Source: a virus. Taken from it: 64,000 nucleotides of DNA. The translations under genes were made by a program, and so were the position numbers. The stretch lies in UHGV virus genome UHGV-1364187, one strand, 5' to 3'. The notes below the pieces were generated by a model that did not search any database, was not told the DNA's origin, and worked only from the letters and a program-made list of their open reading frames with translations. Shown here one piece after another: positions 1-64,000 of this stretch (positions are counted from its first letter, which is position 1; each line of letters begins with the position of its first letter).

Positions 1-1798
1 ATATGCTTTAGGTAATAATGGATTCTTTGGATGGATTAAAGAAGCTAATAGTGGAACAGAAATAGATGATATGTATAATGTAAACTGTAGGGTTACTAAT
101 CTAAGACATATGAACAATAATATCGTAAATAATACTGTAACTGTAAAGACTAATGAACTTGTGAATAGTACATCTGACAGATTACCATTAACAGATCAAA
201 AGAAACTTACAATTATGAATGAACAGTATGATAGTATATCTACATTATTAGAAGACGAAGCTGAACTCAAATATATTATCAATCCATCTAGCGGTTCTTA
301 TGATATATCGCAATCACAAAATAAACAATTATTGTCTAATAATGGTAGTGTGTATTATATTAAGTATTGTTCAAATAAGAGTTTAGGTGGTATTATTAAA
401 TCTGGAAATGCCCTACTGTACGTAAATGCTATGCAAACAGGATACTTACAAATATTAGAAGCATATGCAGATATAAATCAATGTAGTAATACTGATATTT
501 CAAATACTACACTATATTCTTCATTATCTAATCCTAGTGAATTATTAGGATCTTCATATAAGAAATCTGCAATTGAATTAAGAACTTCATTAGAATTCGG
601 AAATCCTTCATGTTTCAATTCTATTGTAGAAAAAAATGTGACTTATATTGGTCATGATAATGGATTAATATTAGTACTTGATAATACTACACTAGATGTA
701 ATTTATTCAATTAATATTAAAAAGATAATTATTGATAATACAGATCAATTCTATAATAACTATAAGATCAATACTATAGATTGGTTTGATGATAATTGTT
801 TTGCTTTTACGTGTGAATATAATCCATATGTATATTGTATTAATAAAACTGATGGATCATTAGTATGGGCACATAATAGCGGTATATCAGAAGGATTACA
901 AGTAGTAAGTAGTTTAAACCAATCAGTTTATTTCTGTTATAGAAATAAAGATGATCAAATAAGATTAGCCGAATGGAAGAAGTTTGCTAATAATAACAAT
1001 AGTGGAAACACAAATACATCTAGTGGAGAAGATCCTTGGAGAAAAGTTTTAGATCTACCAACTAATGTAATGTTTAGTAGATCATGTGTATTGGGAGATA
1101 AAATTTACATTATAGGTGGATTACAACCAAGAGATATGTATATTTTTGATGGTAATAATTTAATAAAATCAAATATAGAATTGCCATATCCATTCATGGA
1201 CGGTTGTGTTATTGGGTATGATGGTAAAATTCATATGCTAGGTGGATCAGTGACAGATAGTAAAAATCTACATTATACATTCGACGGTACTAAATGGGAA
1301 AAGATGAATGATTTACCATACGATTTTACTAATGGTAGTGTAGTTAGTACATATAATACTTATTATAATACACCAATGATGTATCTTGTTGGAGGAACAG
1401 AATATAATACAAATAATAAACTTACAACATATTATAATAATAGTGGAAAATACGAAGTGCGTACACATCCAGTTAGTTTTAAAAGAACATGCTCTGTATA
1501 TTATAATGATGATCTTCATATTCTTGGAGGTCAAGACACATCAAAGAGTCATTATTATAATGGGTCATTATATAAATTAGAAGATATACCATATCAATTA
1601 TATGGTGGTGATGCTGTAGTTTATAATGATAAGATTCATATCTTCGGTGGTGGAGGTGGAAAACGTCGTCATTATAGTTATGATGGAAATTCGTGGACTA
1701 GAGAGAAAGATTTAAATTTTGATTTTGATTGGAATTGTATGGTTATATATGATAACAAACTTTATGCAATAACAGATAATGCTATTTATACTTTATAA
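1..1798 (+). CDS. Kelch-repeat beta-propeller protein, probable virion/tail-fibre component; 5' end lies outside the window (frame is open back to nt 2)
   Basis: Five or six Kelch-like blades, each with a GG dipeptide after a hydrophobic strand (IIGGLQPRDMYIFDG, HMLGGSVTD, YLVGGTEYN, HILGGQD, HIFGGGGG). The reading frame has no stop upstream of the ATG at 71. Confidence 0.55.
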   Translation, partial: YALGNNGFFGWIKEANSGTEIDDMYNVNCRVTNLRHMNNNIVNNTVTVKTNELVNSTSDRLPLTDQKKLTIMNEQYDSISTLLEDEAELKYIINPSSGSYDISQSQNKQLLSNNGSVYYIKYCSNKSLGGIIKSGNALLYVNAMQTGYLQILEAYADINQCSNTDISNTTLYSSLSNPSELLGSSYKKSAIELRTSLEFGNPSCFNSIVEKNVTYIGHDNGLILVLDNTTLDVIYSINIKKIIIDNTDQFYNNYKINTIDWFDDNCFAFTCEYNPYVYCINKTDGSLVWAHNSGISEGLQVVSSLNQSVYFCYRNKDDQIRLAEWKKFANNNNSGNTNTSSGEDPWRKVLDLPTNVMFSRSCVLGDKIYIIGGLQPRDMYIFDGNNLIKSNIELPYPFMDGCVIGYDGKIHMLGGSVTDSKNLHYTFDGTKWEKMNDLPYDFTNGSVVSTYNTYYNTPMMYLVGGTEYNTNNKLTTYYNNSGKYEVRTHPVSFKRTCSVYYNDDLHILGGQDTSKSHYYNGSLYKLEDIPYQLYGGDAVVYNDKIHIFGGGGGKRRHYSYDGNSWTREKDLNFDFDWNCMVIYDNKLYAITDNAIYTL

Positions 1799-1805
1799 AA
1801 AATAA

Positions 1806-1838
1806 ATGCACATGTGGGATTTGATTCTCACATGTACA
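1806..1838 (+). terminator. imperfect hairpin followed by a T-rich run, after gene 1
   Basis: Core stem acatgtg/cacatgt, then ttttaataat. Confidence 0.4.
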
Positions 1839-1871
1839 TTTTAATAATATCTTAAAAGGAGGTAAAAATAA

Positions 1872-3599
1872 ATGATAGGAAGACAGATGAATATATATAC
1901 TAGAAAGCCTGTTATGCTTACAGTAACATGGAAAGCTAATGGTGTTGTATTAAAAGAAGAACAAGTAGAAATAGGAGATCCTGCAACACCTCCAACTAAT
2001 GTAAGTATAGAAGGATATGATTTTTTAGGATGGGATAAAGATTATTATAGAATTATGAACAATATGGTTATAAATGCTAAATTAAAGATTAAAACTTACA
2101 CTGTAAGATTCTTTATGAGTGGTATATTATTATCAACACAATATGTAGAATATGATAAATCTGCAAATCCACCAACAAATCTAACAATACCAGAGGGATA
2201 TATTCATAAAGGATGGGATAAAGATTATACACACATCAAGAGTGATACAGATATTAATGCTATTATAGATATTAAAAGATTCATGGTATACTTTTATGAT
2301 AATTCTTATGATGCAAAATATAAGAGAAATGTATTAAAAACAGAAGAAGTCGAATATGGTAAAGATGCAACCCCTCCTACATCTATAAATACTCCAATAG
2401 AACAATATAAAGTTCTTTCTGGATGGATTATGAGTTCTATATCACAATATACATATAGAGAAGATCATAAAAACATTAAAGATGAAATGCACTTATATCC
2501 ATTTATTACAAATGATTGGTATTTTGCAGATGGTGTATATAATGAAGTAAGTTCATATAGCTTTACATCTCCTGTCACTGGAGCTGTAACACAAAGTTCA
2601 TACTCTTGCTTCTTTGGAGATTTATATAAGAAAAATGTCCAAGGTGCTACAGGTTATGATCTAGAATATAAATATTTTAATACAGAATTGTCTAAATTAT
2701 CATATGATACTTCATATATTAATGCAGAAATTCAAAACTTGATGTATATATGTACTGTAGAAGTATTAAAGAGTGGTGCTATAACACTGACAGCAACAAT
2801 TGATGGTATAACGCATAGTACTACTATAAATGGAACAAGATTATATACTAAAGATGAATTGATATATAATGTAGGATTAAATTATAATATATTTACAGAT
2901 AATCCTACAGGTGATGATTTCTATAAACTAGAACAATGGTATGGTAATCCACTTATTCATATAATTCCATTATATGATGAATCTGGAAACTTTGTAAAGA
3001 ACTTTGCTGGATATGGAGAATCATCTACTCCTTATAATAGTAACAATCTTGTACAAATAGAGAGTGCTGAAAATATGATAGTGCGTACAGAGGATTATTA
3101 TCTACATGCTGATGATTTCGCTGATAGAACTCATCCTATTCTATTAGATGCTATTATGAAACCTGGAACATTCTCTATTACATTTAAAGGAACACCATAT
3201 TTTGGTTCTCCTATAACATGTAAGAAAGTTATAAATATTGCAGATAAAGGTATTTCTTCTATAGAATATAATGGAAATGCTATAACTGAATTAGAAATTC
3301 CAGTTAGTCAAACTACAACTTTAAATTACAAAGTTAAGAGATCTGTTAATGGATCTTCAGAACAATGGTTTGATACAACACAAAGTACATGGAATGGTAA
3401 GAGTGTAAAAGATATTGTAACTGTAGGAGTATTTGCTGGATATAGTTATGATCCATATACACAAGTTCCTAGAATGGATATAGAAATTACATCAGGTGGA
3501 ATAGCTATAACACCTAAACTTACTGGATATGCGTTATTAGAAATAAAATGTAATGATAATAGTGAATATACAAGACATGTATTATTAATAATCAAATAA
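1872..3599 (+). CDS. surface/structural protein with Listeria-Bacteroides (Flg_new-type) repeat domains
   Basis: Strong RBS aaaaggaggtaaaaataaATG. At least three repeats of the GDPATPPTN...EGY.F.GWDKDY type, characteristic of the Flg_new/List_Bact repeat. Confidence 0.6.
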   Translation: MIGRQMNIYTRKPVMLTVTWKANGVVLKEEQVEIGDPATPPTNVSIEGYDFLGWDKDYYRIMNNMVINAKLKIKTYTVRFFMSGILLSTQYVEYDKSANPPTNLTIPEGYIHKGWDKDYTHIKSDTDINAIIDIKRFMVYFYDNSYDAKYKRNVLKTEEVEYGKDATPPTSINTPIEQYKVLSGWIMSSISQYTYREDHKNIKDEMHLYPFITNDWYFADGVYNEVSSYSFTSPVTGAVTQSSYSCFFGDLYKKNVQGATGYDLEYKYFNTELSKLSYDTSYINAEIQNLMYICTVEVLKSGAITLTATIDGITHSTTINGTRLYTKDELIYNVGLNYNIFTDNPTGDDFYKLEQWYGNPLIHIIPLYDESGNFVKNFAGYGESSTPYNSNNLVQIESAENMIVRTEDYYLHADDFADRTHPILLDAIMKPGTFSITFKGTPYFGSPITCKKVINIADKGISSIEYNGNAITELEIPVSQTTTLNYKVKRSVNGSSEQWFDTTQSTWNGKSVKDIVTVGVFAGYSYDPYTQVPRMDIEITSGGIAITPKLTGYALLEIKCNDNSEYTRHVLLIIK

Positions 3600-3607
3600 A
3601 AAATAAA

Positions 3608-3642
3608 ATACATAGAGAAGATTAAATTTCTTCTCTATGTAT
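3608..3642. terminator. bidirectional rho-independent terminator between convergent genes
   Basis: 13-bp stem atacatagagaag/cttctctatgtat with T-runs on both sides. Confidence 0.7.
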
Positions 3643-3648
3643 TTTTTA

Positions 3649-4836
3649 TTATTCTTCATTTTTTAATATATCTAACCCTACATAATTAGAAAATGTATCA
3701 GAAAGTCTATCACTAACATTATCAAGAATACTAATACATTGTTCTAAATAATTTCTTATATATAATGAATTATATACATAAACGTTTCCGTTATATAACA
3801 ATAATACCGTCGTAGCACCATATTTTTCTAGAACTTTTTCTTCTTCTATTTCGTTAAATTGTTTAATGATTTCTGATATATTATCTTTAGCCTGTTTTAA
3901 TAAATCTTCTCTATAAAAATCATTTTTATTTACTATATCCATAATAGTATTAATACTATTCATAGATGTATACATAAATATTATTCCAGATTTAATTTGG
4001 AAATCTGAATCATTTAATGGATAAACTATTGGAGCTAAATCTAATTGGGATACATTACCAACTACTTCTCCATCTTTATATATATAATCATTATTTATAA
4101 ACAACATTTCGTCTGTAAGTAAGATGGCTTTAGACATCATTAAATCTTCGTATGGTATAATCATATTAGTTGGAACATAGCCATCTACATTGTACATATT
4201 TGTTGTAGATACTGATGCTACATTAGTTCTTAGATCATTAATAAGATATATTGATCCGTTATGATAAATATAAAATCTAGTATCTTGACCATTATAATAA
4301 TCACTATAAACAGTCTTGATAATATCATACATAAAAGATTGTATCTGTTGATTTTTAACAATACTTTCCATACAACATTTTGTTTCTAATAATAACATTT
4401 CTTTCATATACATTCCTGGAATACAGAATGTTCTAATCATACCATCTTTGATTTCACATCTATATTGTGGGTATGAATCAAAGATATTAAGTTTTCTAGT
4501 TTCAAATCTAATACCTTCTAATTCTCCATTATCATTTGTATATTCAGATACATATAAGAATGAATCTTTTAGTTGTAAATCTAATGATGTAATAGTTCCT
4601 TCTCCATTATCATAATATACATGATATGTTTCGTTATCTTGATCAAATATCACTTCGTCGATATCATAAATTTCTATGATATTATTATCTATAATAATTC
4701 TATCTACTGTATCTATTGTATCTAGTTCTAATTTAATATTTCCATCTTCCATTCTTTCTAATTTAGCCTTTTCAGTTTCACACATAAATGCAATTCTTTT
4801 ATCACTCATATTATTTATCCTCCTCAGATAATTCAT
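3649..4836 (-). CDS. hypothetical protein (395 aa)
   Basis: Long ORF with no recognisable motifs. Confidence 0.5.
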   Translation of the reverse strand: MNYLRRINNMSDKRIAFMCETEKAKLERMEDGNIKLELDTIDTVDRIIIDNNIIEIYDIDEVIFDQDNETYHVYYDNGEGTITSLDLQLKDSFLYVSEYTNDNGELEGIRFETRKLNIFDSYPQYRCEIKDGMIRTFCIPGMYMKEMLLLETKCCMESIVKNQQIQSFMYDIIKTVYSDYYNGQDTRFYIYHNGSIYLINDLRTNVASVSTTNMYNVDGYVPTNMIIPYEDLMMSKAILLTDEMLFINNDYIYKDGEVVGNVSQLDLAPIVYPLNDSDFQIKSGIIFMYTSMNSINTIMDIVNKNDFYREDLLKQAKDNISEIIKQFNEIEEEKVLEKYGATTVLLLYNGNVYVYNSLYIRNYLEQCISILDNVSDRLSDTFSNYVGLDILKNEE

Positions 4837-5032
4837 TAATAAATTTTACTATAATATACTTGCTATCTCCCATTAAATCTAATGTCATCTGTCTTGTAGT
4901 ATGAATTATAATATCATAACCATATTCTGTAACAATATCATATCTGATAAGTTTGTCACTATCATCAACTATAATAAGTGAAATATTAAAAAGTGATTGT
5001 GCACCAAATTCTGTATTAACAGTAAGTACCAT
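4811..5032 (-). CDS. small hypothetical protein; its start is uncertain and may be joined by a -1 shift to a 33-codon ORF at 5118..5020
   Basis: The strong RBS (aaggagtga) precedes the ATG at 5118 in the other frame. The ATG at 5032 has no RBS. Confidence 0.3.
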   Translation of the reverse strand: MVLTVNTEFGAQSLFNISLIIVDDSDKLIRYDIVTEYGYDIIIHTTRQMTLDLMGDSKYIIVKFINELSEEDK

Positions 5033-5141
5033 TGATTCGTTGAATACTTAATATTTTACCATTAATAGTTATATACTTCTTGATATAATCATCTCTTATA
5101 TCAAAATATTCTTTCATAATAAAATCACTCCTTATATATGT

Positions 5142-5168
5142 ATTCAATTATATAATATATAATTGAAA
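5142..5168 (-). promoter_or_regulatory. conserved AT-rich phage promoter-like motif (copy A)
   Basis: The minus strand reads tttcaattatatattatataattgaa, 25-50 nt upstream of the RBS/ATG at 5118. Confidence 0.45.
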
Positions 5169-5200
5169 TTAGTATTACTCCATTGTTGGAGTAATACTAA
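5169..5200. terminator. hairpin terminator downstream of gene 5205..5945
   Basis: 14-bp stem ttagtattactcca/tggagtaatactaa, then a T6 run. Confidence 0.6.
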
Positions 5201-5204
5201 TTTT

Positions 5205-5945
5205 TTATAACTCATGGTAATGATAATACTTACCATTAAGTTCCCCATTTAATTTAGACAATACATGCAAACTATCCATTTTCATATCAAATAGATAATC
5301 ATCCATACATTCAAGAATTCTGGCTCCTTTAATTTCACATGTTTTATATGTGTCATTAATAAGTGCTATATCACTTATTTTTCTAGCCAACCTCTCTAAT
5401 CTATCTCGATTCCAATCAATGAACTTGTCTCTAAATATAACGACCGCTTCATAATCTTGAGAATCGATATTCCAACCAGAAAGCTGTTCACATGCCATTC
5501 TTCCTTCAGAGAACATATTCATTGCCAATGTATATAGCCTATTGCATTCATTACAATTTGATGCACAATTATCTATACATTCCTGTGCTTCTTGTGCAAA
5601 TTTAATACATGGTTCTTTCCAACAAGATATTGAAAAGGACAAAAAATCTGACGCTAACTTTAATCTCCCCACATTACTAACACCATCCATTGTAATTATC
5701 TGTGCGTTTCTCATATGATGATCAATATTTACATGAACAGGATGTGTAGTTAATGATGGATAAGATTCCTCAACTCCATTTTGTTTAATAGTCTTCATTT
5801 TCTTATTGCAAATAAATGTCACTACAATTGCAATTACAGAAAACATTCCTGCAACAAGTTGGGAAGCAATATCTGTAAAATCTATCATGTTTACGGGTAT
5901 TAGAATAATAAAATTTTGGATTATGAACGGATCTAATACCTCCAC
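5205..5945 (-). CDS. type II membrane protein with a Cys-rich C-terminal domain
   Basis: N-terminal TM helix (IASQLVAGMFSVIAIVVTFIC). Cys cluster CWKEPC...CIDNCASNCNEC. Confidence 0.5.
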   Translation of the reverse strand: MEVLDPFIIQNFIILIPVNMIDFTDIASQLVAGMFSVIAIVVTFICNKKMKTIKQNGVEESYPSLTTHPVHVNIDHHMRNAQIITMDGVSNVGRLKLASDFLSFSISCWKEPCIKFAQEAQECIDNCASNCNECNRLYTLAMNMFSEGRMACEQLSGWNIDSQDYEAVVIFRDKFIDWNRDRLERLARKISDIALINDTYKTCEIKGARILECMDDYLFDMKMDSLHVLSKLNGELNGKYYHYHEL

Positions 5946-6032
5946 ACCCCCTTTAATTACTTGTTACCCATAAAGTTTCAATTTTATATCAATAACTTTA
6001 TATTAAAATATAACATTTGGAGGTATGCTTAA

Positions 6033-6371
6033 ATGATTGAAATTGTTATATCTACAATAATAGTATTAGTATTACTAAATGAATTTAGAAAGATATTAGA
6101 ATATTTATATACAGAAGAAAAATACATAATCGCTAGCACATTAGATTTCCTTAGAGATAATCCAACTGAAATCAGATACACTAAAGGAATACATTATATG
6201 ATTGATTATATAGTAAATAATATAATGATATCTTATTTACCTAATGATATATATAAAACTTCCATACATAAAATTATATTCTCTTGTGTAGTACGTAAAT
6301 ACTTAAAAGATCTTATAAATGATAATATTGCTGAAGTTGTAAAAATTATCGTGGATGAAAAATACAGATAA
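6033..6371 (+). CDS. small membrane protein
   Basis: RBS ggaggt. N-terminal hydrophobic helix IEIVISTIIVLVLL. Confidence 0.45.
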   Translation: MIEIVISTIIVLVLLNEFRKILEYLYTEEKYIIASTLDFLRDNPTEIRYTKGIHYMIDYIVNNIMISYLPNDIYKTSIHKIIFSCVVRKYLKDLINDNIAEVVKIIVDEKYR

Positions 6372-6374
6372 ACC

Positions 6375-7688
6375 CTAATATGGTTTATCTGTAGTTATTC
6401 TGTTTTTATTTAATTCTTCCATTATAATAGTTTGTTCATGTACAAATTCAGTATCTAAATATAAAGCTATATATGTAGTTATACCTTTAAAAGGTTCAGA
6501 ATAAGTTCCAATGCATGTTTCCCAGTCCATAGATACTTGTAGTTCTTTATCTGAATTAAATGTTTTTATATCTATAAACTCTCTAGGACTTATACCAAGT
6601 TTTAATGCTTGTCTTATAAGAGGAGTTACATGAATACTATCAAATAATTCTATAAACGGAATTTTTGGTATCTCATCTTGATCAAATTCTGCATAATCTA
6701 CGTTAAGATAATTATTCCATCCTTTTTCATTTACTGTAGGTATATGTAGTGTAGTTATTTCTCCCACAATAACAGTTTCTTCACTACCTTGAGATAATTT
6801 ATGAATAATCTCATGTTCTGTTCTAGAATAATATGCATACCATCTAGGTGCTGGAATCTTGACTCCTATATTAAAATCTATCATATATGAATCAGATACA
6901 TGATTTTTTGTTTGTCCATCATCAAGACTCATTCTCTCTGTTAGGTCTATATCTATTGAAAAATTTCTCATTCTAACAAAGAATTCATTAATACCATTCG
7001 TGCGTCTAAATTTATATAATATCGGTAATTCTGATTTGGAATTAAGGTATCTTACAAATTTAGCACATTCTGATACATCACCACTTTGTATATTAAATCC
7101 TACATCTTTAGCAAATTGAATCATTACATGTAATGGAATATGGAAATCTAAATCTATCTTGAATCTCCTCTTTGTTCCAATAGGTAATACAACACCAAGT
7201 CTTTCAAATAAATCTACTTGTTTTGATCTAGTATCAACTTTAATTTTTACATTATAATTCAATTCTACTAATTTAAGTCCTAGTGCTAAGAATAAATGTC
7301 TATCATAATCTTTTATGAATGATGTATCTAATCTTCCCATTTGCATTGCTAAATTTACACCAAATCTTACATCATTATGATCATTATTATTGAAATCATA
7401 ATTTATTCTTGGTGTAATAGCAATAGCTGGAGTTGGTTTACTTATAAAATTATAAGATTTATCCATTTTTCTATACTCATCCAATATATGTTTTTCATTA
7501 ATATATACTGTCTTAAAGTAATCTTTTGGTAATCCACTTAATATGAAATCTTTAATATATTCAGTTGCTATTGATTCTGTGTGGATTAATGATGGTGAAG
7601 CCATACTCATATTTAAATTTACTTCTTGTTTCTTTTTTAATATATCTGCAGGATTACATTTCTTTAGATTAGGATTTCTATTAATCAT
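6375..7688 (-). CDS. hypothetical protein (437 aa)
   Basis: RBS aggagtga. No recognisable motifs; I checked for RNAP motifs and found none. Confidence 0.5.
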   Translation of the reverse strand: MINRNPNLKKCNPADILKKKQEVNLNMSMASPSLIHTESIATEYIKDFILSGLPKDYFKTVYINEKHILDEYRKMDKSYNFISKPTPAIAITPRINYDFNNNDHNDVRFGVNLAMQMGRLDTSFIKDYDRHLFLALGLKLVELNYNVKIKVDTRSKQVDLFERLGVVLPIGTKRRFKIDLDFHIPLHVMIQFAKDVGFNIQSGDVSECAKFVRYLNSKSELPILYKFRRTNGINEFFVRMRNFSIDIDLTERMSLDDGQTKNHVSDSYMIDFNIGVKIPAPRWYAYYSRTEHEIIHKLSQGSEETVIVGEITTLHIPTVNEKGWNNYLNVDYAEFDQDEIPKIPFIELFDSIHVTPLIRQALKLGISPREFIDIKTFNSDKELQVSMDWETCIGTYSEPFKGITTYIALYLDTEFVHEQTIIMEELNKNRITTDKPY

Positions 7689-7715
7689 TATATCACTCCT
7701 TTATCATAAAAAATA

Positions 7716-7750
7716 AAAGCATTTACGTTAATGTTCCACGTAAATGCTTT
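7716..7750 (-). terminator. rho-independent terminator after beta-prime exon 2
   Basis: 12-bp stem aaagcatttacg/cgtaaatgcttt with T-runs on both strands. Confidence 0.6.
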
Positions 7751-7758
7751 TTATTATA

Positions 7759-8109
7759 TTAGAAGTGTTTCTGTTCTTTTATTCTCTTAATCTTCTCTAA
7801 TTGTTCTTGAGAATAGTTCTTTCTAGATAATCCAATAAGTGTATTAATATTAATAATAGTATCTCTTGAGTGGTTCATTGCTTTATTAAACATACCATTA
7901 TTTCTAGAGATATATAATGCATTTCTTGGATTAAGAACTTTAAATGCTTCTTCATAGAATGCTTTGTTATTAATTAGGAATATAGATAACGTATCACCAT
8001 CAAAATCTGCAGCCATAGTCTTTAAGATCTGTAATGGTAATGCCATTGTATATGTGTCTAATATTCCTACTACATGCATTTGTAAAATACTTCCATATGA
8101 AATTGTAGG
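7759..8109 (-). CDS. rpoC: multisubunit RNAP beta-prime N-terminal fragment, exon 2 (catalytic NADFDGD loop)
   Basis: PTISYGSILQMHVVGILDTYTMALPLQILKTMAADFDGDTLSIF...LNPRNALYISRNNG aligns with E. coli beta-prime APTLHRLGIQAFEP...AAYNADFDGDQMAVH...STNNILSPANGEP. The frame is open upstream as far as a stop codon at 8137..8139. Confidence 0.8.
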   Translation of the reverse strand, partial: PTISYGSILQMHVVGILDTYTMALPLQILKTMAADFDGDTLSIFLINNKAFYEEAFKVLNPRNALYISRNNGMFNKAMNHSRDTIININTLIGLSRKNYSQEQLEKIKRIKEQKHF

Positions 8110-8600
8110 CTCCGTCTTCACATAGAGTCGTGACTTCTATGCAGTTCTCTTATGAACTTCTATGAGTATTACTCATAAGGAGAGACTATATCTTCATCTT
8201 TTACTATTCTTATATTATTTCAAATATAAGATACTACTAGCAGTCAGATGCCTTGCACTTCGGATATACTATATCCTACTCTACTCACTTCGTCTATATC
8301 TAATTTATTAGATATACCTTATTTTTAACTAGATTACTAGTATATTAGCTTTCGATAGTCGTTGAACCTTCTCCTATATAATTTATATAAGAGCTTGGCT
8401 GCTGATTGGACATTGTTTGTTACTTGGCACGATACTTAGGCTCTCACCATATATCATCTTAATGATTATTTCTGTCTTTCGACTGCCATTCACGCTTACC
8501 TGTTACAGTTACGTTGTAGCTCATTAAGCATTAGCCCTTCCCAGACAAGTTCACAAGGTTTTTCTCCGTACATTTCTGTAGGGAGGACCCATCCACAAAT
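8110..8600 (-). ncRNA. group I self-splicing intron (491 nt, no ORF) inside the beta-prime gene
   Basis: The 5' exon ends in U (..AAU CGA CCU) and the intron ends in G (..GACGGAG). The intron 5' end (AUUUGUGGAUGGGUC) contains GGGUC, which can pair with the exon end GACCU to form P1 with a U.G wobble. An R-like element (GACUAUCGAAAG) lies near 8345-8360 and an S-like element (GAAGAUAUAGUCUC) near 8178-8190 on the minus strand. The upstream ORF reads through for 34 unrelated codons to a stop. The spliced junction restores the conserved ILINRP|PTISYG (E. coli LLNRAPTLHRLG). Confidence 0.75.
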
Positions 8601-9761
8601 AGGTCGATTTATTAAAATAGGTATACCTTGACCGTCATCTATTAAAGATTGAATAATATTTCTAACTCTTTGGTCTTCTTGAATAGTGGCATAATACCAA
8701 ATATTATGTGCTTCATCATAAGACATATTATAAGATTTTACTAAAACATTTATAATTCTCTGTTCTAATAATCCTACTAATGCAAAGTATGATAATTTTA
8801 CTTGGTCTACTTTTAATGTATCATCTGGAATGATTACACATCTAGAAGAGAAGTTAAATCTTCCTCCGAATACTCCTCTAAATATACCTTTCTTTCCAGA
8901 TAATATATTTTCAACTTCAGCATAAACTTTATTAAGTTTATATTGTAAATCGTATAATAATTGTAATTTAGGTTTCTTCTTTCTATGAATACGTAATGTA
9001 TTCATATTGATATCATGAACTAATTTTACAATCATATTATACAATCCATTAATATCGTTGAATACAAAGTTTCCACCATCAAGTTTGAATGGTCTTAATA
9101 GTGTCGTAAATATTGGTATAGAATGAGTAAATATCTTATCTTTATTCTCTAACAAATCAAGATAAGTATCAGTCTTAGCTTTCTTATTAGAAGAATTATT
9201 GTAATAATAATCTAAAACTGTTTCAAAGTTATCTCTTAACCATAATATACCTTTTCCTTTATATGGTTCATCTTTAACTTGTTTATTTTCTTCTATTGTA
9301 AATCCATCTTCATTCTTATTGTCTATTGGTTTTATGATATTATAAAGTTTCTCTGTTCCAATAATAGTCTCTAATTCTTTATATAGATTAGGATGGATTA
9401 TACAATATTCATCTTTCAATACTGTCCAACCAAATAAGTCATAATTATCATCAACAAACTTTACTTTAGTATTACATATAGGACATGTCATGCCATTATT
9501 AATTTTACCCATAGTGTAACCACATGAACATTTATATTTGTTAATGAACGGGTTAGAGTCATTTAATGTAGAACCAAATCTAGTACTAAAAATACCATTT
9601 GGTTCTTTTAAATCCTTCTTAATGTTTTGATGTTGAAAGATAATGAACCCGTTACCAGTACGAAGATCATTATCTTTCTCTTTATCCAAGTCAATTCTTT
9701 CTAGTAATGTTTCAACTTTAAATAAATTTCCAAGTTCATCTACAAGATGTGGATAATTCAT
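8601..9761 (-). CDS. rpoC: multisubunit RNAP beta-prime N-terminal fragment, exon 1 (Zn ribbon, clamp, lid)
   Basis: The Zn-binding motif CSCGY...CPIC matches the beta-prime N-terminal CxCGK..CxxC. IPIFTTLLRP matches LPVLPPDLRP, and GKKGIFRGVFGGRFNFSSRCVI matches [23 protein letters not shown]. RBS gaaggagatg. Confidence 0.8.
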
Positions 9762-9827
9762 ATTTATATCATCTCCTTCAATAATATAATATATAAGTTA
9801 ATAATAAGTTACATATACATTAATTTT

Positions 9828-10301
9828 CTAATGTATATGTAACTTATTATATTTATATTTATATTCTATAGACTTAGAATCTCTTTCTTGCTTCTTTTCT
9901 ATCCACTCTTGAACTTTATCTTTTATTTTATACTTGTTCACTAAACAACAGATTACATTATATGTGTCATTCATTGAATAGAAAAACCTAGATTTATAAT
10001 TATTATACAAATAAGATTTACTAACAAGTTGTTGAAATCTTGATAAATTATAAATACACTGTTTAAGACTATATTCACGTCTTGATATTCTTATTCTCGC
10101 TTTCTTTTCGATTTTATGTCTAAGTCTATATAAACATGTGTAAACATCACATATTTCTTCAGAAAGATGATATATATCAATTTCTTGTTCAGATAAGCAA
10201 TTTATCAATTCTGATAACTCTTCTTGCATCTTCATAAAAATAAAATCATCACCACTCATATCAGTGATACTATGTTGTAATTTTGTATCTATTAAAAACA
10301 T
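9828..10301 (-). CDS. hypothetical protein (157 aa)
   Basis: ORF immediately downstream of 10304..11236; probably co-transcribed with it. Confidence 0.45.
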   Translation of the reverse strand: MFLIDTKLQHSITDMSGDDFIFMKMQEELSELINCLSEQEIDIYHLSEEICDVYTCLYRLRHKIEKKARIRISRREYSLKQCIYNLSRFQQLVSKSYLYNNYKSRFFYSMNDTYNVICCLVNKYKIKDKVQEWIEKKQERDSKSIEYKYKYNKLHIH

Positions 10302-10303
10302 TT

Positions 10304-11236
10304 CTATTCACATCCTTTATCAAAATACTTTCCTTTATAATAATTGCCAATTTTTATTGTATCTAAATTATATTCTGTGCATTTTTTACCGACAGTCAAT
10401 CTAATATTTTTCTTATGTAAAAGTTCTTCTGTTATTCCGATAGAATTCATATCTTCTTCAAAGTTAGTAAATGTTAACCATCTTTCACATATAGTATGTT
10501 CACTACACCATTCAGTATTATATACCATATATATTAATCTTGACCATTTTATATATAGTCTATTTTTGTTTTTATCACTAATAACTCTTCCTGTAGATGC
10601 TATACCACCACATATGTTTTTATAAGTATGATCTATAACTTTTCCATTGTCCACACATCCAATATTATATTCTGTTTCATATCCAGATATTAAGAATTTT
10701 ATTTTACACATTGTTATTTTTGTTCCATTTTTATTACGTGTACTATATGTTGAAGTTACAATGAATTCTAATCCATCTTTACTTGTATGAATTGTGGATT
10801 CAACAGTATTTAATCTTTGTTTTGAATCTGAAATAGAACCATTTGTTATATTGCTTCTTGTGACATAATATATATTCTTAGATTCAATAAATTGTATTTT
10901 GTAATTACTACTTTGCGTATTATGTATCATCTTATATTTCTCATCCATATCCAATACTTTAAATTCTAATCCGTCATTATTTTTAAATATTTTACCTATA
11001 ATATTTGATTTGTTACATGGTCTATTGTATGTCTTATCTACTGCTAAATTATGCATTATTATATATCTTGATGCTTCGGTTTCATAATCAGTTTCTATAA
11101 ATCTTATATTATAATAATGATTATTATTTCCATCATATATACATCCAAGATGTTTTAATACAATAAATCTTCTTCCATATTTTCCTTCAAATTCTTTTCC
11201 AATGATATCGTTATACTCTACTACACTTCTTCCCAT
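10304..11236 (-). CDS. hypothetical protein with three tandem ~55-aa repeats; possibly DNA-binding or endonuclease-like
   Basis: Repeats GKEFEGKYGRRFIV..YNIRFIE, DGLEFKVLD..YKIQFIE and DGLEFIVTS..KIKFLISG. The start is taken at the internal ATG (MGRSVVEY) preceded by aaaggagagtg. Confidence 0.45.
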   Translation of the reverse strand: MGRSVVEYNDIIGKEFEGKYGRRFIVLKHLGCIYDGNNNHYYNIRFIETDYETEASRYIIMHNLAVDKTYNRPCNKSNIIGKIFKNNDGLEFKVLDMDEKYKMIHNTQSSNYKIQFIESKNIYYVTRSNITNGSISDSKQRLNTVESTIHTSKDGLEFIVTSTYSTRNKNGTKITMCKIKFLISGYETEYNIGCVDNGKVIDHTYKNICGGIASTGRVISDKNKNRLYIKWSRLIYMVYNTEWCSEHTICERWLTFTNFEEDMNSIGITEELLHKKNIRLTVGKKCTEYNLDTIKIGNYYKGKYFDKGCE

Positions 11237-11274
11237 TATAATACACTCTCCTTTAGTATTATTAAATATATACT

Positions 11275-11298
11275 CACATATATAATATATAATCAAAA
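11275..11298 (-). promoter_or_regulatory. conserved AT-rich phage promoter-like motif (copy E)
   Basis: The minus strand reads tttgattatatattatatatgtgagt, about 40 nt upstream of the ATG at 11236. Confidence 0.45.
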
Positions 11299-11338
11299 TG
11301 AATATTAGAATACCTTTTTTGGTATTCTAATATTCATT
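11297..11338 (-). terminator. strong hairpin terminator after the HNH gene
   Basis: 18-bp stem aatgaatattagaatacc/ggtattctaatattcatt with a T6 loop. Confidence 0.6.
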
Positions 11339-11478
11339 CTTTTCGTTCAAACAGCATATATATTTAGGAGATGATTTTTAATGGACTTAACTAACCCATT
11401 ACAAATATGTTGTATATATTATAAACTATTACTTTTTATATTTAGACAAATTAATAGATAGTATAGAATATATATATT

Positions 11479-12666
11479 CTATACTACATTTTTATGTGTT
11501 CTATATTTTACAATATCACTTATAGTACTAATATTATATCCAGTACTATATTTTATTTCAGTTAGTGTCATACCCTCTTGTTCATACATTCTTCTTATAT
11601 CTCTTACAATATCATCTGTTATACTTCTTCCAGGAGCATTGGATAAATCATATTGTTCATATATATCTCTATGTGCTCTACCGCTAGTAATATTCACAAT
11701 AGTTTTTCTATTTATATCAAGATGATGTGATATCATTGTTGGAGTATATCCATTGGAAAACAATATCATTATATTATGCACATCTTCATCTGTAATCTTA
11801 GTTGGAACATAAGCATTAGATAAATCGTATTGATTTCTAATATCTAAATGTTTCTTTCCACCATATACAATATTAGTTACAGTTTTTCTATTTAAATTTA
11901 ATTCATCTGCAATCTGATATGCTTGATACCCTTGAGAATATAATCTAAATATATCATGTAAAGTATCTTCTGGAAGTAATCTTGTAACTTGATCTAATTC
12001 TAATTCTTCATATACATCTTTATGGCTAGAACCACATGATATATTTCTTACATTAACATATGAAACTCCAGTTTTTTCTGCAATTTCTTTAAGAGATAAT
12101 GTTGTATCCTTAATAAGATTACCAACTTCATAAGCTTTCTCTTTAGATATACATATAGCTTCTACTTCTGGTCTTAATTCTTCATATGAATGATGAACAT
12201 TTTCTAATGGAGTAGCCCATTCAAGATTACATAACCAATTACACCATGTACAACCATTTATATGATTGACTTGATATTGTTCTGGATTTTCTATTGGAAG
12301 AAATGTCATCATTACTAATCTATGAACAAAGTATATATGTTTCTTTCCATCAAGACATGATAATCCAACTCGTAGATATCCTTTATCTGTAGATTGTTGT
12401 TGCATGAATACATTATTAAGTAATGAGAATATTCTTCCGTAATTACTTACCATATATCTTCCAGGAACAATTTCTTCTGAATTTATAAATACAAATATTT
12501 CATCTGGAGCCATAAGTGGGATATATGTATATTCTTGTTGATAATTTGAAAATTGTTCTGGTATATAATTTGGTGGTAGTTCTTTTCCAGTCTTAGAAAT
12601 ATATGCTGGAATTATTAAATTTTTGATTTCTTGTCCTTCTTTATACTCTTTGTTTTTGTAATACAT
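11479..12666 (-). CDS. free-standing HNH homing endonuclease (NUMOD4 + HNH_3 + C-terminal helix-turn-helix repeats)
   Basis: NUMOD4-like RYMVSNYGRIFS. HNH_3 motif VNHINGCTWCNWLCNLEWATPLENVHH. Four repeats of the NLNRKTVTNIVYGGKKH / DINRKTIVNITSGRAHRDIY type. RBS gaaaggatg. Confidence 0.85.
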   Translation of the reverse strand: MYYKNKEYKEGQEIKNLIIPAYISKTGKELPPNYIPEQFSNYQQEYTYIPLMAPDEIFVFINSEEIVPGRYMVSNYGRIFSLLNNVFMQQQSTDKGYLRVGLSCLDGKKHIYFVHRLVMMTFLPIENPEQYQVNHINGCTWCNWLCNLEWATPLENVHHSYEELRPEVEAICISKEKAYEVGNLIKDTTLSLKEIAEKTGVSYVNVRNISCGSSHKDVYEELELDQVTRLLPEDTLHDIFRLYSQGYQAYQIADELNLNRKTVTNIVYGGKKHLDIRNQYDLSNAYVPTKITDEDVHNIMILFSNGYTPTMISHHLDINRKTIVNITSGRAHRDIYEQYDLSNAPGRSITDDIVRDIRRMYEQEGMTLTEIKYSTGYNISTISDIVKYRTHKNVV

Positions 12667-12725
12667 TTAAATCATCCTTTCTATTTTTAGATTATTTTTT
12701 TGTTAGTGTAATATTAAAAAATAAA

Positions 12726-12750
12726 TATAAACTAGGAACACCCTAGTTTA
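12726..12750 (-). terminator. hairpin plus T-run overlapping the stop codon of the beta-prime middle fragment
   Basis: Stem aaactagg/cctagttt followed by atatttatttttt on the minus strand. Confidence 0.5.
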
Positions 12751-13978
12751 TATTTAATATTCCAAATGCATCATTTAACATATCAGTAATGTCAGTAGTT
12801 TTAACAACACTATTATGAAACGCTTTTAAGCTTCTTTGTTTGGTTGTTGAAGCGATTTTGCTCATAGCCATACCTATATGGGCTATACCTATTCTTCTAA
12901 ATAGACTACTACCACATACCTCACATATATCTTCACCTTCACATAATGCAGCGAATCTAAGATTAACAGTTTTATCTATAAATTGATTCTTTGTATCTGA
13001 AGTAATTTCAATTACTTTATCTCCTTGTTGGACAAAACAATACATATATTGTTTAATATTCTTCTTTGTTAATTTAACTCTAATTGTACGTTTCGTTTTA
13101 CAATCACTTCCCTTAGGAGAAATAGAAATATGTTGAAATCCACTGAATAATAATTTCTCCCAATATCCACCAATTTGAGTTTTGATAGCTCTCGCTGTTG
13201 CTCCAGGTGCAATAGAGTTAGCAAATATATGATAATCCTCTTTAGATATACCATCCATATAACATGATGTAGCTATATCATATTTACCTGTTACGTTATT
13301 ATATACAGCACCTTTCATCATACACATATTCTTTAAGTTATTTTCAATATTACCTCTGGCTTTACAATCAAAGATTTCCATCGCATCATCATCTTTTAAT
13401 ATTTCTTTTGTTTGTGCTATTAATTGATTAGAAATATCTTCTGCTACAACTTCATCACCATCTTCAAGAGCTTTCTTATTCTCTTTAATAAGTTTAGTCT
13501 TTAATGGCTTAAGTTTATCTGATAAAGATAATATAGCATCATCATAATGAGCTGCTAATACTGTAGTTAATCTCATTAGTATTTGTGACTTTAATAAGAA
13601 ATGTTTTAATGCATCTAATGGTACTTTATCTTCCAATCTAGCATATGTAATATCAGATACAATATCATTAAATACATCATCATCTACAGAATAATTTATA
13701 TACTTTTCTAATTCAAATAGTTCTTTCTCTATACATAGTCTATTAAATATCCATAACCCTACAGTAGTTGTAAATTCATTCTTATTTCTCTTTCCTTCAG
13801 GACCATAAGAATTTGGTGGAATTTTAATATAATTAAATGGTTCAAATCTTCTTTTATTGTTAAACTTTCCAAGTAATTCTATAATAAGACTTATAGTTAA
13901 ATCTTTTTCTTCTAAAGATAATAGATAATCTATATCTTCTTGTTTTGTTATAAACACACCATCTTTTACTTTAGGCAT
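12743..13978 (-). CDS. rpoC: multisubunit RNAP beta-prime middle fragment (funnel, bridge helix, trigger-loop helices); ends inside the trigger loop
   Basis: TTVGLWIF matches [28 protein letters not shown] matches [57 protein letters not shown] matches the bridge helix [53 protein letters not shown] matches trigger-loop helix 1 (IGEPGTQLTMRTFH), and [10 protein letters not shown] matches trigger-loop helix 2 (DITGGLPRVAELFEAR). The start is taken at MPKVK, which follows aaaggaga. Confidence 0.75.
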   Translation of the reverse strand: [411 protein letters not shown]

Positions 13979-14024
13979 ATTATAATCTCCTTTCATCTAA
14001 TTTATATTAATTAGATGTAAACAG

Positions 14025-14052
14025 ACAAAAAATAAAAGAGCAGAAACTAATC
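14025..14052 (-). terminator. hairpin terminator after gene 14069..14524
   Basis: Stem aaaagag/ctctttt followed by a T-run on the minus strand. Confidence 0.45.
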
Positions 14053-14068
14053 TACTCTTTTATATGTA

Positions 14069-14524
14069 TTATTCGATTACTAATTTAGATTTAACAATAG
14101 TAATTGCTAATTCTTTATCTTTAAAAATCATCGGTAAGATATCTTTACCATCATATACTCTAAAGTCAGGTCCACATAATTCTGTAACGATTCCTTTGAT
14201 TGCTGGAAGTATATACTTTTCTCTAGCAATATATCCATCATCGTAAGATTCAATCATCTTTACAATCTTTTGTCTTTGAATTGTATTTTCAACTTTACCA
14301 TTTGTTGGTAATTGTTTTACCAATTTCTTAATATCGATAAGTGTTTTAAGAGGATTAGTTCTAAATAATTCCTCTGTAATCTTTTCTGCTTCTGTTTCTT
14401 TAAATCCTTCTGGATTGAATAATGATACCTTTTTATTTGTTCTTTCTGTTTCCATAATTCTAATACCCTCCATAATTGCACCTAATAATTCTACTTCTTC
14501 TTGTGTGAATGCTTTTACTATCAT
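14069..14524 (-). CDS. hypothetical protein (151 aa)
   Basis: ORF only. Confidence 0.45.
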   Translation of the reverse strand: MIVKAFTQEEVELLGAIMEGIRIMETERTNKKVSLFNPEGFKETEAEKITEELFRTNPLKTLIDIKKLVKQLPTNGKVENTIQRQKIVKMIESYDDGYIAREKYILPAIKGIVTELCGPDFRVYDGKDILPMIFKDKELAITIVKSKLVIE

Positions 14525-15300
14525 TTTTAAACAACTCCTTTAATATTATTATTGTATTATTTACACTATTATAATATATAAGTGAAATATTAGACTTTTA
14601 CATAATATAATAACACACTAAGTCACATAGGGGATGAGCTTAGTGTGTTATTAATTTGGTAGATTGATGGTTAAGCAAGCAAAGTGGATTGTTTGCTAAA
14701 AAAATAGTGTTTTTTTGGAGTAAGACAATATTTGATATTACTTTGTATTTTGGGATTTGACTTAAGACAAATACTTGTCTCAAATATATGTTATTATATT
14801 TTAAAAGTTTAATATCCACCATAGATTTTACTCTATGGTGGATATACACACAAAAAAGGAAAGAAGAAAAAGAAAAAAAGTTTTAATATGGTTTACTAAT
14901 ATGTTATATTGTATAAAAAGATAAAAACCTATACTATTATAGTATAGGTTTTTACAAATAAATTTAAAAGGAGATTGCTTAATACAAAAAGACTTATATC
15001 CCGATGGATTATATATATATGTTTATAATAAAAAAATAAGATAAGCCATAATAGCTTATCTTATTTTTCAAAAGAATTGTAGAGTTAAAAAAACAGCTAA
15101 TTTAATATATAAAGGATTATTTATATGTTTATTAAAATTTAAACCTTAATAATCTCAGCTTGTATTATCATATTTTTATCTTCAGAATAATATATAATTA
15201 AAAAATTAGACCATACTATAAAAAGTATGGTCTAATTTAATATGTTTAGAACATTAATATAATAAAATAACGAAAAAATAAACTATAACCAGTAGAGTTC
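14525..15300. other. 776-bp non-coding region containing at least five perfect hairpins
   Basis: Hairpins at 14611-14650, 14812-14845, 14924-14953, 15035-15065 and 15205-15236, several flanked by T-runs on both strands. No convincing ORF; the ORF at 14640..14849 is low-complexity and looks spurious. Confidence 0.5.
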
Positions 15301-16137
15301 CTAATAGAAGCAGAGATAAGTTATATCAAGGCTCTTTGTATATTCGTTAAGTGGTTCGCTTGGAAAATGAAGAACCGTTAATGGTCTGATGGATTCATAA
15401 TATATATACCCATTAATTTCGTGTTTATACCCAGTTAATAATGAAATAGCATTAATTTTTGCAGTATCTAATCCAGTTGTAGATGCAAACCATTCTCTAC
15501 AATCATCTACTGTAATTTTCAATTTCAATTGAACAAATGATTCAATCTCTAAAGTATTAGTTGAATCAAATACATTAGCATCAATAGGAGTACCGTCAAC
15601 ATATCTTTGAATAAGTTCTGGTTCTGTATCAAATGCTTTAAAATAATAAGCAATTTTTCCATTAGTAAGTGCTCTACCAAAATATCTAGTTCTATCTAAA
15701 TCTGATAGATCATTAGGTGGAGTAATATATCTAAATGGAACTAAATCACTAGGTTTAATCCATTTTGAATAATCAACATCATATACTTGATGTTGTTCTT
15801 GTCCACATCCACCGACACCAACAGCAAATAGACAAACTACTTCATCTCTTCTAACTCCAGGTTCTGGGTTAGGAGTATTTAAAGTGTTTTCTAATCCCAA
15901 TACCGTATTATACGATGGTGTTCTTGTTGGCACATCAATATTATAATGTTTCATCATAGTAAATGCTGAACCTGATACAATGACTTTATTATGTAAGCCT
16001 TGATGTAATACATTTCCTAAACCATCTTTAATAGTGATTAATGATCCAGGACGTTGTATATTAGCTTTATCTGCATTACGAACAGCATCTGATAAAATTC
16101 GCATTTGTTCTTGTTGTTCATCTGTAGGAATAGCCAT
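15301..16137 (-). CDS. hypothetical protein (278 aa)
   Basis: RBS aaaggaggaatt upstream of the ATG. No motifs. Confidence 0.5.
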   Translation of the reverse strand: MAIPTDEQQEQMRILSDAVRNADKANIQRPGSLITIKDGLGNVLHQGLHNKVIVSGSAFTMMKHYNIDVPTRTPSYNTVLGLENTLNTPNPEPGVRRDEVVCLFAVGVGGCGQEQHQVYDVDYSKWIKPSDLVPFRYITPPNDLSDLDRTRYFGRALTNGKIAYYFKAFDTEPELIQRYVDGTPIDANVFDSTNTLEIESFVQLKLKITVDDCREWFASTTGLDTAKINAISLLTGYKHEINGYIYYESIRPLTVLHFPSEPLNEYTKSLDITYLCFY

Positions 16138-16187
16138 TATAATTCCTCCTTTATAAGTAATATAATATTATATAGATGTTTAGACGT

Positions 16188-18644
16188 TTAAATACGAGTT
16201 ATCTCTATCATGTCTTCTGGAATACAACTATCATTATAAGTATTGATAACTTTTATATCTAATTCATGTTGGAACATAAAATGGTTTATATCATCAAACT
16301 CATAGAATATTTTAAACCATATTTCTTCTCTGTTAATTCCAATAAATTCTGGATCATCTGGTTTATCTCCAAGATCTAATCCCCAACCAATACTAATTTC
16401 ATCTCTAATTGGAATTTTATCATCTAATGTATTATATACTTCAAACATTGGAGTTTCATCAAACTCAGTGTATGTTTTTACATCAAAAGCACTAATCCAT
16501 CTCATGGTATCAATAACTTTTATTTTATTACCAATAACATCATCAAATCTATACACTGTATTGATCTTGTCTAATTGAATTTTATAAGATTTATAAAAGT
16601 TTATTACAGTATAGATATATTGTTTTACTACATTACCTATCATTGGCATATTCATGAATAGATAATCAAATTCACTACAATTAATATAATCTTCTAATGA
16701 AGATAATATCTCAATCATAGTATCAGAAATAGCATTCTCTTTTTCTTTTCCGTCTAATAATCTTATATTACTAATATGATTATAAATATCTATATTATTA
16801 TATAAGAAGTATTCTGTATATGTTTTAGCCATACTACCATCTGGTAATTGATATACTTTATTTGATACGTCTGTTACCATTAATGCATTATATATATCTT
16901 CATATATTCTGTATATATCAGCATCGTTAGCATTTTTCATTTGATATATAATATGATCATAAATCTTCTTATTAGTAAGGAATATATTAGTTAATTGATT
17001 GAATGTAAGAATTTGTTCTGTTGGTATAATAAATTCATCTATTCCTAGTTGTTCTAAAGTTACATGATTATTCATTAGATATTCTGATAATTTGGTAAAA
17101 TCTAATTGAAAATTAAATCCCATAACAGATAATACTTTAGACGGTGCATCAGACACAATATCATCTTGTAAACCTGATTGTTCATAATTAAGTAGATATA
17201 AATACATTATAGCATGTTTAATATTGATAGATGCTTCTGATATCTTATACACTTTAATATTTAGATTGTCTTCTAAGAATACATCATCCATAATCATATT
17301 AAAGAAATAACATGTTTCAAATGTAAGTTTATCCATTTCATATATAGTATCTATAGATAAGTATTTACTTCTTTCTATATTAAATTCTCTAGATATGATT
17401 TGTTTATATATAGTATCTTTATCATTACCTCCACACCAGAATGGATCATCCTTTGTCATATCCTCATATGATACATAACATTTATCATCTCTGATATAGT
17501 TATCAAGTATACCATCTATTGGAACTTTGATAAATTTAAGTTCAAAATTATTTACATAATCATCAACAGTTTCATATTGACCAGTTTCTTGATTGATTTC
17601 TGTAACCGTATCAAATAAATATTCACCGTTTTCATCAACTTTTCTAGCTCTAAGAATATAATATTTAAACAATTCTACATTCTTAAATCCGAATAATGAA
17701 CATATATCAACCATGTTCTTTGTAGTAGATTTAAATGTAAGAAGAGTATTCATATTCTTTAACATCGCTAATTGATATTTCATAGGTATTTCCTCAAAAT
17801 ATGTTATACCACTTGATTCAAATATATATTTTACAGTTCTAAGATCAAATACATCTTTACGAATAATCATATCTGGTATATCCATTAATAAATCACACAT
17901 AGCTTGAATCTTTATGAAGATTATTATAAATTTATTATAATAATCATTTTTATAAAGCATAGCATCTTTATATAAACATGTAAGAGCATAAGTTCTTGCA
18001 TTCTCTATTTTTTCCCTATATCTATTCTTTATTTCTGTTATAGATACTTGTGGCATATAAATAATACCAAATCTAGGTAATGTTCTTAATAGATATGGAT
18101 CTATACTTAATGATCCTAAATAATTAAGATATTCAGCATCAGGATATAATTCTCTATATTTATCTAATATACCCAATCCTTCTAATACATTTAATTCACT
18201 AGTAGTCATTTTATGTAATGGTATTTTATTATTAACACCAGCTATTTGTTCCGTTATTTTTATACCATCATCATCCAACGGTGGTAATCCACAAAATGTT
18301 CTATAATAATCATTCTGTTCTTCATAATTATTTATAAAATCTCTAACAGCAATTTTTAATAATTTATCATGGTATTCTTTTGGAATATTAGCATGGAATA
18401 CATATGGATCATCTGCTGTTAGTCCAACCTCATTAAGCTGAGCTACAGTATAATTAAACATATCAAATGATGCTAAACCTCTTCTACATTGTATATATGT
18501 ATTTGCAATTCTTGATATGTCTAATGTTTCGTATTTTCCGACTTCATCTTCATCTTTTAATATAGTATCCATCATTAATGTTTTCCCTACATGTATTAAC
18601 GTGTCTACCATAGGATAATCTGTTTCTATTTTATTATATGACAT
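16188..18644 (-). CDS. large hypothetical protein (~818 aa), possibly a virion/baseplate component
   Basis: Start taken at MSYNKIETDY, preceded by atggaggtaaatataATG. No catalytic motifs. Confidence 0.45.
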   Translation of the reverse strand: MSYNKIETDYPMVDTLIHVGKTLMMDTILKDEDEVGKYETLDISRIANTYIQCRRGLASFDMFNYTVAQLNEVGLTADDPYVFHANIPKEYHDKLLKIAVRDFINNYEEQNDYYRTFCGLPPLDDDGIKITEQIAGVNNKIPLHKMTTSELNVLEGLGILDKYRELYPDAEYLNYLGSLSIDPYLLRTLPRFGIIYMPQVSITEIKNRYREKIENARTYALTCLYKDAMLYKNDYYNKFIIIFIKIQAMCDLLMDIPDMIIRKDVFDLRTVKYIFESSGITYFEEIPMKYQLAMLKNMNTLLTFKSTTKNMVDICSLFGFKNVELFKYYILRARKVDENGEYLFDTVTEINQETGQYETVDDYVNNFELKFIKVPIDGILDNYIRDDKCYVSYEDMTKDDPFWCGGNDKDTIYKQIISREFNIERSKYLSIDTIYEMDKLTFETCYFFNMIMDDVFLEDNLNIKVYKISEASINIKHAIMYLYLLNYEQSGLQDDIVSDAPSKVLSVMGFNFQLDFTKLSEYLMNNHVTLEQLGIDEFIIPTEQILTFNQLTNIFLTNKKIYDHIIYQMKNANDADIYRIYEDIYNALMVTDVSNKVYQLPDGSMAKTYTEYFLYNNIDIYNHISNIRLLDGKEKENAISDTMIEILSSLEDYINCSEFDYLFMNMPMIGNVVKQYIYTVINFYKSYKIQLDKINTVYRFDDVIGNKIKVIDTMRWISAFDVKTYTEFDETPMFEVYNTLDDKIPIRDEISIGWGLDLGDKPDDPEFIGINREEIWFKIFYEFDDINHFMFQHELDIKVINTYNDSCIPEDMIEITRI

Positions 18645-18753
18645 TATATTTACCTCCATTTCATTTATCAATTTACTTATATGTAAAAATGTTCTAAACA
18701 TATGATATTACAACATAATAGTAAATTGATATAGAAAGAGGTGTAAAAAAAAT

Positions 18754-19416
18754 ATGAATGAATTTCCAGGAATAAAAATATTCGAAGGTATAAATCCAAC
18801 ATTAACTTCGCCTTATTCCCCATTTTCATTGTCTTTTTATCAAACAAGAAAAACATTGATTGATATAGATCTATATCAGCGATTTTTATCTAATGCTATA
18901 AAACAATTCAGGGGAACAGAAGTTTATAAACATTATAAAGCGTTCTTGATGGGATTAGGATTAGATAAGTCACAAATGCATTCTAATATAAATTCAGAAA
19001 TGGCTAATTTAGAAATGCATCATAATGTTCTTACAATATTTGATATAGCTATTATTCTTACTGAGCATACATTAAATCAATATGGATATATATCATCATT
19101 TGATTTAGTAAACATGCTTAGAAAAGAACATACCGAACATAGAGTACAACTTATCATGATTGATTTAACGACTCACCAATTATTTCATAATACTGGAGAA
19201 ATATATTTTCATCCAAATATGTGTGTTGGAAATTGGTGGGAATTCTTAGAATTATACAAAGATGGTGTAACACCAGATATAGCTAAAAAAGTTATAAAAT
19301 ATATAGATAGAGCTGAAGAGTTAGAAGGTTCTATTGATGGTAAGTATTCTGAACTTAGAAAAAATGTAAAAGATTGGAGTGTTTATAATGAGTCCTTCAA
19401 GCATAATGAATTTTAG
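18754..19416 (+). CDS. hypothetical protein (220 aa)
   Basis: RBS gaaagaggtg. Confidence 0.5.
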   Translation: MNEFPGIKIFEGINPTLTSPYSPFSLSFYQTRKTLIDIDLYQRFLSNAIKQFRGTEVYKHYKAFLMGLGLDKSQMHSNINSEMANLEMHHNVLTIFDIAIILTEHTLNQYGYISSFDLVNMLRKEHTEHRVQLIMIDLTTHQLFHNTGEIYFHPNMCVGNWWEFLELYKDGVTPDIAKKVIKYIDRAEELEGSIDGKYSELRKNVKDWSVYNESFKHNEF

Positions 19417-19849
19417 TAATATTCTTAATATTGTAACTATAATAATGTCACTATATATGATACATTTTTTAAATTGCATGCTAAAATATGTAAACGATAA
19501 AAACAAAATTAGAAAATATGAGATTGATATAAACTGTAAAGTTACACAACAAGAAGTTGAAGAGGAATTGGATGGATTTATTAGAGCTAGATGGGAAGAA
19601 TATTTTATTTGTAAATTAGGATGGAAAGAAACATATGCTCCTAATTCTAAAGAACAAGAAAAAGTGTTATCAGATATGGCAACTATTATAAGTTGTACAA
19701 TATCACCATTATTAATGACAAGATTATCACGTTTTTATAATCCTGAAAAAGATAAAGATGGAGTATCTGGTATTGATAAAGTAATAGCCGAAAAAATCCA
19801 TATTATTGTTCTAAATTATAGCTTAGAAAACAGTAAACCTACAAAATAG
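19388..19849 (+). CDS. hypothetical protein (~153 aa)
   Basis: The ATG at 19388 follows ggagtg; the ORF-track start is a GTG 9 nt upstream. Confidence 0.45.
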   Translation: MSPSSIMNFSNILNIVTIIMSLYMIHFLNCMLKYVNDKNKIRKYEIDINCKVTQQEVEEELDGFIRARWEEYFICKLGWKETYAPNSKEQEKVLSDMATIISCTISPLLMTRLSRFYNPEKDKDGVSGIDKVIAEKIHIIVLNYSLENSKPTK

Positions 19850-19858
19850 ATAAAAAAT

Positions 19859-19892
19859 AAAGGTATATAGTCTAAAATGACTATATACCTTT
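19859..19892. terminator. bidirectional terminator between convergent genes
   Basis: 14-bp stem aaaggtatatagtc/gactatataccttt. Confidence 0.65.
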
Positions 19893-20678
19893 ATTTGTTA
19901 GTATTCTCATATAATATGAAAGAATCATTTCCATAATTCTTCTATTATATGATATATCCATTATATTTGGATCAAATGAATATAACTCTTGTAATCCATA
20001 ATTCATATAAAACGGACTATTTATTCTAAATAAACTAGAGTCATTGAATTCTCTATAGAAACCAGGTTCTACTCTAAAATTCATATATTCATTAAGAAAA
20101 TTAGATAGAATTTGCACTGCGTCCAATATATTCAGTTCAGCAGCTTCAAATACACACTTGAGTAATTCGATAAAGTAATTTTCATGTACTGGTAATATTT
20201 GATCAGATATACCTTTCACATCAAAATTCTCTAACATTCTTACTCTATCACAAAAATAATAGTATTCATATCTGAATATTCTGTAAAATGATGTGTATAT
20301 ATTCTTACATACAAATTCCACTTTATCAAAAGTAGTATATCTTGGTTCTTTTGATATTACAAATATAGCATCTTTTCTTATAGCTAATACTTCTTCATCT
20401 TGAATACCATTAGCTTCAAAAAACATTTGTCTATATTCCTTAAATCCATTATTAAGTTCTTTCTTTATAACTTCATTATCTCTTTGTAGCTTTCCAATCA
20501 CAATACTTCTATCTTTGAGAGAAGCATAATAATCGTACTCACTTTGAGATATAAGTCCTTTTGATAAGAGAATACTGATATTAGCTTTCCTCATATCATA
20601 TTCTCTTATATAAGTAGATATAAGGAAATCTATATCTTTATTAATATAGACGTCCTTCAGGTAGCTCCGTGACACCAT
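19881..20678 (-). CDS. hypothetical protein (265 aa)
   Basis: ORF only. Confidence 0.45.
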   Translation of the reverse strand: MVSRSYLKDVYINKDIDFLISTYIREYDMRKANISILLSKGLISQSEYDYYASLKDRSIVIGKLQRDNEVIKKELNNGFKEYRQMFFEANGIQDEEVLAIRKDAIFVISKEPRYTTFDKVEFVCKNIYTSFYRIFRYEYYYFCDRVRMLENFDVKGISDQILPVHENYFIELLKCVFEAAELNILDAVQILSNFLNEYMNFRVEPGFYREFNDSSLFRINSPFYMNYGLQELYSFDPNIMDISYNRRIMEMILSYYMRILTNKGI

Positions 20679-21165
20679 TATGCAATGCCTCCTTAGCTAT
20701 ATACTTTACGTAATTTTCTTTATCAATATCAAAGTTATACAACCCATTAACAGACATTGACATATTATATTGTGTAGGTGTAAAGTTATAATCTTCAACA
20801 TCATTGATCATAATGGGAATAACTCCATATCTATGTTGTATAAATTTATATACAGATTCTATAATAGCATCAAAATATCCACCATTATCCCTATAGACAA
20901 GAAGATATATATTTTTACCTTCATAAAATGGCATCATCGCTTTCATTAACTCATTTATACCATTTGATTGTAAAATATAGTTTGCATAATTTATATCAAA
21001 TTCTCTTTCTTTTCCTTCTTCTAATATAAAAGAACCAGTAGGTATTATATTCAATCTCTCAAATCCTTCTAAAGGACTTAAGAGATTGAATACTAAAAGG
21101 TTCTTTACATATGGTTCTCCAGTTTGAAAATCAACTAATGTAGTATGATCTCCTATGAAAATCAT
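20641..21165 (-). CDS. hypothetical protein (174 aa)
   Basis: ORF only. The N-terminal MIFIGDHT weakly resembles metallophosphatase motif 1, but the other motifs are absent. Confidence 0.4.
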   Translation of the reverse strand: MIFIGDHTTLVDFQTGEPYVKNLLVFNLLSPLEGFERLNIIPTGSFILEEGKEREFDINYANYILQSNGINELMKAMMPFYEGKNIYLLVYRDNGGYFDAIIESVYKFIQHRYGVIPIMINDVEDYNFTPTQYNMSMSVNGLYNFDIDKENYVKYIAKEALHNGVTELPEGRLY

Positions 21166-21213
21166 AAATAATCACCTCTAAAAGAATCAATAATGTTCAT
21201 GATTAATCTCTCC

Positions 21214-21879
21214 TTATCGTTGAATTATAGCTGGAATTTGTAATTGTTGATTATTATAACCAACAGCCATTCTTAAGAAGTATTGATTATACTCTTGTAA
21301 TGTATAATTTGATGGTACTGGAGGATTTAATTCTCTAATAAGTTTAAGAATTAGCCCATCATTAAATTCTACAGTAGGAACCATCTTCCAAGCTTCAAAT
21401 AAATCATGACTTGTATATAAATCAAACATATATAATGTCATTGCTATATTAATGAAGTAATTTTGCATCCAACTAAATTGAATATATTGATCTCCACATA
21501 CGATACCAAATGTCTGTGCTAAATATGCTTTAAATACATTTACATAATTCGTCTGTGCTTCATCTGGTGTTGCGTATAATATAATATTCTTTCCTATAGT
21601 TAATGCTTTAAGAATACTAGCTATATAGTCCATGCACTCTTTTCTATTTAAATGCTCATAATACATTGTACAAAAACCGTCCATATCATTATTAACTTCG
21701 TGCATAAAACATTCGTAAGTTGGTGTTAATATACTAGCTACCAATGCTCCACATTGATTTACAAATTGTGGATCTACATTTTGACTAATTGCCACAACCA
21801 CATTATTCTGTGGATCTTGTCTAACGAAATCAAATACTACATTAGTATCTGATGTAAAATAAAGTGTTCCTGTAATCAT
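21214..21879 (-). CDS. hypothetical protein (221 aa)
   Basis: ORF only. Confidence 0.45.
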   Translation of the reverse strand: MITGTLYFTSDTNVVFDFVRQDPQNNVVVAISQNVDPQFVNQCGALVASILTPTYECFMHEVNNDMDGFCTMYYEHLNRKECMDYIASILKALTIGKNIILYATPDEAQTNYVNVFKAYLAQTFGIVCGDQYIQFSWMQNYFINIAMTLYMFDLYTSHDLFEAWKMVPTVEFNDGLILKLIRELNPPVPSNYTLQEYNQYFLRMAVGYNNQQLQIPAIIQR

Positions 21880-21880
21880 A

Positions 21881-22186
21881 TTAATTCTCCTCTCCTAAAT
21901 CACAAGTTCCAATACATTGTGGACATCCATACATTTTAATATAATCATCTTTACCTAATCTTTTAATACACACATAATGGTCGTTTTTCCAACCAATTCT
22001 ATCGTCACTAAAACTGTCTTCTTTAATCACAATATCATCTATATCAAATAATAAATCACCATTATTAGGTCTCCAGTATGTGTCTACAATATATTGTTTC
22101 ATTTCTTCTATTGTATTAAAGTATTTAACACATTTCATTGACTCTTCTAACATATGCCTAACTGGACGATATTTAATCATATACAA
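21881..22186 (-). CDS. hypothetical protein (101 aa) with C-terminal CPQC..C motif
   Basis: ORF only. Confidence 0.4.
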   Translation of the reverse strand: MYMIKYRPVRHMLEESMKCVKYFNTIEEMKQYIVDTYWRPNNGDLLFDIDDIVIKEDSFSDDRIGWKNDHYVCIKRLGKDDYIKMYGCPQCIGTCDLGEEN

Positions 22187-22222
22187 TTCCCCCCTTATTT
22201 TTTATATAAAATAGAGAACTTT

Positions 22223-23650
22223 TTATAAGTTCTCTAATCTTCTTTGATTAACTTTCTTTTTGTTTGGTACAAAGTTTTTAAGACTATCCTCTTTATCAGA
22301 TTTTGTATCATCTTCATCTTGTTCGTCTTCATCTTGTTCTATCTCTTCTGTAGGTTCTAATCCATAAGAAGAATAATCTGGTTCTTCATCATCAGAACCC
22401 ATCATTGCATCTTGAATAGATTTTGGATCTAAAGAAACATTATCATCTTCATCATCTTTTGTTACACTATATGTTTCTCTATCGTCTTGATAGAAATAAT
22501 CATTCTTCTCTCTAGCAGAATAATCAGTTCGTGTTTCATGGTATTCATATGTGGTTGGTTCTGTATAATATGGCATTGTTGTTTGAATATTTTCTTGTTT
22601 TATAAAGTCTTTAAGAGCATCTCCAACAACATCACCAATAGTTTGTTGTGTATTATCTTCAATAACTCCAATAGGACCACGTTCTTCTTGTTTCTTTCTT
22701 TGTTCCTCTTTTTGTTTTCTTCGTTGTTCTTGTTCATATTTCTTAATTTCTTTAGGTGTCATCTTAACTTTTCTTGTTTTAATTACACCTGCAACTTCTT
22801 TCTCTTGAATAGTTTCTGTAGAACCATCAGATTCTGACATAACTTTTCCTCCAATAACTAATTGTGATACTAAACTCATATCATTCTCCTCCTTCATAAT
22901 TTTTATTTCTTGCTTATGAATTGCACTAGCTAATTTTCTAGCTTGATAATGCATTCCACATTTTGTGCAATATAAATGATTAAATCCTTCATCGTAGTCT
23001 ATTTCACCACCACAAGGAAATCCATTTATCATATTATTACAATATAATTTAGAGCCATCTAATTCAAATAGCATTGCATAATCTATTAAGACAACTCCAA
23101 AACCAGGTCTTACTCCATAGTTAAACATATAATTAGTTCCTATATCTTCCATAACATACTTACCCAATATCTTAGTAGTTATAAGATCATATATGTCTGG
23201 TGCTATAGATATATACTCTTCTCTTGATTGAACAGCTTTTACTCGTTCATAATTACCAACTACACCAGTATTTGCCTCTACCTCAAATGATTTACATACG
23301 TAAGGTTTAATAAAATTCTGATTATAGTTTTCAGCATAGTTAGCCTTAATACCAACTTTATCTAAAGCTATTTTAAAACAATTTACATTACATTCATATG
23401 GTGCATATACTACTCTATTAGTACCACCACCTATTTTATGACATCCTCTTTTTATAAGTAATTGATTAATCATATCCTTCTTTTGATCAATCTTAGATGC
23501 ATATTTTACAGAATTGACTATCCATTGTAATGAATCTATATCATTATAATCTAACCAATTATATAGACTCGGTGCAGCCAATGTTTCAAAATTAAATTCT
23601 AATGGGGACATTTCTTTAGAATATAATATTGATCTAGGATTAAGTTTCAT
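22223..23650 (-). CDS. atypical protein-kinase-like protein (RIO/Bud32/Kdo-kinase-like core) with Zn ribbon and highly charged C-terminal tail
   Basis: Glycine-loop-like KIGGGTNRVVYA. Lys in CFKIAL. Catalytic-loop-like MEDIGTNYM (D-x4-N). DFG-like VLIDYAM. Zn ribbon C..C..CTKCG. Tail KRKQKEEQRKKQEERG followed by an acidic EEIEQDEDEQDEDD run. Confidence 0.4.
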   Translation of the reverse strand: MKLNPRSILYSKEMSPLEFNFETLAAPSLYNWLDYNDIDSLQWIVNSVKYASKIDQKKDMINQLLIKRGCHKIGGGTNRVVYAPYECNVNCFKIALDKVGIKANYAENYNQNFIKPYVCKSFEVEANTGVVGNYERVKAVQSREEYISIAPDIYDLITTKILGKYVMEDIGTNYMFNYGVRPGFGVVLIDYAMLFELDGSKLYCNNMINGFPCGGEIDYDEGFNHLYCTKCGMHYQARKLASAIHKQEIKIMKEENDMSLVSQLVIGGKVMSESDGSTETIQEKEVAGVIKTRKVKMTPKEIKKYEQEQRRKQKEEQRKKQEERGPIGVIEDNTQQTIGDVVGDALKDFIKQENIQTTMPYYTEPTTYEYHETRTDYSAREKNDYFYQDDRETYSVTKDDEDDNVSLDPKSIQDAMMGSDDEEPDYSSYGLEPTEEIEQDEDEQDEDDTKSDKEDSLKNFVPNKKKVNQRRLENL

Positions 23651-23656
23651 TATTCA

Positions 23657-24460
23657 TCATCCCCTTGGTATAGAATTTAAGAAAGCCATTTTCTTTCTTT
23701 GTAATTGTTCTTGTATTGACGCTGGTGGAGCTATTTCCATATCATCAATACTAGTATTTTGCATAGTATTATTCTTATTGTAAATACTACCGAAATAATT
23801 TGATTGATTATGCATATTAAGTAATTTATTATATGCTTCTCTATTATATAGATTATTAAGTTGTCTTTGCTGCATACGAAGTTGTTGTTCGTTTAGTCTT
23901 ATAGCTTCTTCTCCGTATGATTCAAAGAAATCTGATAATCCACAATCCCCTAATTGATTATCCATACGTTCTCTTTCTCTACACATATTCGTATATTGAT
24001 TTTGTTGTTGTATAGGGTATTGTTCATTCATAGTTCTAATACTCATTAGTCTCATAGTATTTTGATCTTCTCTTTGATCATCTGTCATTCTTTGTTCTTG
24101 AATAAATTGAGGATCATACTGTTTTAGATGTTCTTCCATATCATCTTTATGAAGCCCCAATGCCTTATTAACTCTTTTACTGACTTCTTTAAACTGATTT
24201 GCATTTTGGATTTGTGCTTGCCTCATTTGTGCTTCCATTTGTCTCTGTCTTTGTTGAGCCAAATAAGGATTATACAATCCAGTATGCATACCACCATAAT
24301 ACTGACCCATTCCCATCATTTGATTTGGTGGTTGATTGTAACCCGTTCCCATATTAACCATATTGCCTATAGATTGAGGCATCATGGGGTGTTGATATGG
24401 TATATTCATTTGATTTTGTTGATGAAATGCACTCATTATAGGTGAATTATAATTAATCAT
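23657..24460 (-). CDS. Q/N/M-rich low-complexity (prion-like) protein
   Basis: Composition of the type MSAFHQQNQMNIPYQHPMMPQSIGNMVNMGTGYNQPPNQMMGMGQYYGG. Confidence 0.5.
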   Translation of the reverse strand: MINYNSPIMSAFHQQNQMNIPYQHPMMPQSIGNMVNMGTGYNQPPNQMMGMGQYYGGMHTGLYNPYLAQQRQRQMEAQMRQAQIQNANQFKEVSKRVNKALGLHKDDMEEHLKQYDPQFIQEQRMTDDQREDQNTMRLMSIRTMNEQYPIQQQNQYTNMCRERERMDNQLGDCGLSDFFESYGEEAIRLNEQQLRMQQRQLNNLYNREAYNKLLNMHNQSNYFGSIYNKNNTMQNTSIDDMEIAPPASIQEQLQRKKMAFLNSIPRG

Positions 24461-24490
24461 TATATCTAAACCTCCTTTAGATTATATCTC

Positions 24491-24514
24491 TCATATATAT
24501 AATATATAATTAAA
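24491..24514 (-). promoter_or_regulatory. conserved AT-rich phage promoter-like motif (copy B)
   Basis: The minus strand reads tttaattatatattatatatatgaga, about 30 nt upstream of the ATG at 24460. Confidence 0.45.
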
Positions 24515-24574
24515 ATAATTAATGCTCAATGAAAAATAGAGCATTAATATTTCCTATAAGTATAAGTTATGAGG

Positions 24575-24612
24575 GGTTTAAAAAATAAAACTAGAGAGAT
24601 TTTACACTCTCT
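24575..24612 (-). terminator. hairpin terminator after gene 24627..25322
   Basis: 12-bp stem aaaactagagag/ctctctagtttt. A second hairpin lies at 24519-24547. Confidence 0.55.
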
Positions 24613-24626
24613 AGTTTTTTATTAAT

Positions 24627-25322
24627 TTATTCTGGCATTTCTTCAAATTCTATTTGTTGAAACTTACTGCTAAAAATGATACGGTCTTTATACAATTCAC
24701 TATATTCTTTTACCATAGCTACAAGTGATTTTGGTAATGTATATGATAGACTATTCATAAATCTATTAAAATTAACAATATCCTTTTCACAGTCTATTCT
24801 ATTAAGGCACATATCATATATACATGATAATACATATACACTATATTCATACATATACGTTTCATCAATTTGTTCTATACAACATTGTCTATAAATATAT
24901 TGATCTAGATTATTAAGAATCATATCTAAAGTTTCTCTTGTAGTAAATAACTCTTGTGGATTTCTTGATGGTTCTCTATTATATAGTGGATTATCATCAC
25001 AATCATACACACTATGACCATTGATATTGTATAAAGTTCTATCACAATCACCTACAGGGTTATTAACTAAATTGAATGCTGTAATACATAGCATTTTTAT
25101 AGTACTAAATAATTTATGTGAAAATATATTATTTGGTAAGGATTTCAAAGAATAGTTTTCAGTAATAATAGGATCATTATTTGATATATTATCTTCGTAT
25201 TCACTAAATGGACTCATTATAGCAAACAATTTATTGTCTGGTGTTCCTATTTGTGGAGCAATAATTACTGCTGGTGTTACCATTTCTTTTTTATTTACTT
25301 TTACTTCGTTCTTTTTACTCAT
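24627..25322 (-). CDS. hypothetical protein (231 aa)
   Basis: ORF only. Confidence 0.45.
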   Translation of the reverse strand: MSKKNEVKVNKKEMVTPAVIIAPQIGTPDNKLFAIMSPFSEYEDNISNNDPIITENYSLKSLPNNIFSHKLFSTIKMLCITAFNLVNNPVGDCDRTLYNINGHSVYDCDDNPLYNREPSRNPQELFTTRETLDMILNNLDQYIYRQCCIEQIDETYMYEYSVYVLSCIYDMCLNRIDCEKDIVNFNRFMNSLSYTLPKSLVAMVKEYSELYKDRIIFSSKFQQIEFEEMPE

Positions 25323-25334
25323 ATTACATTCCTC

Positions 25335-25790
25335 CTATAAATTAGATTTAATAAATAATAGATCATTCTTAATACTATTAAGAATGATTGATAGTTTGGT
25401 TAAACTACTAATTTGATTGTCGTTAAATTTAAATACATGTTTCAGTATCTTTTTAATCTCATTTTCTAGCATAACCATAATCAGATCAATACCAATTTCA
25501 TCAATCTGAACTGATTTGATTGATAGATTATCTAGAATATTATTAACAACGTTGAATTTATCTACAGTAGATTCTAACGGATTAAATAATCTATAGAGAT
25601 GGTTACTAACAACATTATTAGCAACTATTGATTTGTATACAGCATTAATAGTAATACCATTAGGATATTTACCATTAAGTGTATAGATTTTATTAAGATA
25701 ATCGGAGATATCAGTTTTCATAACTAATACCCCACAACTATCACCACTACAATCTGAACTATTACCATAACCATAAATACTATTATACAT
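25335..25790 (-). CDS. hypothetical protein (~151 aa)
   Basis: Start taken at MYNSIYGYG, preceded by aagaggaggag. Confidence 0.45.
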   Translation of the reverse strand: MYNSIYGYGNSSDCSGDSCGVLVMKTDISDYLNKIYTLNGKYPNGITINAVYKSIVANNVVSNHLYRLFNPLESTVDKFNVVNNILDNLSIKSVQIDEIGIDLIMVMLENEIKKILKHVFKFNDNQISSLTKLSIILNSIKNDLLFIKSNL

Positions 25791-26520
25791 ATCTTCTCCT
25801 CCTCTTAATTTGTGTTTTATAATTATCCATATTGACTGTTGTATTATCAATATAGAAATTAGCTGGAATTTGATAATCTTCTCTACAAAATCTTTGATGA
25901 TAAGAATCTTGTAGAATAAAATTATCTAGATCTTGTTTTGTTTGTACATCTACCATATCATTATATTCTGATATGACTTGAATTAGTAATGGATCTACTA
26001 TACGTATCCCATTGCTTTTTGTAAAACATTCACTAGCTTTCTTTTGTGAAGCTGGTGAATGATTAACATGTCCTTTTTGATGGTAAAAATTAGCATATAA
26101 ATTATTATAGTATATAGCACAGAATAACTCAATAATGAATTGTTCATTCTTTACTTCTTGTCCACTAGAATTATACATATGACCATTATACATACAATTT
26201 ATCCAACTAAATATCCATTTAGTAATTCCATATATACAATATTGACTATCACCAAAGATATTAATCTTATATCCAATTCTATAATAATCAATAGCTCTAT
26301 ATACAGCAAGTAATAATGCTCTATTTTCTGTCATATTATTAGTACAATCCCTAAGTATATAAGACTTATAATCGACTACATTTCGATTTCCATATTCATC
26401 TGTTAAAACACATACAGCTCCTGGACATCCTATAGTCTCTCCTGTTGATTCTACCTTATGAATAGAACCATCACAAAATATATTACATGTTTCTGGATTG
26501 AAAATGTCTCTATAATCCAT
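25783..26520 (-). CDS. rnhA: ribonuclease HI
   Basis: RNase H catalytic residues in context: CDGS, TNNMTENRALLLAV (TNNRMEL in E. coli), IFGDSQYC (TDSQYV), HQKGHVNH (VKGHAGH), SQKKASE. RBS aaaaggaggtaaat. Confidence 0.7.
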   Translation of the reverse strand: MDYRDIFNPETCNIFCDGSIHKVESTGETIGCPGAVCVLTDEYGNRNVVDYKSYILRDCTNNMTENRALLLAVYRAIDYYRIGYKINIFGDSQYCIYGITKWIFSWINCMYNGHMYNSSGQEVKNEQFIIELFCAIYYNNLYANFYHQKGHVNHSPASQKKASECFTKSNGIRIVDPLLIQVISEYNDMVDVQTKQDLDNFILQDSYHQRFCREDYQIPANFYIDNTTVNMDNYKTQIKRRRRYV

Positions 26521-26538
26521 ATTATATTTACCTCCTTT

Positions 26539-26563
26539 TCATATATATAATATATAATTGAAA
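26539..26563 (-). promoter_or_regulatory. conserved AT-rich phage promoter-like motif (copy C)
   Basis: The minus strand reads tttcaattatatattatatatatgaaaaggagg, directly upstream of the rnh ATG at 26520. A hairpin at 26566-26592 follows on the plus side. Confidence 0.5.
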
Positions 26564-26652
26564 AATAGCTTAGATAACCAAAAAGGTTATCTAAGTTTAA
26601 TGAGATTATTACGAGTGGAAAAAGTTAATTATAATCACCTATTACAAAAATG

Positions 26653-27117
26653 TTATTTACATTTTTTAAGTTTAACTTTTTTACCTAAGTTCTTAATCTT
26701 TTTCTTCACGTTTTTGATTTTATTTTTAGCTTTGCATTTTCCTGCTTCAGATTGACATCCACTAGCTTCTTTTGCACAAGCTTCAATAAAAGCTTCAAAT
26801 TGTGCTTTTGATGGGATAACAACAGCTACAGTATTAATATCCATATCGATTCCATTAGCTTCACAAATTTTACATAAAGCTTTATATTCATCACATTCTG
26901 AGTAACTTTCTGATAAATATTTTGTCACTTCAACTAATTCATCTAACCCAATACAATATTCATTCTGTGCTGTTCTAATAACTCTTGCTGTTTCTGGTGT
27001 TACTTCTAATGATACCTCTTCTTCAACAGTTGCATATACATCATCAGTATTATATAATTCTTGATCTTCATCTGAAACTGTTGTACTTTCTAAAATACTT
27101 CTAAGATAAGAATTCAT
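26653..27117 (-). CDS. acidic protein with a poly-lysine C-terminal tail
   Basis: C-terminus GKCKAKNKIKNVKKKIKNLGKKVKLKKCK. Confidence 0.45.
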   Translation of the reverse strand: MNSYLRSILESTTVSDEDQELYNTDDVYATVEEEVSLEVTPETARVIRTAQNEYCIGLDELVEVTKYLSESYSECDEYKALCKICEANGIDMDINTVAVVIPSKAQFEAFIEACAKEASGCQSEAGKCKAKNKIKNVKKKIKNLGKKVKLKKCK

Positions 27118-27891
27118 TTACTTTTCCTCCTTTTTAACTATTACAGCTGGTATAACTAAACCTTGTTCAGTATACTCATTTCCAGCTATATTATTTGTAT
27201 GTTGATTTTGGTCAACATTTAAAATATTTCGTATAGTGTCCATTGTCGGTAATTTGTTTCCACCACCAAATTCTACATACAATTCACTCTTCTCTAAGAT
27301 ATCATAATTAATCTTAGTTTTATAAGTCATTTCTTCTATACGCTGTAAAATATCAAGTTGTTCTGGTGGGAAAAATGGTCTATATAAATCAACAAACTTC
27401 TTATAATTACCCAATACTTTGTCTGTCGGTACAAATAGATATCCATTATGAATTAATTGATGTGGTGTTTCTGATACAGATATTAATCCTATAATTCCAT
27501 AATAGTGTACATACATAACTTCTTTAGCTACCAATTCTATTTCCAATGGTTCATTATATGCAACTCTTTTATTAAATACTATTAGACATATATCATATAA
27601 TGATAATGGATCATGATGTAAATGGATTTTAATCTTAGAAGTCTCTTCATTGGTCACATTCTCATAAAAACAACATTTATTCATGTCCATATTCTCTCTA
27701 AGATACTGAATAAGCATTTGATACTCTATAGAATGTCTTACCATTCTTTCTAAATCTTTCATAAATTTTTTGAATGATTTATCATCAAATAAGTCATAAT
27801 CTTGAATATCAAATGGTGGTAATTCTCTGATATGCAATATTGTACTTTTATCGTTTAATTGAATAGGTATTAAATTATTCGGATCTCGCAT
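27118..27891 (-). CDS. hypothetical protein (257 aa)
   Basis: RBS gaaaggagctgat. Confidence 0.45.
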   Translation of the reverse strand: MRDPNNLIPIQLNDKSTILHIRELPPFDIQDYDLFDDKSFKKFMKDLERMVRHSIEYQMLIQYLRENMDMNKCCFYENVTNEETSKIKIHLHHDPLSLYDICLIVFNKRVAYNEPLEIELVAKEVMYVHYYGIIGLISVSETPHQLIHNGYLFVPTDKVLGNYKKFVDLYRPFFPPEQLDILQRIEEMTYKTKINYDILEKSELYVEFGGGNKLPTMDTIRNILNVDQNQHTNNIAGNEYTEQGLVIPAVIVKKEEK

Positions 27892-27967
27892 TATATCAGC
27901 TCCTTTCTTACGTATATGTTGAAATATACTGTTTACCGAACATATAGATAAAAAGGGAGATGATAAT

Positions 27968-28150
27968 ATGCCAGGAACATATAAATTTTACATAGGAAGA
28001 TGTGTGGAATGTGATAAAGAAGATTTCTTTCCAATATACTTATATAAAAACTCCAATACATCAACATGTGAATATTGTGGAGGTACGGTATATATAGATA
28101 AATCGGAAACATTTAAAGGAAAAATATACATAAACAGAGAAAAAAGATAA
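27968..28150 (+). CDS. small Zn-ribbon protein (60 aa)
   Basis: Two CxxC pairs (CVECDK ... CEYCGG). RBS aaaagggagatg. Terminator immediately downstream. Confidence 0.5.
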   Translation: MPGTYKFYIGRCVECDKEDFFPIYLYKNSNTSTCEYCGGTVYIDKSETFKGKIYINREKR

Positions 28151-28156
28151 AAAATA

Positions 28157-28184
28157 AGTATAGTGGGCATTTGCCCACTATACT
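28157..28184. terminator. bidirectional terminator hairpin
   Basis: 13-bp stem agtatagtgggca/tgcccactatact with T-runs on both strands. Confidence 0.6.
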
Positions 28185-28298
28185 TTTCATATGTTAGAAA
28201 CCCACAAATGGTTGTGGTTATATATTTTTTAATATATGAGCTAACACCTAATAGGAAACAATTTAACAGCAAGATAAAGGTCATTACGATCATTAACT

Positions 28299-28323
28299 TC
28301 ATATATATAATATATAATTGAAA
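28299..28323 (-). promoter_or_regulatory. conserved AT-rich phage promoter-like motif (copy D)
   Basis: The minus strand reads tttcaattatatattatatatatgaag. It lies just downstream (on minus) of a 16-bp-stem hairpin at 28329-28364 that terminates gene 28442..29560. Confidence 0.45.
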
Positions 28324-28441
28324 TTTTAAAGATATACATTATGGACATCCATAATGTATATCTTTATATTGTTAAACAATAAAACAGTAATAAGAGGATT
28401 TTATAGAATGTTAAATCAGATATATCTGATTTATATTTATG

Positions 28442-29560
28442 TTATTCGTCTTGTAAATCTTTATCTTCTTGTTGTTCTAAATATAGCTCTAAATATTCTT
28501 CATTTGTCATAATATGTTCATCTACAACTTCGTCTATGAATTCCTTTTCATCATTACATACAATCTTTTGTTTATACTCAGGTAATAATAGATTGTCAAT
28601 ATCAAAATCTTCACCAAAATTATCAGTAATATATTTAAATATAGATTCTTTGATACTTGAATATGAGTCTATATTTAATAATATCTCTTCTAATGTGTAT
28701 GTTATATAACAATCAACTGTATTACCCAAAGGTCTATATAAATCACTTATAGTATTATCTGATATAGATTCTTGTACAGACATAACAGCTTTAGCTAATG
28801 AATTTAAATCCCATTCATTTCCAGCCCATTCAACTTTTTTCTTTATCATTGGAATAAAGCTATTATCAAAACTATAAGTACATTTGTTAATATTACATAT
28901 ATCTATATACGGTATATTCTTTAAATGTAATGTGACATTGATAAATTTTGGTAATCTTCTCATTGGAATAATTCCATCTACAGATGACCATAGATCTAAT
29001 ATATTATCAATATGAAATATACTAATATCATCATTAATCTTATTAAGATATTCATCTTCACATTCATAAACAAATCTATCTTTTATCATAATCTCATCGT
29101 TAATTAAATCTTTAAAGAATCTATAATCTAATTGATATAGACTATCAATTACTAGCTGTAGTATATTATTATTTGTATCTTGGATAGATTTTATCATATC
29201 TTTATAATCAAATATAGATCCACCTATTATAATAGTATACTCATTATCTTTCAGAACGACTTCAGTTTTAAGTTCATTCTTATTAGACAAAAACTCTATT
29301 AATGAATCTTTTATATTTTCAAAAGCTTTTATTACAATAACGACATTACTATGAACAAGTAAATCTTCATTATTCTCTATTGTAGATATCATATTTGGTT
29401 TATTTGATTGATCATTAAAAGAACAATAAGAACACAAAAGATATGTGTTCTTAATTGTTATTAATGATCTATTATCATGAATTTTACCAAGTTCTATTTC
29501 TTCACTTTTTTTAGTTGAAGATTTGATATTGCTTAGTACTTTCTTAATAGATCTCTTCAT
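28442..29560 (-). CDS. hypothetical protein (372 aa)
   Basis: ORF only. Confidence 0.45.
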   Translation of the reverse strand: MKRSIKKVLSNIKSSTKKSEEIELGKIHDNRSLITIKNTYLLCSYCSFNDQSNKPNMISTIENNEDLLVHSNVVIVIKAFENIKDSLIEFLSNKNELKTEVVLKDNEYTIIIGGSIFDYKDMIKSIQDTNNNILQLVIDSLYQLDYRFFKDLINDEIMIKDRFVYECEDEYLNKINDDISIFHIDNILDLWSSVDGIIPMRRLPKFINVTLHLKNIPYIDICNINKCTYSFDNSFIPMIKKKVEWAGNEWDLNSLAKAVMSVQESISDNTISDLYRPLGNTVDCYITYTLEEILLNIDSYSSIKESIFKYITDNFGEDFDIDNLLLPEYKQKIVCNDEKEFIDEVVDEHIMTNEEYLELYLEQQEDKDLQDE

Positions 29561-29960
29561 TATATTTCCCCCTATATAAGTCTACCATTTTTTGATAGAC
29601 TTCTGATACTTCATCTCCCCACTCTGGTTCTAATGGTCTAATGAGTTTTTGTATATCTTTAGTCGTAATGATTTCGTTTCTTTGAACAATTTGATTCATT
29701 GTTCTTACATAAAGTTCAATAGATGTTTCTACACTATCATATTCAATAGGCATAACAAATTGTGTTTCTTCAGATTTAATATTTCCTGGATTTCTATAAT
29801 CAGAAATTAATTTTGGATGTTTTCTATTCTCAAATTCAAATATAGCCATAATAAGATATGGATCTACGTTATAGTAATCACAATATTTCTTTACTATTGG
29901 TAATAACCAATGGATCTTCTTATTTGTTGATAAGAAGATTATCTCTTCTTTAAACTCCAT
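29544..29960 (-). CDS. hypothetical protein (138 aa)
   Basis: ORF only. Weak similarity to the glucosaminidase ..ENRKHP...NPGNIKS pattern; not reliable. Confidence 0.4.
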   Translation of the reverse strand: MEFKEEIIFLSTNKKIHWLLPIVKKYCDYYNVDPYLIMAIFEFENRKHPKLISDYRNPGNIKSEETQFVMPIEYDSVETSIELYVRTMNQIVQRNEIITTKDIQKLIRPLEPEWGDEVSEVYQKMVDLYRGKYNEEIY

Positions 29961-29978
29961 TTTACATCACTTCCATTT

Positions 29979-30602
29979 TTAATATTTTAAACTATTCCAT
30001 TCTGGGAATGGTTTTTGTTCTACTACTGGTTTATCAATAGTATCTTTGATTGTATGTGCTAATTGAATATTATCTTTTACAATTCTTAGAATAGTTTTTT
30101 TAGAATTAAAATCGATATTCTTAATAGCTTCATAACAAGGTTCGATATATTTGATAAATCTATCAATATATTCAACCAATTCTTTATTAGAACTAAATAC
30201 ACCACCAGCTTCAAAACTTACTGCTAACTTGGTATTGATAAGTGTATTAAGATCTTCTAGTACTTTAAATTGATCCTTGATTGATTTTGTTTTATTGAAA
30301 TAAAAGTTTTCATTAATATACTTTTGAATTTCGTCCGTACATGTAAAATCAGATTCAATATGTACACCTTTTAAAATTTCTCCTGTTCTGTCTGTAATAA
30401 AAGACAAGTTGTATAACGGATTACTATTATATATAATAGCAGTAATGAATTTAGAATCTGTTTGTGCAATCCCTTTTAAATTCTCTGTTCTATATCTTTG
30501 TTTACCAATAAATGTAAACTCTGGACGTTTATTGATTTTATCTGCTAGAACATAAAGTTCTTTAAGCATTTTCATCTTGTCTACTAATACTGATTGTGAC
30601 AT
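29979..30602 (-). CDS. hypothetical protein (~207 aa)
   Basis: Start taken at MSQSV, preceded by aaggaggaatgattatcATG. Confidence 0.45.
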   Translation of the reverse strand: MSQSVLVDKMKMLKELYVLADKINKRPEFTFIGKQRYRTENLKGIAQTDSKFITAIIYNSNPLYNLSFITDRTGEILKGVHIESDFTCTDEIQKYINENFYFNKTKSIKDQFKVLEDLNTLINTKLAVSFEAGGVFSSNKELVEYIDRFIKYIEPCYEAIKNIDFNSKKTILRIVKDNIQLAHTIKDTIDKPVVEQKPFPEWNSLKY

Positions 30603-30665
30603 GATAATCATTCCTCCTTATATTAATATTAGTTATTATAGTGTTTTTTATATAATTAAATATTA

Positions 30666-30690
30666 TTTCGATTATATATTATAAATATGA
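30666..30690 (+). promoter_or_regulatory. conserved AT-rich phage promoter-like motif (copy F, plus orientation)
   Basis: tttcgattatatattataaatatga, about 48 nt upstream of the ATG at 30739. Confidence 0.45.
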
Positions 30691-30738
30691 TAGATAAATG
30701 AGATATCTATACTATTATATTATGAGGAGGTACTTATT

Positions 30739-31425
30739 ATGAATAAAGTACAAGAGTTTATTTTCAACAATCTAGGAAGCGTTAGAATTATACCATCCGA
30801 GAATGGTAACCAAATTGACACACTATTCTGTGCCAAAGATGTAGCATCTATTTTAGGGTACAGTAACACAAAAGATGCAATTTTAAGACATTGTAAGGGG
30901 GTCGTGAAACACGACCTCCCTTCAAATGGAGGAAATCAATTAACAAACTTTATTAAACTTCCAGATGTATTCAATCTTATTTATGGATCTAAAATGCCTT
31001 TCGCTGAAGAGTTTAAAGATTGGATCTCTTATGAATTATTACCATCTATTTATATGAATGGTAGCTATACAGATCAAAATCATGATCCAAATTTCAAATT
31101 ACCAAATACAATATACAATAGTGCAACAGATACATATGATCTAGCACAAAATGTAGATAGTGAATTTGAAATTCCGTGGAATGAAGAAACTTTAAACCAA
31201 TTCCCAGAATGTATGAGAAGATATCAACAAAATCCAAATATTCAATTAAATAAACATGATTCTATGATGTTATATGGTGTAAATCTTATGATGAATGAAT
31301 ATCAACAAAGACATTTTGAGTATACAATAAATATAATTAACCAATTACAAAATCAAATCAATCAAATGCAACAAGATGTAAATAAAGTCAAACAATTAAT
31401 CGTTCCAGTAACAATTGAAAAATAA
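30739..31425 (+). CDS. Bro-N domain protein (phage anti-repressor-like N-terminal DNA-binding domain) with Q-rich coiled-coil C-terminus
   Basis: Bro-N signature FNNLGSVRIIPSENGNQIDTLFCAKDVASILGYSNTKDAI. RBS gaggaggt. Confidence 0.65.
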   Translation: MNKVQEFIFNNLGSVRIIPSENGNQIDTLFCAKDVASILGYSNTKDAILRHCKGVVKHDLPSNGGNQLTNFIKLPDVFNLIYGSKMPFAEEFKDWISYELLPSIYMNGSYTDQNHDPNFKLPNTIYNSATDTYDLAQNVDSEFEIPWNEETLNQFPECMRRYQQNPNIQLNKHDSMMLYGVNLMMNEYQQRHFEYTINIINQLQNQINQMQQDVNKVKQLIVPVTIEK

Positions 31426-31448
31426 TATAGTTCATAGGAGATGATTTT

Positions 31449-31871
31449 ATGTTAGTATTAGGAAAATTCGATTATGTATATTCAGATCAACAAAAAGATG
31501 CATTAAGAAACGCAATTACTAATAATATTGAAGTTGGTGATATTAAAAATCCAGGCATTCCATTGAATCTTATGGAAACATATATTGAACTTAGGTCTTA
31601 TGGGTATGATATTGAATTTTTAGAAGATCACGGTATTGGACTTTTAAGTATAACTTATCTGGATTGCCTTAAGGAATTAGCCAGAAATGATATTGATATT
31701 TATCAATTCATCTATTGTGATAAATTTATACCATATGACAATAGACAAATACTTACTATTACTGATGGTCTATTAGAAGGATTTGATATTAGATACTTTG
31801 GAAATATTAATCTATCTAATACAGAAATGAGAGAAATTATTGAAACTTTAAAGAAGGAGAGAATAGCATAA
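31449..31871 (+). CDS. hypothetical protein (140 aa)
   Basis: RBS ataggagatg. Confidence 0.45.
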   Translation: MLVLGKFDYVYSDQQKDALRNAITNNIEVGDIKNPGIPLNLMETYIELRSYGYDIEFLEDHGIGLLSITYLDCLKELARNDIDIYQFIYCDKFIPYDNRQILTITDGLLEGFDIRYFGNINLSNTEMREIIETLKKERIA

Positions 31872-32200
31872 TGAATTATAGAACAATATATTATCAACCA
31901 TCATTAGCAAATAAAGTCTTACATAAATCTATCAATCTACGTAAGATTAAATATTCAGGTTATAAAAGTAAACATGAAGCAATTAATCATGTTATATATA
32001 GAAATATACTGAGATTAATAAGTAGTATTGGCAGTTATATAGAATTCGAAGTATCTACAAAATTTGTAGATGATTTTACTATAGAAATAGATTTAAACTA
32101 CTATAAAGTACTTAATAGAATGAGATTTTATGAACTTATTATAGCTTTATGCACTACCGATTATGTACAAGAAGATCAAATAAAAGAATTTGATATATAG
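31871..32200 (+). CDS. small hypothetical protein, paralog of 32213..32575
   Basis: MNYRTIYYQPSLANKVLHKSINL is nearly identical to the N-terminus of the next gene, MVYRTRYYQPSLANKVLHRSVDL. Confidence 0.5.
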   Translation: MNYRTIYYQPSLANKVLHKSINLRKIKYSGYKSKHEAINHVIYRNILRLISSIGSYIEFEVSTKFVDDFTIEIDLNYYKVLNRMRFYELIIALCTTDYVQEDQIKEFDI

Positions 32201-32212
32201 GGAGATAATTTT

Positions 32213-32575
32213 ATGGTATATAGAACAAGATATTATCAACCATCATTAGCAAATAAAGTCTTACATAGATCTGTTGATCTATGTAAGATTAATTATTATA
32301 GTAATACTAATAAGAAAATTGCACTTAAGTCTGGTATAAATAGTACTATAATGAGCATGTTATCTCAAATTACGAAAGATTATATGTATAATGTAGAATT
32401 TGAAATATCAACAGTATTGAATGGGGAAATATTGGATATTTATATAAAGTATTATAAAGTTATCAATAATATGGATTTATTAAATATTACTATAGATCTA
32501 AAATGTATCTCTCTAAAAGTATATATATCTGATAAAGATTTTAATAATATATTAAGAAAGCTTAAATTGATATAG
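32213..32575 (+). CDS. small hypothetical protein, paralog of 31871..32200
   Basis: Shared N-terminal ~25 aa. RBS tagggagat. Confidence 0.5.
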   Translation: MVYRTRYYQPSLANKVLHRSVDLCKINYYSNTNKKIALKSGINSTIMSMLSQITKDYMYNVEFEISTVLNGEILDIYIKYYKVINNMDLLNITIDLKCISLKVYISDKDFNNILRKLKLI

Positions 32576-32598
32576 ATATCTTTTGTGATATCTATATC
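32570..32598 (+). terminator. hairpin terminator
   Basis: Arms gatatagatatc and gatatctatatc, followed by tttatttttt. Confidence 0.55.
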
Positions 32599-32794
32599 TT
32601 TATTTTTTGTAAAATTGTATTGGTATATAAAAATTATTATCTCAAATATCTCTATAATATTATTGTATAGATTATAAATATACATATATACTTTATTAAA
32701 GTATATATGTATTATATCAATATTTTCATCTATTGTTTTGTTGTATATTATGGAGATTTTTATAGATCTCCCTGATTTCCTTCTGTAATTTTTC

Positions 32795-32825
32795 AGGGTT
32801 CCTAGTCAACGCCTTTAAAAGCCCC
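32795..32825. repeat. GC-rich 31-bp direct repeat, copy 1 (agggttcctagtcaacgcctttaaaagcccc), followed by a C6-TA-C6 tract
   Basis: Exact 31/31 match with 33146..33176. Both copies are followed by ...tttgtta. Confidence 0.8.
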
Positions 32826-33145
32826 CCTACCCCCCATTACTTTTTTGTTATATATTTTATAAATTATTATATCAAAATATCTATATTTATATATAAAAAT
32901 TGAGAAATCTGTATTACAATATTGATATCTATCTTATATTGATAAATATGTATTGTAATATAGATTGTTATGATATGTAAATAAAGTTATGTGTATATTG
33001 TATATCTATGTTTTTATATAGATGATTTTATTATAGAGATATAGATATCTCAGATTTGTATCTAAAGTATATCTATATCTCTATAATATTTATATATGTA
33101 TATTATCTATGTATTTATCATTGTTTTCCTCTTATCTATCTTTTA

Positions 33146-33176
33146 AGGGTTCCTAGTCAACGCCTTTAAAAGCCCC
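33146..33176. repeat. GC-rich 31-bp direct repeat, copy 2
   Basis: Identical to copy 1, 351 bp away. The interval between them is AT-rich and carries GATATAGATATC-family palindromes, including a 17-bp inverted repeat at about 33040-33095. Confidence 0.8.
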
Positions 33177-33282
33177 TTAGTATTTTGTTAGAACTTTAAT
33201 AAAATTTAAATATGGACAGTATATGAATAGTATAAAATATACTAAATATAAGGAGGAATTGAATATGAATATTATTTAATCA

Positions 33283-33654
33283 ATGATTAATGAAAAATTA
33301 GGAGAAGTAAGAGTAATTAGAAGTGAAGATGGTAATGTAATGAATACATTATTTTGTGCATTAGATGTTGCAAGAGCATTAATGTATACTGAAAATAGTA
33401 TAAGAAATGCAATTAATAGTCATTGTAGATATGTGTCAAAAATACACGTACATCATCCACAAAATCCAGATAAAACAATTAGTATCAATTTTATTCCATT
33501 ATGTGATGTATTTTCATTAATATATGGATCATGTAAAGAAGAAGCTGAAGAATTTAGAAGATGGATTAATGAAGATGTACTACCACAGTTATATCAATTT
33601 GGTACGTATACAGTTAAAGATTATATTCCAGATTTACCATTAGGTAATCCATAA
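33283..33654 (+). CDS. Bro-N domain protein, second paralog; N-terminal part, ended by an in-frame TAA
   Basis: Bro-N signature GEVRVIRSEDGNVMNTLFCALDVARALMYTENSIRNAI. RBS taaggaggaatt. ORF 33685..33957 lies in the same frame 30 nt later and resembles the C-terminal half of the 30739 paralog. Confidence 0.6.
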   Translation: MINEKLGEVRVIRSEDGNVMNTLFCALDVARALMYTENSIRNAINSHCRYVSKIHVHHPQNPDKTISINFIPLCDVFSLIYGSCKEEAEEFRRWINEDVLPQLYQFGTYTVKDYIPDLPLGNP

Positions 33655-33684
33655 TTTAATCAAAATAATATAGATGATATCTTT

Positions 33685-33957
33685 ATGAATTCATCAGAAA
33701 CATGTATGAGTAATGGTGAATCATTCAATAATTATTCTTTAGTAGTAGATATAGTAAAACGATTAGTTAATTATATTCAACCATTATATAGAAATCAACA
33801 ACAGATTGCAAATTACATACAACAAACAAATTTACAAAATCAAAAAGCATTAGAAGCAATAAACAATAGATTAGATAATATGGCTTCTAATTATTTAACT
33901 GAAGACGGAATGATAATACCAGCAAGAATTATTCCAAAAGAACAAAGAATGAATTAA
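33685..33957 (+). pseudogene. C-terminal (Q-rich coiled-coil) part of the second Bro-N paralog, separated from its N-terminal part by an in-frame TAA; no RBS of its own
   Basis: 33685 - 33283 = 402, a multiple of 3. Q/N-rich heptads like those at the C-terminus of 30739..31425. No SD before its ATG. Confidence 0.4.
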
Positions 33958-34093
33958 TATAAAAGAGTACATTGTACTCTTTTATTTTTTGTCTATATAC
34001 GTTAGTATTGAACTTATATTTTTCTGTAAACAAAATCTTAATCAATTATATATTATATATATGAATATAATAATATTGAAAGGAGATTGTATT

Positions 34094-34390
34094 ATGAGAT
34101 TAAAACGAGTAGGAATGATAGAGAGAGATAAAAATGTATATCCTATTATAAATGAGGATGAATTAGAACCTGGAAGATATGCAATAAAGGTTGATGAATT
34201 TACACATGGGATATCAGTATTAGAACGTGGAAACATCAATGATGGTACATCTTTGTATTATTGTAAACAAATTAAGACTTATAATGATAATAGCGTTTAC
34301 CTTTATACTAATAATATGTATGAAAGTACAAGAAAGAAATTTAGTGTTAATAAATTACTTAGAAATGCAGTAGTATGTAATATGATATGA
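34094..34390 (+). CDS. hypothetical protein (~98 aa)
   Basis: Start taken at MRLKRV after gaaaggagattg; the ORF-track start at 33989 has no RBS. Confidence 0.45.
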   Translation: MRLKRVGMIERDKNVYPIINEDELEPGRYAIKVDEFTHGISVLERGNINDGTSLYYCKQIKTYNDNSVYLYTNNMYESTRKKFSVNKLLRNAVVCNMI

Positions 34391-34725
34391 GTAATTTTAA
34401 AAGAATACCAGCAACAATAGTTCCAAAAGGATATATACCAATAATAGCATATGGTATTGAAGGTAAATACATTTATAATGATAATGATAATCCATATGAT
34501 AGTGTAATATATCCAAGGAGAGGTATTCATTATAATATGGATTATGGTATACAATCTAGTGAAGATAGTGGAACAGTTCCACTATATATAGATAACAAAA
34601 AACAACGTATAGATCTATATTCTCTTATAGAAGAAAATGATAGAGAAATTTCTAAACTAGAACATGAAATAGAAAAAGAAAGAGATAGAATCATGATAGA
34701 AAGGATGATGAATAATAATGAGTAA
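34387..34725 (+). CDS. hypothetical protein (112 aa)
   Basis: ATGATATGA overlap with the preceding gene. Confidence 0.45.
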   Translation: MSNFKRIPATIVPKGYIPIIAYGIEGKYIYNDNDNPYDSVIYPRRGIHYNMDYGIQSSEDSGTVPLYIDNKKQRIDLYSLIEENDREISKLEHEIEKERDRIMIERMMNNNE

Positions 34726-35041
34726 AAGATGCAAAGAAAGAGGATTTAGTGGTAAATGTAAAATAAGTAAAGATAGAATTATATACTTTGAAGGTAAATT
34801 ACCAGCTGTAAGTGAATTACAGCTTAAATATTTCATAATATGTAGTATCAAAAAGATTTTTAATGTAAGTAATATTATTCATCCAGAAATGCATTCTGCA
34901 ACATATGATTCATCATCATTTGTTGCTAGAAAAGTAGCAAAAGATGGTATATTCTATTATGAAGATGAAGAATATACTAAATTTATAAAATCTGATACAA
35001 TTTTAGAGGAGGATGATGAAAATGGTGAGATGCCTTTCTAA
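34718..35041 (+). CDS. hypothetical protein (107 aa)
   Basis: Overlapping start with the preceding gene. Confidence 0.45.
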   Translation: MSKRCKERGFSGKCKISKDRIIYFEGKLPAVSELQLKYFIICSIKKIFNVSNIIHPEMHSATYDSSSFVARKVAKDGIFYYEDEEYTKFIKSDTILEEDDENGEMPF

Positions 35042-35549
35042 TGATGTAATAGGATTAACTAGAGAAAATCCTATATGGAAATATTTAGATAGAGAAGATT
35101 TAGAAGAAAAAAGATATAAGATATCATCTAATGGTGATATCTTTGATAATATTTTAAATAAAGTTGTAGTTCCATTTAAACAAGCTAAATGTAAACATAA
35201 ATTAGTTAAACTTTGCAGGAAAGATGGAACATTAACTATCGGAAATGTAACATCTTTAGTTGTGTATACATTTATATCTAAAGATATAAAATCAAGTACA
35301 GAGTTTTATTTTGTTAATAATGATCATAATGATACTTATGTACACAACATAGGGTTTTCTAGTAGATCATTAACAAAATTAACAGATAGAGATATACATC
35401 ATATATGTAATATGATAGAAAGTCATTGTGATGATGAAGAAATATGTAGATTATACAATTTCATGCAAAGAGCGACATTCTTAAATTTCTTAAGGAATAT
35501 AAGAAATGGAAAAGTAAGAAAAGATATTAGTAAATTTTATCAAATATAA
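35013..35549 (+). CDS. hypothetical protein (178 aa)
   Basis: RBS gaggagg. Terminator immediately downstream. Confidence 0.45.
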   Translation: MMKMVRCLSNDVIGLTRENPIWKYLDREDLEEKRYKISSNGDIFDNILNKVVVPFKQAKCKHKLVKLCRKDGTLTIGNVTSLVVYTFISKDIKSSTEFYFVNNDHNDTYVHNIGFSSRSLTKLTDRDIHHICNMIESHCDDEEICRLYNFMQRATFLNFLRNIRNGKVRKDISKFYQI

Positions 35550-35575
35550 AGAAAAACTATTATAATAAACAACAA

Positions 35576-35611
35576 AAAGGCTATAAGAGATTAAATTCTC
35601 TTATAGCCTTT
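35576..35611. terminator. bidirectional terminator between convergent genes
   Basis: 15-bp stem aaaggctataagaga/tctcttatagccttt, then T8. Confidence 0.7.
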
Positions 35612-35686
35612 TTTTTAACAAACAACGATTAATTTACTTGGGACCAATGCATAATAGCATTACAATATAGTTATATCTTTTATTTT

Positions 35687-38600
35687 TTACATTTGGTCTA
35701 AATATTTCCATTTAATTCCCGCTAAATCTTTTGCATGTCTGTCTAATTCTATCATAGCTTTATTAATAGCACCAACAATAATAGGTGCTCCTGTCATACG
35801 TGCTAATGTAGATGCAACACATAATATAGTATGGATTTTTTCATCTGGTCTATATGATGATGTTGGTTCTTTTCCTTTTTCTAATACAGTTCTACATACA
35901 CCCTTTACAGCAGAATAATCTACAATTTTATCACCAACTGCTAATTTGTCTTCATATTCTAGATATATCTCTATAAGAATTCCGCTTTCAATATTTTTAA
36001 GTTTTCCAACAACAGGCAATGCTTCTGTAGATTCTAATCCATAAATATAATCTATTCCATATTTCTTTTGAGCAGACTTTATTTTTTTAATAGGTTTTTC
36101 AATTTCAGTTACAAACTTCTTAAGAGAATCTGATAGTTCATCTATTTCACATGTTCTATATACTTTGATATCACTTATGATACCATTAGCTTTAGCTTTA
36201 ATTGTAAATCTTCCAAGATCAGATACAAGTTCGACATCTCCAGATAAAGATTTCATTAAAGCATTAACATCTTCTTCATCATATGCGTCTTGAAATACTA
36301 ATAATGTATCTCCTTCTTGCACATAATCCCCTTTCTTTACAATATCTAATAATATAGCATTTTTATCCATAGATACATCTTTCTTAACGTCTATATATGA
36401 CGTTAATGCATCTGATAAATATTCTGAAACGATTGTACTATCTTCAAATCCTTCTTCTGTAGACATAATAGCTACTTTAGTTAATAATCCCATTGAGTAT
36501 GTAAGATTATCATTAGCACCATAAGCATGGTCAAAACTAAATTTATCATAGGCTATAATATCATTAGCTTTGAATTTATCTCCAACTTTTAGTTCTGTAC
36601 TAAGTTGTAATGTGATATAGAATCCACCATCTGAATTTTTTCTAATATTGTTTCTTAAATCTATAAAATCATGAGTTCCATCAGAATAAGTTACAATCAT
36701 ATAGTCATCTGTAATAGTCTCAACTGTACCATTCTTTTTAGCTTTAAATGCAAAGTTATTTGTTACCATATATGGTAAAGCTTGATCTGCACCGTTTGTA
36801 ATTAAAGATGGGAATGATATTTTTGTTGGTAATTGATGTTTTGATGTTTGGATAAAGTCCATTGCTGAACGCATAGCATCATTACGTGTTACACCATATG
36901 GAGTTAATGCTTCTTGGATAGAAAATGAACTAGTAATATTCATATCATCTCTATTTTTAGTGGTTTTAATATACCCCCTAATAGTATCAACATTCATATT
37001 TATTGTAGCCTGCCTTACAATACCAGAGTTACCAGCGAAGTTTGTAGCACATGCTAATATATTAATCATAGAAGGATCATATGAACGTTTATCAGCTTTA
37101 TATGCTCTATCTGCATTCATACCAGAATGACCTTTAGTTGATAATGCATTAATAGCTTCTAACTCTCCAATAGGAGTAGTATATGAGTAATCACCAGCAG
37201 TATTAGCCATTAATACTTCATCTATTACTGCAGATTGTTTCATTGATATAGTGGCATTCTTAAATCCTTTTTTAATTTTATTTTTATAATCATTATAAGC
37301 ATATGCCAATTCCTTATAAGCATAAGCTGCCACTATTTCATTACTACGATATCTATATGCATCCATGTTAGTATGATTACTATACTGTGTTGATGCTAGT
37401 AAATCATTTGCATATAACAATATGTCTGTAAATTCTGTAGGTAATCCGTAATGAATCAATGATTGCAATGTGATATAATCAATCATACAATCATAGAAGT
37501 TTTCTATACCATCAGATAATTTAGCTCTAGGACCATAATTATCTAAGATTTCTATCCACATAGATTTTGAATCTATATCTCCAATAGAATATATTTCTGT
37601 AGTGACATCTTTAATTCCATTTAGTAATAGATTTGAACTGTTAGTACATTCAAAAACTATATATCCATCTGAAAATCTTATAAAATCTGCATTATCTGCT
37701 TTTTTGTCACTTTGATCAAGTTTTTCTTTTATAGTATATTTAATATTAGCTTTTTTAAGCATTTCAGTTAAACCAATTTGATAGCATATGATGATAGCTA
37801 GTGGAATTTGAGTATTAAGAATACTAGCTCTAGAATAAATATACTTCTTACCTTTAGTTGTATTATTGTATAATTCTCTAAGTTCATTATCGTCTCCAAT
37901 TAATAAGTCCAATATTTTATTAGGGACATCTGGAAATGAACTATAGATAACTTCTTTAGACGTTTTGTGATATGCAATAGGAATTTTTCCTTGTGGAACT
38001 TTCTCTATATTATATTTAGTTCTAATCTCTTTTTGATTAAGATATACTATAACATCTTTAGTTTCTAACTTATTGTACTGAGAAGCTAAATATTCATATG
38101 TATATGGTACATCATAAATATTATTAGCTAATGTACAATCTCCTATAGTAGATTTTATCTTATCTGTTTTGTTTATAGTTTTTATCAATCTGTCAGTAAC
38201 AGAATCTGATTTTTGTCCATATCTTTTAATGAAGATTTTATTGTAGTTTGATACAATTTGAACAGTATCTGGGTCTGTTTTTGATATTGGTAACAATAAT
38301 AATTGACCATTAATAGTCTTATCATTACCTTTAATAATAAGAAACTTATTATCTTTAAACTTAGGTACGTCGAATTTAAATTGAAATCTTTTACCGAACG
38401 AATCTTCGCAAAATACAGTATATGTATCTTTATAATCTTCTGACGTTGATGAATCTTCAATTTTTATATCTCTTACTGCAACAGGATAAGATGATTTTGT
38501 AAGAAGTTCTGTAATACAGTTAATTATATCTTTATTTACATCATAATCGTTTTCGATATTCATATATTTTAGATTAGACCATTCCTCTTCATTTACAGTG

Positions 38601-40024
38601 TCAATTCTTGTTGATAAATTAGTTGATGTGAGTTCTTTATCAGTATCAGGACCAAGAATATCATCTAGTTTAATATTGTTTATTTCTTTTTGTCTTAGTT
38701 CTTTATTAAGATTTTCTAAACGGTCTAATCGTTGTTTGCTTATTTTACCACTATTATCTTGCTCAGCTGCCATTTTCAATATTAATTCTTTAAACTCTGG
38801 ATCGTTCTCTAATTCTTCCATAGTAGCTTCTATATCTGAAGATTTTTCTGCAGCATTTTCAATTCTATTTAATAATTCTTTTTCATCTATAGAACCATCT
38901 TCTCCAGTAAGAGAATTGATCTTGATTTTAGCCTTACCAGTTTCTAGTTTAGATAGAATAGCCATTACAATAGATTTTGTTGATGAATTATTATTAGCCA
39001 TGCTATCTTGTTCTTCTGGTGGAATTGGCAAATTGTTTTCAATGATATTAATAAACTTATTAAATTTGATATAAGTTTCATTGTTGATATCATCTACTAC
39101 TAATTTGAATTGAGTATTACCATTAGTAAATACAAATTCTTCACCAGATAGAAGTTCTTTAATCTTATCTGGATTTCTTCTTAATAATCTTGAGAATAAT
39201 GATATAGGATTGATATTTTTCATATCTAATGTAGAATTCACACCTTCTGGAAGATTCCTATACCAACCATCAACAGGTATATATGACACTTTATTATATG
39301 AATCAAATCTTTCATCTTTAATAAATCTATGAAGTAGTTCTAAGTATAGATATATACCTTTCATATTACTCATATAATTATTTTTAAAGAAATTTTCATT
39401 ATAATAAAAGAAGTCTACATACATATTACGTCTTCTATATTTGTCCATATAAAGATATGCGTATTTGATAGATTTACATTCTTTCTTAATCTTATCATAT
39501 ACCAATACTACATCTTTTGGTGTTTTAAATCTTTCTCTATATAGTAATTGTTTTAAGATTTTATTGTATTTTGAAGATGATAGAATATTACTATTATCTT
39601 CTGCTTCTAGTAAAGAATTTAGTTTATCATTGTTAATGATTGTAATGCTAGATTCATCCATAATATAATCAATTCCAAATTCATTCATAGCTTCTAGTAA
39701 ACCTTCTTTAGTTTGAGTATATAGATATCTATGTTTCTCTACATCTAATACCGTTTCGTTGATTATACTATCTTCTTCTAATATAATATCATCACTGTTT
39801 GATAAGAATGATTCTTGAGATATAATAAACGAAATATCTTTCTCAATATAATATGAGTCATATTGTTTATTACAATCTTTTGTATTGATAATCTTTATAG
39901 ATTCATCAATATTTGGTGTTATTAAAAACATAATACTATCTTTGAGTTTATTTTTCGTATTGAACGGAAAATAAACAGGTTTATTGTATAATTTCATATT
40001 CTTTAAATCTTTATATAAAATCAT
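35687..40024 (-). CDS. rpoB: multisubunit RNAP beta subunit, N-terminal fragment (lacks the C-terminal ~250 aa), with a ~170-aa charged low-complexity insertion
   Basis: [19 protein letters not shown]...[22 protein letters not shown] matches E. coli beta GDKMAGRHGNKGVISKI...[36 protein letters not shown] matches [32 protein letters not shown] matches RVCPIETPEGPNIGLI. The ORF ends about 35 aa after the GDK/KGV motif, so the GGQRFGEMEVWALE region is absent. RBS taggaggt. Confidence 0.7.
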   Translation of the reverse strand: [1445 protein letters not shown]

Positions 40025-40124
40025 ATATAATACCTCCTAATCTTATTAATATGGATTATTTAAGTGTTACATAACTTAATAATAAAGGAAAATACATATA
40101 TTTTTTACAAAGGAGGAGTTCAAT

Positions 40125-40481
40125 ATGAGACGAGAATGTAAACTCAGTTTGCACTTTAGTCAATTAGTTGATGGGGAGGTGGCTATAAGACATATAAGAA
40201 AGAATGTTCTATATGATGAAATTATACGATCATTTGTATACTCTTGTAAATTAAATAATAATGATCCTAATTATATTAGCTTTATTAATAAAGAGTATCT
40301 ATTGTTTATGATTAAGAAATATAACGGTTGTATTATAAGATATAAGAGAAAATCTATTCTTATGAATGAAAATTGTTATAATGAATTCATGCAATTACAA
40401 AATGATTTTAAGAATAATCATAAATTATTAGAGCTTGCATGTTTTTATTATTTTAACATTATGCCACCCGAATTAAGATAA
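40125..40481 (+). CDS. hypothetical protein (118 aa)
   Basis: RBS aaaggaggagtt. Confidence 0.45.
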   Translation: MRRECKLSLHFSQLVDGEVAIRHIRKNVLYDEIIRSFVYSCKLNNNDPNYISFINKEYLLFMIKKYNGCIIRYKRKSILMNENCYNEFMQLQNDFKNNHKLLELACFYYFNIMPPELR

Positions 40482-40517
40482 ACATATATATAAACCAAAA
40501 AGAAAGGTGTGATACTA

Positions 40518-41015
40518 ATGGCTTTTAATAATAATCTTATTACAAGCTCAAGACAAGTTGAAGTTGATATTTTCAGACTTGAACTTCTTATCGATTCAGA
40601 AACGAAACAAGTTACATATAACCAAGATTTAATTCCTGGCAAAGTAACTCAAAGTGCTAGTGGAATTGTTAGTGTATATGATCCACATAGAGAATGTAAT
40701 GTTCAGATTGTATGCAATAACAGAGATATTATTGAAAGAAAAGTTATTGACAATGGTGAGTATATTAAATATTCTATCAATTGTTCAAAAGCTAGAATTG
40801 CAGAATTCAAAGAAGCTTTAGTAAGATATGCAAGAGCTAAAGAGGCAGAATTGCTTACAGCTTATCAAAAAGCTGTAGAAACAAAAACCGAACTCATTGC
40901 ACAAATTGATGCATATTTAGGTGCTAAAGATGAAGATAATACAACTCATTCTGGTGGAACTTCTACAGATCAAGAACAACTTCCAGAAGGTTCAGGCACA
41001 ACTACAACATCTTAA
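40518..41015 (+). CDS. hypothetical protein (~165 aa) with Thr/Gly-rich C-terminus
   Basis: Start taken at MAFNNN after agaaaggtg. A hairpin terminator follows at 41028-41063. Confidence 0.45.
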   Translation: MAFNNNLITSSRQVEVDIFRLELLIDSETKQVTYNQDLIPGKVTQSASGIVSVYDPHRECNVQIVCNNRDIIERKVIDNGEYIKYSINCSKARIAEFKEALVRYARAKEAELLTAYQKAVETKTELIAQIDAYLGAKDEDNTTHSGGTSTDQEQLPEGSGTTTTS

Positions 41016-41089
41016 TTATTAAGAATATAAAGTACTGATTACATTTGAGTAATCAGTACTTTATATTTTATTTAAGGAGGCTAAATTAT

Positions 41090-41833
41090 ATGAGTAAGAA
41101 AAAATTATTACTATTCACTATGTATAATAAGAATATTTATAGTGAGTTATTCTTTGAAGATTCATTTGAAAAAGAAAACGTAACCCCTCAAATGTTAGAT
41201 AACTTAAGAGGAGAGATTTTAACAGCACTTGGTGAATCACACTATCAATATGATATAGATGATATTAGAAGTAAGTGTGATAGAATTATAGATGACATTT
41301 TCAATAGAAGTAATAAACTAAATAAGACACATAATAAAGAAACAGATAATGTATGTGTTAGTGTTACAGAAGATTACATCGAACTTGTTGTTGGAATTTT
41401 ACCAAACGGTAAATGTACAACTCATAAATTTACGATAGATCAATTCAATAATCTTAAATCTACATATGCATCTAAAGATATAATTAATATTATATCAAAA
41501 TATATATCTCCAGAACAAAATTTTGATGCTGAATTTATATATGAAAAAGCAAAAACAAAAATAGAAGATTTTATATTAAACAGTGAAAGATATATGCATA
41601 TAATCACAAATCAAAACAGCGATACTATATCTATTCCTCGTATTATTATAGGAAAAACATCTAAAGGTGTAGATGTAATTTCTGATACTACTATAGATGA
41701 AGCTATAAGTAATACAAAAACGGAATTTGTGTCAAAAATTGAAAGATATACAAACAATGTTCTTATAGAAGAAGGAACAGTATTATATAACCCATATCTT
41801 ATTTGGGAATCTTTAAACACTATTGATAAATAA
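41090..41833 (+). CDS. hypothetical protein (~247 aa)
   Basis: Start taken at MSKKKLL after ttaaggaggct. Confidence 0.45.
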   Translation: MSKKKLLLFTMYNKNIYSELFFEDSFEKENVTPQMLDNLRGEILTALGESHYQYDIDDIRSKCDRIIDDIFNRSNKLNKTHNKETDNVCVSVTEDYIELVVGILPNGKCTTHKFTIDQFNNLKSTYASKDIINIISKYISPEQNFDAEFIYEKAKTKIEDFILNSERYMHIITNQNSDTISIPRIIIGKTSKGVDVISDTTIDEAISNTKTEFVSKIERYTNNVLIEEGTVLYNPYLIWESLNTIDK

Positions 41834-41847
41834 GGAGAGATGTAATT

Positions 41848-42513
41848 GTGAAATGGTATGAAGTTTATGAAAAAATAGAACAATTTTTAGAAAGAAATCA
41901 AGCATTTGTTGGTGAAGTTGATGTTGCTATGTTAACATCTTTACTCAGTGTAAATATGCGTTATGGTGAAAATATTAGTGTTGATGATAATTATATTTGC
42001 AAAATGGCTATTGATCTTATTAAAGATCAAAATACTATTACAAATAGAATTATTAATAAGTATTTTAGATGTTGTATAGATAGATTTAAAAAAGAGGTAT
42101 TAGAAACATACAATTATATTAAAATAAAAGTAAAAGAAACAAAAATTCAAATTTCATTTGCTGGAGACTCAGATTTATCTGTTATCAAAGATCAATTACA
42201 AGAACTTGTTAAAGCTTATGAAAATGAACCATATATTAAATTCTGTCATTGTTTCTTACCAAGAGAAGTTGTTATTTCTAAAGGATTTGATACTGGTATT
42301 GTAGATCTTTTAGATGAAGTTCTTGGAGATAAGCAATTGAATTATATTGGAAAATGTAAAACATTTGAAGAATGTATGGAAGCTTTACCAGAAGCAAGAG
42401 AAAGAGTTGCTAAAGATGTATATAGAATTCATGTACTTGGGACTTTTGATATTGCTAAAGGTGTTAAAGAAGAAATTAGGCTTTCTAGTAATGATAAAGT
42501 AATTTTAGTATAG
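41848..42513 (+). CDS. hypothetical protein (221 aa), GTG start
   Basis: RBS taaggagagatg followed by GTG. Confidence 0.45.
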   Translation: MKWYEVYEKIEQFLERNQAFVGEVDVAMLTSLLSVNMRYGENISVDDNYICKMAIDLIKDQNTITNRIINKYFRCCIDRFKKEVLETYNYIKIKVKETKIQISFAGDSDLSVIKDQLQELVKAYENEPYIKFCHCFLPREVVISKGFDTGIVDLLDEVLGDKQLNYIGKCKTFEECMEALPEARERVAKDVYRIHVLGTFDIAKGVKEEIRLSSNDKVILV

Positions 42514-42530
42514 GAAGGATGTTTATTAAT

Positions 42531-42923
42531 ATGAAGAAAGTATTTTTAGGCGGTACATGTAACGAAAGTACATGGAGAGACGAGTTAATTAAATTACTTA
42601 AGATTGATTATTTTAATCCAGTAGTAAAAGATTGAACAGAAGAATGTATGAAAGAAGAAATTAAACAAAGACAAATTTGTGATTATTGTCTTTATGTAAT
42701 TACACCTAAGATGACTGGTGTTTATTCTATCGCTGAAGTTATAGATGATAGTAATAAAAAACCAGATAAGACTATCTTTTGCTTTCTAAAAACTGATGGT
42801 AAATTAGTATTTGATTTAGGTCAAATTAAATCACTTAATCAGGTAGGAAGTATGGTTGTTAGAAACGGTGGCAAATTCTTCAAATCTTTAGAAGAAGTGG
42901 CTAATTTTTTAAACAATAATTAG
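42531..42923 (+). CDS. putative nucleoside 2-deoxyribosyltransferase-like (Rossmann-like) protein interrupted by a single in-frame TGA at 42633..42635
   Basis: The RBS aggaagga precedes the first ATG only. MKKVFLGGTCNESTWRDELIKLLKIDYFNPVVKD-[TGA]-TEECMKEE...ICDYCLYVITPKMTGVYSIAEVIDD reads as one 130-codon frame (42648 - 42531 = 117). The family assignment is tentative. Confidence 0.35.
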
Positions 42924-42954
42924 TGCAATAAACATCTAAAATACATATAGAAAT

Positions 42955-42990
42955 ATACGTATACTCATTATATTTGATGAGTATACGTAT
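42955..42990 (+). promoter_or_regulatory. 14-bp-stem hairpin in the nrdD leader; attenuator, terminator or operator candidate
   Basis: Arms atacgtatactcat and atgagtatacgtat, about 65 nt upstream of the nrdD ATG. Confidence 0.4.
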
Positions 42991-43055
42991 ATTTAATGTC
43001 TAATAAACACTATAACATCATAGTAATTCTAGATATTTTAAGGAGGAATTTATTT

Positions 43056-43919
43056 ATGGAAGAATTTAAAAGTGTAATTAAAAGAAATGGTAAAATTGTA
43101 GATTACGATAGAAATAAGATTAAAACTGTTGTTAGAAATAGTGGTCTTACAGATGAAGATAAATTAGAAGAATTTACATTGGAAGTTGAAAAACGACTAC
43201 TAATAGAAAATGAATCAGTTGATCATCAAGGTATATTTGATGTTGAACTAATTCAAGATATTATCATCCATCTGTTAGGACTATTAGGATATAAAAACGA
43301 ACAAAATGAGTATAAGAGATATAAGAAAGAACGAGAAAAGATTAGACAGTCTAAATCTGATTTATTAAAAGTGGTTCATTCATTAGGTGTTGAAACTGAT
43401 AGAGACAATGGGAATGTTGGTAATAACTTCAGTGCCAAGTTATTACGTATTGCTAGCGAAACAAATAAATGTACGAATCTAGCATTAAATATTCCTAAGC
43501 ATTTAGCGAAACCTCATGAAAATCATGATTACCATACTCATGATCTAGATAGTTATAATCTTACTACAAATTGTTTACATAATGACACTGGTGCTATATT
43601 AAAGAGAGGATTTAATACTGGATATGGGTGGATTAAACCACCTAAAAGAATCGAATCAGCTGCCAACCTTACATGTATTATTATTCAATCACTTCAGAAT
43701 GATTTTTATGGTGGGCAATCTTGTGTTGATATTGATAATGACCTTGGTGAATATGTAGAACCAACAAGACAAGAAATTATTGAAAGATTAGAACCTACAA
43801 GAAAATATGTACCAGAAGATGTATTCAATGATACAGTTGAAAGAATGTTAGATGAACAAATTCATCAAGCAGCACAGAATATTTGTTATAATCTTAATAC
43901 TATGCATAGTAGAGCAGGT
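43056..43919 (+). CDS. nrdD: anaerobic ribonucleoside-triphosphate reductase NrdD, exon 1 (ATP-cone and N-terminal barrel); 3' boundary +/- 6 nt
   Basis: RBS aaggaggaatt. ATP-cone MEEFKSVIKRNGKIVDYDRNKIKTVV. The exon ends ..NTMHSRAG(Q), matching E. coli ..NTLHTANGQ. Confidence 0.8.
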
Positions 43920-45077
43920 CAAGATGACTTAGCCGTGTTAGATAGAAATATCTAATATGATTATCGGGGAAATTCGGTAGAGGTCTAAGTAAGATTATCA
44001 ATTAAAAAGAAATGATGATATTTATGAATTATAATAAAACTGAAATTGAAAGATTATATTTTGAAGAAAATATGACATATGATCAAATATCTGAAATTGT
44101 AGGATGTTGTAAATCTACTATAGGAAATATTATTAGATCAAATCCAAACTATAAAAAGAAATCACAAACACTATATAGTAATCCATTATTAGATGAAAAT
44201 TATTTTGAAATAATAGATACAGAAGCAAAAGCTTATATATTGGGACTTATGATAACAGACGGGAATGTTTGTTATTATGGTGATGGATATCGTATTAGAT
44301 TACAATTAAAATATGAAGATTCTTATATTTTAGAATTCTTTAAAAATCAGATTCACTGTTCCAATAAACTTATTGTTGATAAGCGAGATGGTTCTATTGC
44401 ATTTAGTATAAAATCAGAAAAGATGTTTTATGATTTATCTAAATATGGAGTAGTTCCTAATAAAACTTTAAATAATTATGTTCCACCAAATATACATCCA
44501 ATGCTAATGCCTCATTTAATAAGAGGAATATTTGATGGTGATGGTTGGATATCAAAATCGTTTGATAAAAATGGAAAGAAACATATAGCTATTGGTATTT
44601 GTGGAAATGAAAATTTTCTTCAACAATTCAGGATATATTAGTAATAAATGCTCGAGTAAATATGAATATTATAAATTCTTATAGCTCAATTAATGAAGCT
44701 CCATTATACCAAACAATGTGGTGTTCTATTGGAGATATTATTAGATTATATAGTTATTTATACATAGGTGCTAATATATATCTATTTAGAAAATATCATA
44801 CTATAATTGATATAATTTTATATGAAAATACCGAGAGGGCTTTAATCGAAAGTCTTTGTAACGCATAGGAGTTGAACGTTATGATAGTAAAAATACTCCC
44901 AAGAGTCTCCGACACAATATACTATAGGTATATTTGAGGTGGAAATTGCTCACCACCAAACCTAACGTTAAACGAGGGTGAATATATATGCTAGGCTGGA
45001 TTGGAAATGACCAATCGATGAAAATGAGGGAAACCTCCAGAGGTCTAGATAAAAAGCTAGACGTTAATAACAGTCCG
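43920..45077 (+). ncRNA. group I intron 1 in nrdD (~1.16 kb), carrying a LAGLIDADG homing-endonuclease ORF
   Basis: It interrupts conserved HSRAGQ|VPFSS. A heptamer GGTCAAG is shared at both exon ends, so the exact junction is ambiguous. R-like CCGAGAGGGC..AUCGAAAG and UCCGACAC elements resemble those of intron 2. Confidence 0.7.
44012..44641 (+). CDS. intron-encoded LAGLIDADG homing endonuclease (double-motif)
   Basis: Motif 1 AYILGLMITDGNV and motif 2 LIRGIFDGDGWI. Located wholly inside nrdD intron 1. Confidence 0.8.
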   Translation: MMIFMNYNKTEIERLYFEENMTYDQISEIVGCCKSTIGNIIRSNPNYKKKSQTLYSNPLLDENYFEIIDTEAKAYILGLMITDGNVCYYGDGYRIRLQLKYEDSYILEFFKNQIHCSNKLIVDKRDGSIAFSIKSEKMFYDLSKYGVVPNKTLNNYVPPNIHPMLMPHLIRGIFDGDGWISKSFDKNGKKHIAIGICGNENFLQQFRIY

Positions 45078-45380
45078 AGTCAAGTTCCATTTAGTAGTTT
45101 AAATATTGGACTTCCTAAAAATAAAAATGGTGCTAGAGTATGTATGGCATTATTAGAAGAATACGATAAAGGTATGGGAAAAGGAGAACAAATGATTTTT
45201 CCTAATATTATCTTTAGATGTAAAAAAGGTATTAACAAAAATCCTAATGATCCATATTATTATTTATATGATAAAGCTTGTGATGTAGCAAGTAGACATA
45301 TGAATCCAACATTTATGAATATTGATAGTAAAATTAATATGGAGTTATGGAAAAAAGGTATTACACCTGCAATCATGGGT
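45078..45380 (+). CDS. nrdD: NrdD exon 2
   Basis: VPFSSLNIGLPKN..ARVCMALLEEY..IFPNIIF..AIMG. It ends AIMG|, completing the E. coli TPMG|CRSFLG junction. Confidence 0.75.
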
Positions 45381-45689
45381 TAACAGAAAATGTTACACGG
45401 TTTCTACAGCTCATGTAAAACCTATCTAAACAGGGAAAGCTCATAAGAGTCAATCCTGTGCTAAATTCTAATATTATATAGAATATATAATTATTTATAC
45501 ATTGTATATAGTACTAGATAAATGCCGAGAGACTATCGAAAGACTATTTTATATAGAATCAAGTAGAGTAGGATACAAGTGTATTCGAAAAGATAGGCTT
45601 AGATATTTATATTATCTATGAAGATATAGTCCGACACCTATAGTGATATAGGAAAGATTATGGAAACGATAATCTTATAACAAGAAATG
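45381..45689 (+). ncRNA. group I intron 2 in nrdD (309 nt, no ORF)
   Basis: The 5' exon ends AUGGGU (U at the splice site). The IGS GCUCAU at ~45410 pairs with AUGGGU (P1 with U.G). The R element is GCCGAGAGACUAUCGAAAG and the S element UGAAGAUAUAGUCCGACAC. The intron ends ..AAAUG (omega G), and the next exon begins UGU (Cys of MGCRTYVG). Confidence 0.8.
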
Positions 45690-46649
45690 TGTAGAACATA
45701 TGTAGGTACAAATATCAATGGTCAAGAAGGACCATCTAGAAGAGGAAATAATGCACCTGTTACTATTAATTTACCTAGATTAGGTATTAAAGCTAAAGGT
45801 GATTTAAATAAATTCTGGAGTTTATTAGATGATATGCTTAATTTATGTAAAGAATCTTTATTACATAGACATAGTATATTATGTAAACTTAGAGTAAAAG
45901 ATTTACCATTTGCTGCAGGAGAAGGTATTATGATGGGTTCAGAAAATCTTGGACCTGATGATACTATCGAACCAATTCTTAAGAACGGAACATATGGAAT
46001 TGGATTTGTAGGTTTAGCTGAAACATTAGTAGCATTAATTGGTAAACATCATGGTGAATCTAAAGAAGCTGACGAATTAGGATATAAAATTGTAAGTCAC
46101 ATTAGAGAATATTGTGATAAAACTAAAGAAGAGACACATCTTAATTTCTCATGTTACTATTCACCTGCTGAAAGTACAGCTGGAACATTTGCAAATGCAG
46201 ATAGAGAAAAATATGGTATTATTAAAGGAGTTACTGACCATGATTTCTATACAAATTCTGTTCATATTCCAGTGTATTATAATATCTCTATTAAAGATAA
46301 GATTGATATTGAATCTAAATATCATTATTTAGGAAATGGTGGTCATATCTTTTATGTGGAAGTTGATGGATATCCATCTAAAGAACAAATTAAGAAAATT
46401 GTAGATTATGCGTTTGATCAAAGTGATATTAGTTATATGGGAATTAATTTCCATATTAGATATTGTAAAAAATGTGGTAAACGTGTAACGAATAATGTTA
46501 TGGTATGTGATTGTGGAAGTACAGCTTTCCAAGGTATTAGTCGTATTACTGGATATTTAGCCCTAGATGGAAGATGGGGTCAAGGAAAAGTTGCAGAAAG
46601 AAAAATGAGAGTATCGCATACTACAGGTAAAAATGTATATACAGAATAA
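45690..46649 (+). CDS. nrdD: NrdD exon 3 (C-terminal half, with Zn ribbon and glycyl-radical loop)
   Basis: CRTYVG..NNAPVTINLPRLGIKAKGDLNKFWSLLDD matches E. coli CRSFLG..NNLGVISLNLPRIALEAKGDEATFWKLLDE. Also GVTDHDFYTNS, CKKCG..CDCGS, and the glycyl-radical motif RITGYL. Confidence 0.85.
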   Translation, partial: CRTYVGTNINGQEGPSRRGNNAPVTINLPRLGIKAKGDLNKFWSLLDDMLNLCKESLLHRHSILCKLRVKDLPFAAGEGIMMGSENLGPDDTIEPILKNGTYGIGFVGLAETLVALIGKHHGESKEADELGYKIVSHIREYCDKTKEETHLNFSCYYSPAESTAGTFANADREKYGIIKGVTDHDFYTNSVHIPVYYNISIKDKIDIESKYHYLGNGGHIFYVEVDGYPSKEQIKKIVDYAFDQSDISYMGINFHIRYCKKCGKRVTNNVMVCDCGSTAFQGISRITGYLALDGRWGQGKVAERKMRVSHTTGKNVYTE

Positions 46650-46654
46650 CAAAT

Positions 46655-46683
46655 AAGAAAGAGATCATTAAGATCTCTTTCTT
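46655..46683 (+). terminator. rho-independent terminator after nrdD
   Basis: 12-bp stem aagaaagagatc/gatctctttctt, then taattttt. Confidence 0.65.
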
Positions 46684-46709
46684 TAATTTTTATAAGGGGG
46701 TAAAATATA

Positions 46710-47000
46710 ATGCCTAATGTGTTTGTTGTATATAGTTATAATACATATAGAATGTATACATTATTAATATTACCAATAAAACATACTAGCAAATATAGAA
46801 TTGTAAATCTTACAAATTTATATGTATCATCTTGTACATTTGATAGTATAGAAGATGCTATATGTGATATATTTAGATATCAGTATAATAAGAAGAATAA
46901 AGTTATAACTAGTGGATTATATTATAATATAGTAAAATTAATATGTTCACTTAGTAAAGGAAAGTTTATATTGAATAATGAAAAAGAGATATGGTACTAA
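46710..47000 (+). CDS. hypothetical protein (96 aa)
   Basis: RBS aagggggtaaaat. Confidence 0.4.
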   Translation: MPNVFVVYSYNTYRMYTLLILPIKHTSKYRIVNLTNLYVSSCTFDSIEDAICDIFRYQYNKKNKVITSGLYYNIVKLICSLSKGKFILNNEKEIWY

Positions 47001-47016
47001 TCATATCTCTAAACAT

Positions 47017-47043
47017 TTTTTCAATCATATATTATATATATGA
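47017..47043 (+). promoter_or_regulatory. conserved AT-rich phage promoter-like motif (copy G)
   Basis: ttttcaatcatatattatatatatgaa, 30 nt upstream of the ATG at 47073. Confidence 0.45.
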
Positions 47044-47072
47044 ATAAAAACTTATAAAGGAGAGTGTTTTAT

Positions 47073-47405
47073 ATGATTAAAGAGATTAAGATTGGTGGAA
47101 TTAGAAGAACAAGATGTGGGTATTATATCTTAAATATTAATGGTGATAATATTTGTTATATCTTTGATGATTCAGAACGTTATAATAAGATTATTATGTA
47201 TAGAAATATTGAAGATATTCCTTCATTATTATCTATTAAAAGTTCTGGAACTAATATTATTTCTATTAAAGGTATAGCTATAAATACAAAGAATAAAACA
47301 ATTATAATACAAACAAAAACTAAAACATATTGTATTAAACCAAAAGAACATAATAAATTAACATTTGAAGACATGTATGAAAGATTAGAAAGGATGTGTA
47401 AATAA
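47073..47405 (+). CDS. small protein, paralogous to the N-terminal domain of the NrdG fusion protein
   Basis: Starts MIKEIKIGG after aaaggagagtg and shares MIKEI...EDIPS...GIAINTK..I.QT...YE.L.R with residues 1-110 of the next gene. The ORF-track start is a GTG 9 nt upstream. Confidence 0.5.
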   Translation: MIKEIKIGGIRRTRCGYYILNINGDNICYIFDDSERYNKIIMYRNIEDIPSLLSIKSSGTNIISIKGIAINTKNKTIIIQTKTKTYCIKPKEHNKLTFEDMYERLERMCK

Positions 47406-48235
47406 TGATTAAAGAGATATCACAATTCACAATTAAACTTGTAGAAAAAGACACATATGGAGAGACATATAATGTTCTTAATAGAAAGGATATTACAATA
47501 TGTACTCTATATAAATCTAAATTAGGAACAGTTAGAGTATATTTATCAGAAGATAAATATGTTAGTGTATATGTATTTGATGAAGATATACCATCTATAG
47601 ATAAACTCATTACTGGTATTGCGATCAATACAAAAAGAAATAATATTATACTTCAAACTAATGAAAGAATAATTTCATTTAGACAAACTGATAGTGTATA
47701 CGAACAACTTATGAGATATGTTTCTAATTCATATAAATTACAAGTTGCAGGATTTTATGATAATAGTTCAGTTAATGGACCTGGATTAAGATCTGTTTTA
47801 TTTGTATCTGGATGCAAGTTTAATTGCCCAGATTGTCAAAATAAAGAAGCTCAATCTATGACCTATGGAGATAAAGTGAGTGTAGGTGAAGTTGTAAAAA
47901 GAATTAAATCAAATATCCCAATTATAGATGGCGTTACATTAAGTGGTGGAGAACCAACGTTACAATCAGAAGCATTATTAGATTTAGTAAAAGATTGTAA
48001 GAAGTTAGGTTTAAATGTTTGGATGTACACTGGAGATAAATATGAAAATCTTATGAAAGATCCAGTAAAATCTAAATTAGTTAAATCAGTTGATGTATTA
48101 GTAGATGGAAGATATGTAAAAGAATTAAATGATCCTAATCTATTGTATAGGGGAAGTTCTAATCAAAGAATTATTGATGTATCTAAATCTACTGTAGATG
48201 ATATTGTATTATGGGATGAAAGTGAGGACTTTTAA
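47405..48235 (+). CDS. nrdG: anaerobic RNR activating protein NrdG (radical SAM) fused to a ~110-aa N-terminal domain of unknown function
   Basis: Residues ~112-276 are VNGPGLRSVLFVSGCKFNCPDCQNK (CxxxCxxC) ... GVTLSGGEPTLQ ... VWMYTGDKYENL ... VLVDGRYVKELNDPNLLYRGSSNQRIID, collinear with E. coli NrdG. RBS gaaaggatg at the first ATG. Confidence 0.8.
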   Translation: MIKEISQFTIKLVEKDTYGETYNVLNRKDITICTLYKSKLGTVRVYLSEDKYVSVYVFDEDIPSIDKLITGIAINTKRNNIILQTNERIISFRQTDSVYEQLMRYVSNSYKLQVAGFYDNSSVNGPGLRSVLFVSGCKFNCPDCQNKEAQSMTYGDKVSVGEVVKRIKSNIPIIDGVTLSGGEPTLQSEALLDLVKDCKKLGLNVWMYTGDKYENLMKDPVKSKLVKSVDVLVDGRYVKELNDPNLLYRGSSNQRIIDVSKSTVDDIVLWDESEDF

Positions 48236-48293
48236 TGAGAACTTATACTATTCATTATTTGATTAAAAGTGAATATATTTTATAATTCTGAAT

Positions 48294-48310
48294 TGTAATA
48301 GTTTATTACA
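48294..48310 (+). promoter_or_regulatory. palindrome TGTAATA-GTT-TATTACA, 33 nt upstream of the small gene
   Basis: Perfect 7-bp inverted repeat. A near-identical copy lies at 48496..48512. Confidence 0.45.
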
Positions 48311-48342
48311 TGTAGAACATAAGTGTAAAGGAGGAGTTATTT

Positions 48343-48483
48343 ATGAATACCAAAAATAACGATTCTAAGACAAAATTTATAGACGAGTTAATGAAAATGT
48401 CTAAAGATGATATAGAAGAATTAATATCATCTAAAGGTAAACCAAGAAAACTTATTAAACCAGCATTTATTGTTCGAAAATAG
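48343..48483 (+). CDS. small basic protein (46 aa); not in the supplied ORF track
   Basis: Strong RBS aaaggaggagttatttATG. MNTKNNDSKTKFIDELMKMSKDDIEELISSKGKPRKLIKPAFIVRK, ending TAG. Confidence 0.45.
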   Translation: MNTKNNDSKTKFIDELMKMSKDDIEELISSKGKPRKLIKPAFIVRK

Positions 48484-48495
48484 GTTAAATTATGT

Positions 48496-48512
48496 AGTAA
48501 TAGTTTATTACA
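48496..48512 (+). promoter_or_regulatory. palindrome AGTAATA-GTT-TATTACA, 51 nt upstream of the 166-aa gene
   Basis: Matches 16 of 17 positions of the copy at 48294..48310. Confidence 0.45.
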
Positions 48513-48562
48513 CATATAACTTAAATGTAATCAAATTATTGAAAATCAAGGAGGAATTAATT

Positions 48563-49069
48563 ATGTCAGAAGTATTAAAATTAACACAAGAAATTAAAGA
48601 AGGATTAACACAAACAAGCTCAAGTGTAAAAGATGAACAACGTTTTATGAGAACTATGCTAAATGACCGAGAATTTGTTGTTGACCAATACAGTAAAGGT
48701 GAAGTTGTAGGACAAATTTGCCCAGCTCAAGAAGCAAGAGACATGTTAACAAGTGTTATCGCATCAGCTACAAAAATTCCACAAGCAGAAGCTGCACAAT
48801 TAGCAGAAGCTCATGAATTCAAAAATGCTGAAGCTACAAATATGATCAATGTATCAAAATCATTTATTAACTTATATCTTAATACAGGTCGTAAATTACC
48901 ATTAGGTGGAACAATGGATGTAGCACTTTCTCAAAAACATATTGAAGAAACACAACGTCCATATCCAAAACGTGTTGGTGTTGATGATCAAGGTAATTCA
49001 ATTTACACAACAGGTCTTGCACCAGTTCCAGCACATGATACAATCAAAGTGCACAATCCAAAATTCTAA
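48563..49069 (+). CDS. abundant late protein candidate (166 aa), possible virion component
   Basis: Start at MSEVLKL after atcaaggaggaatt; the ORF-track start at 48470 has no RBS. Higher GC and a biased codon set (gct/gca/cgt/ggt). Strong terminator immediately downstream. Confidence 0.5.
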   Translation: MSEVLKLTQEIKEGLTQTSSSVKDEQRFMRTMLNDREFVVDQYSKGEVVGQICPAQEARDMLTSVIASATKIPQAEAAQLAEAHEFKNAEATNMINVSKSFINLYLNTGRKLPLGGTMDVALSQKHIEETQRPYPKRVGVDDQGNSIYTTGLAPVPAHDTIKVHNPKF

Positions 49070-49074
49070 CAAAT

Positions 49075-49100
49075 AAGTAGGTACTTAAATGTACCTACTT
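49075..49100 (+). terminator. rho-independent terminator
   Basis: 10-bp stem aagtaggtac/gtacctactt, then attttatttttt. Confidence 0.7.
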
Positions 49101-49129
49101 ATTTTATTTTTTGAGAGGATGTGTTTATT

Positions 49130-49552
49130 ATGATTAATGGAGTTGTTGAAATTAGAGATTATAGGATAGAACAATCAGAATTATTATATAAGACTCTAAA
49201 AGTCTATAATATAATAGACAATGTATCTAATCGATCTATATTCTCAGTACATATTAATCATAATAGAGTTATTATGCATACTTTATTTTCTAAAGAGTCT
49301 ATAACACTAGATATTAATATAGACAATATTAACGATATAAGAAAACATATTAAACATATAAAACTAGAATATAAAGATGACAAATTCTTTGTATATATTA
49401 ACGATATAAAAGTAAGTGTACTGAATGTAAGTCTGTATAGAAATATGTATAAAATGAATAGTAAAAGAGTAGGGTATTACCCTACTCTTTTACTATTTGT
49501 CCAAAACTCCACATTTACTAGGAATAACACTATAGTAATCGAAAGGAGGTAA
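49130..49552 (+). CDS. hypothetical protein (~140 aa)
   Basis: Start taken at MINGVV after gagagga. Confidence 0.45.
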   Translation: MINGVVEIRDYRIEQSELLYKTLKVYNIIDNVSNRSIFSVHINHNRVIMHTLFSKESITLDINIDNINDIRKHIKHIKLEYKDDKFFVYINDIKVSVLNVSLYRNMYKMNSKRVGYYPTLLLFVQNSTFTRNNTIVIERR

Positions 49553-49557
49553 TCTAT

Positions 49558-52500
49558 ATGGCACAAAGAACAAGTTTAACAAAATATGCAAAGAATTTAG
49601 TAAAATCAACTAAATATGCTACTGTTGATGTTGTAAAGGAATTAATGCCAAGTGCAACAGATTTTATGGAAACAAATAATGAATTATTTAAAGATATTAC
49701 GTCTAATATACGTAATAGACGTGTTATTTTTAAAAGAGTAAACGATAAAGTTACTCAATCAAAAATCTATGAAACTGTAGATGAAGCTAGAAAAAATATC
49801 ATAGAAGATATAAAATCTGGTAATTTATATAACAAAGATCCAATCAGAGAAAGACGTATTAATAAAAAATCTGGTATGGAGAGTATGTTAGGTGGATTTG
49901 ATGATTTTAGTGATTTTGAGTTTGAAATGGATGATTCATTCGAATTTGAAGATAGTGATAATGCCGAATTAGCTGATGCTTTTGATGATTCTAATAGAAC
50001 AACATCAGAAATGATCGCTAATACAATTGCAAAAACATCATCTAATCAGATCCAATCACAAAGAATATCAAGCCAGATGACAATGATGCAATTACAAGAA
50101 GGATTTACATTAGTAAATTCAAATCTTGGTGGAATAGGTAATGCTATTTCTGAATTAGGGAATACTATGTCATCTATTCAACAAACTAATGCTGAAAATG
50201 CAAAAACTTATTACGAAAAATCTACTGACTTGCAAGCTAATATGGTATCATATCTTAAAGAGTTAGTAGATATGAAAAAATCTGAAATGGGATTAGATGC
50301 TAAGAAAGATACATCTCGTGGACCTAAATCATATAATGACATAACTACATATGAAGGTATGCCTGATCTTAGAGCATATGGTAATATATTAGCTAGTAAA
50401 TTAAATGATAATTTATCAATGATTACAGGTCTTAATGAAATGGGTATCGAAGGTGGAAACATGTCAATGCAATTTGCTATGTCACCACTTGCATTTCTTC
50501 CTAAGATGGTTGTAAAGAAGGTTATGGGAGTAGCTGTTCAAAATTCAGCAAAAGCTTTAGATAATACATTATCAAATATATTTGGTACATTCATATCTGC
50601 TATGAATGATATGGCTGATAATTCTGGATATATGTCAATAAAAGGAATGATAGGACGATTCTTTGGTTTAAATGACACTGTAAAAGATGAACGTAGTATA
50701 AGAACAGACTATGATAAAGGAAATAAATCATGGAATGGTAAAGCCGAAAAAGCATTAACTGAAGTAATTCCTACATTAATTTCTAAAATTTTAGCTGTAG
50801 TATCTGGAGCAAATGAGATGACATATAACTACGATAATGGTAAATTTACTACAGTAAAACAATTAAGACAAGATGTAAAAAATAGAACTACTAATGAAAT
50901 GAATAGTGCATTTTATGATATAAGAAATAAAATGGACGAAATGATGAGATCTATTAATTTTGATTTTTCTGATGAAGACACTAAAGCATCATTTGAAAAA
51001 GATTATAATAGATTCTTTGAATATTTCTTTAAATCTAATAATAGATTTAATCCAAATAAGAAAAACTATGAAGATTATGATGGTCTTGGTATTGATAGAG
51101 GTAATTTTGAAATTATATCTACATTGTTTGAAAGACTAGATCCATCATTAAAAATGTCTATGGATAGTAAAAAAATAAGAGCTAGAGGTGCTATTAATGA
51201 TTATATTGATAAATTAGGACAGAATAGTCCAGTATATACTATCCTTAATAATGATTCAAAATTAACAGATGTCGATAAATCTGTAGATGGAAAATCTGGA
51301 GGGTTATTAACAGCATCTAAAGATTCATTAGGACATGACATATTCTGGTTTTTGGATAATATTCTTAAATCTATTAGAGATTTAAATCCAGATTCTGAAT
51401 ATAATGTAAATGGAAAGAAACGTAAAAAGAAAAGAACTAAAAATATAACTTCAACTCCTATTGTTCCATCTTCAGATAAAACATCTTCTGCTGGAAATAG
51501 GAAGAGATATGTTAGTCCAGATGCTCTTACTGCAGAATCTATATTATATAATAGAGCAGAGGGTACTACTATATCTGGTATTATTAATAATAGATTGGAT
51601 ATTGCTGACGAACAGAGAAAATTGGAGGAAGAAGAAAAAACATCTATTATTGATGATTTATTAGACTCACCATCTTTACCAGCGAAAGCTAAAGCTTTCA
51701 TGAAAAGAATGAAATCTACTAAAGAAGGTGCTAGAAATGGTATATCTGGACTTTTAGATACTGTAAATCTTAAGATATATCAAGCTATGTATGGTAATAA
51801 AAAATATAAAGGTAAGGATGTAAATGGTATTATAGGAGTAATGATGGAAAATATCGAAGAATCATTCACCAAGTTCAATACATTCTTAGATGAAAAGATC
51901 TTATCTCCATTGAAAGAAAAGTTAGATGAACAAGGTGGAATTAAAGGTATTCTTAAAAACACATTAGGAATAGATGTTGATTCTATTAAAGAAAGATTCT
52001 TTGGTAAAGATACTCTTTTTGGTAGAACTGTTCAATCTATTAAAGATAATTTTAAATCTGCTTATGAGTATTCTAAAGGAGCTGTAAAAAACACATACAA
52101 TGAAATCTATGATAAATTAGGTGGAAATAGATACAATAGTAGATTCAATCGTGTAATGAACACTATTAAATATGGTAAGAAAAATACACAAGGTATGTTT
52201 ATTGTAGATTCAGATGGACAACTTAATATACTTAATCAAGTAAAAAAAGTTAAACCTTCAAATGTTACAGAAGATGGAAGATTAAACACTCAAGAAGAAG
52301 CTTCATCTGTTATGGAAGGACAAATGAGTTTCTTACCAAAAGACGAACAACAAGCTATAAAAGAAGCTGCAAATAATATGAATGTTCCAGTAGAAAATAT
52401 TGCAGATGCAATCAATAAAGGTAATATCGAAAAATATGCTAAAGGTGGAAATATTCATAAAACTAAAATTGTTATGGTTCATGATGGAGAAGAAATCATT

Positions 52501-55500
52501 ACCAAAGAAGAAAAACGTAAGAGAGATAGAGAAAGAGCTTATGATCTAAGAGTTAAAAATAACATAAATAAACTAAATACTGAAATGAGCGAAGATTTTG
52601 TTGGGCCTTTACCTTTAAAAGATCAAAAAATAAAAGATTTCTTATCTGGAATTAATGAAGAAAACCTTGGAACTATTAAAGATTCTTTAGGAAAAGATTT
52701 TAAAGCTACTACTGTAGAAACTTTAAGACAGGAAATTATAGAAGCTGTTGGTCATAAAAAAGGTGATCCTACATTAATGGAAACCATGAAAGACACTGCA
52801 TCTGATGGAATAAATAAAGTAATGTCAGTGTTATTTGGTACAGATGAAAATGGTGATGAAAAAGCTGATGATCTTAAAGAACGTGGAAAAGCTGCAATGA
52901 AAGATATTATGGGTAAATTTAAAGAATATCTCCCATCTGGAATATCTGGTGCATTAATTGGTACTCTAGCTGGTGGTGTTGTTGGTATGCCTATGATTGG
53001 TGCAGCATTGGGTTCATCTATTAATCTTATTAGAAAATCAGATAAACTTCAATCATATTTATTTGGAGATTTAGATGAAGAAGGTAAGAGAATAGGTAAT
53101 GGTAAACTTCCAACCAAATTTGTAGATGCTATGAATAAATATGGTCCAGATATGAAAAAGTACGGTATTACAGGTGCAATTACATCTATTTTACCTTTTG
53201 TTCCTGGTGGTCCTGTTGCTGGATTATTATTAGGAGCAGGTGTTGGGTTTGCTAAAAATAACGCTAAAGTACAAGACTTCTTATTTGGAGATATGGGCAT
53301 ATTAAAAGGTCTTAAAGGTAGTGGTGAGAAATTAAAGAAAGCTTTACCTAAAATGGGTCTAGGTGCGGCTGCTTTAGCATTAACTGGTCCATTCGGTTTA
53401 CTTGGTAATGCTATGCTTGGTGCTGGTGCAGGATTTGTTACTCAAACAAATAAATTCCAAGAATTTATGTTTGGTAAAGATGGTAAAGATAAAGATGGTA
53501 ACCCTATTAAAGTTGGTGGATTTTTACCAATGATTAGGGATAGAGTAATCAACCCTATTAAAGAATTTGGTTCTACATTAGGTGATAAAGTTAAAACTTT
53601 TGTAGATGAAGAAATAAGAAAACCATTTCATAAAGCAATGAGTCCATTTATAGAAGAATTTAAATACCAAGGTAAGAGATTGTTTGATGGTATAAAAGAT
53701 TCTATCAGTGGAGCTATTAATAATGTATTTGAAAAGTCAGTTGGTAAACCATTAAATGAACTTATCGAAGATAAGATTGTAAAACCAATTACAGGATTAT
53801 TTAAGAAAGTATTTAACTTTTTAGGAGGTATTGTTGGTGGTATTCTTAAATTCCCTACTAAAATCATGTCAGGAGCTGCAGACTCTTTAAGAATTAAACA
53901 TTTAAAACAAGGTCGTGCTGATTATATGTCTGATGAAGAATTAGGTGAATTAAAAGAAAAGAAACCATTTGATTATTTAATGGCTACATCAGGACAACGT
54001 TTCATAAATGCACTTAATGAACGTGGTTTATTTGGTTCTATGAAAGATTTATTTACTAGAGATAAAGATGAAGTTGTTACTGACGAGGAATCTGTTAAAG
54101 AAAAGAAACCTACATTCAGAGAAAAAGTATCAGGAATAGTAGCTAAAGGTTTAGATTCTTATAATGCTAAAAGATTAGCTATTACAGAAAGAGTATCATC
54201 TGGGTATGCTAATACTAAAGAAGAATTAAGAAATGCTAAACAAAATCTTAAAACAAAAGCTTATCAAGCTGCAATGAATGCAACAGATAAATTATCAGCT
54301 AGTATTGAAGCTGGTAATAGGTATTCTAAAGTTTCTTCTTATAGGGAATCAGAAACAGAAAGCGAGGGAGACTCGACTGGTTCTTCAGAGAAGCGTGTTG
54401 ATCTTAGAACTAGAACACCTAAAATTAAATCTGTAAAAACACAAAATGTAAGTTTAGTAAATCCAGAAGTTGATGCTTTGAAACAACAAGTAAAACAATT
54501 AACCACCGAGCTTGCAGTAATGCAAAAAGAAAAAGAAGAAAATAAAGATACATCTTCAGACAAATCATCAGAATATATCAAAGATATAAGAGATGAGGTT
54601 AGAGGGCAATTAGATGGAGTTGGATACAATATCCATACGATTGCTAATATACTAGTAGAACAATTCGGTATGCCTAAGATTAAAGCTACAGGTGCTAAAG
54701 TATCTCGTGGAAATCTTAAACGAAAATTATGGTTTGAGAGAATGTTTGGATTTATTCTTAATCCTGTTAGAAAAGTTAAAGATAGTATTCATAATCTATT
54801 CTGGGGTAAAGATGGTAATGGTGGTTTATTAGGCACTCCAATGAGATGGGTTAAGAAAGGATTTGAAAAAATAGGTAATATTGGAACATTAATTGGAAAA
54901 GGATTAGCTGGTATACTAAATATTGGTTCAGGTATTGTTCATGGACTTGGTATATTAGGTGGTATCTTTAAAGAAAGTTTAGCTGCAATAGCTCCAGCTA
55001 TTGGAAGTTTATTAAAAGGTGCAGTTAAAGTATTAACGTTACCTATCGATTTATTATCAGGTGCAATATCAGGTCTTGGTAATATGCTTGGTGGATTAGC
55101 TAATGGTATTGGTATTCTTGCTGGAAAAACTATTGAACTTGTTTCTTTAGTTCCATCATTAATTACTAATATTGGTAAACTGACTATTGAAGTTGGTAAA
55201 TTTGCATTCAAATTAGTTAAGAAAGGTGCAGAACTTATAACAGCTCCAATAAGATGGATGGCTAATGGTATTATTGATATATTTAGAGGAAAAAATAAGA
55301 AAAATAAAAAGAAAGAAATCAAGCATATTATAGAAGGTGGTTTCTTAGATAAAATCAAAGAACCTATCGATATTAGTGGTGAACAAGATAGACATGATAA
55401 ATTATTATCTTTCTTTGATGATAAATTTAATAAATTATTTGATTTATTAAGTGGAACTGATAATAAAAAGAAATCTATTACAAATAATATTACTAATAAA

Positions 55501-58500
55501 GAAGAAATAGAAGAAGATAAACCAAAATTATCTACTGAAGAATTACAAAAGATGTCATTTAGTGATTATATTAGATCTGGTCAAAGTATGTCTCTTGATG
55601 ATTTAGAAAGATATGCAGACGCAAGAAAGAATCTAATGACTACTGTTAAAAAACCAGAACAACCTGCTAATAATGGAGATGTATTGAAAAAATCTTTATA
55701 TGATATTATCAATGATAATAGAGCAGGAATGAAACCATCATATGATAAACCACTAAATGTTCAAACTGAAGAACAAATTAATATGCCTACTGAATTTGGT
55801 GTTATTAGATATGATAAAGATACTTCTGGTGAATTAAGACCAGTACAAGACTCAGTGTATACTCAGTATAAAGAAAATCAAGATAATCTTGCTGAACACA
55901 ATTCAAAAATGTTCAATCTTCTTAATACTGGAGATGCAGAGGATGACGGTAAATCTACTAAGAAAGAATCTTGGATTTCTAAGATTGCTAAAAATATTGG
56001 TAGTGTATTAATGGGTGGTACTCTTCTTAAAGTTGTTGGTGCAGGTTTAATGGCTGGTGCTGTATATGATCTAGCTAAGAATGGAGAAAATTCATTTGTT
56101 GGTAAATTTGTTTCTTTCTTTAGTGATAAAGTTTTACCAAAAATAGTAGATTTTACAATAAATACAGCAATTCCAGTATTAACAGATGCATTACTTTCTC
56201 TGTCAGAAATGATATTAGATAGAGTTACAAATCCACAAAAATATTCAAATCCAGATCATGAATTATCAAAAGCTAATGCGAAAGCTAAACTCAGTGATGG
56301 ATCTTATATTACTGATGATGGAGTTTATGATAAAAATGGTAATTGGATAATGCAATCATATACACCTACCACAACTGGTTCATTAATAGAAAAAGGTTGG
56401 AATAAAATAGCTGGAAATAAAATAGAATCATGGGCAAAAGATACATTCGGTGAGAATTCAATAGGAGCTAGATTATTTTCAACAAATGTATTATCAACAA
56501 CTATAGATGATAAAGAGATAGAAAATGTTTCTCATAAAAATTCAGAAACAACAAAAACTAATAAAAACAAAGAAGAAACAATGTCAGATAGTGAGTTCTT
56601 TTCTAAAGCTATATTTGGCAAAGGTAAAAAGAAATATGGTCTAGGTGAATCATTCTTCTCACAAAATGATCCTAGATGGAGTAATTTACCATTTAATACT
56701 GAAAATGATACAGAAGCTCAAACTATTGCAGATTCTGGTTGTGGTCCAACAGCCGCAGCTATGGTAGCTGATCAATACGGAAGAGCTAATCCAGTAGAAG
56801 CTTCAGCTTTCGCTTTAAATAATGGATATAAAGAACAAAATGGTGGTACTGATCCTAGATTCTTTAAAGATTATTTCAATAAAAAAGGTATTGATAGTGA
56901 TATTGATACAGATATTGATACTAATTCTGATAAGAAATTATCTATTATTAATAATCTTAGAAAGAATAAACCTGTTGTATTAATGGGTAAATCTAAAGGT
57001 GGTAATACACCATATGGTAAAGAATATCCACATTATGTTGTAGCTACTGGAATGAGAGGCGACAAGATTCAAATTAATGATCCCAACTCTAATCATGGTG
57101 GAGAATTATACGATGCTAATGATACACTTAGATCTTCAACTATAAGCGTAAAAACTGGCAGAGGTAAGAAATCTAAATATGGTAGAGTAAATATGCAAGC
57201 TATGCTTGACACAACAATGAATGTTGCTGGAGCTGTATCAGGTGCAGTTATGCCTACATCTAGTACATCATCAGTAGCTAGAACGGTAACAAATAACTTC
57301 AGTAGTGCTAGTGGATTTGCAACATCATCAGATGGATCTTTAACAGAAGGTAAAAGTGCACTTAATTTCGTAACAGATTTAGGTACCACATTTACTAAAG
57401 CTATCGGTGAATTCTTTGGTGTTGATATGTTTTCTAGTAATACTGCTAGTAGAGATGTTGGTTCCTATGGTTCTATGGGAGGTTCTGTACAAGTAGGTAC
57501 GGCAGGTCAATGTTTTGATGCTAACGTTGCAGCTCAAGTTATCAATGATTTCTTTAAAAATAGTCCTAAACTTAGTGGAAAAGGTGCTACTATTGTATCT
57601 ATTGCTCAACAAGCTTGTCATAAAAGTGCTAATGGACAAAATCCTGGTATTGATCCATTCATTCTTGCAGCTATTATGATGCAAGAAACAGGAGGAAATT
57701 CTAATGCATTAAATAACAAGAATAACCCTGGTGGTGTTAAGGGAAGTAATGGATTACAAGTATTTAGTACAATTGAAGATGGTATTATGGCTGTTGCTAA
57801 GATTATCCATAGAGAATGGGTAGTTAATGGTAATAGCAGTATTGCTGGATTAGGTAGTATTTATTGCCCAGTAGATGCTGCAGATGATCCTAATGGATTA
57901 AATAAAAACTGGGTTGGAGGAGTAACCAAATTCTATAACCAGTTAGTACAAGCAGCTATAGCTGCAGGAGGTTTATTAGGTACTTCTGATAATATGGCTA
58001 TTAGTAATATGGGAACAGCTAATAATGTTGCAATACAAATTGTACGAATAGCTAAATCATATATAGGCAAAGTTAAATATGTATTTGGTGCAGAAACTCC
58101 AGATAAAGGTGTATCTGACTGTTCTGGATTTACTCAAGCTGTATATAGAAAAGTAGGTCTTGCTATTGGTAGAAATACTGAAGCACAAATTACTAATAAA
58201 AATATTGTAAAAGTTAGTGATTCATACAACTTTAAAGCTCAACCTGGTGATTTAATATTCTTCAAAAACACTTACAATTCTGGATATATTTATGGTGTAT
58301 CTCATGTTGGTATTTGTACTGGAGAAGGAACAAAATTTATTGAATGTAATAGTAGTAAGGGTGTTTGTGTAAGTGATTATACTAGTAACTATTGTAAGAA
58401 ATATTTCTTAATGATTAAACGTCATACTGCATGTGTCGACAAGAATGCTATGTATAAGACATCTCAAGCACAACAAACTGCTAAAAAAGCAAATACTACA

Positions 58501-59625
58501 ACTGCAACAACTACTACTAAATCAAATGATCCACTTAAAAATGCTAATAACGCTATTAATTCAAAAAATGCAACTTACAATGCATATAATACCCTTTCAG
58601 GAAAAGGTAAATCAAAAGATATTAGATATAACTCTGATATTAAGAAACCATCTAAGAGAATTAATAGAACTGTGTCTAGTAATAATGATTATTTAGAAGA
58701 AATAAATTATGGTAAAGGAATTGGAAAAGTAAACTTAGAAAAACTTAAGAAATTACCAAAAGTTCAAAAATTAATTTCAGAAGAGTTATCTAAAGCTGTT
58801 AAGAACAAGTCAAAAACTCCAGTATCTACAGCTGCAGCAAAAGTATATGCTAAGCTTAAAGCTTCTAAATTTACTGATGTAACAGATTCTGAAGGAAATT
58901 ACATTGATTTCGTTGAACTTGAAAGAAACAATAATGCTACTCCTATTGTTGATGGTAAATTAAACTTAAGAGAATTTGATGCTGATGGGAAATTAATCGA
59001 TTGGGATGCTGTAAATGAGAAGAATGGTGTTGTTACAAAACAGGATGATACTCCAGTTATTGGAGAAGCTAATCCTATCTCTACAGTATTAAATACAATC
59101 TATAATAAACTTACAGGGAATAATCAAGATACTGCTAAGAAAGAAGATCTTGATTCTGAAGGTAATAAAATAGATTGGAATGAAGTTGAGAAGAATAACA
59201 ACATCGAGGTTAAGATTCCTACTAATGCTTCTCAATTAACAGATCAACAATTGAAGAAGAAAGAAGCTGAGAATAATACTACTCAAACTAATACGACATC
59301 TACAAACAATAATACAAAAGAACAACAGCAAATTGAGGCTCAACAAAAAGCTGTAGAAGCTAAACAAACTCAAGTTGATAATCAATTGACTGCATTAACT
59401 AATATAGCTAAATCTGTAGAGAGTATTTATAACTTAATATTATTATTAGTAAATAATGGTATAGATATTAAGAACTTAGCTGAAATTCTTAAAGCTATTG
59501 GTGTATCATCATGTGATGGAGGAAGCAATAATGCGTTCTTTATTCCACAAAATAATACACAATCATCAGATGCCCATAATGCCGATATGGAACTTCTAAG
59601 TAAACTTAAAGAAATAGCTAAATAA
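49558..59625 (+). CDS. giant (3355 aa) tape-measure-like virion protein with C39-like peptidase, GH73-like glucosaminidase and NlpC/P60 peptidase domains
   Basis: RBS gaaaggaggtaatctatATG. Gly-zipper TM segments typical of tape-measure proteins at about 52890-53420 (GISGALIGTLAGGVVGMPMIGAALGSS, LPFVPGGPVAGLLLGAGVGFA, GLGAAALALTGPFGLLGNAMLGAGAGFV). C39-like DSGCGPTAAAMV...PHYVVATG at about 56640-57160. GH73-like ILAAIMMQETGGNSNALNNKNNPGGVKGSNG at about 57480-57950. NlpC/P60 VSDCSGFTQAVY...SHVGIC at about 58020-58430. Confidence 0.7.
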   Translation: MAQRTSLTKYAKNLVKSTKYATVDVVKELMPSATDFMETNNELFKDITSNIRNRRVIFKRVNDKVTQSKIYETVDEARKNIIEDIKSGNLYNKDPIRERRINKKSGMESMLGGFDDFSDFEFEMDDSFEFEDSDNAELADAFDDSNRTTSEMIANTIAKTSSNQIQSQRISSQMTMMQLQEGFTLVNSNLGGIGNAISELGNTMSSIQQTNAENAKTYYEKSTDLQANMVSYLKELVDMKKSEMGLDAKKDTSRGPKSYNDITTYEGMPDLRAYGNILASKLNDNLSMITGLNEMGIEGGNMSMQFAMSPLAFLPKMVVKKVMGVAVQNSAKALDNTLSNIFGTFISAMNDMADNSGYMSIKGMIGRFFGLNDTVKDERSIRTDYDKGNKSWNGKAEKALTEVIPTLISKILAVVSGANEMTYNYDNGKFTTVKQLRQDVKNRTTNEMNSAFYDIRNKMDEMMRSINFDFSDEDTKASFEKDYNRFFEYFFKSNNRFNPNKKNYEDYDGLGIDRGNFEIISTLFERLDPSLKMSMDSKKIRARGAINDYIDKLGQNSPVYTILNNDSKLTDVDKSVDGKSGGLLTASKDSLGHDIFWFLDNILKSIRDLNPDSEYNVNGKKRKKKRTKNITSTPIVPSSDKTSSAGNRKRYVSPDALTAESILYNRAEGTTISGIINNRLDIADEQRKLEEEEKTSIIDDLLDSPSLPAKAKAFMKRMKSTKEGARNGISGLLDTVNLKIYQAMYGNKKYKGKDVNGIIGVMMENIEESFTKFNTFLDEKILSPLKEKLDEQGGIKGILKNTLGIDVDSIKERFFGKDTLFGRTVQSIKDNFKSAYEYSKGAVKNTYNEIYDKLGGNRYNSRFNRVMNTIKYGKKNTQGMFIVDSDGQLNILNQVKKVKPSNVTEDGRLNTQEEASSVMEGQMSFLPKDEQQAIKEAANNMNVPVENIADAINKGNIEKYAKGGNIHKTKIVMVHDGEEIITKEEKRKRDRERAYDLRVKNNINKLNTEMSEDFVGPLPLKDQKIKDFLSGINEENLGTIKDSLGKDFKATTVETLRQEIIEAVGHKKGDPTLMETMKDTASDGINKVMSVLFGTDENGDEKADDLKERGKAAMKDIMGKFKEYLPSGISGALIGTLAGGVVGMPMIGAALGSSINLIRKSDKLQSYLFGDLDEEGKRIGNGKLPTKFVDAMNKYGPDMKKYGITGAITSILPFVPGGPVAGLLLGAGVGFAKNNAKVQDFLFGDMGILKGLKGSGEKLKKALPKMGLGAAALALTGPFGLLGNAMLGAGAGFVTQTNKFQEFMFGKDGKDKDGNPIKVGGFLPMIRDRVINPIKEFGSTLGDKVKTFVDEEIRKPFHKAMSPFIEEFKYQGKRLFDGIKDSISGAINNVFEKSVGKPLNELIEDKIVKPITGLFKKVFNFLGGIVGGILKFPTKIMSGAADSLRIKHLKQGRADYMSDEELGELKEKKPFDYLMATSGQRFINALNERGLFGSMKDLFTRDKDEVVTDEESVKEKKPTFREKVSGIVAKGLDSYNAKRLAITERVSSGYANTKEELRNAKQNLKTKAYQAAMNATDKLSASIEAGNRYSKVSSYRESETESEGDSTGSSEKRVDLRTRTPKIKSVKTQNVSLVNPEVDALKQQVKQLTTELAVMQKEKEENKDTSSDKSSEYIKDIRDEVRGQLDGVGYNIHTIANILVEQFGMPKIKATGAKVSRGNLKRKLWFERMFGFILNPVRKVKDSIHNLFWGKDGNGGLLGTPMRWVKKGFEKIGNIGTLIGKGLAGILNIGSGIVHGLGILGGIFKESLAAIAPAIGSLLKGAVKVLTLPIDLLSGAISGLGNMLGGLANGIGILAGKTIELVSLVPSLITNIGKLTIEVGKFAFKLVKKGAELITAPIRWMANGIIDIFRGKNKKNKKKEIKHIIEGGFLDKIKEPIDISGEQDRHDKLLSFFDDKFNKLFDLLSGTDNKKKSITNNITNKEEIEEDKPKLSTEELQKMSFSDYIRSGQSMSLDDLERYADARKNLMTTVKKPEQPANNGDVLKKSLYDIINDNRAGMKPSYDKPLNVQTEEQINMPTEFGVIRYDKDTSGELRPVQDSVYTQYKENQDNLAEHNSKMFNLLNTGDAEDDGKSTKKESWISKIAKNIGSVLMGGTLLKVVGAGLMAGAVYDLAKNGENSFVGKFVSFFSDKVLPKIVDFTINTAIPVLTDALLSLSEMILDRVTNPQKYSNPDHELSKANAKAKLSDGSYITDDGVYDKNGNWIMQSYTPTTTGSLIEKGWNKIAGNKIESWAKDTFGENSIGARLFSTNVLSTTIDDKEIENVSHKNSETTKTNKNKEETMSDSEFFSKAIFGKGKKKYGLGESFFSQNDPRWSNLPFNTENDTEAQTIADSGCGPTAAAMVADQYGRANPVEASAFALNNGYKEQNGGTDPRFFKDYFNKKGIDSDIDTDIDTNSDKKLSIINNLRKNKPVVLMGKSKGGNTPYGKEYPHYVVATGMRGDKIQINDPNSNHGGELYDANDTLRSSTISVKTGRGKKSKYGRVNMQAMLDTTMNVAGAVSGAVMPTSSTSSVARTVTNNFSSASGFATSSDGSLTEGKSALNFVTDLGTTFTKAIGEFFGVDMFSSNTASRDVGSYGSMGGSVQVGTAGQCFDANVAAQVINDFFKNSPKLSGKGATIVSIAQQACHKSANGQNPGIDPFILAAIMMQETGGNSNALNNKNNPGGVKGSNGLQVFSTIEDGIMAVAKIIHREWVVNGNSSIAGLGSIYCPVDAADDPNGLNKNWVGGVTKFYNQLVQAAIAAGGLLGTSDNMAISNMGTANNVAIQIVRIAKSYIGKVKYVFGAETPDKGVSDCSGFTQAVYRKVGLAIGRNTEAQITNKNIVKVSDSYNFKAQPGDLIFFKNTYNSGYIYGVSHVGICTGEGTKFIECNSSKGVCVSDYTSNYCKKYFLMIKRHTACVDKNAMYKTSQAQQTAKKANTTTATTTTKSNDPLKNANNAINSKNATYNAYNTLSGKGKSKDIRYNSDIKKPSKRINRTVSSNNDYLEEINYGKGIGKVNLEKLKKLPKVQKLISEELSKAVKNKSKTPVSTAAAKVYAKLKASKFTDVTDSEGNYIDFVELERNNNATPIVDGKLNLREFDADGKLIDWDAVNEKNGVVTKQDDTPVIGEANPISTVLNTIYNKLTGNNQDTAKKEDLDSEGNKIDWNEVEKNNNIEVKIPTNASQLTDQQLKKKEAENNTTQTNTTSTNNNTKEQQQIEAQQKAVEAKQTQVDNQLTALTNIAKSVESIYNLILLLVNNGIDIKNLAEILKAIGVSSCDGGSNNAFFIPQNNTQSSDAHNADMELLSKLKEIAK

Positions 59626-59635
59626 AAAAATAATA

Positions 59636-59666
59636 ATGTTGTGGAATAACCCAATTCCACAACATT
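59636..59666 (+). terminator. rho-independent terminator after the giant gene
   Basis: Stem atgttgtggaat/ttccacaacat, then tattataatt. Confidence 0.6.
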
Positions 59667-59696
59667 ATTATAATTAATATGAAAGTAGGTGATATA

Positions 59697-61517
59697 ATGG
59701 CTAAAGAACAAGTAAGTTATAGAGTAAGATTAAAAAATACAACTTGTGACTTATATGAAAATTTATCTAAAAAATCTAAAGTTGTAGCTACTATTAAAAA
59801 CACCAAAGATTACATTTGTTCTGTAACTGATGATACTAATGGAATGTGGTTCTATTTAGCTAATCCTGCAGGATGGATATATGGCGGAGATGTAACTATA
59901 GTTGCAAAAGGATCAACTCAAGAATTAATGAATCTAAAACCAGAAAATCAAAATAAACAAACTACAACAAATCAACCAGCCACTAAGACAAACCAATATA
60001 CAAATAATACCGTAAAGAATATAAATGACGGTTCTACTAGTAGTACTAAAGGTGGTGGCGGAGTAAGTATGGACACTGGTCAATATACAGGAGATATGGA
60101 TACTTCTGTAACAGGGACTGGTGTAAATGATATATCAACATTAGATCAATCTCAGTTTACATATGAAGCTGATCTTGATAAATATGATATTGGTGGCGAT
60201 TTAGAATCTCAGTTAGATTTTAAAACAATTAAAGGTATATTTGGTATGCCATATCAATATTCTACAAGTGTAGATAGAAGACTAAGTGGAAAAAATGATG
60301 AAATGGAATATGGTAGAAAATTCTCAGAAAAAATTGTAATGAATGCTCCATTATTATTTATGACTCCTGGACGACCAGCTTTTATGGCTGGATATTCTGA
60401 TGAATATAAAAGAAAGATAGCACAAAAGCTATACGGTATGGGATTAAATGATGATGAAGCATTATCTGATGTAAGTGATGGTAGATATTATACATTTGAA
60501 TTTGCATATGATGATTACTATACATATGTAAATCAAATGGTACAGAAAGCATCAGTTATGGCTGGAATAGGTGATGAGAAATTTGATGGTGTTCCATTAA
60601 AACGATATAATTGGGCTAATTATAAAAATGATAATTTAAAGACATTTATTAGTGGTAGTGAGTATGTGTGTTTTTATACAGAATTTGAGCCGCAAGTAAA
60701 TGAATCATTTGGTAATACTACTGGAGATAGTTCTATAGCAAGTACTATTAACCAGTTATCTGATTTAGGTAAAGAAGCTGCATTTTTAATGGGAGCTGGT
60801 GCTGGTATTGATTTGGATGCTGCTATTAAATCTGGATTAAATGAAAACTTAGAATCATTTACAAATTTCTTTAATAAATGGGGTGGAAGTGGAGTAGCAT
60901 CTGTTGCTAATAAATTGTTTAAAGGTGTTAGTACTTTAGCATTAGGTGGACATATAGCTTTCCCTGAAATTTGGAAAGACTCAGATTTCACACAATCATA
61001 TAATATAACAGTAAAATTTGCATCTCCAGATGGAGATCCATATAGTCAATTCTTAAATGTATTAGTTCCATATTATCACTTATTAGGATTTATGCTTCCA
61101 CAAGCATTAGGAGTAAATGATTATACATCTCCATTCTTAGTAAGAGCATCAATGGGTGGTGCATTTAATTGTGAAATGGGAATGATTACAAGTCTTGATG
61201 TAACAAAAGGTCCTACATGGAATCAATATAATCTACCAATGGAAATGACTGTAAGTTTTACAATAAAAGATATGTACAAAACGATGTATATGACTAACAC
61301 TGATAATGTATCAAAATTCTTAAAACATTCACAATTTGTAGATTTCTTATCTAATTCTGTAGGAGTAAATGTAAATATGCCAGAGATAGGTCGTACTTTA
61401 AATTATTATAAGAATTTCTCTATTGATAGTAAAATTAATAACGCTGTAAATAATATTGGAAATAGTATGAATAATTTCTTATCAAATCAAGTATCCAAAT
61501 TAAAGATATTATGGTAA
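59697..61517 (+). CDS. tail/baseplate-associated protein candidate with an N-terminal SH3-like domain (~606 aa)
   Basis: Start at MAKEQV after gaaagtaggtg. The N-terminal ~80 aa are SH3b-like (KNTKDYICSVTDDTNGMWFYLANPAGWIYGGDVT). Lies directly downstream of the tape-measure-like gene. Confidence 0.4.
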   Translation: MAKEQVSYRVRLKNTTCDLYENLSKKSKVVATIKNTKDYICSVTDDTNGMWFYLANPAGWIYGGDVTIVAKGSTQELMNLKPENQNKQTTTNQPATKTNQYTNNTVKNINDGSTSSTKGGGGVSMDTGQYTGDMDTSVTGTGVNDISTLDQSQFTYEADLDKYDIGGDLESQLDFKTIKGIFGMPYQYSTSVDRRLSGKNDEMEYGRKFSEKIVMNAPLLFMTPGRPAFMAGYSDEYKRKIAQKLYGMGLNDDEALSDVSDGRYYTFEFAYDDYYTYVNQMVQKASVMAGIGDEKFDGVPLKRYNWANYKNDNLKTFISGSEYVCFYTEFEPQVNESFGNTTGDSSIASTINQLSDLGKEAAFLMGAGAGIDLDAAIKSGLNENLESFTNFFNKWGGSGVASVANKLFKGVSTLALGGHIAFPEIWKDSDFTQSYNITVKFASPDGDPYSQFLNVLVPYYHLLGFMLPQALGVNDYTSPFLVRASMGGAFNCEMGMITSLDVTKGPTWNQYNLPMEMTVSFTIKDMYKTMYMTNTDNVSKFLKHSQFVDFLSNSVGVNVNMPEIGRTLNYYKNFSIDSKINNAVNNIGNSMNNFLSNQVSKLKILW

Positions 61518-61557
61518 ATAATGAATATACCGATAACAATAGAATAATGTATCTCGA

Positions 61558-62349
61558 ATGATACATTATTCTAATTCTGTTTATGGAGGTGATATTACGA
61601 AAGCCAAAAATAGAAAACAAAAACAATTTGAATATGCTCAAAAATTTGGGCACATCCCTGTAAATTATAGAGATAGATTAGAGTGGATGTATGATGAATA
61701 TAATATAAATGAGATTAAAGCGAATAGGATATTACAAAAAAGAGATGCAATGCTCTGTAGTTTATTCTATCATGATATAGATTTAGTTTTATACCAATTA
61801 CCAGAAGGTACACCTAGACCTAGATTTAGACTAGTTAATAGAACTAATATGATAGACTCTGCATTAACAAATGGTCAATTTGTTCATGTGTATAATTTAT
61901 ATGCTAAAGATGATAGTATATATATGAATAAAATGGTAGAGACTGAAATTAGAAGTTTGGAACAGCTTATTTGTACACCTATTAATGTTGTATTTAATAT
62001 ATTTTTAAAGACACCATCAGCTTTTAATATAGATGATATGTTTTTAGCAGAGATGGGGTTAATACGACCGATAGTCAAACCAGACTATGATAATCTAGCA
62101 AAAAAATATTCAGATATGTCTAACCACAATATATGGTTAGATGATCAGATGGTTATGAGCGGAACAGTTAATAGATATTATTCCGTTCTACCAAGAATAG
62201 AAATAAATATAAGATTCCTTAATATGCTTTATAATAATTATCAATATAAAGCTGTTAGTGGAAGAAAAGATTTCTCGGATTATAATTGTAATGTGGACTA
62301 TTTTAAATACGGAGGGATAAATGATGCTAGCCAAATTATATACAAATAA
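61558..62349 (+). CDS. rusA: RusA-like Holliday-junction resolvase family protein
   Basis: LPEGTPRPRFRLV...VHVYN, KPDYDNLAKKYSDM (RusA D.DNL.K) and NIWLDDQMV (RusA FWLDDAQVV). The start is uncertain: no RBS at 61558. Confidence 0.5.
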   Translation: MIHYSNSVYGGDITKAKNRKQKQFEYAQKFGHIPVNYRDRLEWMYDEYNINEIKANRILQKRDAMLCSLFYHDIDLVLYQLPEGTPRPRFRLVNRTNMIDSALTNGQFVHVYNLYAKDDSIYMNKMVETEIRSLEQLICTPINVVFNIFLKTPSAFNIDDMFLAEMGLIRPIVKPDYDNLAKKYSDMSNHNIWLDDQMVMSGTVNRYYSVLPRIEINIRFLNMLYNNYQYKAVSGRKDFSDYNCNVDYFKYGGINDASQIIYK

Positions 62350-62749
62350 TAAAGTAGATACAATTTATAACTTAAAGATTATTATGATTAATTTTATATA
62401 TTCAAAAGAAAACATTACATTACTTATGCAATGTATTCAAGAAAGATTAGAATCTTCTTCTATCAATTTCTATCAGAATGATATGTCGATAAATGTAAGA
62501 ATAAAGAAGATTAATACTAAAAAGATTGTAGATTTTGTACATAACCCATTATTTTATTATAATTACTTATCAGATATTTTCATTGGATTTCTTAGTGCTA
62601 ATATAGAAAATATCAAGAATAAGTATATTGAAATTTTTGGATATAATAAAGATGACATAGATTTCATAGAAGAACTATGTACAACACAAAACTATTGTCA
62701 TCTTATCAATATTCTCACATTTAATAATAATATTATTATTAAATTATAA
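62321..62749 (+). CDS. hypothetical protein (142 aa)
   Basis: RBS acggagggataa. Confidence 0.45.
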   Translation: MMLAKLYTNNKVDTIYNLKIIMINFIYSKENITLLMQCIQERLESSSINFYQNDMSINVRIKKINTKKIVDFVHNPLFYYNYLSDIFIGFLSANIENIKNKYIEIFGYNKDDIDFIEELCTTQNYCHLINILTFNNNIIIKL

Positions 62750-62750
62750 A

Positions 62751-62788
62751 AAATATCCCTATAGACTAAAATGTCTATAGGGATATTT
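62751..62788. terminator. bidirectional terminator between convergent genes
   Basis: 16-bp stem aaatatccctatagac/gtctatagggatattt, then T7. Confidence 0.75.
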
Positions 62789-62795
62789 TTTTTGT

Positions 62796-63716
62796 TTAGT
62801 GTGTTAATTCATTATATACTGTTTCTATATATGATTTATCTACATTATCAAACTTTGCAGTATTAGTCATTTCTAGAAATGTGTACATAATAGTTGCTGT
62901 TTCGATAATTGATGGTAAATCTAATTTACTATCTTCTGTTAAGAATTGCTCCTTAATAAGATCATTCTTATAAGTAGATTCACAAATTTTATTTACCATA
63001 ACTTCATAGATTGATTTATCTCTTTTCTTAACTTTATTGATAGCATATTTACAATCGTTTTCATATAAATTGATTAAAGATTCTTTCACTGTTCCATCAA
63101 TCTTTTCTTGTGTTGCTGCAATAATAGCTTCAATATGCTGACTATCTTTTTCATTTAGATCAATGAATTCTGCTTGTGCCTGTTGTACTCTATCAGCAAT
63201 TTTATCTGCAATTTGATCAATAGTACCAAAGTCTACACTATCTAAGAATTTATTCTTATTCTCTTCATCAACTTTGATATTAATAATCTCATTACATTCA
63301 CCTTTATCACATGCTTCTAAAATACTAGATACAGTTTTGTTAATTTGAAAAGCAACTTCTGATAAATATTCGCTATTTTTAGAGAAATTTTTAACGATAT
63401 TATTAGCTCCATTCTCTTGAATATAGTTGTTAATCATACTGTATCGAATACCATTTTCATCATTAATATTTAAGTGTTCTAATGTAACTGTATACAGTTT
63501 ATCCATAAATGCTGATAGTAATGCTTCTCTAAGAACTGATGGTGCTTTGATTCTTAAATCCTGTCTCTTTTCTCGTGCGTATAATTTTTCTCTAAAATCT
63601 GCACTAGCTTGTTCTTTGAGATGTTGTTTTAATGCTTGTTCTTGAATTTCTTGTAATCTTTTTTCTTTCTGCCTAGATTTTTCAATGATATTTAAATCAA
63701 ACAATTCTTTATCCAT
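62796..63716 (-). CDS. hypothetical helical protein (306 aa)
   Basis: RBS taggaggacattcaa. Confidence 0.5.
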   Translation of the reverse strand: MDKELFDLNIIEKSRQKEKRLQEIQEQALKQHLKEQASADFREKLYAREKRQDLRIKAPSVLREALLSAFMDKLYTVTLEHLNINDENGIRYSMINNYIQENGANNIVKNFSKNSEYLSEVAFQINKTVSSILEACDKGECNEIINIKVDEENKNKFLDSVDFGTIDQIADKIADRVQQAQAEFIDLNEKDSQHIEAIIAATQEKIDGTVKESLINLYENDCKYAINKVKKRDKSIYEVMVNKICESTYKNDLIKEQFLTEDSKLDLPSIIETATIMYTFLEMTNTAKFDNVDKSYIETVYNELTH

Positions 63717-63742
63717 TTGAATGTCCTCCTATATTATAAATT

Positions 63743-64000
63743 TACTTACATGTTAGACTATAGTAATTTCGATAGATGGAGTAGTATCGACCATATTGAT
63801 ATTTAAGAATTCTGGAACATAGTCTATTATATCATTATCTTTTCTTATATATTGATTTTCTGAACCATAGTCATTAATCTCTAAGAATTCTATCCATTTT
63901 ATTGATGGGTATTTATTTCTTAAATACTGATCTAATGATGAATAATGGAAATCTTTAATATCATTAATATCTTCTATATAAGATTTAATATCTGTAATGA
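63743..64000 (-). CDS. hypothetical protein; its start lies beyond the window end (3' terminus only)
   Basis: The minus-strand frame is open from the window end to a TAA at 63743..63745 (...TPSIEITIV*). Confidence 0.4.

Follow-up and report, generated by a model that had tools for sequence, protein, structure and literature searches.

Antisense control of phage genes is exemplified by the oop RNA of lambda, which is complementary to the 3' end of cII, and by the sar RNA of P22, an antisense regulator of the antirepressor gene ant. Transcription also activates certain replication origins, as occurs at the primary origin of T7, where the tandem promoters 1.1A and 1.1B are combined with an AT-rich region, at oriF and oriG of T4, in ColE1 through RNA II, and at the mitochondrial CSB II element. 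To our knowledge, no replication origin has been defined in the group of AR9-like phages.

In phage AR9, the non-virion RNA polymerase works from late promoters with the consensus AACA-N6-T[A/G], whose last base is the transcription start (Lavysh et al. 2017, PMC5312081). The early consensus of the same phage is AAATATATATTAT-N6-G, and antisense RNAs arise from some of its late promoters (PMC5312081). A different arrangement is represented by the PeSL cassettes of T4-type phages, which join a sigma-70-type early promoter to a terminator stem-loop and occur in many copies around variable ORFs (Arbiol et al. 2010, PMC2839356; Comeau et al. 2014, PMC4122927).

The Source Genome and Its Predicted Promoters

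The DNA analysed here, a stretch of 64,000 nucleotides referred to as the window, is part of the genome of an uncultured 256.5-kb AR9/PBS1-like gut jumbo phage. Like AR9, it has split multisubunit RNA polymerases, the split beta and beta-prime genes having been identified with Phrogs, and the top isolate matches are Listeria phage LPJP1, the Bacillus phages PBS1 and AR9, and Staphylococcus jumbo phages. No close relatives were found in the INPHARED phage collection or in IMG/VR, and the latter also lacks a 27-mer of the repeat discussed below.

The early promoter consensus is nearly identical to that of AR9. It recurs in the window as ATTATATATTATATATATG, in four exact and three one-mismatch copies, of which those compared with the list of open reading frames lie upstream of co-oriented genes; allowing up to three mismatches, 12 matches are found in the window against 2.7 expected. 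Each of the four exact occurrences of the early-promoter 19-mer in the window stands upstream of a gene. With one mismatch to this 19-mer, ATTATATATTATAAATATG (30671-30689, plus strand) is the putative AR9-type early promoter, for the virion RNA polymerase, of an operon headed by a Bro-N gene (Bro-N-1), and an exact match at 34045-34063 on the same strand serves the next operon. As regards the late motif, AACA-N6-T[A/G] occurs 17 times in the window within 80 nt upstream of same-strand gene starts, against 4.9 expected, with an enrichment at 20-50 nt that is shared with AR9. It has to be noted that AACA-N6-TA is a motif of low information, with 148 matches in the window. A scan for sigma-70 promoters returned 52 candidates against 61 expected from shuffled sequences, showing no excess.

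A Non-Coding Gap between Two Bro-N Modules

The locus spans positions 32576-33282, a gap of 707 nt with 21% GC, free of open reading frames and containing many perfect palindromes. A preliminary description of this DNA had placed it, without ORFs, between two Bro-N modules, and on both points it was right: ORFs contained entirely in the gap do not exceed 37 aa, and both flanking modules start with a Bro-N gene (Pfam PF02498, E values of 1e-17 and 3.5e-12). A gene hidden by an alternative genetic code was rejected, as the region is still not open throughout when TGA, TAG or TAA is reassigned, the longest open frames under any single stop reassignment covering 62-149 of 235 codons; the neighbouring genes use the standard code. 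Known structured RNAs, including introns, riboswitches and CRISPR repeats, were also discarded, with no match to covariance or tRNA models. The window contains no tRNA and gives no tRNA, tmRNA or Rfam match at gathering score, and in the interval 32300-33500 a search of Rfam at E values of up to 10 yielded chance-level hairpin matches only. The earlier view of the region as a functional non-coding element, rich in repeats and palindromes and harbouring no hidden gene, is upheld.

The first palindrome, GATATAGATATC / GATATCTATATC at 32569-32598 on the plus strand, had been counted among the palindromes of a candidate origin or protein-binding array. The terminator scan and the sequence itself identify it as the ordinary intrinsic terminator of the upstream Bro-N-1 operon, with a 12-bp stem, a 6-nt loop and the T-run TTTATTTTTT. 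The whole element begins 7 nt ahead of the point at which the stop codon of a 120-aa gene ends. The 12-mer GATATAGATATC does recur, as described, being found in the region in three exact copies and one with a single mismatch; the rest of the window has four copies, all with one mismatch, which gives a total of 8 matches against 2.4 expected.

The repeat search also corrected a reported 17-bp inverted repeat: the repeat and its 20-nt spacer are real, and its arms, at 33029-33048 and 33069-33088, are in fact perfect over 20 bp. It carries GATATAGATAT, a motif common to the terminator. A hairpin formed by ACATATATACTT, likewise reported before, corresponds to a perfect 16-bp palindrome, ATACATATATACTTTA-T-TAAAGTATATATGTAT, at 32680-32712, and a further hairpin at 32906-32966 has 16-nt arms, AATCTGTATTACAATA and TATTGTAATATAGATT, which are 94% complementary and enclose a 29-nt loop. 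Folding adds a short GGAGAT...ATCTCC hairpin at 32752-32771, downstream of the first copy of the repeat described below when the minus strand is read. None of these four features is assigned to a strand. Folding was compared between strands in order to tell RNA-level from DNA-level hairpins, and the fold signal of the locus is strand-symmetric (z scores of -6.5 vs -6.8 and of -9.5 vs -9.7), so the hairpins could act as DNA.

At the other end, positions 33249-33285 of the plus strand contain AAGGAGG, a 4-codon upstream ORF, ATGAATATTATTTAA (33266-33280), and the start codon of the second Bro-N gene, Bro-N-2 (33283). The cassette formed by Bro-N-2 and a 90-aa gene is not preceded on the plus strand by any promoter motif, early or late, that would belong to it.

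The 31-mer Repeat and Its Putative Promoter Box

The most conspicuous element of the gap is the 31-mer AGGGTTCCTAGTCAACGCCTTTAAAAGCCCC, present, as first noticed in the preliminary description, in two exact copies at 32795-32825 (W1) and 33146-33176 (W2), in plus-strand coordinates. No further copy with up to three mismatches exists in the 64 kb, and none of 100 shuffled sequences contained a match. For several kb around the two copies, no other intergenic 30-nt stretch reaches 53% GC, and the first copy is followed by a C6-TA-C6 tract at 32822-32835; both the GC-rich islands and the tract had been described before. Likeness extends beyond the core, reaching 89% between 32780-32825 and 33131-33176, and 77% between 32833-32863 and 33173-33203, the latter pair being shifted by an 11-nt insertion.

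The repeat is read best on the opposite strand, on which the 31-mer lies directly downstream of an AR9-type late-promoter motif. On this minus strand, each copy is preceded by a 26-nt box, TTTATTAAAnTTnTAACAA-N5-TA, which contains the AR9 late consensus AACA-N6-TA, its final A being the predicted start, as in AR9, and a G-run follows; thus, W1 reads TAACAAAAAAGTA and then ATGGGGGG, and W2 reads TAACAAAATACTA and then AGGGGC. The W1 box, TTTATAAAATATATAACAAAAAAGTA (32838-32863, minus strand), has two mismatches, with AACA at 32849-32846 and the predicted start A at 32838, and the W2 box, TTTATTAAAGTTCTAACAAAATACTA (33178-33203, minus strand), has none, with AACA at 33189-33186 and the predicted start A at 33178. 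By chance, 0.08 matches to the box would be expected in the window. The 31-mer would occupy positions +14 to +44 of the transcript predicted from W1, 5'-GGGGCUUUUAAAGGCGUUGACUAGGAACCCU, and positions +3 to +33 of that predicted from W2. According to the alignment of the units, the C6-TA-C6 tract, G6-UA-G6 in the predicted minus-strand transcript, is due to the W1-specific insertion of 11 nt between the predicted start and the 31-mer.

Taking into account the box, the AR9 late motif and a third copy that stands in front of a gene (see below), the 31-mer is best explained as the beginning of the leader transcribed from a minus-strand cassette of some 60-120 nt, formed by a promoter and a 5' leader whose activity and start sites are predicted from sequence. 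To this explanation, including the late transcription from W1 and W2 proposed below, we give a probability of about one half. Its parts would be the 26-nt AT-rich box, the G-run at the predicted start and the GC-rich leader. There are differences from AR9. The motif is embedded in the longer conserved TTTATTAAAnTTnTAACAA box, which lies outside the AR9 consensus, a G-run and a GC-rich leader come after it, and only one of the three copies of this predicted promoter has a gene downstream. In AR9, late promoters have no known requirement for the conserved sequence upstream of AACA, and the box may bind something else. Read on the plus strand, the box presents TTGTTA and, after N17, a hexamer of -10 type (TACAAT in the relatives L012 and L014), which makes a sigma-A-type promoter on that strand possible.

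Other identities for the 31-mer were rejected. As an RNA it forms no stable structure (z of about 0 on either strand), a hairpin that reaches into the flank of W2 being absent from W1, and it lacks an adequate stem for an intrinsic terminator. Neither a mimic of a CRISPR repeat nor a host attachment site is supported, a 20-mer of the core being missing from 185,579 GTDB genomes and a 27-mer from IMG/VR, and the sole match to this 20-mer in JGI metagenomes (L011) is a chance occurrence in GC-rich DNA.

Neither W1 nor W2 is followed by an ORF or by a minus-strand terminator with a U-tail. An invertible promoter switch has been considered, in which the segment 32862-33230 would flip between the short inverted repeats TATATTTTATA (32851-32861) and TATAAAATATA (33231-33241), turning W2 towards the promoterless Bro-N-2 cassette. 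In a contig from another gut sample (L002), the sequence from 33231 on is preceded by 32851-32913 in reverse complement, with the joint exactly at this 11-bp repeat; moreover, the Bro-N-2 cassette shows neither early nor late motif on its own strand, as stated above, and the units of L012 are arranged in inverted orientation. However, the junction rests on 52 nt at the very end of the contig, and short inverted repeats commonly give rise to fold-back chimeras as a library artefact. Furthermore, no recombinase gene was found in the window, where one HNH protein has a weak match confined to an HTH segment, and two contigs from other samples that span both copies (L003 and L005) share the orientation of the window. 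We therefore regard such a switch as highly improbable.

A Third Copy in Front of a Small Gene

The 31-mer is not specific to the locus. A third exact copy (W3) lies about 100 kb away on the same 256,505-bp contig, in a 93-nt gap in which it belongs to the predicted promoter and the 5'-UTR that precede a small gene. Three is the count for the approximately 94 kb scanned of the 256 kb, and another 9.7 kb to the right of the window provided no additional copy. W3 is oriented with the gene, and it is followed by GAGAGGAGAG and by the ATG of a conserved 40-aa gene; a Shine-Dalgarno site is present, and the ATG lies 66 nt downstream of the predicted start. This gene forms a conserved pair with a 70-aa gene, upstream of a tubulin (PhuZ-like) gene. 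The promoter-leader cassette would in this case drive the pair.

The longest substring common to W2 and W3 is an identical run of 53 nt (33129-33181, minus strand), which includes the 31-mer. In W1, all 31 core positions are kept and the immediate flanks have diverged from those of W2 and W3.

In relative L026, the homologue of the 40-aa gene is a 44-aa gene, preceded by a 53-nt gap with AACA-ATTTAA-TA 24 nt upstream of its ATG. The intergenic unit of the L048/L026 lineage resembles this small-gene promoter, a resemblance that is suggestive only. In the L012 lineage, a protein search with the partial 70-aa homologue returned nothing.

The Locus in Related Phages

A syntenic non-coding locus of 0.7-1.35 kb is found in four lineages, always flanked on one side by the terminator of an early operon and on the other by genes that adjoin the virion polymerase beta gene at its 3' end, with polymerase identities to the window phage of 74% in L012 and 63% in L014/L048. 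Across these relatives the box is conserved at the locus, and the leader and the surrounding repeats are lineage-specific. The motif AACA-N6-T[A/G] is present in W1 (32849), W2 (33189), W3, the first unit of L012 (X1), L013 and L014/L048, and the full box has no mismatch in W2, W3, L012 and L014/L048, against two in W1. The unit of L014 was also recovered independently by nhmmer (E of 9e-4). In L012, the second unit lies in the opposite orientation and reads TACA where the others read AACA. Around the units, L012 shows inverted arms of 130 nt and nine copies of ATTACAAT in 764 nt, against none in the remaining 10.7 kb. In L048 the repeats are three tandem copies of 144 bp, unrelated to the 31-mer, each with the perfect palindrome TGTGCAC-TTAC-GTGCACA. 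No iteron is common to the four lineages, which share only AT-rich low-complexity words. The unit was not recognisable in a more distant relative, L046, and AR9 has no comparable non-coding locus beside its homologous virion polymerase gene (g189).

This distribution bears on the possibility that the repeat is a mobile regulatory cassette, or a recombination scar in a hyperplastic region, copied as PeSLs are, W1 and W2 being left-overs of modules reshuffled among the small early genes, with no dedicated role at the site. Its three dispersed copies share an identical core of 31-53 nt between unrelated flanks, which in PeSLs, too, suggests copying by recombination (PMC2839356), and, as with PeSLs, this short promoter cassette is repeated in a plastic region of small genes of unknown function. 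The plasticity is reflected in tandem paralogues that are 79% identical (31877-32013 and 32219-32355), in the two Bro-N modules, in an HNH endonuclease gene, and in the count of small genes that separate the locus from the polymerase gene, which differs in every relative. In addition, the leader of the 40-aa gene measures 66 nt here and 24 nt in L026, as if a copy of W2 had replaced it. Nevertheless, a scar would not keep its box perfectly, at the same locus, in phages whose polymerases are only 63-74% identical. The PeSL comparison also fails in other respects: the promoter here is of late type, without a terminator stem-loop, and it is known in three copies (in the 94 kb scanned) rather than many, with neither mini-circles nor deletion variants seen. 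No contig has lost the 351-bp segment, and the sole hybrid junction, between W2 and W3 in contig L004, is the joint of a 100-kb deletion at 2.7x coverage, probably an assembly chimera. On this evidence, a mobile cassette or scar seems unlikely.

The 31-mer might instead be an operator to which a DNA-binding protein of the phage attaches, such as a Bro-N protein, co-regulating the locus and the 40-aa/PhuZ locus. If protein and site co-evolved, the core would be identical within a genome and diverged between phages, which agrees with the 31 of 31 identical positions of the three copies amid diverged flanks and with cores that are only partly alike between the window (TTCCTAGTCAAC) and L012 (TTCCT-GTCCAC), the boxes on either side being conserved. 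Bro-N genes do flank the locus here. However, the 31-mer has neither dyad nor internal repeat symmetry, and gene conversion would account for the identity within the genome equally well. As for the Bro-N proteins, the connection made in the preliminary description is unsupported, because Pfam gives no Bro-N match for the genes recorded beside the homologous locus of L048; none is recorded beside that of L013 either. An operator is, accordingly, very unlikely.

Possible Functions of the Orphan Copies

For W1 and W2, late non-coding or antisense transcription is the most likely function. They would act as tandem orphans, 351 nt apart, aimed leftwards at the terminator and 3' end of the Bro-N-1 operon, and a phage polymerase would fire them late in infection. 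The products would be hairpin-rich non-coding transcripts sharing the 5' leader of the 40-aa mRNA and running antisense into the early Bro-N-1 operon, and this antisense RNA could damp or clear early Bro-N-1 expression, in a manner similar to lambda oop or P22 sar. As in these two systems, the putative promoters lie downstream of an early operon and point back into it and, as with sar in P22, the operon to be targeted codes for a protein of antirepressor type. On the other hand, the RNAs predicted here would be longer and would be made by the phage polymerase.

A second, rather unlikely role is that of a transcription-primed replication origin, in which transcription from the late promoter would generate a stable RNA-DNA hybrid at the G-run next to AT-rich palindromes, an initiator would bind the lineage-specific repeats, and the transcript would open or prime the DNA. 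It is somewhat less likely that the non-coding locus is the origin, or one origin, of the AR9-like lineage with the 31-mer and G6-TA-G6 as the hybrid-forming segment. The maintenance of a non-coding locus in four lineages of gene-dense phages would fit an origin, as would the fact that each lineage has its own repeats (the two 31-mers and the GATATAGATAT palindromes in the window, together with those of L012 and L048). The same can be said of the G-run after the predicted start in every unit, of the 17.8% GC between both cores, of the strand-symmetric structure signal, as DNA palindromes would give, and of a cumulative GC skew minimum at about 30-31 kb within the window. Tandem phage-polymerase promoters, G-runs after the start, AT-rich palindromic DNA and lineage-specific repeats are also features of transcription-activated origins, and the G6-TA-G6 of W1 resembles mitochondrial CSB II.

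Against this, the 31-mer and its box are at W3 an ordinary gene promoter and mRNA leader, other intergenic regions are just as AT-rich (16.5-23% GC), and no initiator, helicase-loader or primase gene, nor any other replication gene, is adjacent. The iteron array of the earlier proposal is not borne out. Iteron origins have at least three close direct repeats, and in the window there are only two copies, separated by 351 bp, the third being in a 5'-UTR 100 kb away; the repeat spacings, 351 and 144 bp, do not resemble those of iterons, and the lineages have no iteron in common. Regarding the skew, its sign follows the gene strand throughout the window, and gene orientation flips repeatedly both there and in L015.

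Implications

In the AT-rich DNA of phages, GC-rich islands may be the leaders of transcripts from the opposite strand, a point to be kept in mind during annotation. At a wider scale, the AR9-type grammar of early and late promoters reaches uncultured jumbo phages of the human gut, making their transcription maps predictable from sequence. In these densely coded genomes a gene-free locus has been conserved whose sole conserved element is an orphan late-promoter unit amid rapidly evolving repeats. This makes the locus a concrete candidate for one of two roles, the control of early, antirepressor-like genes by late antisense RNA or the initiation of replication in these phages.

The repeat and its gene-free gap

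The 31-mer AGGGTTCCTAGTCAACGCCTTTAAAAGCCCC occurs as exact copies at 32795-32825 (W1) and 33146-33176 (W2), with no further copy in the window at up to three mismatches and none in 100 shuffles. Similarity between the two outruns the 31-mer by about 15 nt leftward (89%) and about 30 nt rightward (77%), and the C6-TA-C6 tract was created by an 11-nt insertion in W1. No ORF longer than 37 aa lies wholly within the gap 32576-33282, and Bro-N genes head both flanking modules (Bro-N-1 on the left, Bro-N-2 on the right). The exact pair in an ORF-free gap between Bro-N genes, as given in the preliminary description, is thus confirmed, and its palindromes are equally real: the GATATAGATATC motif, a perfect 20-bp inverted repeat (arms 33029-33048 and 33069-33088) and a perfect 16-bp palindrome at 32680-32712. 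However, one of the palindromes regarded there as a candidate array (32569-32598) is a mere terminator of the upstream operon. A hidden gene under an altered genetic code was rejected, the gap staying closed with any single stop-codon reassignment. The feature is real and non-random, but in detail it is not what was proposed for it, the 31-mer being instead part of a predicted late-promoter and leader cassette.

Early and late promoter motifs in the genome

The window comes from a contig of 256,505 bp from a gut metagenome (ENA ERZ27229639); other human gut samples contain pieces identical to it. Its genes include those for split multisubunit RNA polymerase subunits and for virion proteins, as well as for a 3,355-aa protein and a PhuZ-like tubulin. 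By the 1,445-aa polymerase subunit, the homologue of the AR9 virion polymerase beta subunit g189, the closest isolates (about 30-33% identity) are Listeria phage LPJP1, Bacillus phages PBS1/AR9 and Staphylococcus jumbo phages.

The AR9 early-promoter consensus, AAATATATATTAT-N6-G (PMC5312081), appears in the window as the 19-mer ATTATATATTATATATATG, with four exact copies at 24492, 26540 and 28300 (minus strand) and 34045 (plus strand), and three with one mismatch at 11275 (minus), 30671 and 47024 (plus). Allowing up to three mismatches raises the count to 12, where 2.7 would be expected, and the copies checked against the ORF list, including 30671 and 34045, sit upstream of co-oriented genes. 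Judged by its sequence, ATTATATATTATATATATG corresponds to the early promoter of AR9, the one used by the virion polymerase. The late motif of AR9, AACA-N6-T[A/G], is also over-represented in the 80 nt ahead of same-strand starts (17 hits against 4.9 expected). Taking into account that the early consensus is recognisable and the late motif is enriched ahead of genes, the AR9 promoter grammar can be applied here.

The early promoter at 30671 (plus strand) drives Bro-N-1 and three small genes, and this operon is closed by a canonical intrinsic terminator (32569-32598; 12-bp stem and T-run). Two of the small genes are tandem paralogues of 109 and 120 aa (31871-32575; 79% nucleotide identity between 31877-32013 and 32219-32355), without a family match in Pfam or PHROGs. 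To the right of the gap, Bro-N-2 and a 90-aa gene, terminated at 33959-33985, have no early or late motif of their own on their own strand, and the following operon starts from the early promoter at 34045 (plus strand). At 33249-33285, a strong Shine-Dalgarno, AAGGAGG, serves a four-codon upstream ORF, ATGAATATTATTTAA (MNII*), which stops 2 nt ahead of the Bro-N-2 ATG; this ATG has no Shine-Dalgarno of its own, and the arrangement suggests translational coupling or a leader peptide.

Elsewhere in the window, a second large non-coding stretch (14525-15300; 776 nt, 21% GC) contains at least five successive perfect hairpins, with an early-promoter-like motif that lies immediately outside the 14524 boundary and precedes the next gene; the stretch yielded no promoter-leader unit. 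A polymerase beta-like gene is split (7759-8121 and 8496-9761) by a GC-richer non-coding insert (8122-8495), and an anaerobic ribonucleotide reductase gene (42996-43955 and 45687-46649) by GC-richer non-coding inserts at 44642-44987 and 45384-45686 and an extra ORF at 44012-44641. Rfam intron models did not match the inserts at gathering score, and for the reductase region they gave nothing below an E of 0.1 either.

The cassette on the minus strand

Read on the minus strand, both copies of the 31-mer are preceded by TTTAT(T/A)AAA..T.TAACAAAA...TA, which includes AACA-N6-TA, and a G-run follows immediately after this predicted promoter motif (W1, TAACAAAAAAGTA then ATGGGGGGTAGGGGGGCTTTT; W2, TAACAAAATACTA then AGGGGCTTTT). 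The 26-nt box TTTATTAAANTTNTAACAANNNNNTA has no mismatch in W2, two in W1 and no other match in the 64 kb, where 0.08 would be expected by chance. The W1 core is perfectly kept while its flanks have diverged, as would be expected if the leader is under selection or if short-patch gene conversion has acted; the data fit either.

The third copy, W3, was reached through L004, a contig from another sample that links the Bro-N-2 side of W2 to unrelated DNA, in which two small encoded proteins map to the same 256,505-bp contig. This exact 31-mer lies in L015, at about 99.4 kb on the contig and some 100 kb away from the window, and is oriented in the genome as W1 and W2 are. It occupies a 93-nt intergenic gap, co-oriented with the flanking genes, in the order box (no mismatch), AAGGGGC, 31-mer, GAGAGGAGAG and ATG of a 40-aa gene, downstream of which come a gene for a 70-aa membrane protein, then an early promoter and the gene for tubulin. 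In L026, a related phage whose tubulin is 66% identical, a 44-aa homologue is preceded by a 53-nt gap in which AACA-ATTTAA-TA stands 24 nt upstream of the ATG. From the W3 order and this homologue it follows that the cassette reads as a putative promoter and 5' leader in a proper genic context, and that it would work on the minus strand of the window.

W2 and W3 share an identical run of 53 nt (33129-33181; L015 9808-9860). Across it, L004 (identical with L017) is a W2/W3 hybrid at 560-720, equal to a 100-kb deletion joint; given its coverage of 2.7x, an assembly chimera is the probable explanation. Breaks at or near W2 also occur in several low-coverage contigs.

The only hint of an invertible promoter is an inversion junction in L002, from another gut sample (1-63, against window 32851-32913 and 33231 onwards), falling exactly at an 11-bp inverted repeat (TATATTTTATA/TATAAAATATA). 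If true, it would point W2 at Bro-N-2. However, its support is 52 nt where the contig ends, which makes a fold-back artefact likely. An invertible promoter is highly improbable.

A conserved non-coding locus in relatives

Relatives were found through polymerase homologues. In each of the lineages of L012 (74% identity), L014/L048 (63%) and L013 (51%), a non-coding stretch of 0.7-1.35 kb occupies the equivalent position, past the early-operon terminator and ahead of the genes that adjoin the virion polymerase gene at its 3' end. The box is perfectly kept in L012 and L014/L048, with the G-run again next to it (ATATGGGG and ATAAAGGGGGAAGAGGGG, respectively); in L013, AACA-N6-TA and then ATCGGTCGGGC are recognisable, the full box matching poorly. 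Read on the plus strand, the box is a possible sigma-A-like promoter (TTGTTA-N17-TACAAT in L012 and L014), which would supply Bro-N-2 with a promoter but would be senseless at W3.

The leader after the box is only partly alike between lineages (TTCCTAGTCAAC vs TTCCT-GTCCAC), and the remainder of the locus differs lineage by lineage. L012 (9074-9837) has two inverted promoter-leader units in arms of about 130 nt, 92% alike (9218-9348 and 9628-9765) and 279 nt apart; the word ATTACAAT occurs nine times in this 764-nt locus and never in the other 10.7 kb of the 11.5-kb contig. In L048 (6563-7261), one late-promoter unit points into three 144-bp tandem repeats (starts 6738, 6882 and 7026), each holding the perfect GC-rich palindrome TGTGCAC-TTAC-GTGCACA, absent elsewhere in L048 and from L026; they look like an array of protein-binding sites. 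That the 31-mer itself would be the operator of a co-evolving DNA-binding protein is quite improbable. The L013 locus (14291-15644) consists of 1.35 kb of GC-richer hairpins, and on either strand it folds much more stably than shuffled sequence (z -9.5 and -9.7). One of its segments, GGGGAGATTAATATAACG, is similar to the stretch around the Shine-Dalgarno and start codon of the 40-aa gene (GGAGAGATTAATATATG), though no ORF goes with it. No Rfam family or tRNA matched the relatives' loci, and neither the more distant relative L046 nor AR9 has a recognisable counterpart.

A gene-free conserved locus with repeats specific to each lineage, G-runs after the predicted start (G6-TA-G6 in W1) and strand-symmetric palindromes could also be a transcription-primed replication origin. 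This is doubtful, taking into account that at W3 the identical cassette is an ordinary mRNA leader, that the repeat spacing is unlike iterons, that the AT content is unexceptional, that GC skew tracks gene orientation and that no replication genes are adjacent. The dispersed copies and plastic neighbourhood recall the PeSL cassettes, small promoter and stem-loop elements of T4-type phages (PMC2839356), but a mobile cassette of this kind, or a recombination scar, is unlikely with the box perfectly conserved at the locus across lineages.

Orphan copies and possible antisense transcription

The feature as a whole is a cassette of a predicted phage late promoter and its leader, some copies of which stand as orphans in a conserved non-coding locus. 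This cassette, to which the 31-mer belongs, is present three times in the genome, and what is conserved in it is the 26-nt box with the late-promoter motif inside. A conserved small gene follows one copy, and W1 and W2 are tandem orphans in the conserved locus, aimed at the 3' end of the early Bro-N-1 operon. With a probability of roughly 0.5, the boxes are active late promoters: those of W1 and W2 would fire on the minus strand, and the orphans would yield non-coding RNAs that share the 5' leader of the 40-aa mRNA and extend, in antisense, into the early operon. Such transcription has functional analogues in lambda oop and P22 sar. Some late promoters of AR9 drive antisense RNAs (PMC5312081). 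The early-promoter 19-mer allows early operons to be mapped from sequence in an uncultured phage.

Follow-up and report, generated by a model that had tools for sequence, protein, structure and literature searches.

nrdD of an AR9-like gut jumbo phage is split into three exons by two predicted group I introns of different types

The nrdD gene and its product

The window analysed here is a stretch of 64,000 nt of the virus genome UHGV-1364187, from an AR9-like gut jumbo phage with a source contig of 256.5 kb. On its plus strand, where the exons and introns described below lie, positions 43056-46649 hold the coding sequence of nrdD in three exons, each detected as a piece matching the Pfam NRDD model. 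Exon 1 (43056-43919, 288 codons) contains an ATP-cone, also matched by Pfam, besides the N-terminal part of NRDD (model positions 1-156), and ends in HSRAG with U43919 as its last base. Exon 2 (45078-45380, 101 codons, SQVPFSS...TPAIMG) covers model positions 157-252 and exon 3 (45690-46649, 319 codons plus the stop) positions 264-562 with 323 bits, and the three matches do not overlap. The first codon of exon 3 encodes the Cys of the conserved MGCR(T/S) motif. In-frame stops are present in both intervening stretches, of about 1.16 kb and 309 nt.

When the three exons were joined, a 708-aa NrdD was obtained that has full Pfam coverage and aligns over both junctions without gaps with each of the 120 closest homologs, as expected from the earlier proposal that the exon frames rejoin to a continuous protein. 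This NrdD is of the Clostridia type, which has AGSQ at the intron 1 junction. The exons are undamaged, and nrdG is intact downstream (47405-48235). Public gene calls give three NRDD fragments and two small ORFs; nrdD is to be called as one three-exon gene encoding 708 aa. A first-pass annotation made from the sequence had already described a three-exon nrdD holding a pair of group I introns with about 300 nt between them, and this description is upheld by the Pfam pieces, by the cores found in the intervening sequences and by covariation.

Boundaries and structure of the two introns

Intron 2 (45381-45689) is a td-like group I intron of 309 nt without an ORF, assigned here to 'family B', and ends in G45689. 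The junction proposed previously, AIMG|CRTYVG, was confirmed as AUGGGU|UGUAGA with the intron exactly between both halves, and the same holds for its length, its P1 (GCUCAU/AUGGGU), its R and S elements and its omega-G. In P1, AUGGGU (45375-80) pairs with GCUCAU (45409-14), with U45380.G45409 at the splice site, over 6-8 bp that were predicted also by MFE. Directly 5' of this guide, CUACA (45404-08) forms a P10 with UGUAG, an element absent from the first-pass annotation. The R/S core is GACUAU / AUAGUC. The remaining helices are P3 (45421-27/45591-97), P4 (45430-35/45454-59), P5 (45439-50), P6 (45467-70/45515-18), P7 (45531-36/45626-31), P7.1 (45544-56), P7.2 (45571-86), P8 (45600-18), P9 (45637-52) and a last hairpin (45654-76); covariation supports P7, P7.2 and P9, each of them 100% paired. 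Over its whole length, the intron could be aligned with the td and nrdD introns of T4 and with the FelixO1-type nrdD intron.

In the FelixO1-like Escherichia phage JohannRWettstein, the annotated nrdD CDS (bas63_0067) is a join of two pieces, and a homing endonuclease gene lies inside it. The intron there occupies the identical site, after the GGU of MG and before the UGU of CR, and both phages read ...AUGGGU|UAACAG... and ...|UGUAGA. The P1 guide is GCUCAU in both, whereas the P10 guide is CUAUA in JohannRWettstein and CUACA in the window; the td-like core is common, with 62% identity over 252 aligned core positions. The Felix intron has its endonuclease ORF in P6 and intron 2 has none, and the Felix nrdD, with about 30% protein identity to the window NrdD, is uninterrupted at the intron 1 site. 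By site and guide, intron 2 thus corresponds to the FelixO1-type nrdD intron.

The td and nrdD introns of T4 are the classic self-splicing phage introns. Both (the nrdD one being sunY, with I-TevII) could be aligned with intron 2 from P1 to P9 at 58-59% identity, with matching P7.2 and P9 loops and co-varying stems, and the guide hexamer of the T4 nrdD intron is likewise GCUCAU. The single nrdD intron of T4 carries a GIY-YIG gene towards its 3' end. Its insertion point, AYE|YEVNTLF, precedes the intron 1 site by about 11 codons and the intron 2 site by about 110. A correspondence by site with this intron was rejected for both window introns, as the T4 insertion point is at neither of their sites.

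Intron 1 (43920-45077, 1158 nt) was delimited by the homolog join, by an intron-less allele in two relatives (L261 and L262) and by the 3' tail of its family, which reads (G/A)UAAUAAC plus 4-7 nt with G as the last base. The first-pass annotation had set the junction at HSRAGQ|VPFSS and had found no placement with both a 5' U and a terminal G within a GGTCAAG heptamer shared by the intron ends. What is repeated is the hexamer GTCAAG (43918-23 and 45079-84), preceded by G in one copy and by A in the other, and the placement at 43920-45077 has both U43919 before the 5' splice site and the terminal G45077, which are canonical ends. The reported oddity arose because a junction of the E. coli/T4 type (NGQ) was used instead of AGSQ. 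The actual junction is HSRAG|SQVPFSS, since the closest NrdD proteins (120/120) read HSRAGSQVPFSS, with the Ser between G and Q that the earlier junction drops; the join that keeps this Ser is gapless in all 120, and the earlier one is gapped in all 120. In L261 and L262 the alignment covers 43701-43918 and then goes straight on from 45078, so that exactly 43920-45077 is absent there.

An intron bounded inside the GTCAAG repeat, with the protein reading HSRAGQVPF, a non-canonical 5' or 3' nucleotide and the junction GGUCAAGUUCC, would agree with the presence of GTCAAG at both ends and with T4-type NrdD, which reads NGQTPF without an extra residue. However, besides forcing a gap in every homolog, such a boundary conflicts with the intron-less relative, where the sequence GCTGGC-AGTCAAGTTCC puts the start of the 3' exon at AGU, and it is superfluous given the canonical U/G placement; we regard it as very improbable. 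The repeat itself can be explained otherwise, as the guide CUUA can pair in turn with CAAG in the intron start and CAAG in the 3' exon.

Intron 1 is a member of a large and very widespread family of phage group I introns, called here AR9-gyrA-type or 'family A', to which the gyrA introns of AR9/PBS1 and phiR1-37 also belong. In its guide region (43928-43937), CUUA (43928-31) pairs with the intron start CAAG, and GCC(G)UG (43932-37) pairs with the exon end GCAGGU in a putative P1 register that allows a U43919.G43932 pair. The GCCGU directly 5' of P2 is kept across family A members, whose exons end in GGU. P2 (43938-55, UUAGAUA-GAAA-UAUCUAA) was predicted by MFE. P3 (UCGGGGA 43964-70 / UCUCCGA 44906-12) and P4 (UCGGU 43974-78 / ACCGA 44830-34) were obtained with RNAalifold and show compensatory changes; the P6 hairpin (44837-55, GGGCUUU-AAUCG-AAAGUCU) shows covariation, and P7 (GCAUA 44863-67 / UAUGC 44987-91) is 100% paired. 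P7.1 (44868-99, GGAGU...ACUCC) is a co-varying hairpin followed by CCAAGAG before P3'. P8 lies within 44913-44991, ahead of P7' (44987-91), as CAC...CCU / AGGGUG with two inserted hairpins, its outer pairs being 92.7% paired with compensatory changes. The 3' domain (44996-45077) consists of P9 (CUG/CAG), P9a (GAUUGG/CCAAUC), a GAGG-GAAA-CCUC hairpin and P9.1 (GUCUAG/CUAGAC), and closes with the tail GUUAAUAACAGUCCG, whose last base is the terminal G45077.

This near-invariant 3' domain occurs once in the window, and has a fold z of -4.2. Its identity with the gyrA introns of AR9, PBS1 and phiR1-37, at their 3' ends, is 88-90%, and 86-90% in alignments of 86-97 nt; a 23-mer from it was found as an exact match in more than 120 IMG/VR contigs. 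The 3' half of 50 family A members was 98.4% paired, with compensatory changes at 21 pairs, compared to 30-43% paired in slid controls. RNAalifold applied to 26 full-length family A sequences found the long-range P3 and P4 unaided, and when P7 was added as a pseudoknot, 94.4% of the cells paired, with compensatory changes at 27 pairs; over the two alignments, slid controls gave 30-44%. Four co-varying versions of P7 exist across 95 family members. Covariation thus strongly supports the predicted P3/P7 pseudoknot core of intron 1, and all the core helices that co-vary in family A are intact in the window copy.

The Bacillus phages AR9/PBS1 have two gyrA introns about 110 nt apart, the AR9 gyrA CDS being annotated as a three-piece join, and the Yersinia phage phiR1-37 also has a gyrA intron. 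These introns have in common with intron 1 the guide GCCGU by P2, a GNRA-capped P2, the P3/P7 pseudoknot, the CCA(A/C)GAG junction and the near-invariant 3' domain, and their phages, like that of the window, are jumbo phages with multisubunit RNA polymerases. They differ in the host gene, gyrA instead of nrdD, and in their ORFs: the AR9 copies are ORF-less and the phiR1-37 ORF is in the P1 loop, whereas the window intron has a LAGLIDADG gene in P5.

Both introns show the features of group I. Their last base is the terminal G (G45077 and G45689), and the core order P3-P4-P5-P4'-P6-P7-P3'-P8-P7' with the P3/P7 pseudoknot is supported by covariation in both, that of intron 2 also by helix-by-helix homology with T4 td. 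The U.G pair with the guide at the 5' splice site is clear in intron 2, and in intron 1 it is subject to a short P1 for which MFE prefers another register. Extra helices between P7 and P3', a feature of subgroup IA, are represented by P7.1 in intron 1 and by P7.1 plus P7.2 in intron 2, as in td; both introns are of the subgroup IA type, an assignment made above the level of IA1/IA2/IA3. Neither intron was matched by Rfam 15 Intron_gpI (RF00028), whether the gathering score or E<=10 was applied. As the T4 td intron and the AR9 introns known from annotation also escape the same scan, this result carries little weight; it means that a standard Rfam scan passes over both nrdD introns as well as that of T4 td.

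The two introns had been taken, together with the beta-prime intron, for one proliferating family with a common octamer core. Those octamers fall in different helices: in intron 1, AUCGAAAG is located in the loop and 3' strand of P6, and UCCGACAC comprises the 3' strand of P3 with the first part of P8, neither being R/S (P7), for which the true intron 1 strands are GCAUA/UAUGC. Between introns 1 and 2 only one weak local match was detected (E 0.015), at structurally non-equivalent positions. The idea of a single family therefore fails for intron 1, which is AR9-gyrA-type; intron 2 and the beta-prime intron are both td-like and have only class-wide core motifs in common. These last two show 74-80% identity over collinear stretches (best E 5e-5) and are not recent copies. 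Introns 1 and 2 belong to distinct families of phage introns.

The LAGLIDADG gene of intron 1

The endonuclease gene is located in the loop of an extended P5. The short P5 of family A (GGC/GCU) is not conserved in the window, where its 3' strand GCU is GAA (as judged by eye), and the pairing of the ORF flanks that would form the extended helix is only moderately better than in shuffled sequences (-10.6 vs -5.4 +/- 2.1 kcal/mol). The ORF at 44012-44641 (209 codons, ending in TAG TAA TAA) encodes an N-terminal HTH and both motifs, LGLMITDG and IRGIFDGDG, with D83/G84 and D175-G178 invariant in the homolog alignment; homologs of the product are 270-330 aa long. Its Pfam LAGLIDADG_3 score is borderline (22.6 bits vs a cut-off of 22.5), whereas homologs score above the cut-off; the family profile matches the LAGLIDADG endonuclease PDB 2DCH with E 1e-8 and I-DmoI weakly.

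The double-motif ORF noted previously is therefore present, although incomplete: it ends about 30 codons after motif 2, and the rest of the gene, some 75 codons, follows in the -1 frame as far as 44868. An intact frame over both half-domains is not present in the window gene. The 3' fragment (44618-44868, which includes the called ORF 44662-44868) overlaps P4', P6 and P7 of the intron core. A fused reading of 285 aa can be matched along 85-94% of its length to full-length homologs, nearly all of those listed being single ORFs of about 250-360 aa, and keeps the conserved C-terminal ...D..........YLY..A..YL.RK. The identical frameshift was found in five contigs from at least four samples.

The break coincides with A_AAU_UUU (44611-44617), an A4T4 run across which the homolog alignment is continuous. 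As this is formally a canonical X_XXY_YYZ slippery heptamer in the correct frame, and as the shift restores a reading alignable with full-length homologs and is the same in five assemblies, the enzyme might be made full-length, at a low and controlled level, by programmed -1 frameshifting, which if true would amount to dosage control of a homing endonuclease. To our knowledge, such control has not been described for these enzymes. Against it, no stable structure was found downstream (-3.6 vs -5.7 +/- 2.3 kcal/mol in shuffles), almost all the listed homologs are single ORFs, and an A4T4 run is also prone to frameshift mutation by replication slippage, so that we consider programmed frameshifting very improbable. 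Homing endonuclease genes usually decay after fixation. The LAGLIDADG gene carries a frameshift and is probably dead, and a cleavage assay with the 44012-44641 product is likely to fail, as this ORF encodes only a part of the enzyme, cut short by the frameshift.

Splicing, relatives and the homing cycle

Taken together, nrdD is very probably interrupted by two independent, canonical group I self-splicing introns, with splicing and autocatalysis deduced from the sequence. The gene would be transcribed as a single pre-mRNA in which each intron folds into its P3-P9 core and holds the end of the upstream exon by base pairing with the internal guide, so that the final U of that exon is engaged in a U.G pair. 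Splicing would start with the attack of an external guanosine after this U, and the freed exon would then attack after the terminal G, to give the junctions GCAGGU|AGUCAAG (HSRAG|SQVPF) and AUGGGU|UGUAGA (AIMG|CRTY). The intron 1 junction would be read in cDNA as GGUAGUCAAG, with the Ser kept, and the 708-aa NrdD would work with the NrdG activase encoded downstream.

It could be argued that there is no splicing, and that nrdD is a pseudogene or is made as separate polypeptides that assemble, as in phage genes split by HEGs; in-frame ATGs a short way ahead of exon 2 (44988) and exon 3 (45687) would suit this. However, each intervening sequence contains a complete group I core and a guide that fits its own exon end, one of the splits would fall right before the Cys codon of MGCR(T/S), and annotations of FelixO1-type phages have the same intron spliced out at this position, all of which makes an unspliced gene very unlikely.

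Intron 1 alone could also splice poorly, require a protein helper or leave nrdD partly or wholly inactive. Its P1 is weak, with three exon bp, a C.A mismatch and a 4-nt loop, and MFE favours a shifted register in which U43919 is paired with A rather than G; its P10 is poor, forming only at an offset of 2-3 nt; and both the degenerate P5 and the decayed endonuclease/maturase gene point in the same direction. In contrast, the co-varying core helices, the exons and nrdG are all intact, and the identical sequence was assembled from at least four samples, which implies that the phage is circulating. Impaired splicing is therefore unlikely, and self-splicing of both introns remains the preferred reading.

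The flanking exons of L261 are 78-88% identical in DNA to those of the window. In this relative, exon 1 aligns to 43918/9 and exon 2 (87.6% identity) begins exactly at 45078, intron 1 being absent; exon 3 is 85% identical. L261 has intron 2, with a 190-aa HNH ORF in P6, and an additional intron at 43700|43701. Related phages thus differ at three optional intron sites in nrdD. In other contigs, family A, family B or group II introns were found within a few codons of both window sites, so several unrelated intron types, two group I families and a group II intron, use insertion points in nrdD that are a few codons apart.

The nrdD of 'Jug' gut jumbo phages is interrupted by group I introns that leave it in as many as four fragments, and metatranscriptomes have shown that it is spliced (Sci Adv 2026, PMC12880540). 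Both they and the window phage are thus gut jumbo phages with several group I introns and homing endonuclease genes in nrdD; the Jug lineage differs in its 360-402 kb genomes and predicted Bacteroides/Phocaeicola hosts (PMC12880540), compared to the 256-kb AR9-like window phage with its Clostridia-type NrdD.

Intron 1 would formerly have been mobile through the LAGLIDADG homing endonuclease in its extended P5 loop, and intron 2 would have lost its endonuclease gene. With one endonuclease gene decaying and another lost, the locus illustrates the homing cycle clearly. The pattern matches what is known for ribonucleotide reductase genes, to which it adds a data point and no new principle.

The nrdD locus and the boundaries of intron 1

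The nrdD gene was found on the plus strand in three pieces, identified from the ORF listing and by Pfam: the first (43056-43922) encodes the ATP-cone and positions 1-156 of the NRDD model, the second, ending at 45380, covers positions 157-252 and the third (45690-46649) covers positions 264-562. Stops in the exon frames are present within both spacers. The encoded NrdD is Clostridia-like, with ~60% identity to its nearest homologs. In-frame ATGs at 44988, within the 3' domain of intron 1 upstream of exon 2, and at 45687, in the last 3 bases of intron 2 (AUG|UGU), are used by gene callers, with the result that the NRDD fragments are annotated as two individual proteins (131 and 320 aa).

The locus sits within a public contig of 256,505 bp from a gut metagenome, and assemblies of at least four samples contain a near-identical locus (0-1 base apart). 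The phage occurs in samples ERZ27229639, ERZ2661433, ERZ2661206 and SRR2192801. As the five contigs with the locus differ by 0-1 base, they provide no population signal. Downstream of nrdD, an NrdG-type radical-SAM activase is encoded at 47405-48235. Its N-terminal extension of ~120 aa (47405-47800) resembles a small ORF immediately upstream (47064-47402; 34% identity over 61 aa, E 5e-6 in a single comparison), and a domain of unknown function appears to have been duplicated locally. A single ORF of 3355 codons (49558-59625) lies downstream of the nrdDG region.

The first-pass annotation had joined exons 1 and 2 as HSRAGQ|VPFSS, which is wrong, as it forces a gap in 120/120 of the closest homologs. 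All of these 120 NrdD proteins read HSRAGSQVPFSS. When exon 1 is ended at 43919 and exon 2 begun at 45078 the Ser is retained, and this join was gapless against every one of them. Two related loci with 78-88% DNA identity, L261 and L262, are without an intron at this site and align to 43701-43918 and then straight to 45078, reading GCTGGC-AGTCAAGTTCC. Therefore, the Ser of the homologs, the gapless join and the intron-less loci place intron 1 at 43920-45077 (1158 nt).

With these limits the last exon base is U43919 and the last intron base is G45077. A placement that combines U before the 5' splice site with a terminal G, earlier claimed to be unobtainable, thus exists, and the unusual feature claimed for the intron ends is an artefact of the misplaced boundary. 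The repeat at the two ends, described as a shared heptamer GGTCAAG, is actually the hexamer GTCAAG (43918-23 and 45079-84). It would reflect the guide segment CUUA (43928-31), which would pair first with the intron-opening CAAG and later with the CAAG in the 3' exon, so that dual pairing of the guide may explain the repeat. In P1 of intron 1, just three base pairs involve the exon, around U43919.G43932, and the minimum-free-energy (MFE) fold favours a shifted register; P1 cannot therefore carry the splice-site assignment, which derives from protein homology and the intron-less allele. P10 was formable with an offset only.

Core structure and endonuclease gene of intron 1

By megablast, 44975-45071 showed 88-90% identity to gyrA introns of AR9/PBS1, BpSp and phiR1-37, at their 3' ends. 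The AR9 gyrA CDS is annotated in GenBank as a three-piece join, and the AR9-type gyrA loci have canonical ends: the 5' splice site follows ...GGU|, and the intron closes with ...G| a few bases past GUUAAUAAC. The 3' domain of this family (family A; 44996-45062 in the window) is nearly invariant and without a matching family in Rfam 15. More than 120 IMG/VR contigs among the matches listed (L010-L129) contain its 23-mer GAAAATGAGGGAAACCTCCAGAG without a mismatch, and the carriers include Bacillus, Yersinia and Clostridium phages and crAss-like phages.

In 95 members, P7 was found in four co-varying versions, GCAUA/UAUGC (57), GCGUA/UACGC (23), GACUA/UAGUC (12), which is essentially the td R/S pair, and GAGUA/UACUC (3); the exact complement was present upstream of the P7 3' strand in 87/95, with the same context in the members listed. 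A structure consisting of P7, P7.1, P8, P9, P9a, a GAAA hairpin and P9.1 was 98.4% paired in 50 non-redundant 3' halves, with compensatory changes at 21 pairs, compared to 30-43% pairing in slid controls. When 26 full-length ORF-less members were aligned with intron 1 minus its ORF, RNAalifold predicted unaided the long-range P3 and P4 together with P7.1 and the P9 helices, and after addition of P7 as a pseudoknot 94.4% was paired, with compensatory changes at 27 pairs. The order P3-P4-P5-P4'-P6-P7-P7.1-P3'-P8-P7', in which P3 and P7 are interlocked, is that of the group I core, and the additional helix between P7 and P3' is the IA signature. On this comparative evidence, intron 1 is assigned as a group I intron in a large phage family.

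The predicted elements of intron 1 are the guide GCC(G)UG (43932-37), P2 with a GAAA loop (43938-55), P3 (43964-70 with 44906-12), P4 (43974-78 with 44830-34), P6 (44837-55), P7 (44863-67 with 44987-91), P7.1 (44868-99), P8 (44913-80) and the 3' domain (44996-45062), with a tail that ends at G45077. The short P5 of the family was not kept; the ORF flanks can pair instead (-10.6 kcal/mol vs -5.4 +/- 2.1 for shuffles, a moderate support), and this pairing replaced a local hairpin GGUCU/AGAUU considered as P5. The R/S elements first proposed (GGCUUU with AGAGUC) could be drawn in the layout of intron 2, yet they were rejected, as covariation and td homology (UAACGACUA / AUAUAGUC, 12 members) put P7 at GCAUA/UAUGC, a layout in which UCUCCGA is the co-varying 3' strand of P3. 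Rfam was scanned with the entire window at the gathering threshold and with 43700-45900 at E<=10; chance matches alone resulted, and neither intron was found. As the T4 td and AR9 introns, used as controls, were likewise missed by the identical scan, this null result was uninformative and was rejected as evidence.

The LAGLIDADG gene described in intron 1 has both motifs, but its frame is broken. The ORF at 44012-44641 encodes an N-terminal helix-turn-helix and the two motifs and reaches a stop ~30 codons past motif 2, whereas a further ~75 endonuclease codons are found in the -1 frame, to 44868, overlapping P4', P6 and P7. The -1-fused reading (285 aa) showed 35-45% identity to proteins of 270-330 aa over 85-94% of its length. 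The homologs scored above the cut-off for Pfam LAGLIDADG_3, with the window protein borderline, and the homolog profile matched the solved LAGLIDADG enzyme 2DCH (E 1e-8). The break, identical in five assemblies, coincides with A_AAU_UUU (44611-17), an A4T4 run that is formally also a -1 slippery heptamer; no structure was predicted downstream of this heptamer. A decaying homing endonuclease gene is the likeliest reading, and programmed -1 frameshifting is unlikely. Elsewhere in the window, a 395-aa ORF on the minus strand (11479-12666) has matches to HNH_3, NUMOD4 and several helix-turn-helix models, a content typical of a putative homing endonuclease, and is flanked by ORFs without a Pfam match.

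Intron 2, the beta-prime intron and their relationships

Intron 2 (45381-45689) agreed with its first description: P1 (AUGGGU/GCUCAU, including U45380.G45409) was predicted by MFE and the terminal base is G45689. P10 pairs UGUAG with CUACA, immediately 5' of the P1 guide. The intron aligned at full length with those of T4 td, T4 nrdD (sunY) and FelixO1-like nrdD, and the FelixO1-type nrdD intron (JohannRWettstein, annotated join) has the identical site MG|C and the identical P1 guide GCUCAU. More than 120 viral contigs among the matches listed contain the exact motif AAGAUAUAGUCCGACAC, and P7, P7.2 and P9 were 100% paired with covariation in 13 relatives including td. In L261, P6 of intron 2 contains a 190-aa HNH ORF in place of the 34 nt (45472-45505) of the window; therefore, an endonuclease gene either was lost from the window intron or was never acquired by it.

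A third group I intron, with a td-like core GUUCAACGACUAUCGAAAG ... GAAGAUAUAGUCU, was located on the minus strand at 8113-8510 (398 nt). It splits the beta-prime gene of the non-virion RNA polymerase shortly before the ADFDGD motif, and this diverged gene has its match in the non-virion polymerases of AR9/PBS1, phiR1-37 and the Staphylococcus jumbo phages. Homologs read LNRNPTIS at the site, and LQR|EPTISYGS was the sole junction with both U as the last exon base and a terminal G (5' splice site after U8511, G 8113). P1 (ACGU/GCGU) and P10 (GCCU/AGGU) of this intron were drawn by eye only.

The three introns had been proposed to form one proliferating family, which was not borne out. The family-A 23-mer occurs a single time in the window, and AAGATATAGTC and GTAGAGTAGGATA have exact copies in intron 2 and the beta-prime intron and nowhere else in the window. 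Comparison of introns 1 and 2 gave one weak match (E 0.015), between the non-equivalent segments P4'-P6 of intron 1 and J6/7-P7 of intron 2. Intron 2 and the beta-prime intron have collinear core motifs in common (best E 5e-5; 45% identity overall), and these motifs are class-wide. Therefore, from the motif distribution and the weak matches, the window holds at least two families and not recent copies of one.

Insertion sites in nrdD across phages

Group I introns in phage nrdD genes have been known since T4, and AR9 gyrA is an annotated case of two nearby introns in one gene. Gut jumbo phages in which nrdD is divided into as many as four parts, and in which splicing was observed at the RNA level, were reported in 2026 (PMC12880540). 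The presence of two group I introns in the window nrdD, upheld by the covarying core of intron 1, the alignment of intron 2 with td/FelixO1 and the gapless intron 1 join in 120/120 homologs, is an already-known type of arrangement, and we infer that both are spliced.

In T4, the nrdD intron precedes the position of window intron 1 by ~11 codons. L261 (ena:ERZ27303229:k141_1783200) and L262 have an extra intron at the site matching 43700|43701, and L264 (logan:SRR13377817_6664, ~1250-4712) has a group II intron with an RVT ORF (GUGCG...CUAU) at NTMH|SRAG and an additional td-like group I intron exactly at the intron 2 site (MG|C). A family-A intron was found at HSRG|GNQ in the contigs L083, L026 and L099, in the first of them (~9380-10178 region) alongside a td-like intron. 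In L004 (IMGVR_UViG_2872351278_000001, 5713-5999), the nrdD gene has an ORF-less family-A intron just 1 nt past the intron 2 site (AUGGGGU|...UUUG|GUCGU), with matching P1 (GGGGU/GCCCU) and P10 (GUCGU/ACGAU), so a different family uses almost the same insertion point. L263, a contig of 0.76x coverage with many frameshifts, was left out.

The insertion points in nrdD are grouped around the two window sites, at distances of a few codons. The extra nrdD intron of L261 showed 78% identity over 130 nt to the beta-prime intron of the window; therefore, related introns occupy different genes across this phage group.

Follow-up and report, generated by a model that had tools for sequence, protein, structure and literature searches.

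A giant, probably tail-internal protein of an AR9/phiKZ-like jumbo phage carries a C39-like peptidase and two predicted cell-wall hydrolases

What does a phage make of a protein of more than three thousand residues that ends in a series of peptidoglycan-type enzymes? This question was raised by a single open reading frame (ORF) in a 64,000-nucleotide stretch of the virus genome UHGV-1364187, referred to here as the window. The original prediction for this ORF was a tape-measure-like protein with three cell-wall hydrolase domains. The ORF is real. It starts with ATG in the ORF listing, behind a ribosome-binding site, and is flanked by perfect hairpins (Table 1). At a G+C content of 27% across the window, stops are expected at about 8.5% of random codons, and a 3355-codon open frame would arise by chance with a probability near 1e-129 (both values are our own calculations from the window composition). 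An identical protein is on record, encoded on a 256,505-bp metagenomic contig (ERZ27229639 k119_250412). Relatives at 50-60% identity are similarly long (3147-3195 aa), so the giant ORF is not an assembly fusion. A megablast search with the ORF as query gave zero matches among 50,697 phage records, and Rfam and tRNA scans of the window returned nothing.

Table 1 Features of the giant ORF and its surroundings, in window coordinates.
Feature	Position (nt)	Strand	Residues	Basis or remark
RNA polymerase beta-type subunit, upstream	35687..40024	-	1445 aa	opposite strand to the giant ORF
19-bp perfect hairpin	49457..49497	.		sequence; 60 nt 5' of ORF
Ribosome-binding site AAAGGAGG	49542..49549	+		read from sequence; ATG 8 nt further on
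Whole ORF, giant virion (tail) protein, AR9 gp204 / phiKZ gp181 family	49558..59625	+	3355 aa	ORF listing, homology
Conserved N-terminal domain, family signature	49558..51057	+	aa 1-500	family HMM, hhalign
Conserved module	52855..53937	+	aa 1100-1460	family comparison
Three tandem repeats inside the conserved module	52930-53487	+	aa ~1125-1310
Second hydrophobic Gly-rich region	54835..55167	+	aa ~1760-1870
Third hydrophobic Gly-rich segment	55996..56061	+	aa 2147-2168
Linker motif IFGKGKKKYGLG	56611..56646	+	aa 2352-2363	just N-terminal to C39-like domain
C39-like papain-fold cysteine peptidase	56635..57147	+	aa 2360-2530	PF13529, fold model
Linker motif TGRGKKSKYGRV	57154..57189	+	aa 2533-2544	just C-terminal to C39-like domain, then S/T/G-rich spacer
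Divergent GH73-type glucosaminidase-like domain	57520..57972	+	aa ~2655-2805
NlpC/P60 endopeptidase domain	58030..58482	+	aa 2825-2975	Pfam match aa 2839-2954
C-terminal extension	58483..59622	+	aa 2976-3355
18-bp perfect hairpin	59630..59671	.		sequence; directly 3' of stop codon
Downstream partner, virion structural protein, phiKZ gp182 homologue	59679..61517	+	612 aa	phrog_20401; BLASTP E=1e-22
RusA-like resolvase	61558..62349	+		completes gene order common to AR9, BpSp, JD-Fnp4/1

The motifs quoted in the original prediction were all located in the translation (CGPTAAAMV at aa 2395, HYVV at 2492, MMQETGG at 2707, NNPGGVKG at 2722, DCSGFTQ at 2854 and SHVGIC at 2915), and the catalytic residues were intact in all three C-terminal enzyme domains. 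In the domain searches, Peptidase_C39_2 and NlpC/P60 passed their Pfam thresholds, whereas the middle domain failed the GH73 cut-off. The NlpC/P60 assignment (PF00877) is solid at the sequence level: the domain scored 66.6 bits against a cut-off of 23 (E=2e-18), Cys2855 of its predicted triad is invariant, and His2916 and Glu2929 are present. Its best solved relatives are wall endopeptidases, with 4hpe at E=3e-12. The middle domain scored 17.2 bits, below the 30.2-bit gathering score of Pfam GH73 (PF01832; E=0.008), and 15.8 bits with the SLT model (cut-off 21.3). Nevertheless, its sequence matched PDB 8yxk, the glucosaminidase domain of Clostridium difficile Ecd09610, at E=3e-10 and 27% identity (the identity of 8yxk was taken from the fold-search description). 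Foldseek also placed 8yxk at the top (E=1e-5, TM 0.65/0.78), followed by Staphylococcus aureus AtlE 4pi9 at probability 0.99. A local jackhmmer search on full-length homologues reached eight PF01832-annotated domains, and Glu2710 (catalytic), Tyr2769 and Trp2785 are invariant. By sequence match, fold, bridging homologues and the kept Glu, the middle domain is a divergent GH73-type glucosaminidase whose activity is predicted.

The remaining enzyme fits less easily among the wall hydrolases. Peptidase_C39_2 (PF13529) scored 46.9 bits with the segment and 39.4 bits with the whole protein, against the Pfam cut-off of 24. The predicted model of the domain had a pLDDT of 95.7, and its top PDB matches were 3erv, the peptidase domains of PCAT1/ComA, and PeiR; the sequence of the domain, searched against the PDB, gave only noise. 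Its putative catalytic residues are Gln2369, Cys2395, His2492 and Asp2508, of which the latter three were invariant and Gln2369 was at least 90% conserved among 40 aligned domains. By profile score, conserved residues and modelled fold, the domain is a genuine papain-fold peptidase with predicted activity. Its reading as a wall hydrolase is not borne out: most of the structural neighbours are proteases of leader peptides, PeiR is the single wall isopeptidase among them, and the domain is the constant part of a family in which the true wall hydrolases are exchanged.

Ahead of the enzymes lie 2,350 non-enzymatic residues. The N-terminal domain is always N-terminal in family members and is most strongly conserved at about aa 366-479 (LTEVIPxxLxKI...SG..E..Y.YD.GKF). 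The repeated glycine-zipper hydrophobic segments of the original prediction are present, at aa 1129-1151, 1207-1229, ~1262-1290, 1786-1869 and 2147-2168. The first three form tandem repeats, in each of which K-x-Q-x-[FY]-[LM]-F-G comes after a hydrophobic, glycine-zipper-like segment rich in Gly and Ala, and the module that holds them was found in 189/189 full-length family members. The repeat block is followed by a poorly conserved spacer of ~900 further residues. Sequence searches of aa 1-2350 against solved structures in the PDB (queries aa 1-1100 and aa 1101-2350) gave only noise. The C-terminal extension has one part rich in Lys, a short D-x-E-G-N-x-I-D-[FW] repeat in three copies and, as had been described, N/T/Q-rich low-complexity sequence at aa 3201-3300 (nt 59158-59457), where N, T and Q make up 41 of 100 residues. 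Among relatives, only the closest one, P0002, conserves this extension, which matched no known domain and gave only noise in a PDB sequence search. A C-terminal Cys pair, also described, is absent: Cys3319 stands alone as the only Cys beyond residue 2959. Pfam searches of the whole protein and of segments detected no cell-wall-binding domain.

The family to which the protein belongs was traced through its N-terminal domain. An HMM of this domain matched g204 (gp204) of AR9 at E=8e-65 and gp263 of BpSp at E=2e-65. For phiKZ gp181, hhalign aligned the N-terminal domain with aa 339-565 at a probability of 87.8% (E=3e-6), and hmmsearch gave E=7e-8 in a 4-sequence search. The N-terminal domain family comprised 1164 cluster representatives of 2.7-6.9 kaa, with lengths up to 6,902 aa. 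Its members are built to a fixed plan. The N-terminal domain is followed by the hydrophobic Gly-rich repeats and a long spacer; then come the C39-like peptidase, found in 92% of members, and wall hydrolases that are interchangeable and get swapped. In every member, the first enzyme is preceded by more than 2,000 residues. The combination of modules seen here is not singular but one draw from a large modular family.

The gene neighbourhood points the same way. The order RNA polymerase beta subunit (minus strand), giant protein (plus), gp182-like protein (plus) and RusA recurs in phiKZ, SPN3US, AR9 and JD-Fnp4/1, and the upstream, opposite-strand arrangement of the polymerase genes is also found in phiKZ (gp178-180) and SPN3US. 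In the window, NrdD/NrdG genes sit between the polymerase gene and the giant ORF, with NrdG and two small ORFs without family immediately 5' of the latter. The small upstream ORF at 49121-49552 had no similarity to AR9 g203, and a frameshifted chaperone pair was not evident. No sheath or tube gene was recognised among the window ORFs scanned; tail-gene modules are commonly missing in jumbo phages. In a comparison of the RNA polymerase beta subunit, the nearest isolates were AR9/PBS1, Listeria LPJP1 and Staphylococcus jumbo phages. We conclude that the source is an uncultured AR9/phiKZ-like jumbo phage, probably an AR9/PBS1-like myovirus, and that the 3355-aa protein, with its homologous N-terminal region, shared neighbourhood and C-terminal peptidoglycan hydrolase, is the counterpart of phiKZ gp181 and AR9 gp204.

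phiKZ gp181 (2237 aa) is likewise giant, with an enzyme near its C-terminus, a remotely homologous N-terminal region, a gp182 homologue downstream and RNA polymerase beta upstream on the other strand. However, it is 1,100 aa shorter, comes from a phage of a Gram-negative host, carries a single SLT-type domain without C39-like, GH73 or NlpC/P60 domains, and, with the threshold applied, showed no 19-aa segment of strong hydrophobicity. AR9 gp204, PBS1 gp95 and BpSp gp263 (1797-1925 aa), annotated as tail tape measure or lysis domain proteins, share a clearly homologous N-terminal 470 aa (BLASTP alignment of 523 aa, 23% identity). Their genes are likewise followed by those of a virion protein and RusA, and the phages fall in the same clade by RNA polymerase beta. 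The three proteins are about 1,400 aa shorter and contain one VgrG3-like lysozyme domain (PF21277) in place of the three enzymes seen here; they have no C39-like domain, and the family HMM detected no Gly-zipper module in them. Among cultured phages, the nearest members with this protein's architecture are gp101 of JD-Fnp4 (2978 aa) and gp176 of JD-Fnp1 (3026 aa), annotated as papain-like cysteine proteases in long-tailed Fusobacterium myoviruses. JD-Fnp4 gp101 was matched by the N-terminal domain (E=1e-46), the Gly-zipper module (E=1e-26) and the C39-like domain (E=4.5e-20), and both phages have the identical order of giant protein, gp182-like protein and RusA. They differ in ~25% identity, in a 180 kb genome against 256 kb here, in an SLT-like domain beside the C39-like one in place of GH73 and NlpC/P60, and in their Gram-negative host. 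With a C39-like-bearing member in phages of Gram-negative Fusobacterium nucleatum, the original proposal that such a device must cross a thick Gram-positive wall is only a possibility.

We consider it probable that the ORF encodes a giant tail-internal protein of an AR9/PBS1-like jumbo myovirus, the gp181/gp204 counterpart, working as follows. Copies of the protein would be stretched out in the lumen of a contractile tail about 300 nm long, whose length they would help to determine, and their C-terminal enzymes would sit at the baseplate. When the sheath contracts, the giant protein would be the first to leave; the glucosaminidase would cut glycan strands and NlpC/P60 the stem peptides, which would make a local opening in the sacculus. 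Next, the hydrophobic Gly-rich segments would enter the cytoplasmic membrane and form or line a conduit for DNA and co-injected virion RNA polymerase. The C39-like peptidase, the constant enzyme of the family, may cut a wall-linked peptide, or may trim the giant protein at basic Gly motifs that bracket it.

Several observations on relatives are consistent with this role. According to PMC5380687, in a passage citing Briers 2008, phiKZ gp181 has been experimentally shown to be a structural peptidoglycan hydrolase of the baseplate/tail. Tailless particles of SPN3US lack the tape measure protein gp239 (PMC5105663). A gp181-like 2372-aa gene occupies the same gene order in that phage, and we infer that the two are one gene. 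Lysins carried by virions frequently form part of a tape measure protein (PMC6024856). The contractile tails of JD-Fnp4 and JD-Fnp1 are 300 nm and 335 nm long, roughly what a ruler with at least 2,000 residues should give, and these tails make the tape-measure reading plausible. Length and hydrophobic Gly-rich segments are those of a tape measure. T5 pb2 is a long, extended tape measure with hydrophobic segments and a peptidoglycan hydrolase towards its C-terminus, a likeness that extends to the tape measure proteins (TMP) of TP901-1 and phiIPLA35; in all three the hydrolase acts from outside the cell at infection, as proposed here. These three proteins come from siphoviruses, are 900-1,200 aa long and carry one enzyme each; their ruler function is proven, and no sequence relationship to them was detected in Pfam, NCBIfam and PHROGs.

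The strongest rival is a tail or baseplate lysin and central puncturing protein without a ruler role, the ruler being encoded elsewhere on the 256-kb contig. We regard this as unlikely, although several lines of evidence speak for it. Neither the whole protein nor its segments matched curated tape-measure models (e.g. PF10145, TIGR01760 and PHROG families) in Pfam, NCBIfam or PHROGs. The tape-measure-like label is reasonable in view of homology and positional equivalence to AR9 gp204, JD-Fnp4 gp101 and phiKZ gp181. Descriptions of phiKZ gp181 itself usually make it a component of a needle-like device for puncturing cells and do not call it a ruler. Nor does protein length track tail length neatly in the two phages measured: the tails of JD-Fnp1 and JD-Fnp4 are 35 nm apart, which a difference of 48 aa in the protein does not explain, though this comparison covers only two phages. 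A further point against the tape-measure reading is that the gene does not occupy the canonical tape-measure position, after tail tube and frameshifted chaperone genes and before baseplate hub genes. Over the whole protein, the tails of these two phages correspond to about 1.0-1.1 Å per residue; the usual tape-measure figure is 1.5 Å. If every residue counted, the longest family members, at 6,902 aa, would call for tails too long to be plausible. Also on the contrary side, gp263 was not listed in BpSp virion proteomics, and no proteomic or structural datum for AR9 gp204 was found.

The Staphylococcus jumbo phages MarsHill and DC4 also favour a separate ruler and count against a combined role. 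These phages belong to the same broad group and encode adjacent giants, a 'tape measure' (M23) of ~1,990 aa and a 'tail lysozyme' (PF18013 and NlpC/P60) of ~1,962 aa, which adjoin a gp182-like gene and likewise have hydrophobic segments and wall hydrolases. Comparable functions are thereby split over two ~2,000-aa proteins, unmatched by the N-terminal HMM and without a C39-like domain. DC4_259 and DC4_260 do not match this HMM, and the notion of the window protein as a fusion of the two was dropped. On the other side, no second long hydrophobic-repeat protein was seen in the 64-kb window or in the AR9 and JD-Fnp loci examined, the 300-335 nm tails of the isolates argue for a ruler, and more than 2,000 residues ahead of the first enzyme in every member are hard to square with a mere spike.

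It is quite improbable that the protein is instead packaged in the head as an ejection (pilot) protein like T7 gp16 or the inner-body/ejection proteins of phiKZ/SPN3US, leaving the capsid with the DNA, digesting the wall and bridging the envelope. The gene adjoins virion RNA polymerase subunit genes, whose phiKZ products are head-packaged; PHROGs places the neighbouring gp182-like family in 'head and packaging', and internal head proteins with lysin domains are known (PMC6024856). However, gp181 is assigned to tail and baseplate in the relevant passage of PMC5380687, the SPN3US tape measure protein was lost along with the tail in tailless particles (PMC5105663), and the hydrophobic Gly-rich repeats with C-terminal enzymes match the T5 pb2/TP901-1 tape-measure pattern. 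A multi-catalytic endolysin acting in lysis from within, the class given by domain-based surveys (a 2026 gut phageome survey counts Peptidase_C39_2-Peptidase_C39_2-Phage_lysozyme2-NLPC_P60 proteins among 'endolysins', and AR9-like records name the homologue 'lysis domain protein'), is scarcely credible for a protein with 2,350 non-enzymatic residues of 3355, a structural N-terminal domain, hydrophobic repeats and no cell-wall-binding domain that is homologous and syntenic to a structural protein.

Within the tail-internal, tape-measure-like reading, the C39-like domain may have a different task from the other two enzymes. Motifs of the form [YFW]-G-[RK]-G (e.g. KYGRG) showed sharp peaks on both of its flanks, and they bracket this domain as well as other modules. 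On a less likely reading, the domain would be a built-in processing protease that cuts the giant protein at these motifs and not a third wall hydrolase. Self-processing would explain the retention of the domain in most of the family, including Gram-negative Fusobacterium phages, despite shuffled hydrolases, the motif peaks on either side, and the occurrence of leader-peptide (double-glycine) proteases as the nearest folds.

The two predicted wall hydrolases have relatives of solved structure. Ecd09610, the best solved relative of the GH73-like domain, has a glycosidase-then-endopeptidase tandem as here, each domain of which showed lytic activity in vitro (PMC9405191). For the NlpC/P60 domain, the best such relative is the Tn916-like CTn1-Orf17 hydrolase (4hpe). 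Both proteins differ from the present one in being small, not fused to a structural body and without a C39-like domain.

The 3355-aa protein is an elaborate version of a known phage infection device and not a new kind; no concept is overturned, as tail proteins with muralytic domains are already well established. With this analysis, a gene that ranks among the largest in a widespread group of uncultured ~250-kb phages receives a function and a family name, and genes of such phages are connected with phiKZ gp181, which has been studied experimentally, and with Fusobacterium phages that can be cultivated. Surveys based on domains alone give such proteins the wrong label, 'endolysins' or 'papain-like proteases'. 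With its exchangeable cassettes, the family amounts to a natural collection of wall hydrolases carried by virions, useful for enzybiotic mining; the domains include GH73, PF18013, SLT, NlpC/P60, CHAP, M23, VanY, Amidase_2 and GDSL. A concrete question raised is the role of the conserved C39-like peptidase and its flanking motifs. If self-processing were true, the wall-degrading cargo would be freed or activated during tail assembly or ejection, and the protein would be a self-cleaving tape measure delivering interchangeable enzymes.

The giant ORF is one unbroken frame in a window of 27% G+C. Calculated from this composition, stops would interrupt a random frame at intervals of ~12 codons, which rules out a chance open frame of 3355 codons. 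An identical protein is recorded on a 256,505-bp metagenomic contig (ENA ERZ27229639 k119_250412), and relatives with 50-60% identity have similar lengths (3147-3195 aa), which shows that it is no assembly artefact. All sequence motifs quoted in the original prediction were located, at aa 2395, 2492, 2707, 2722, 2854 and 2915, as was the N/T/Q-rich tail (41% N/T/Q over aa 3201-3300), but the supposed C-terminal Cys pair was absent, Cys3319 being the sole Cys after residue 2959. Hydropathy analysis recovered the predicted repeated Gly-rich hydrophobic segments, which are Gly/Ala-rich and lie at aa 1129-1151, 1207-1229, ~1262-1290, 1786-1869 and 2147-2168; the first three form a tandem array with repeat units of ~65-75 aa, each ending in K-x-Q-x-[FY]-[LM]-F-G. 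The non-enzymatic 2,350 residues matched no tape-measure or other model in Pfam, NCBIfam or PHROG, and no solved structure by sequence. The whole non-enzymatic body, aa 1-2394 (window 49558-56739), contains zero Cys, and across the family Cys makes up a median 0.065% of residues ahead of the first C39-like domain versus 0.5% behind it. A short motif, D-x-[ED]-G-[NK]-x-I-D-[FW]-x-x-[VL]-[EN]-x-[NK]-[NG], occurs three times in the C-terminal extension (aa ~3118, 3158 and 3214; window ~58900-59250), in a region absent from the closest relative (P0002). These repeats matched no known domain or solved structure (Pfam, PDB sequence search) and might represent a binding repeat.

Features of the giant gene and of other parts of the window
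Feature	Window position	Strand	Remarks
Giant ORF	49558-59625	+	ATG start, 3355 aa, one unbroken frame
Ribosome-binding site			AAAGGAGG, 8 nt upstream of the giant ORF ATG
Motif before C39-like domain	56611-56646		IFGKGKKKYGLG, aa 2352-2363
Motif after C39-like domain	57154-57189		TGRGKKSKYGRV, aa 2533-2544
RNA polymerase beta-type subunit gene	8496-9761	-	
RNA polymerase beta-type subunit gene	12743-13996	-	
RNA polymerase beta-type subunit gene	35687-40024	-	
Large HNH endonuclease gene	11479-12666		
nrdD ORFs	42996-43955, 44988-45383, 45687-46649		region 42996-46649
HNH endonuclease ORF	44012-44641		within first nrdD gap
Perfect hairpins	49071-49104, 49457-49497, 59630-59671, 61540-61573, 62748-62791		AT-rich, 14-19 bp stems

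The NlpC/P60 assignment proved unambiguous. PF00877 was matched with E=2e-18, at 66.6 bits where the cut-off is 23. The triad is intact, Cys2855 being invariant and joined by His2916 and Glu2929. Among solved structures the domain comes closest to wall endopeptidases, for example 4hpe, the CTn1-Orf17 hydrolase of C. difficile. The middle domain scored under the Pfam thresholds (Glucosaminidase, 17.2 versus 30.2 bits; SLT, 15.8 versus 21.3). By sequence it matched 8yxk, the solved glucosaminidase domain of Ecd09610 from C. difficile, with E=3e-10, and local jackhmmer linked it to eight domains of relatives that have classical GH73 motifs and a precomputed PF01832 annotation. Glu2710, Tyr2769 and Trp2785 are invariant, and a fold search with the predicted model (pLDDT 84.5) ranked 8yxk at the top (E=1e-5, TM 0.65/0.78), followed by S. 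aureus autolysin E. Together, these results bear out the GH73-type call, for a divergent member. Both domains of Ecd09610 are lytic in vitro, and its glucosaminidase-then-endopeptidase tandem has the same order as in the window protein (PMC9405191).

The Peptidase_C39_2 match reached 46.9 bits against a Pfam threshold of 24. Among 40 aligned C39-like domains from relatives, Cys2395, His2492 and Asp2508 were invariant and Gln2369 nearly so. The AlphaFold model built with this alignment had a mean pLDDT of 95.7; its best solved matches were 3erv, a C39-like peptidase from B. anthracis, PCAT1 and ComA through their double-glycine leader peptidase domains, and PeiR, a pseudomurein endoisopeptidase. 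Judged from the Pfam match, the catalytic residues and the confident model with its fold matches, the domain is an intact papain-fold peptidase. Its fold neighbours would fit a cell-wall or a protein substrate.

A tblastn search of phage genomes with aa 1-2300 gave no match outside the Bacillus jumbo phages of the AR9/PBS1/BpSp group. In AR9 the gene hit is g204 (1925 aa), annotated as 'tail tape measure protein'; its PBS1 counterpart is labelled 'lysis domain protein'. An HMM of the first 500 aa, built from metagenomic relatives, matched AR9 g204 (E=8e-65) and BpSp gp263 (E=2e-65) over its full length. The gene order giant gene, virion protein, RusA is common to the window and AR9/BpSp. The 612-aa protein encoded next downstream is homologous to phiKZ gp182 (BLASTP E=1e-22) and is kept widely in phiKZ-like phages. 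In phiKZ, the gene for gp181, a 2237-aa tail-associated endolysin, precedes gp182, with RNA polymerase beta subunits just upstream on the other strand; SPN3US and the window share this layout. The family profile (aa 280-525) aligned with gp181 aa 339-565 at an hhalign probability of 87.8% (E=3e-6). Experiments have identified gp181 as a peptidoglycan hydrolase that is part of the virion structure, with the baseplate as its assigned location (PMC5380687). The SPN3US 'tape measure protein gp239', which is lost along with the tail in tailless mutants (PMC5105663), would, from its position, be the gp181-like gene at the shared locus.

Through a weak tblastn match of the Gly-zipper module (aa 1100-1460), cultured members were reached in the Fusobacterium nucleatum phages JD-Fnp1, 4, 6 and 7. 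JD-Fnp4 gp101 (2978 aa; locus L008, 5938-14874) matched the N-terminal domain (E=1e-46), the Gly-zipper module (E=1e-26) and the C39-like domain (E=4.5e-20), carries an SLT-like domain too, and is followed by a gp182-like gene and then RusA; JD-Fnp1 gp176 (locus L009, 5055-14135) is a 3026-aa version. Both belong fully to the family of giant tail proteins of the gp181/gp204 type, and each has an SLT-like domain. Their GenBank label, 'papain-like cysteine protease AvrRpt2', covers one small domain only. JD-Fnp4 and JD-Fnp1 are myoviruses whose contractile tails are exceptionally long, at 300±4 and 335±5 nm, respectively (PMC9670143). The tape-measure reading gains its best indirect support here, because tails of 300-335 nm fit a ruler of >2,000 residues, but in this comparison of two phages the 48-aa protein difference leaves the 35-nm tail difference unaccounted for.

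The 64 relatives recovered by a large-database search are 2751-5786 aa long and come mostly from contigs of ~250 kb, and an exhaustive search with the N-terminal domain gave 1164 cluster representatives (416 at E≤1e-30), up to 6902 aa long and always with the domain at the N-terminus. The N-terminal domain and Gly-zipper module were universal among 189 full-length members, 173 of which (92%) contained one to three copies of the C39-like domain, the first starting at a median residue of 2704 (range 2032-4815). NlpC/P60- or CHAP-like domains occurred in 101 of the 189 and a GH73-like domain in only 33; precomputed Pfam lists added M23, PF18013, VanY, SLT, Amidase_2 and GDSL. Members of the closest subclade, P0002-P0005, keep the full C39-like, GH73-like and NlpC/P60 set at identities as low as 36%. 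BFVD includes fragments of such proteins that come from metagenomic viruses listed as uncultured 'Myoviridae sp.' and that bear the names 'Tail tape measure' and 'Morphogenesis protein 1 hydrolase', and a 2026 survey tallied C39_2-C39_2-Phage_lysozyme2-NLPC_P60 proteins as endolysins. By these counts and mixed annotations, the protein type is frequent in sequence databases, goes under various labels and is uncharacterised.

G-[RK]-G motifs were ~10x enriched in two sharp peaks that directly flank the first C39-like domain, with 105 occurrences ahead of it and 97 behind it in 173 proteins. Family-wide, the longer form [YFW]-G-[RK]-G (e.g. KYGRG) flanks this domain and other catalytic modules; C-terminal cassettes contained 170 copies versus 16.8±3.8 in composition-preserving shuffles, at a density 10.6x higher than in the preceding body. 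These motifs may be hinges, domain caps or proteolytic processing sites. The flanking motifs, the constant C39-like domain and its leader-peptidase-like fold raise the idea that the peptidase self-processes the giant protein, which we regard as unlikely.

Elsewhere in the window, separate RNA polymerase beta-type genes and a large HNH gene indicate an AR9/phiKZ-type jumbo phage with multisubunit RNA polymerases. By RNA polymerase beta, the nearest isolates are jumbo phages of Listeria, Bacillus and Staphylococcus, at only ~30-33% identity. The nrdD gene, for anaerobic ribonucleotide reductase, is broken up into three ORFs that match consecutive parts of the PHROG 487 profile, and no group I or II intron was found in its interruptions with Rfam. 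Terminator-like sites in the gene cluster numbered 11, versus 3.2±2.2 in shuffles, and the true extent of the small ORF 49121-49552 is doubtful because one hairpin falls inside its 3' end. The adjacent ORFs 71-1798 and 1872-3599, both of exactly 575 aa, resemble a duplication but have no detectable similarity.

With its domain content, intact catalytic residues, homology and gene order established, the window protein is an elaborate form of the known gp181-type giant tail lysin or tape-measure-like protein of jumbo myoviruses. A tail-associated lysin is the highly probable reading, and the chances that the protein is also a tail-length ruler are about even. We lean somewhat towards a composite explanation, in which it would reside in the tail with its C-terminal enzymes toward the baseplate and be expelled upon contraction; GH73 would then cleave glycan and NlpC/P60 stem peptides, and the hydrophobic repeats would enter the membrane. 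A Gram-positive host would fit the nearest isolates by RNA polymerase beta. It would also fit a published phage lysin survey, in which phages that infect Gram-positive bacteria commonly had glucosaminidase and CHAP catalytic domains and were the only ones with Peptidase_C39_2 (PMC8223927). However, the same architecture and C39-like domain occur in phages of Gram-negative Fusobacterium, so passage through a thick Gram-positive wall is plausible only; low G+C and anaerobic NrdD/NrdG genes are compatible with Clostridia or Fusobacteria. The original prediction described a real feature and read it mostly well. This triple-enzyme version was previously uncharacterised and belongs to a large modular family, in which the point worth following is what the conserved C39-like peptidase and the motifs on either side of it do.
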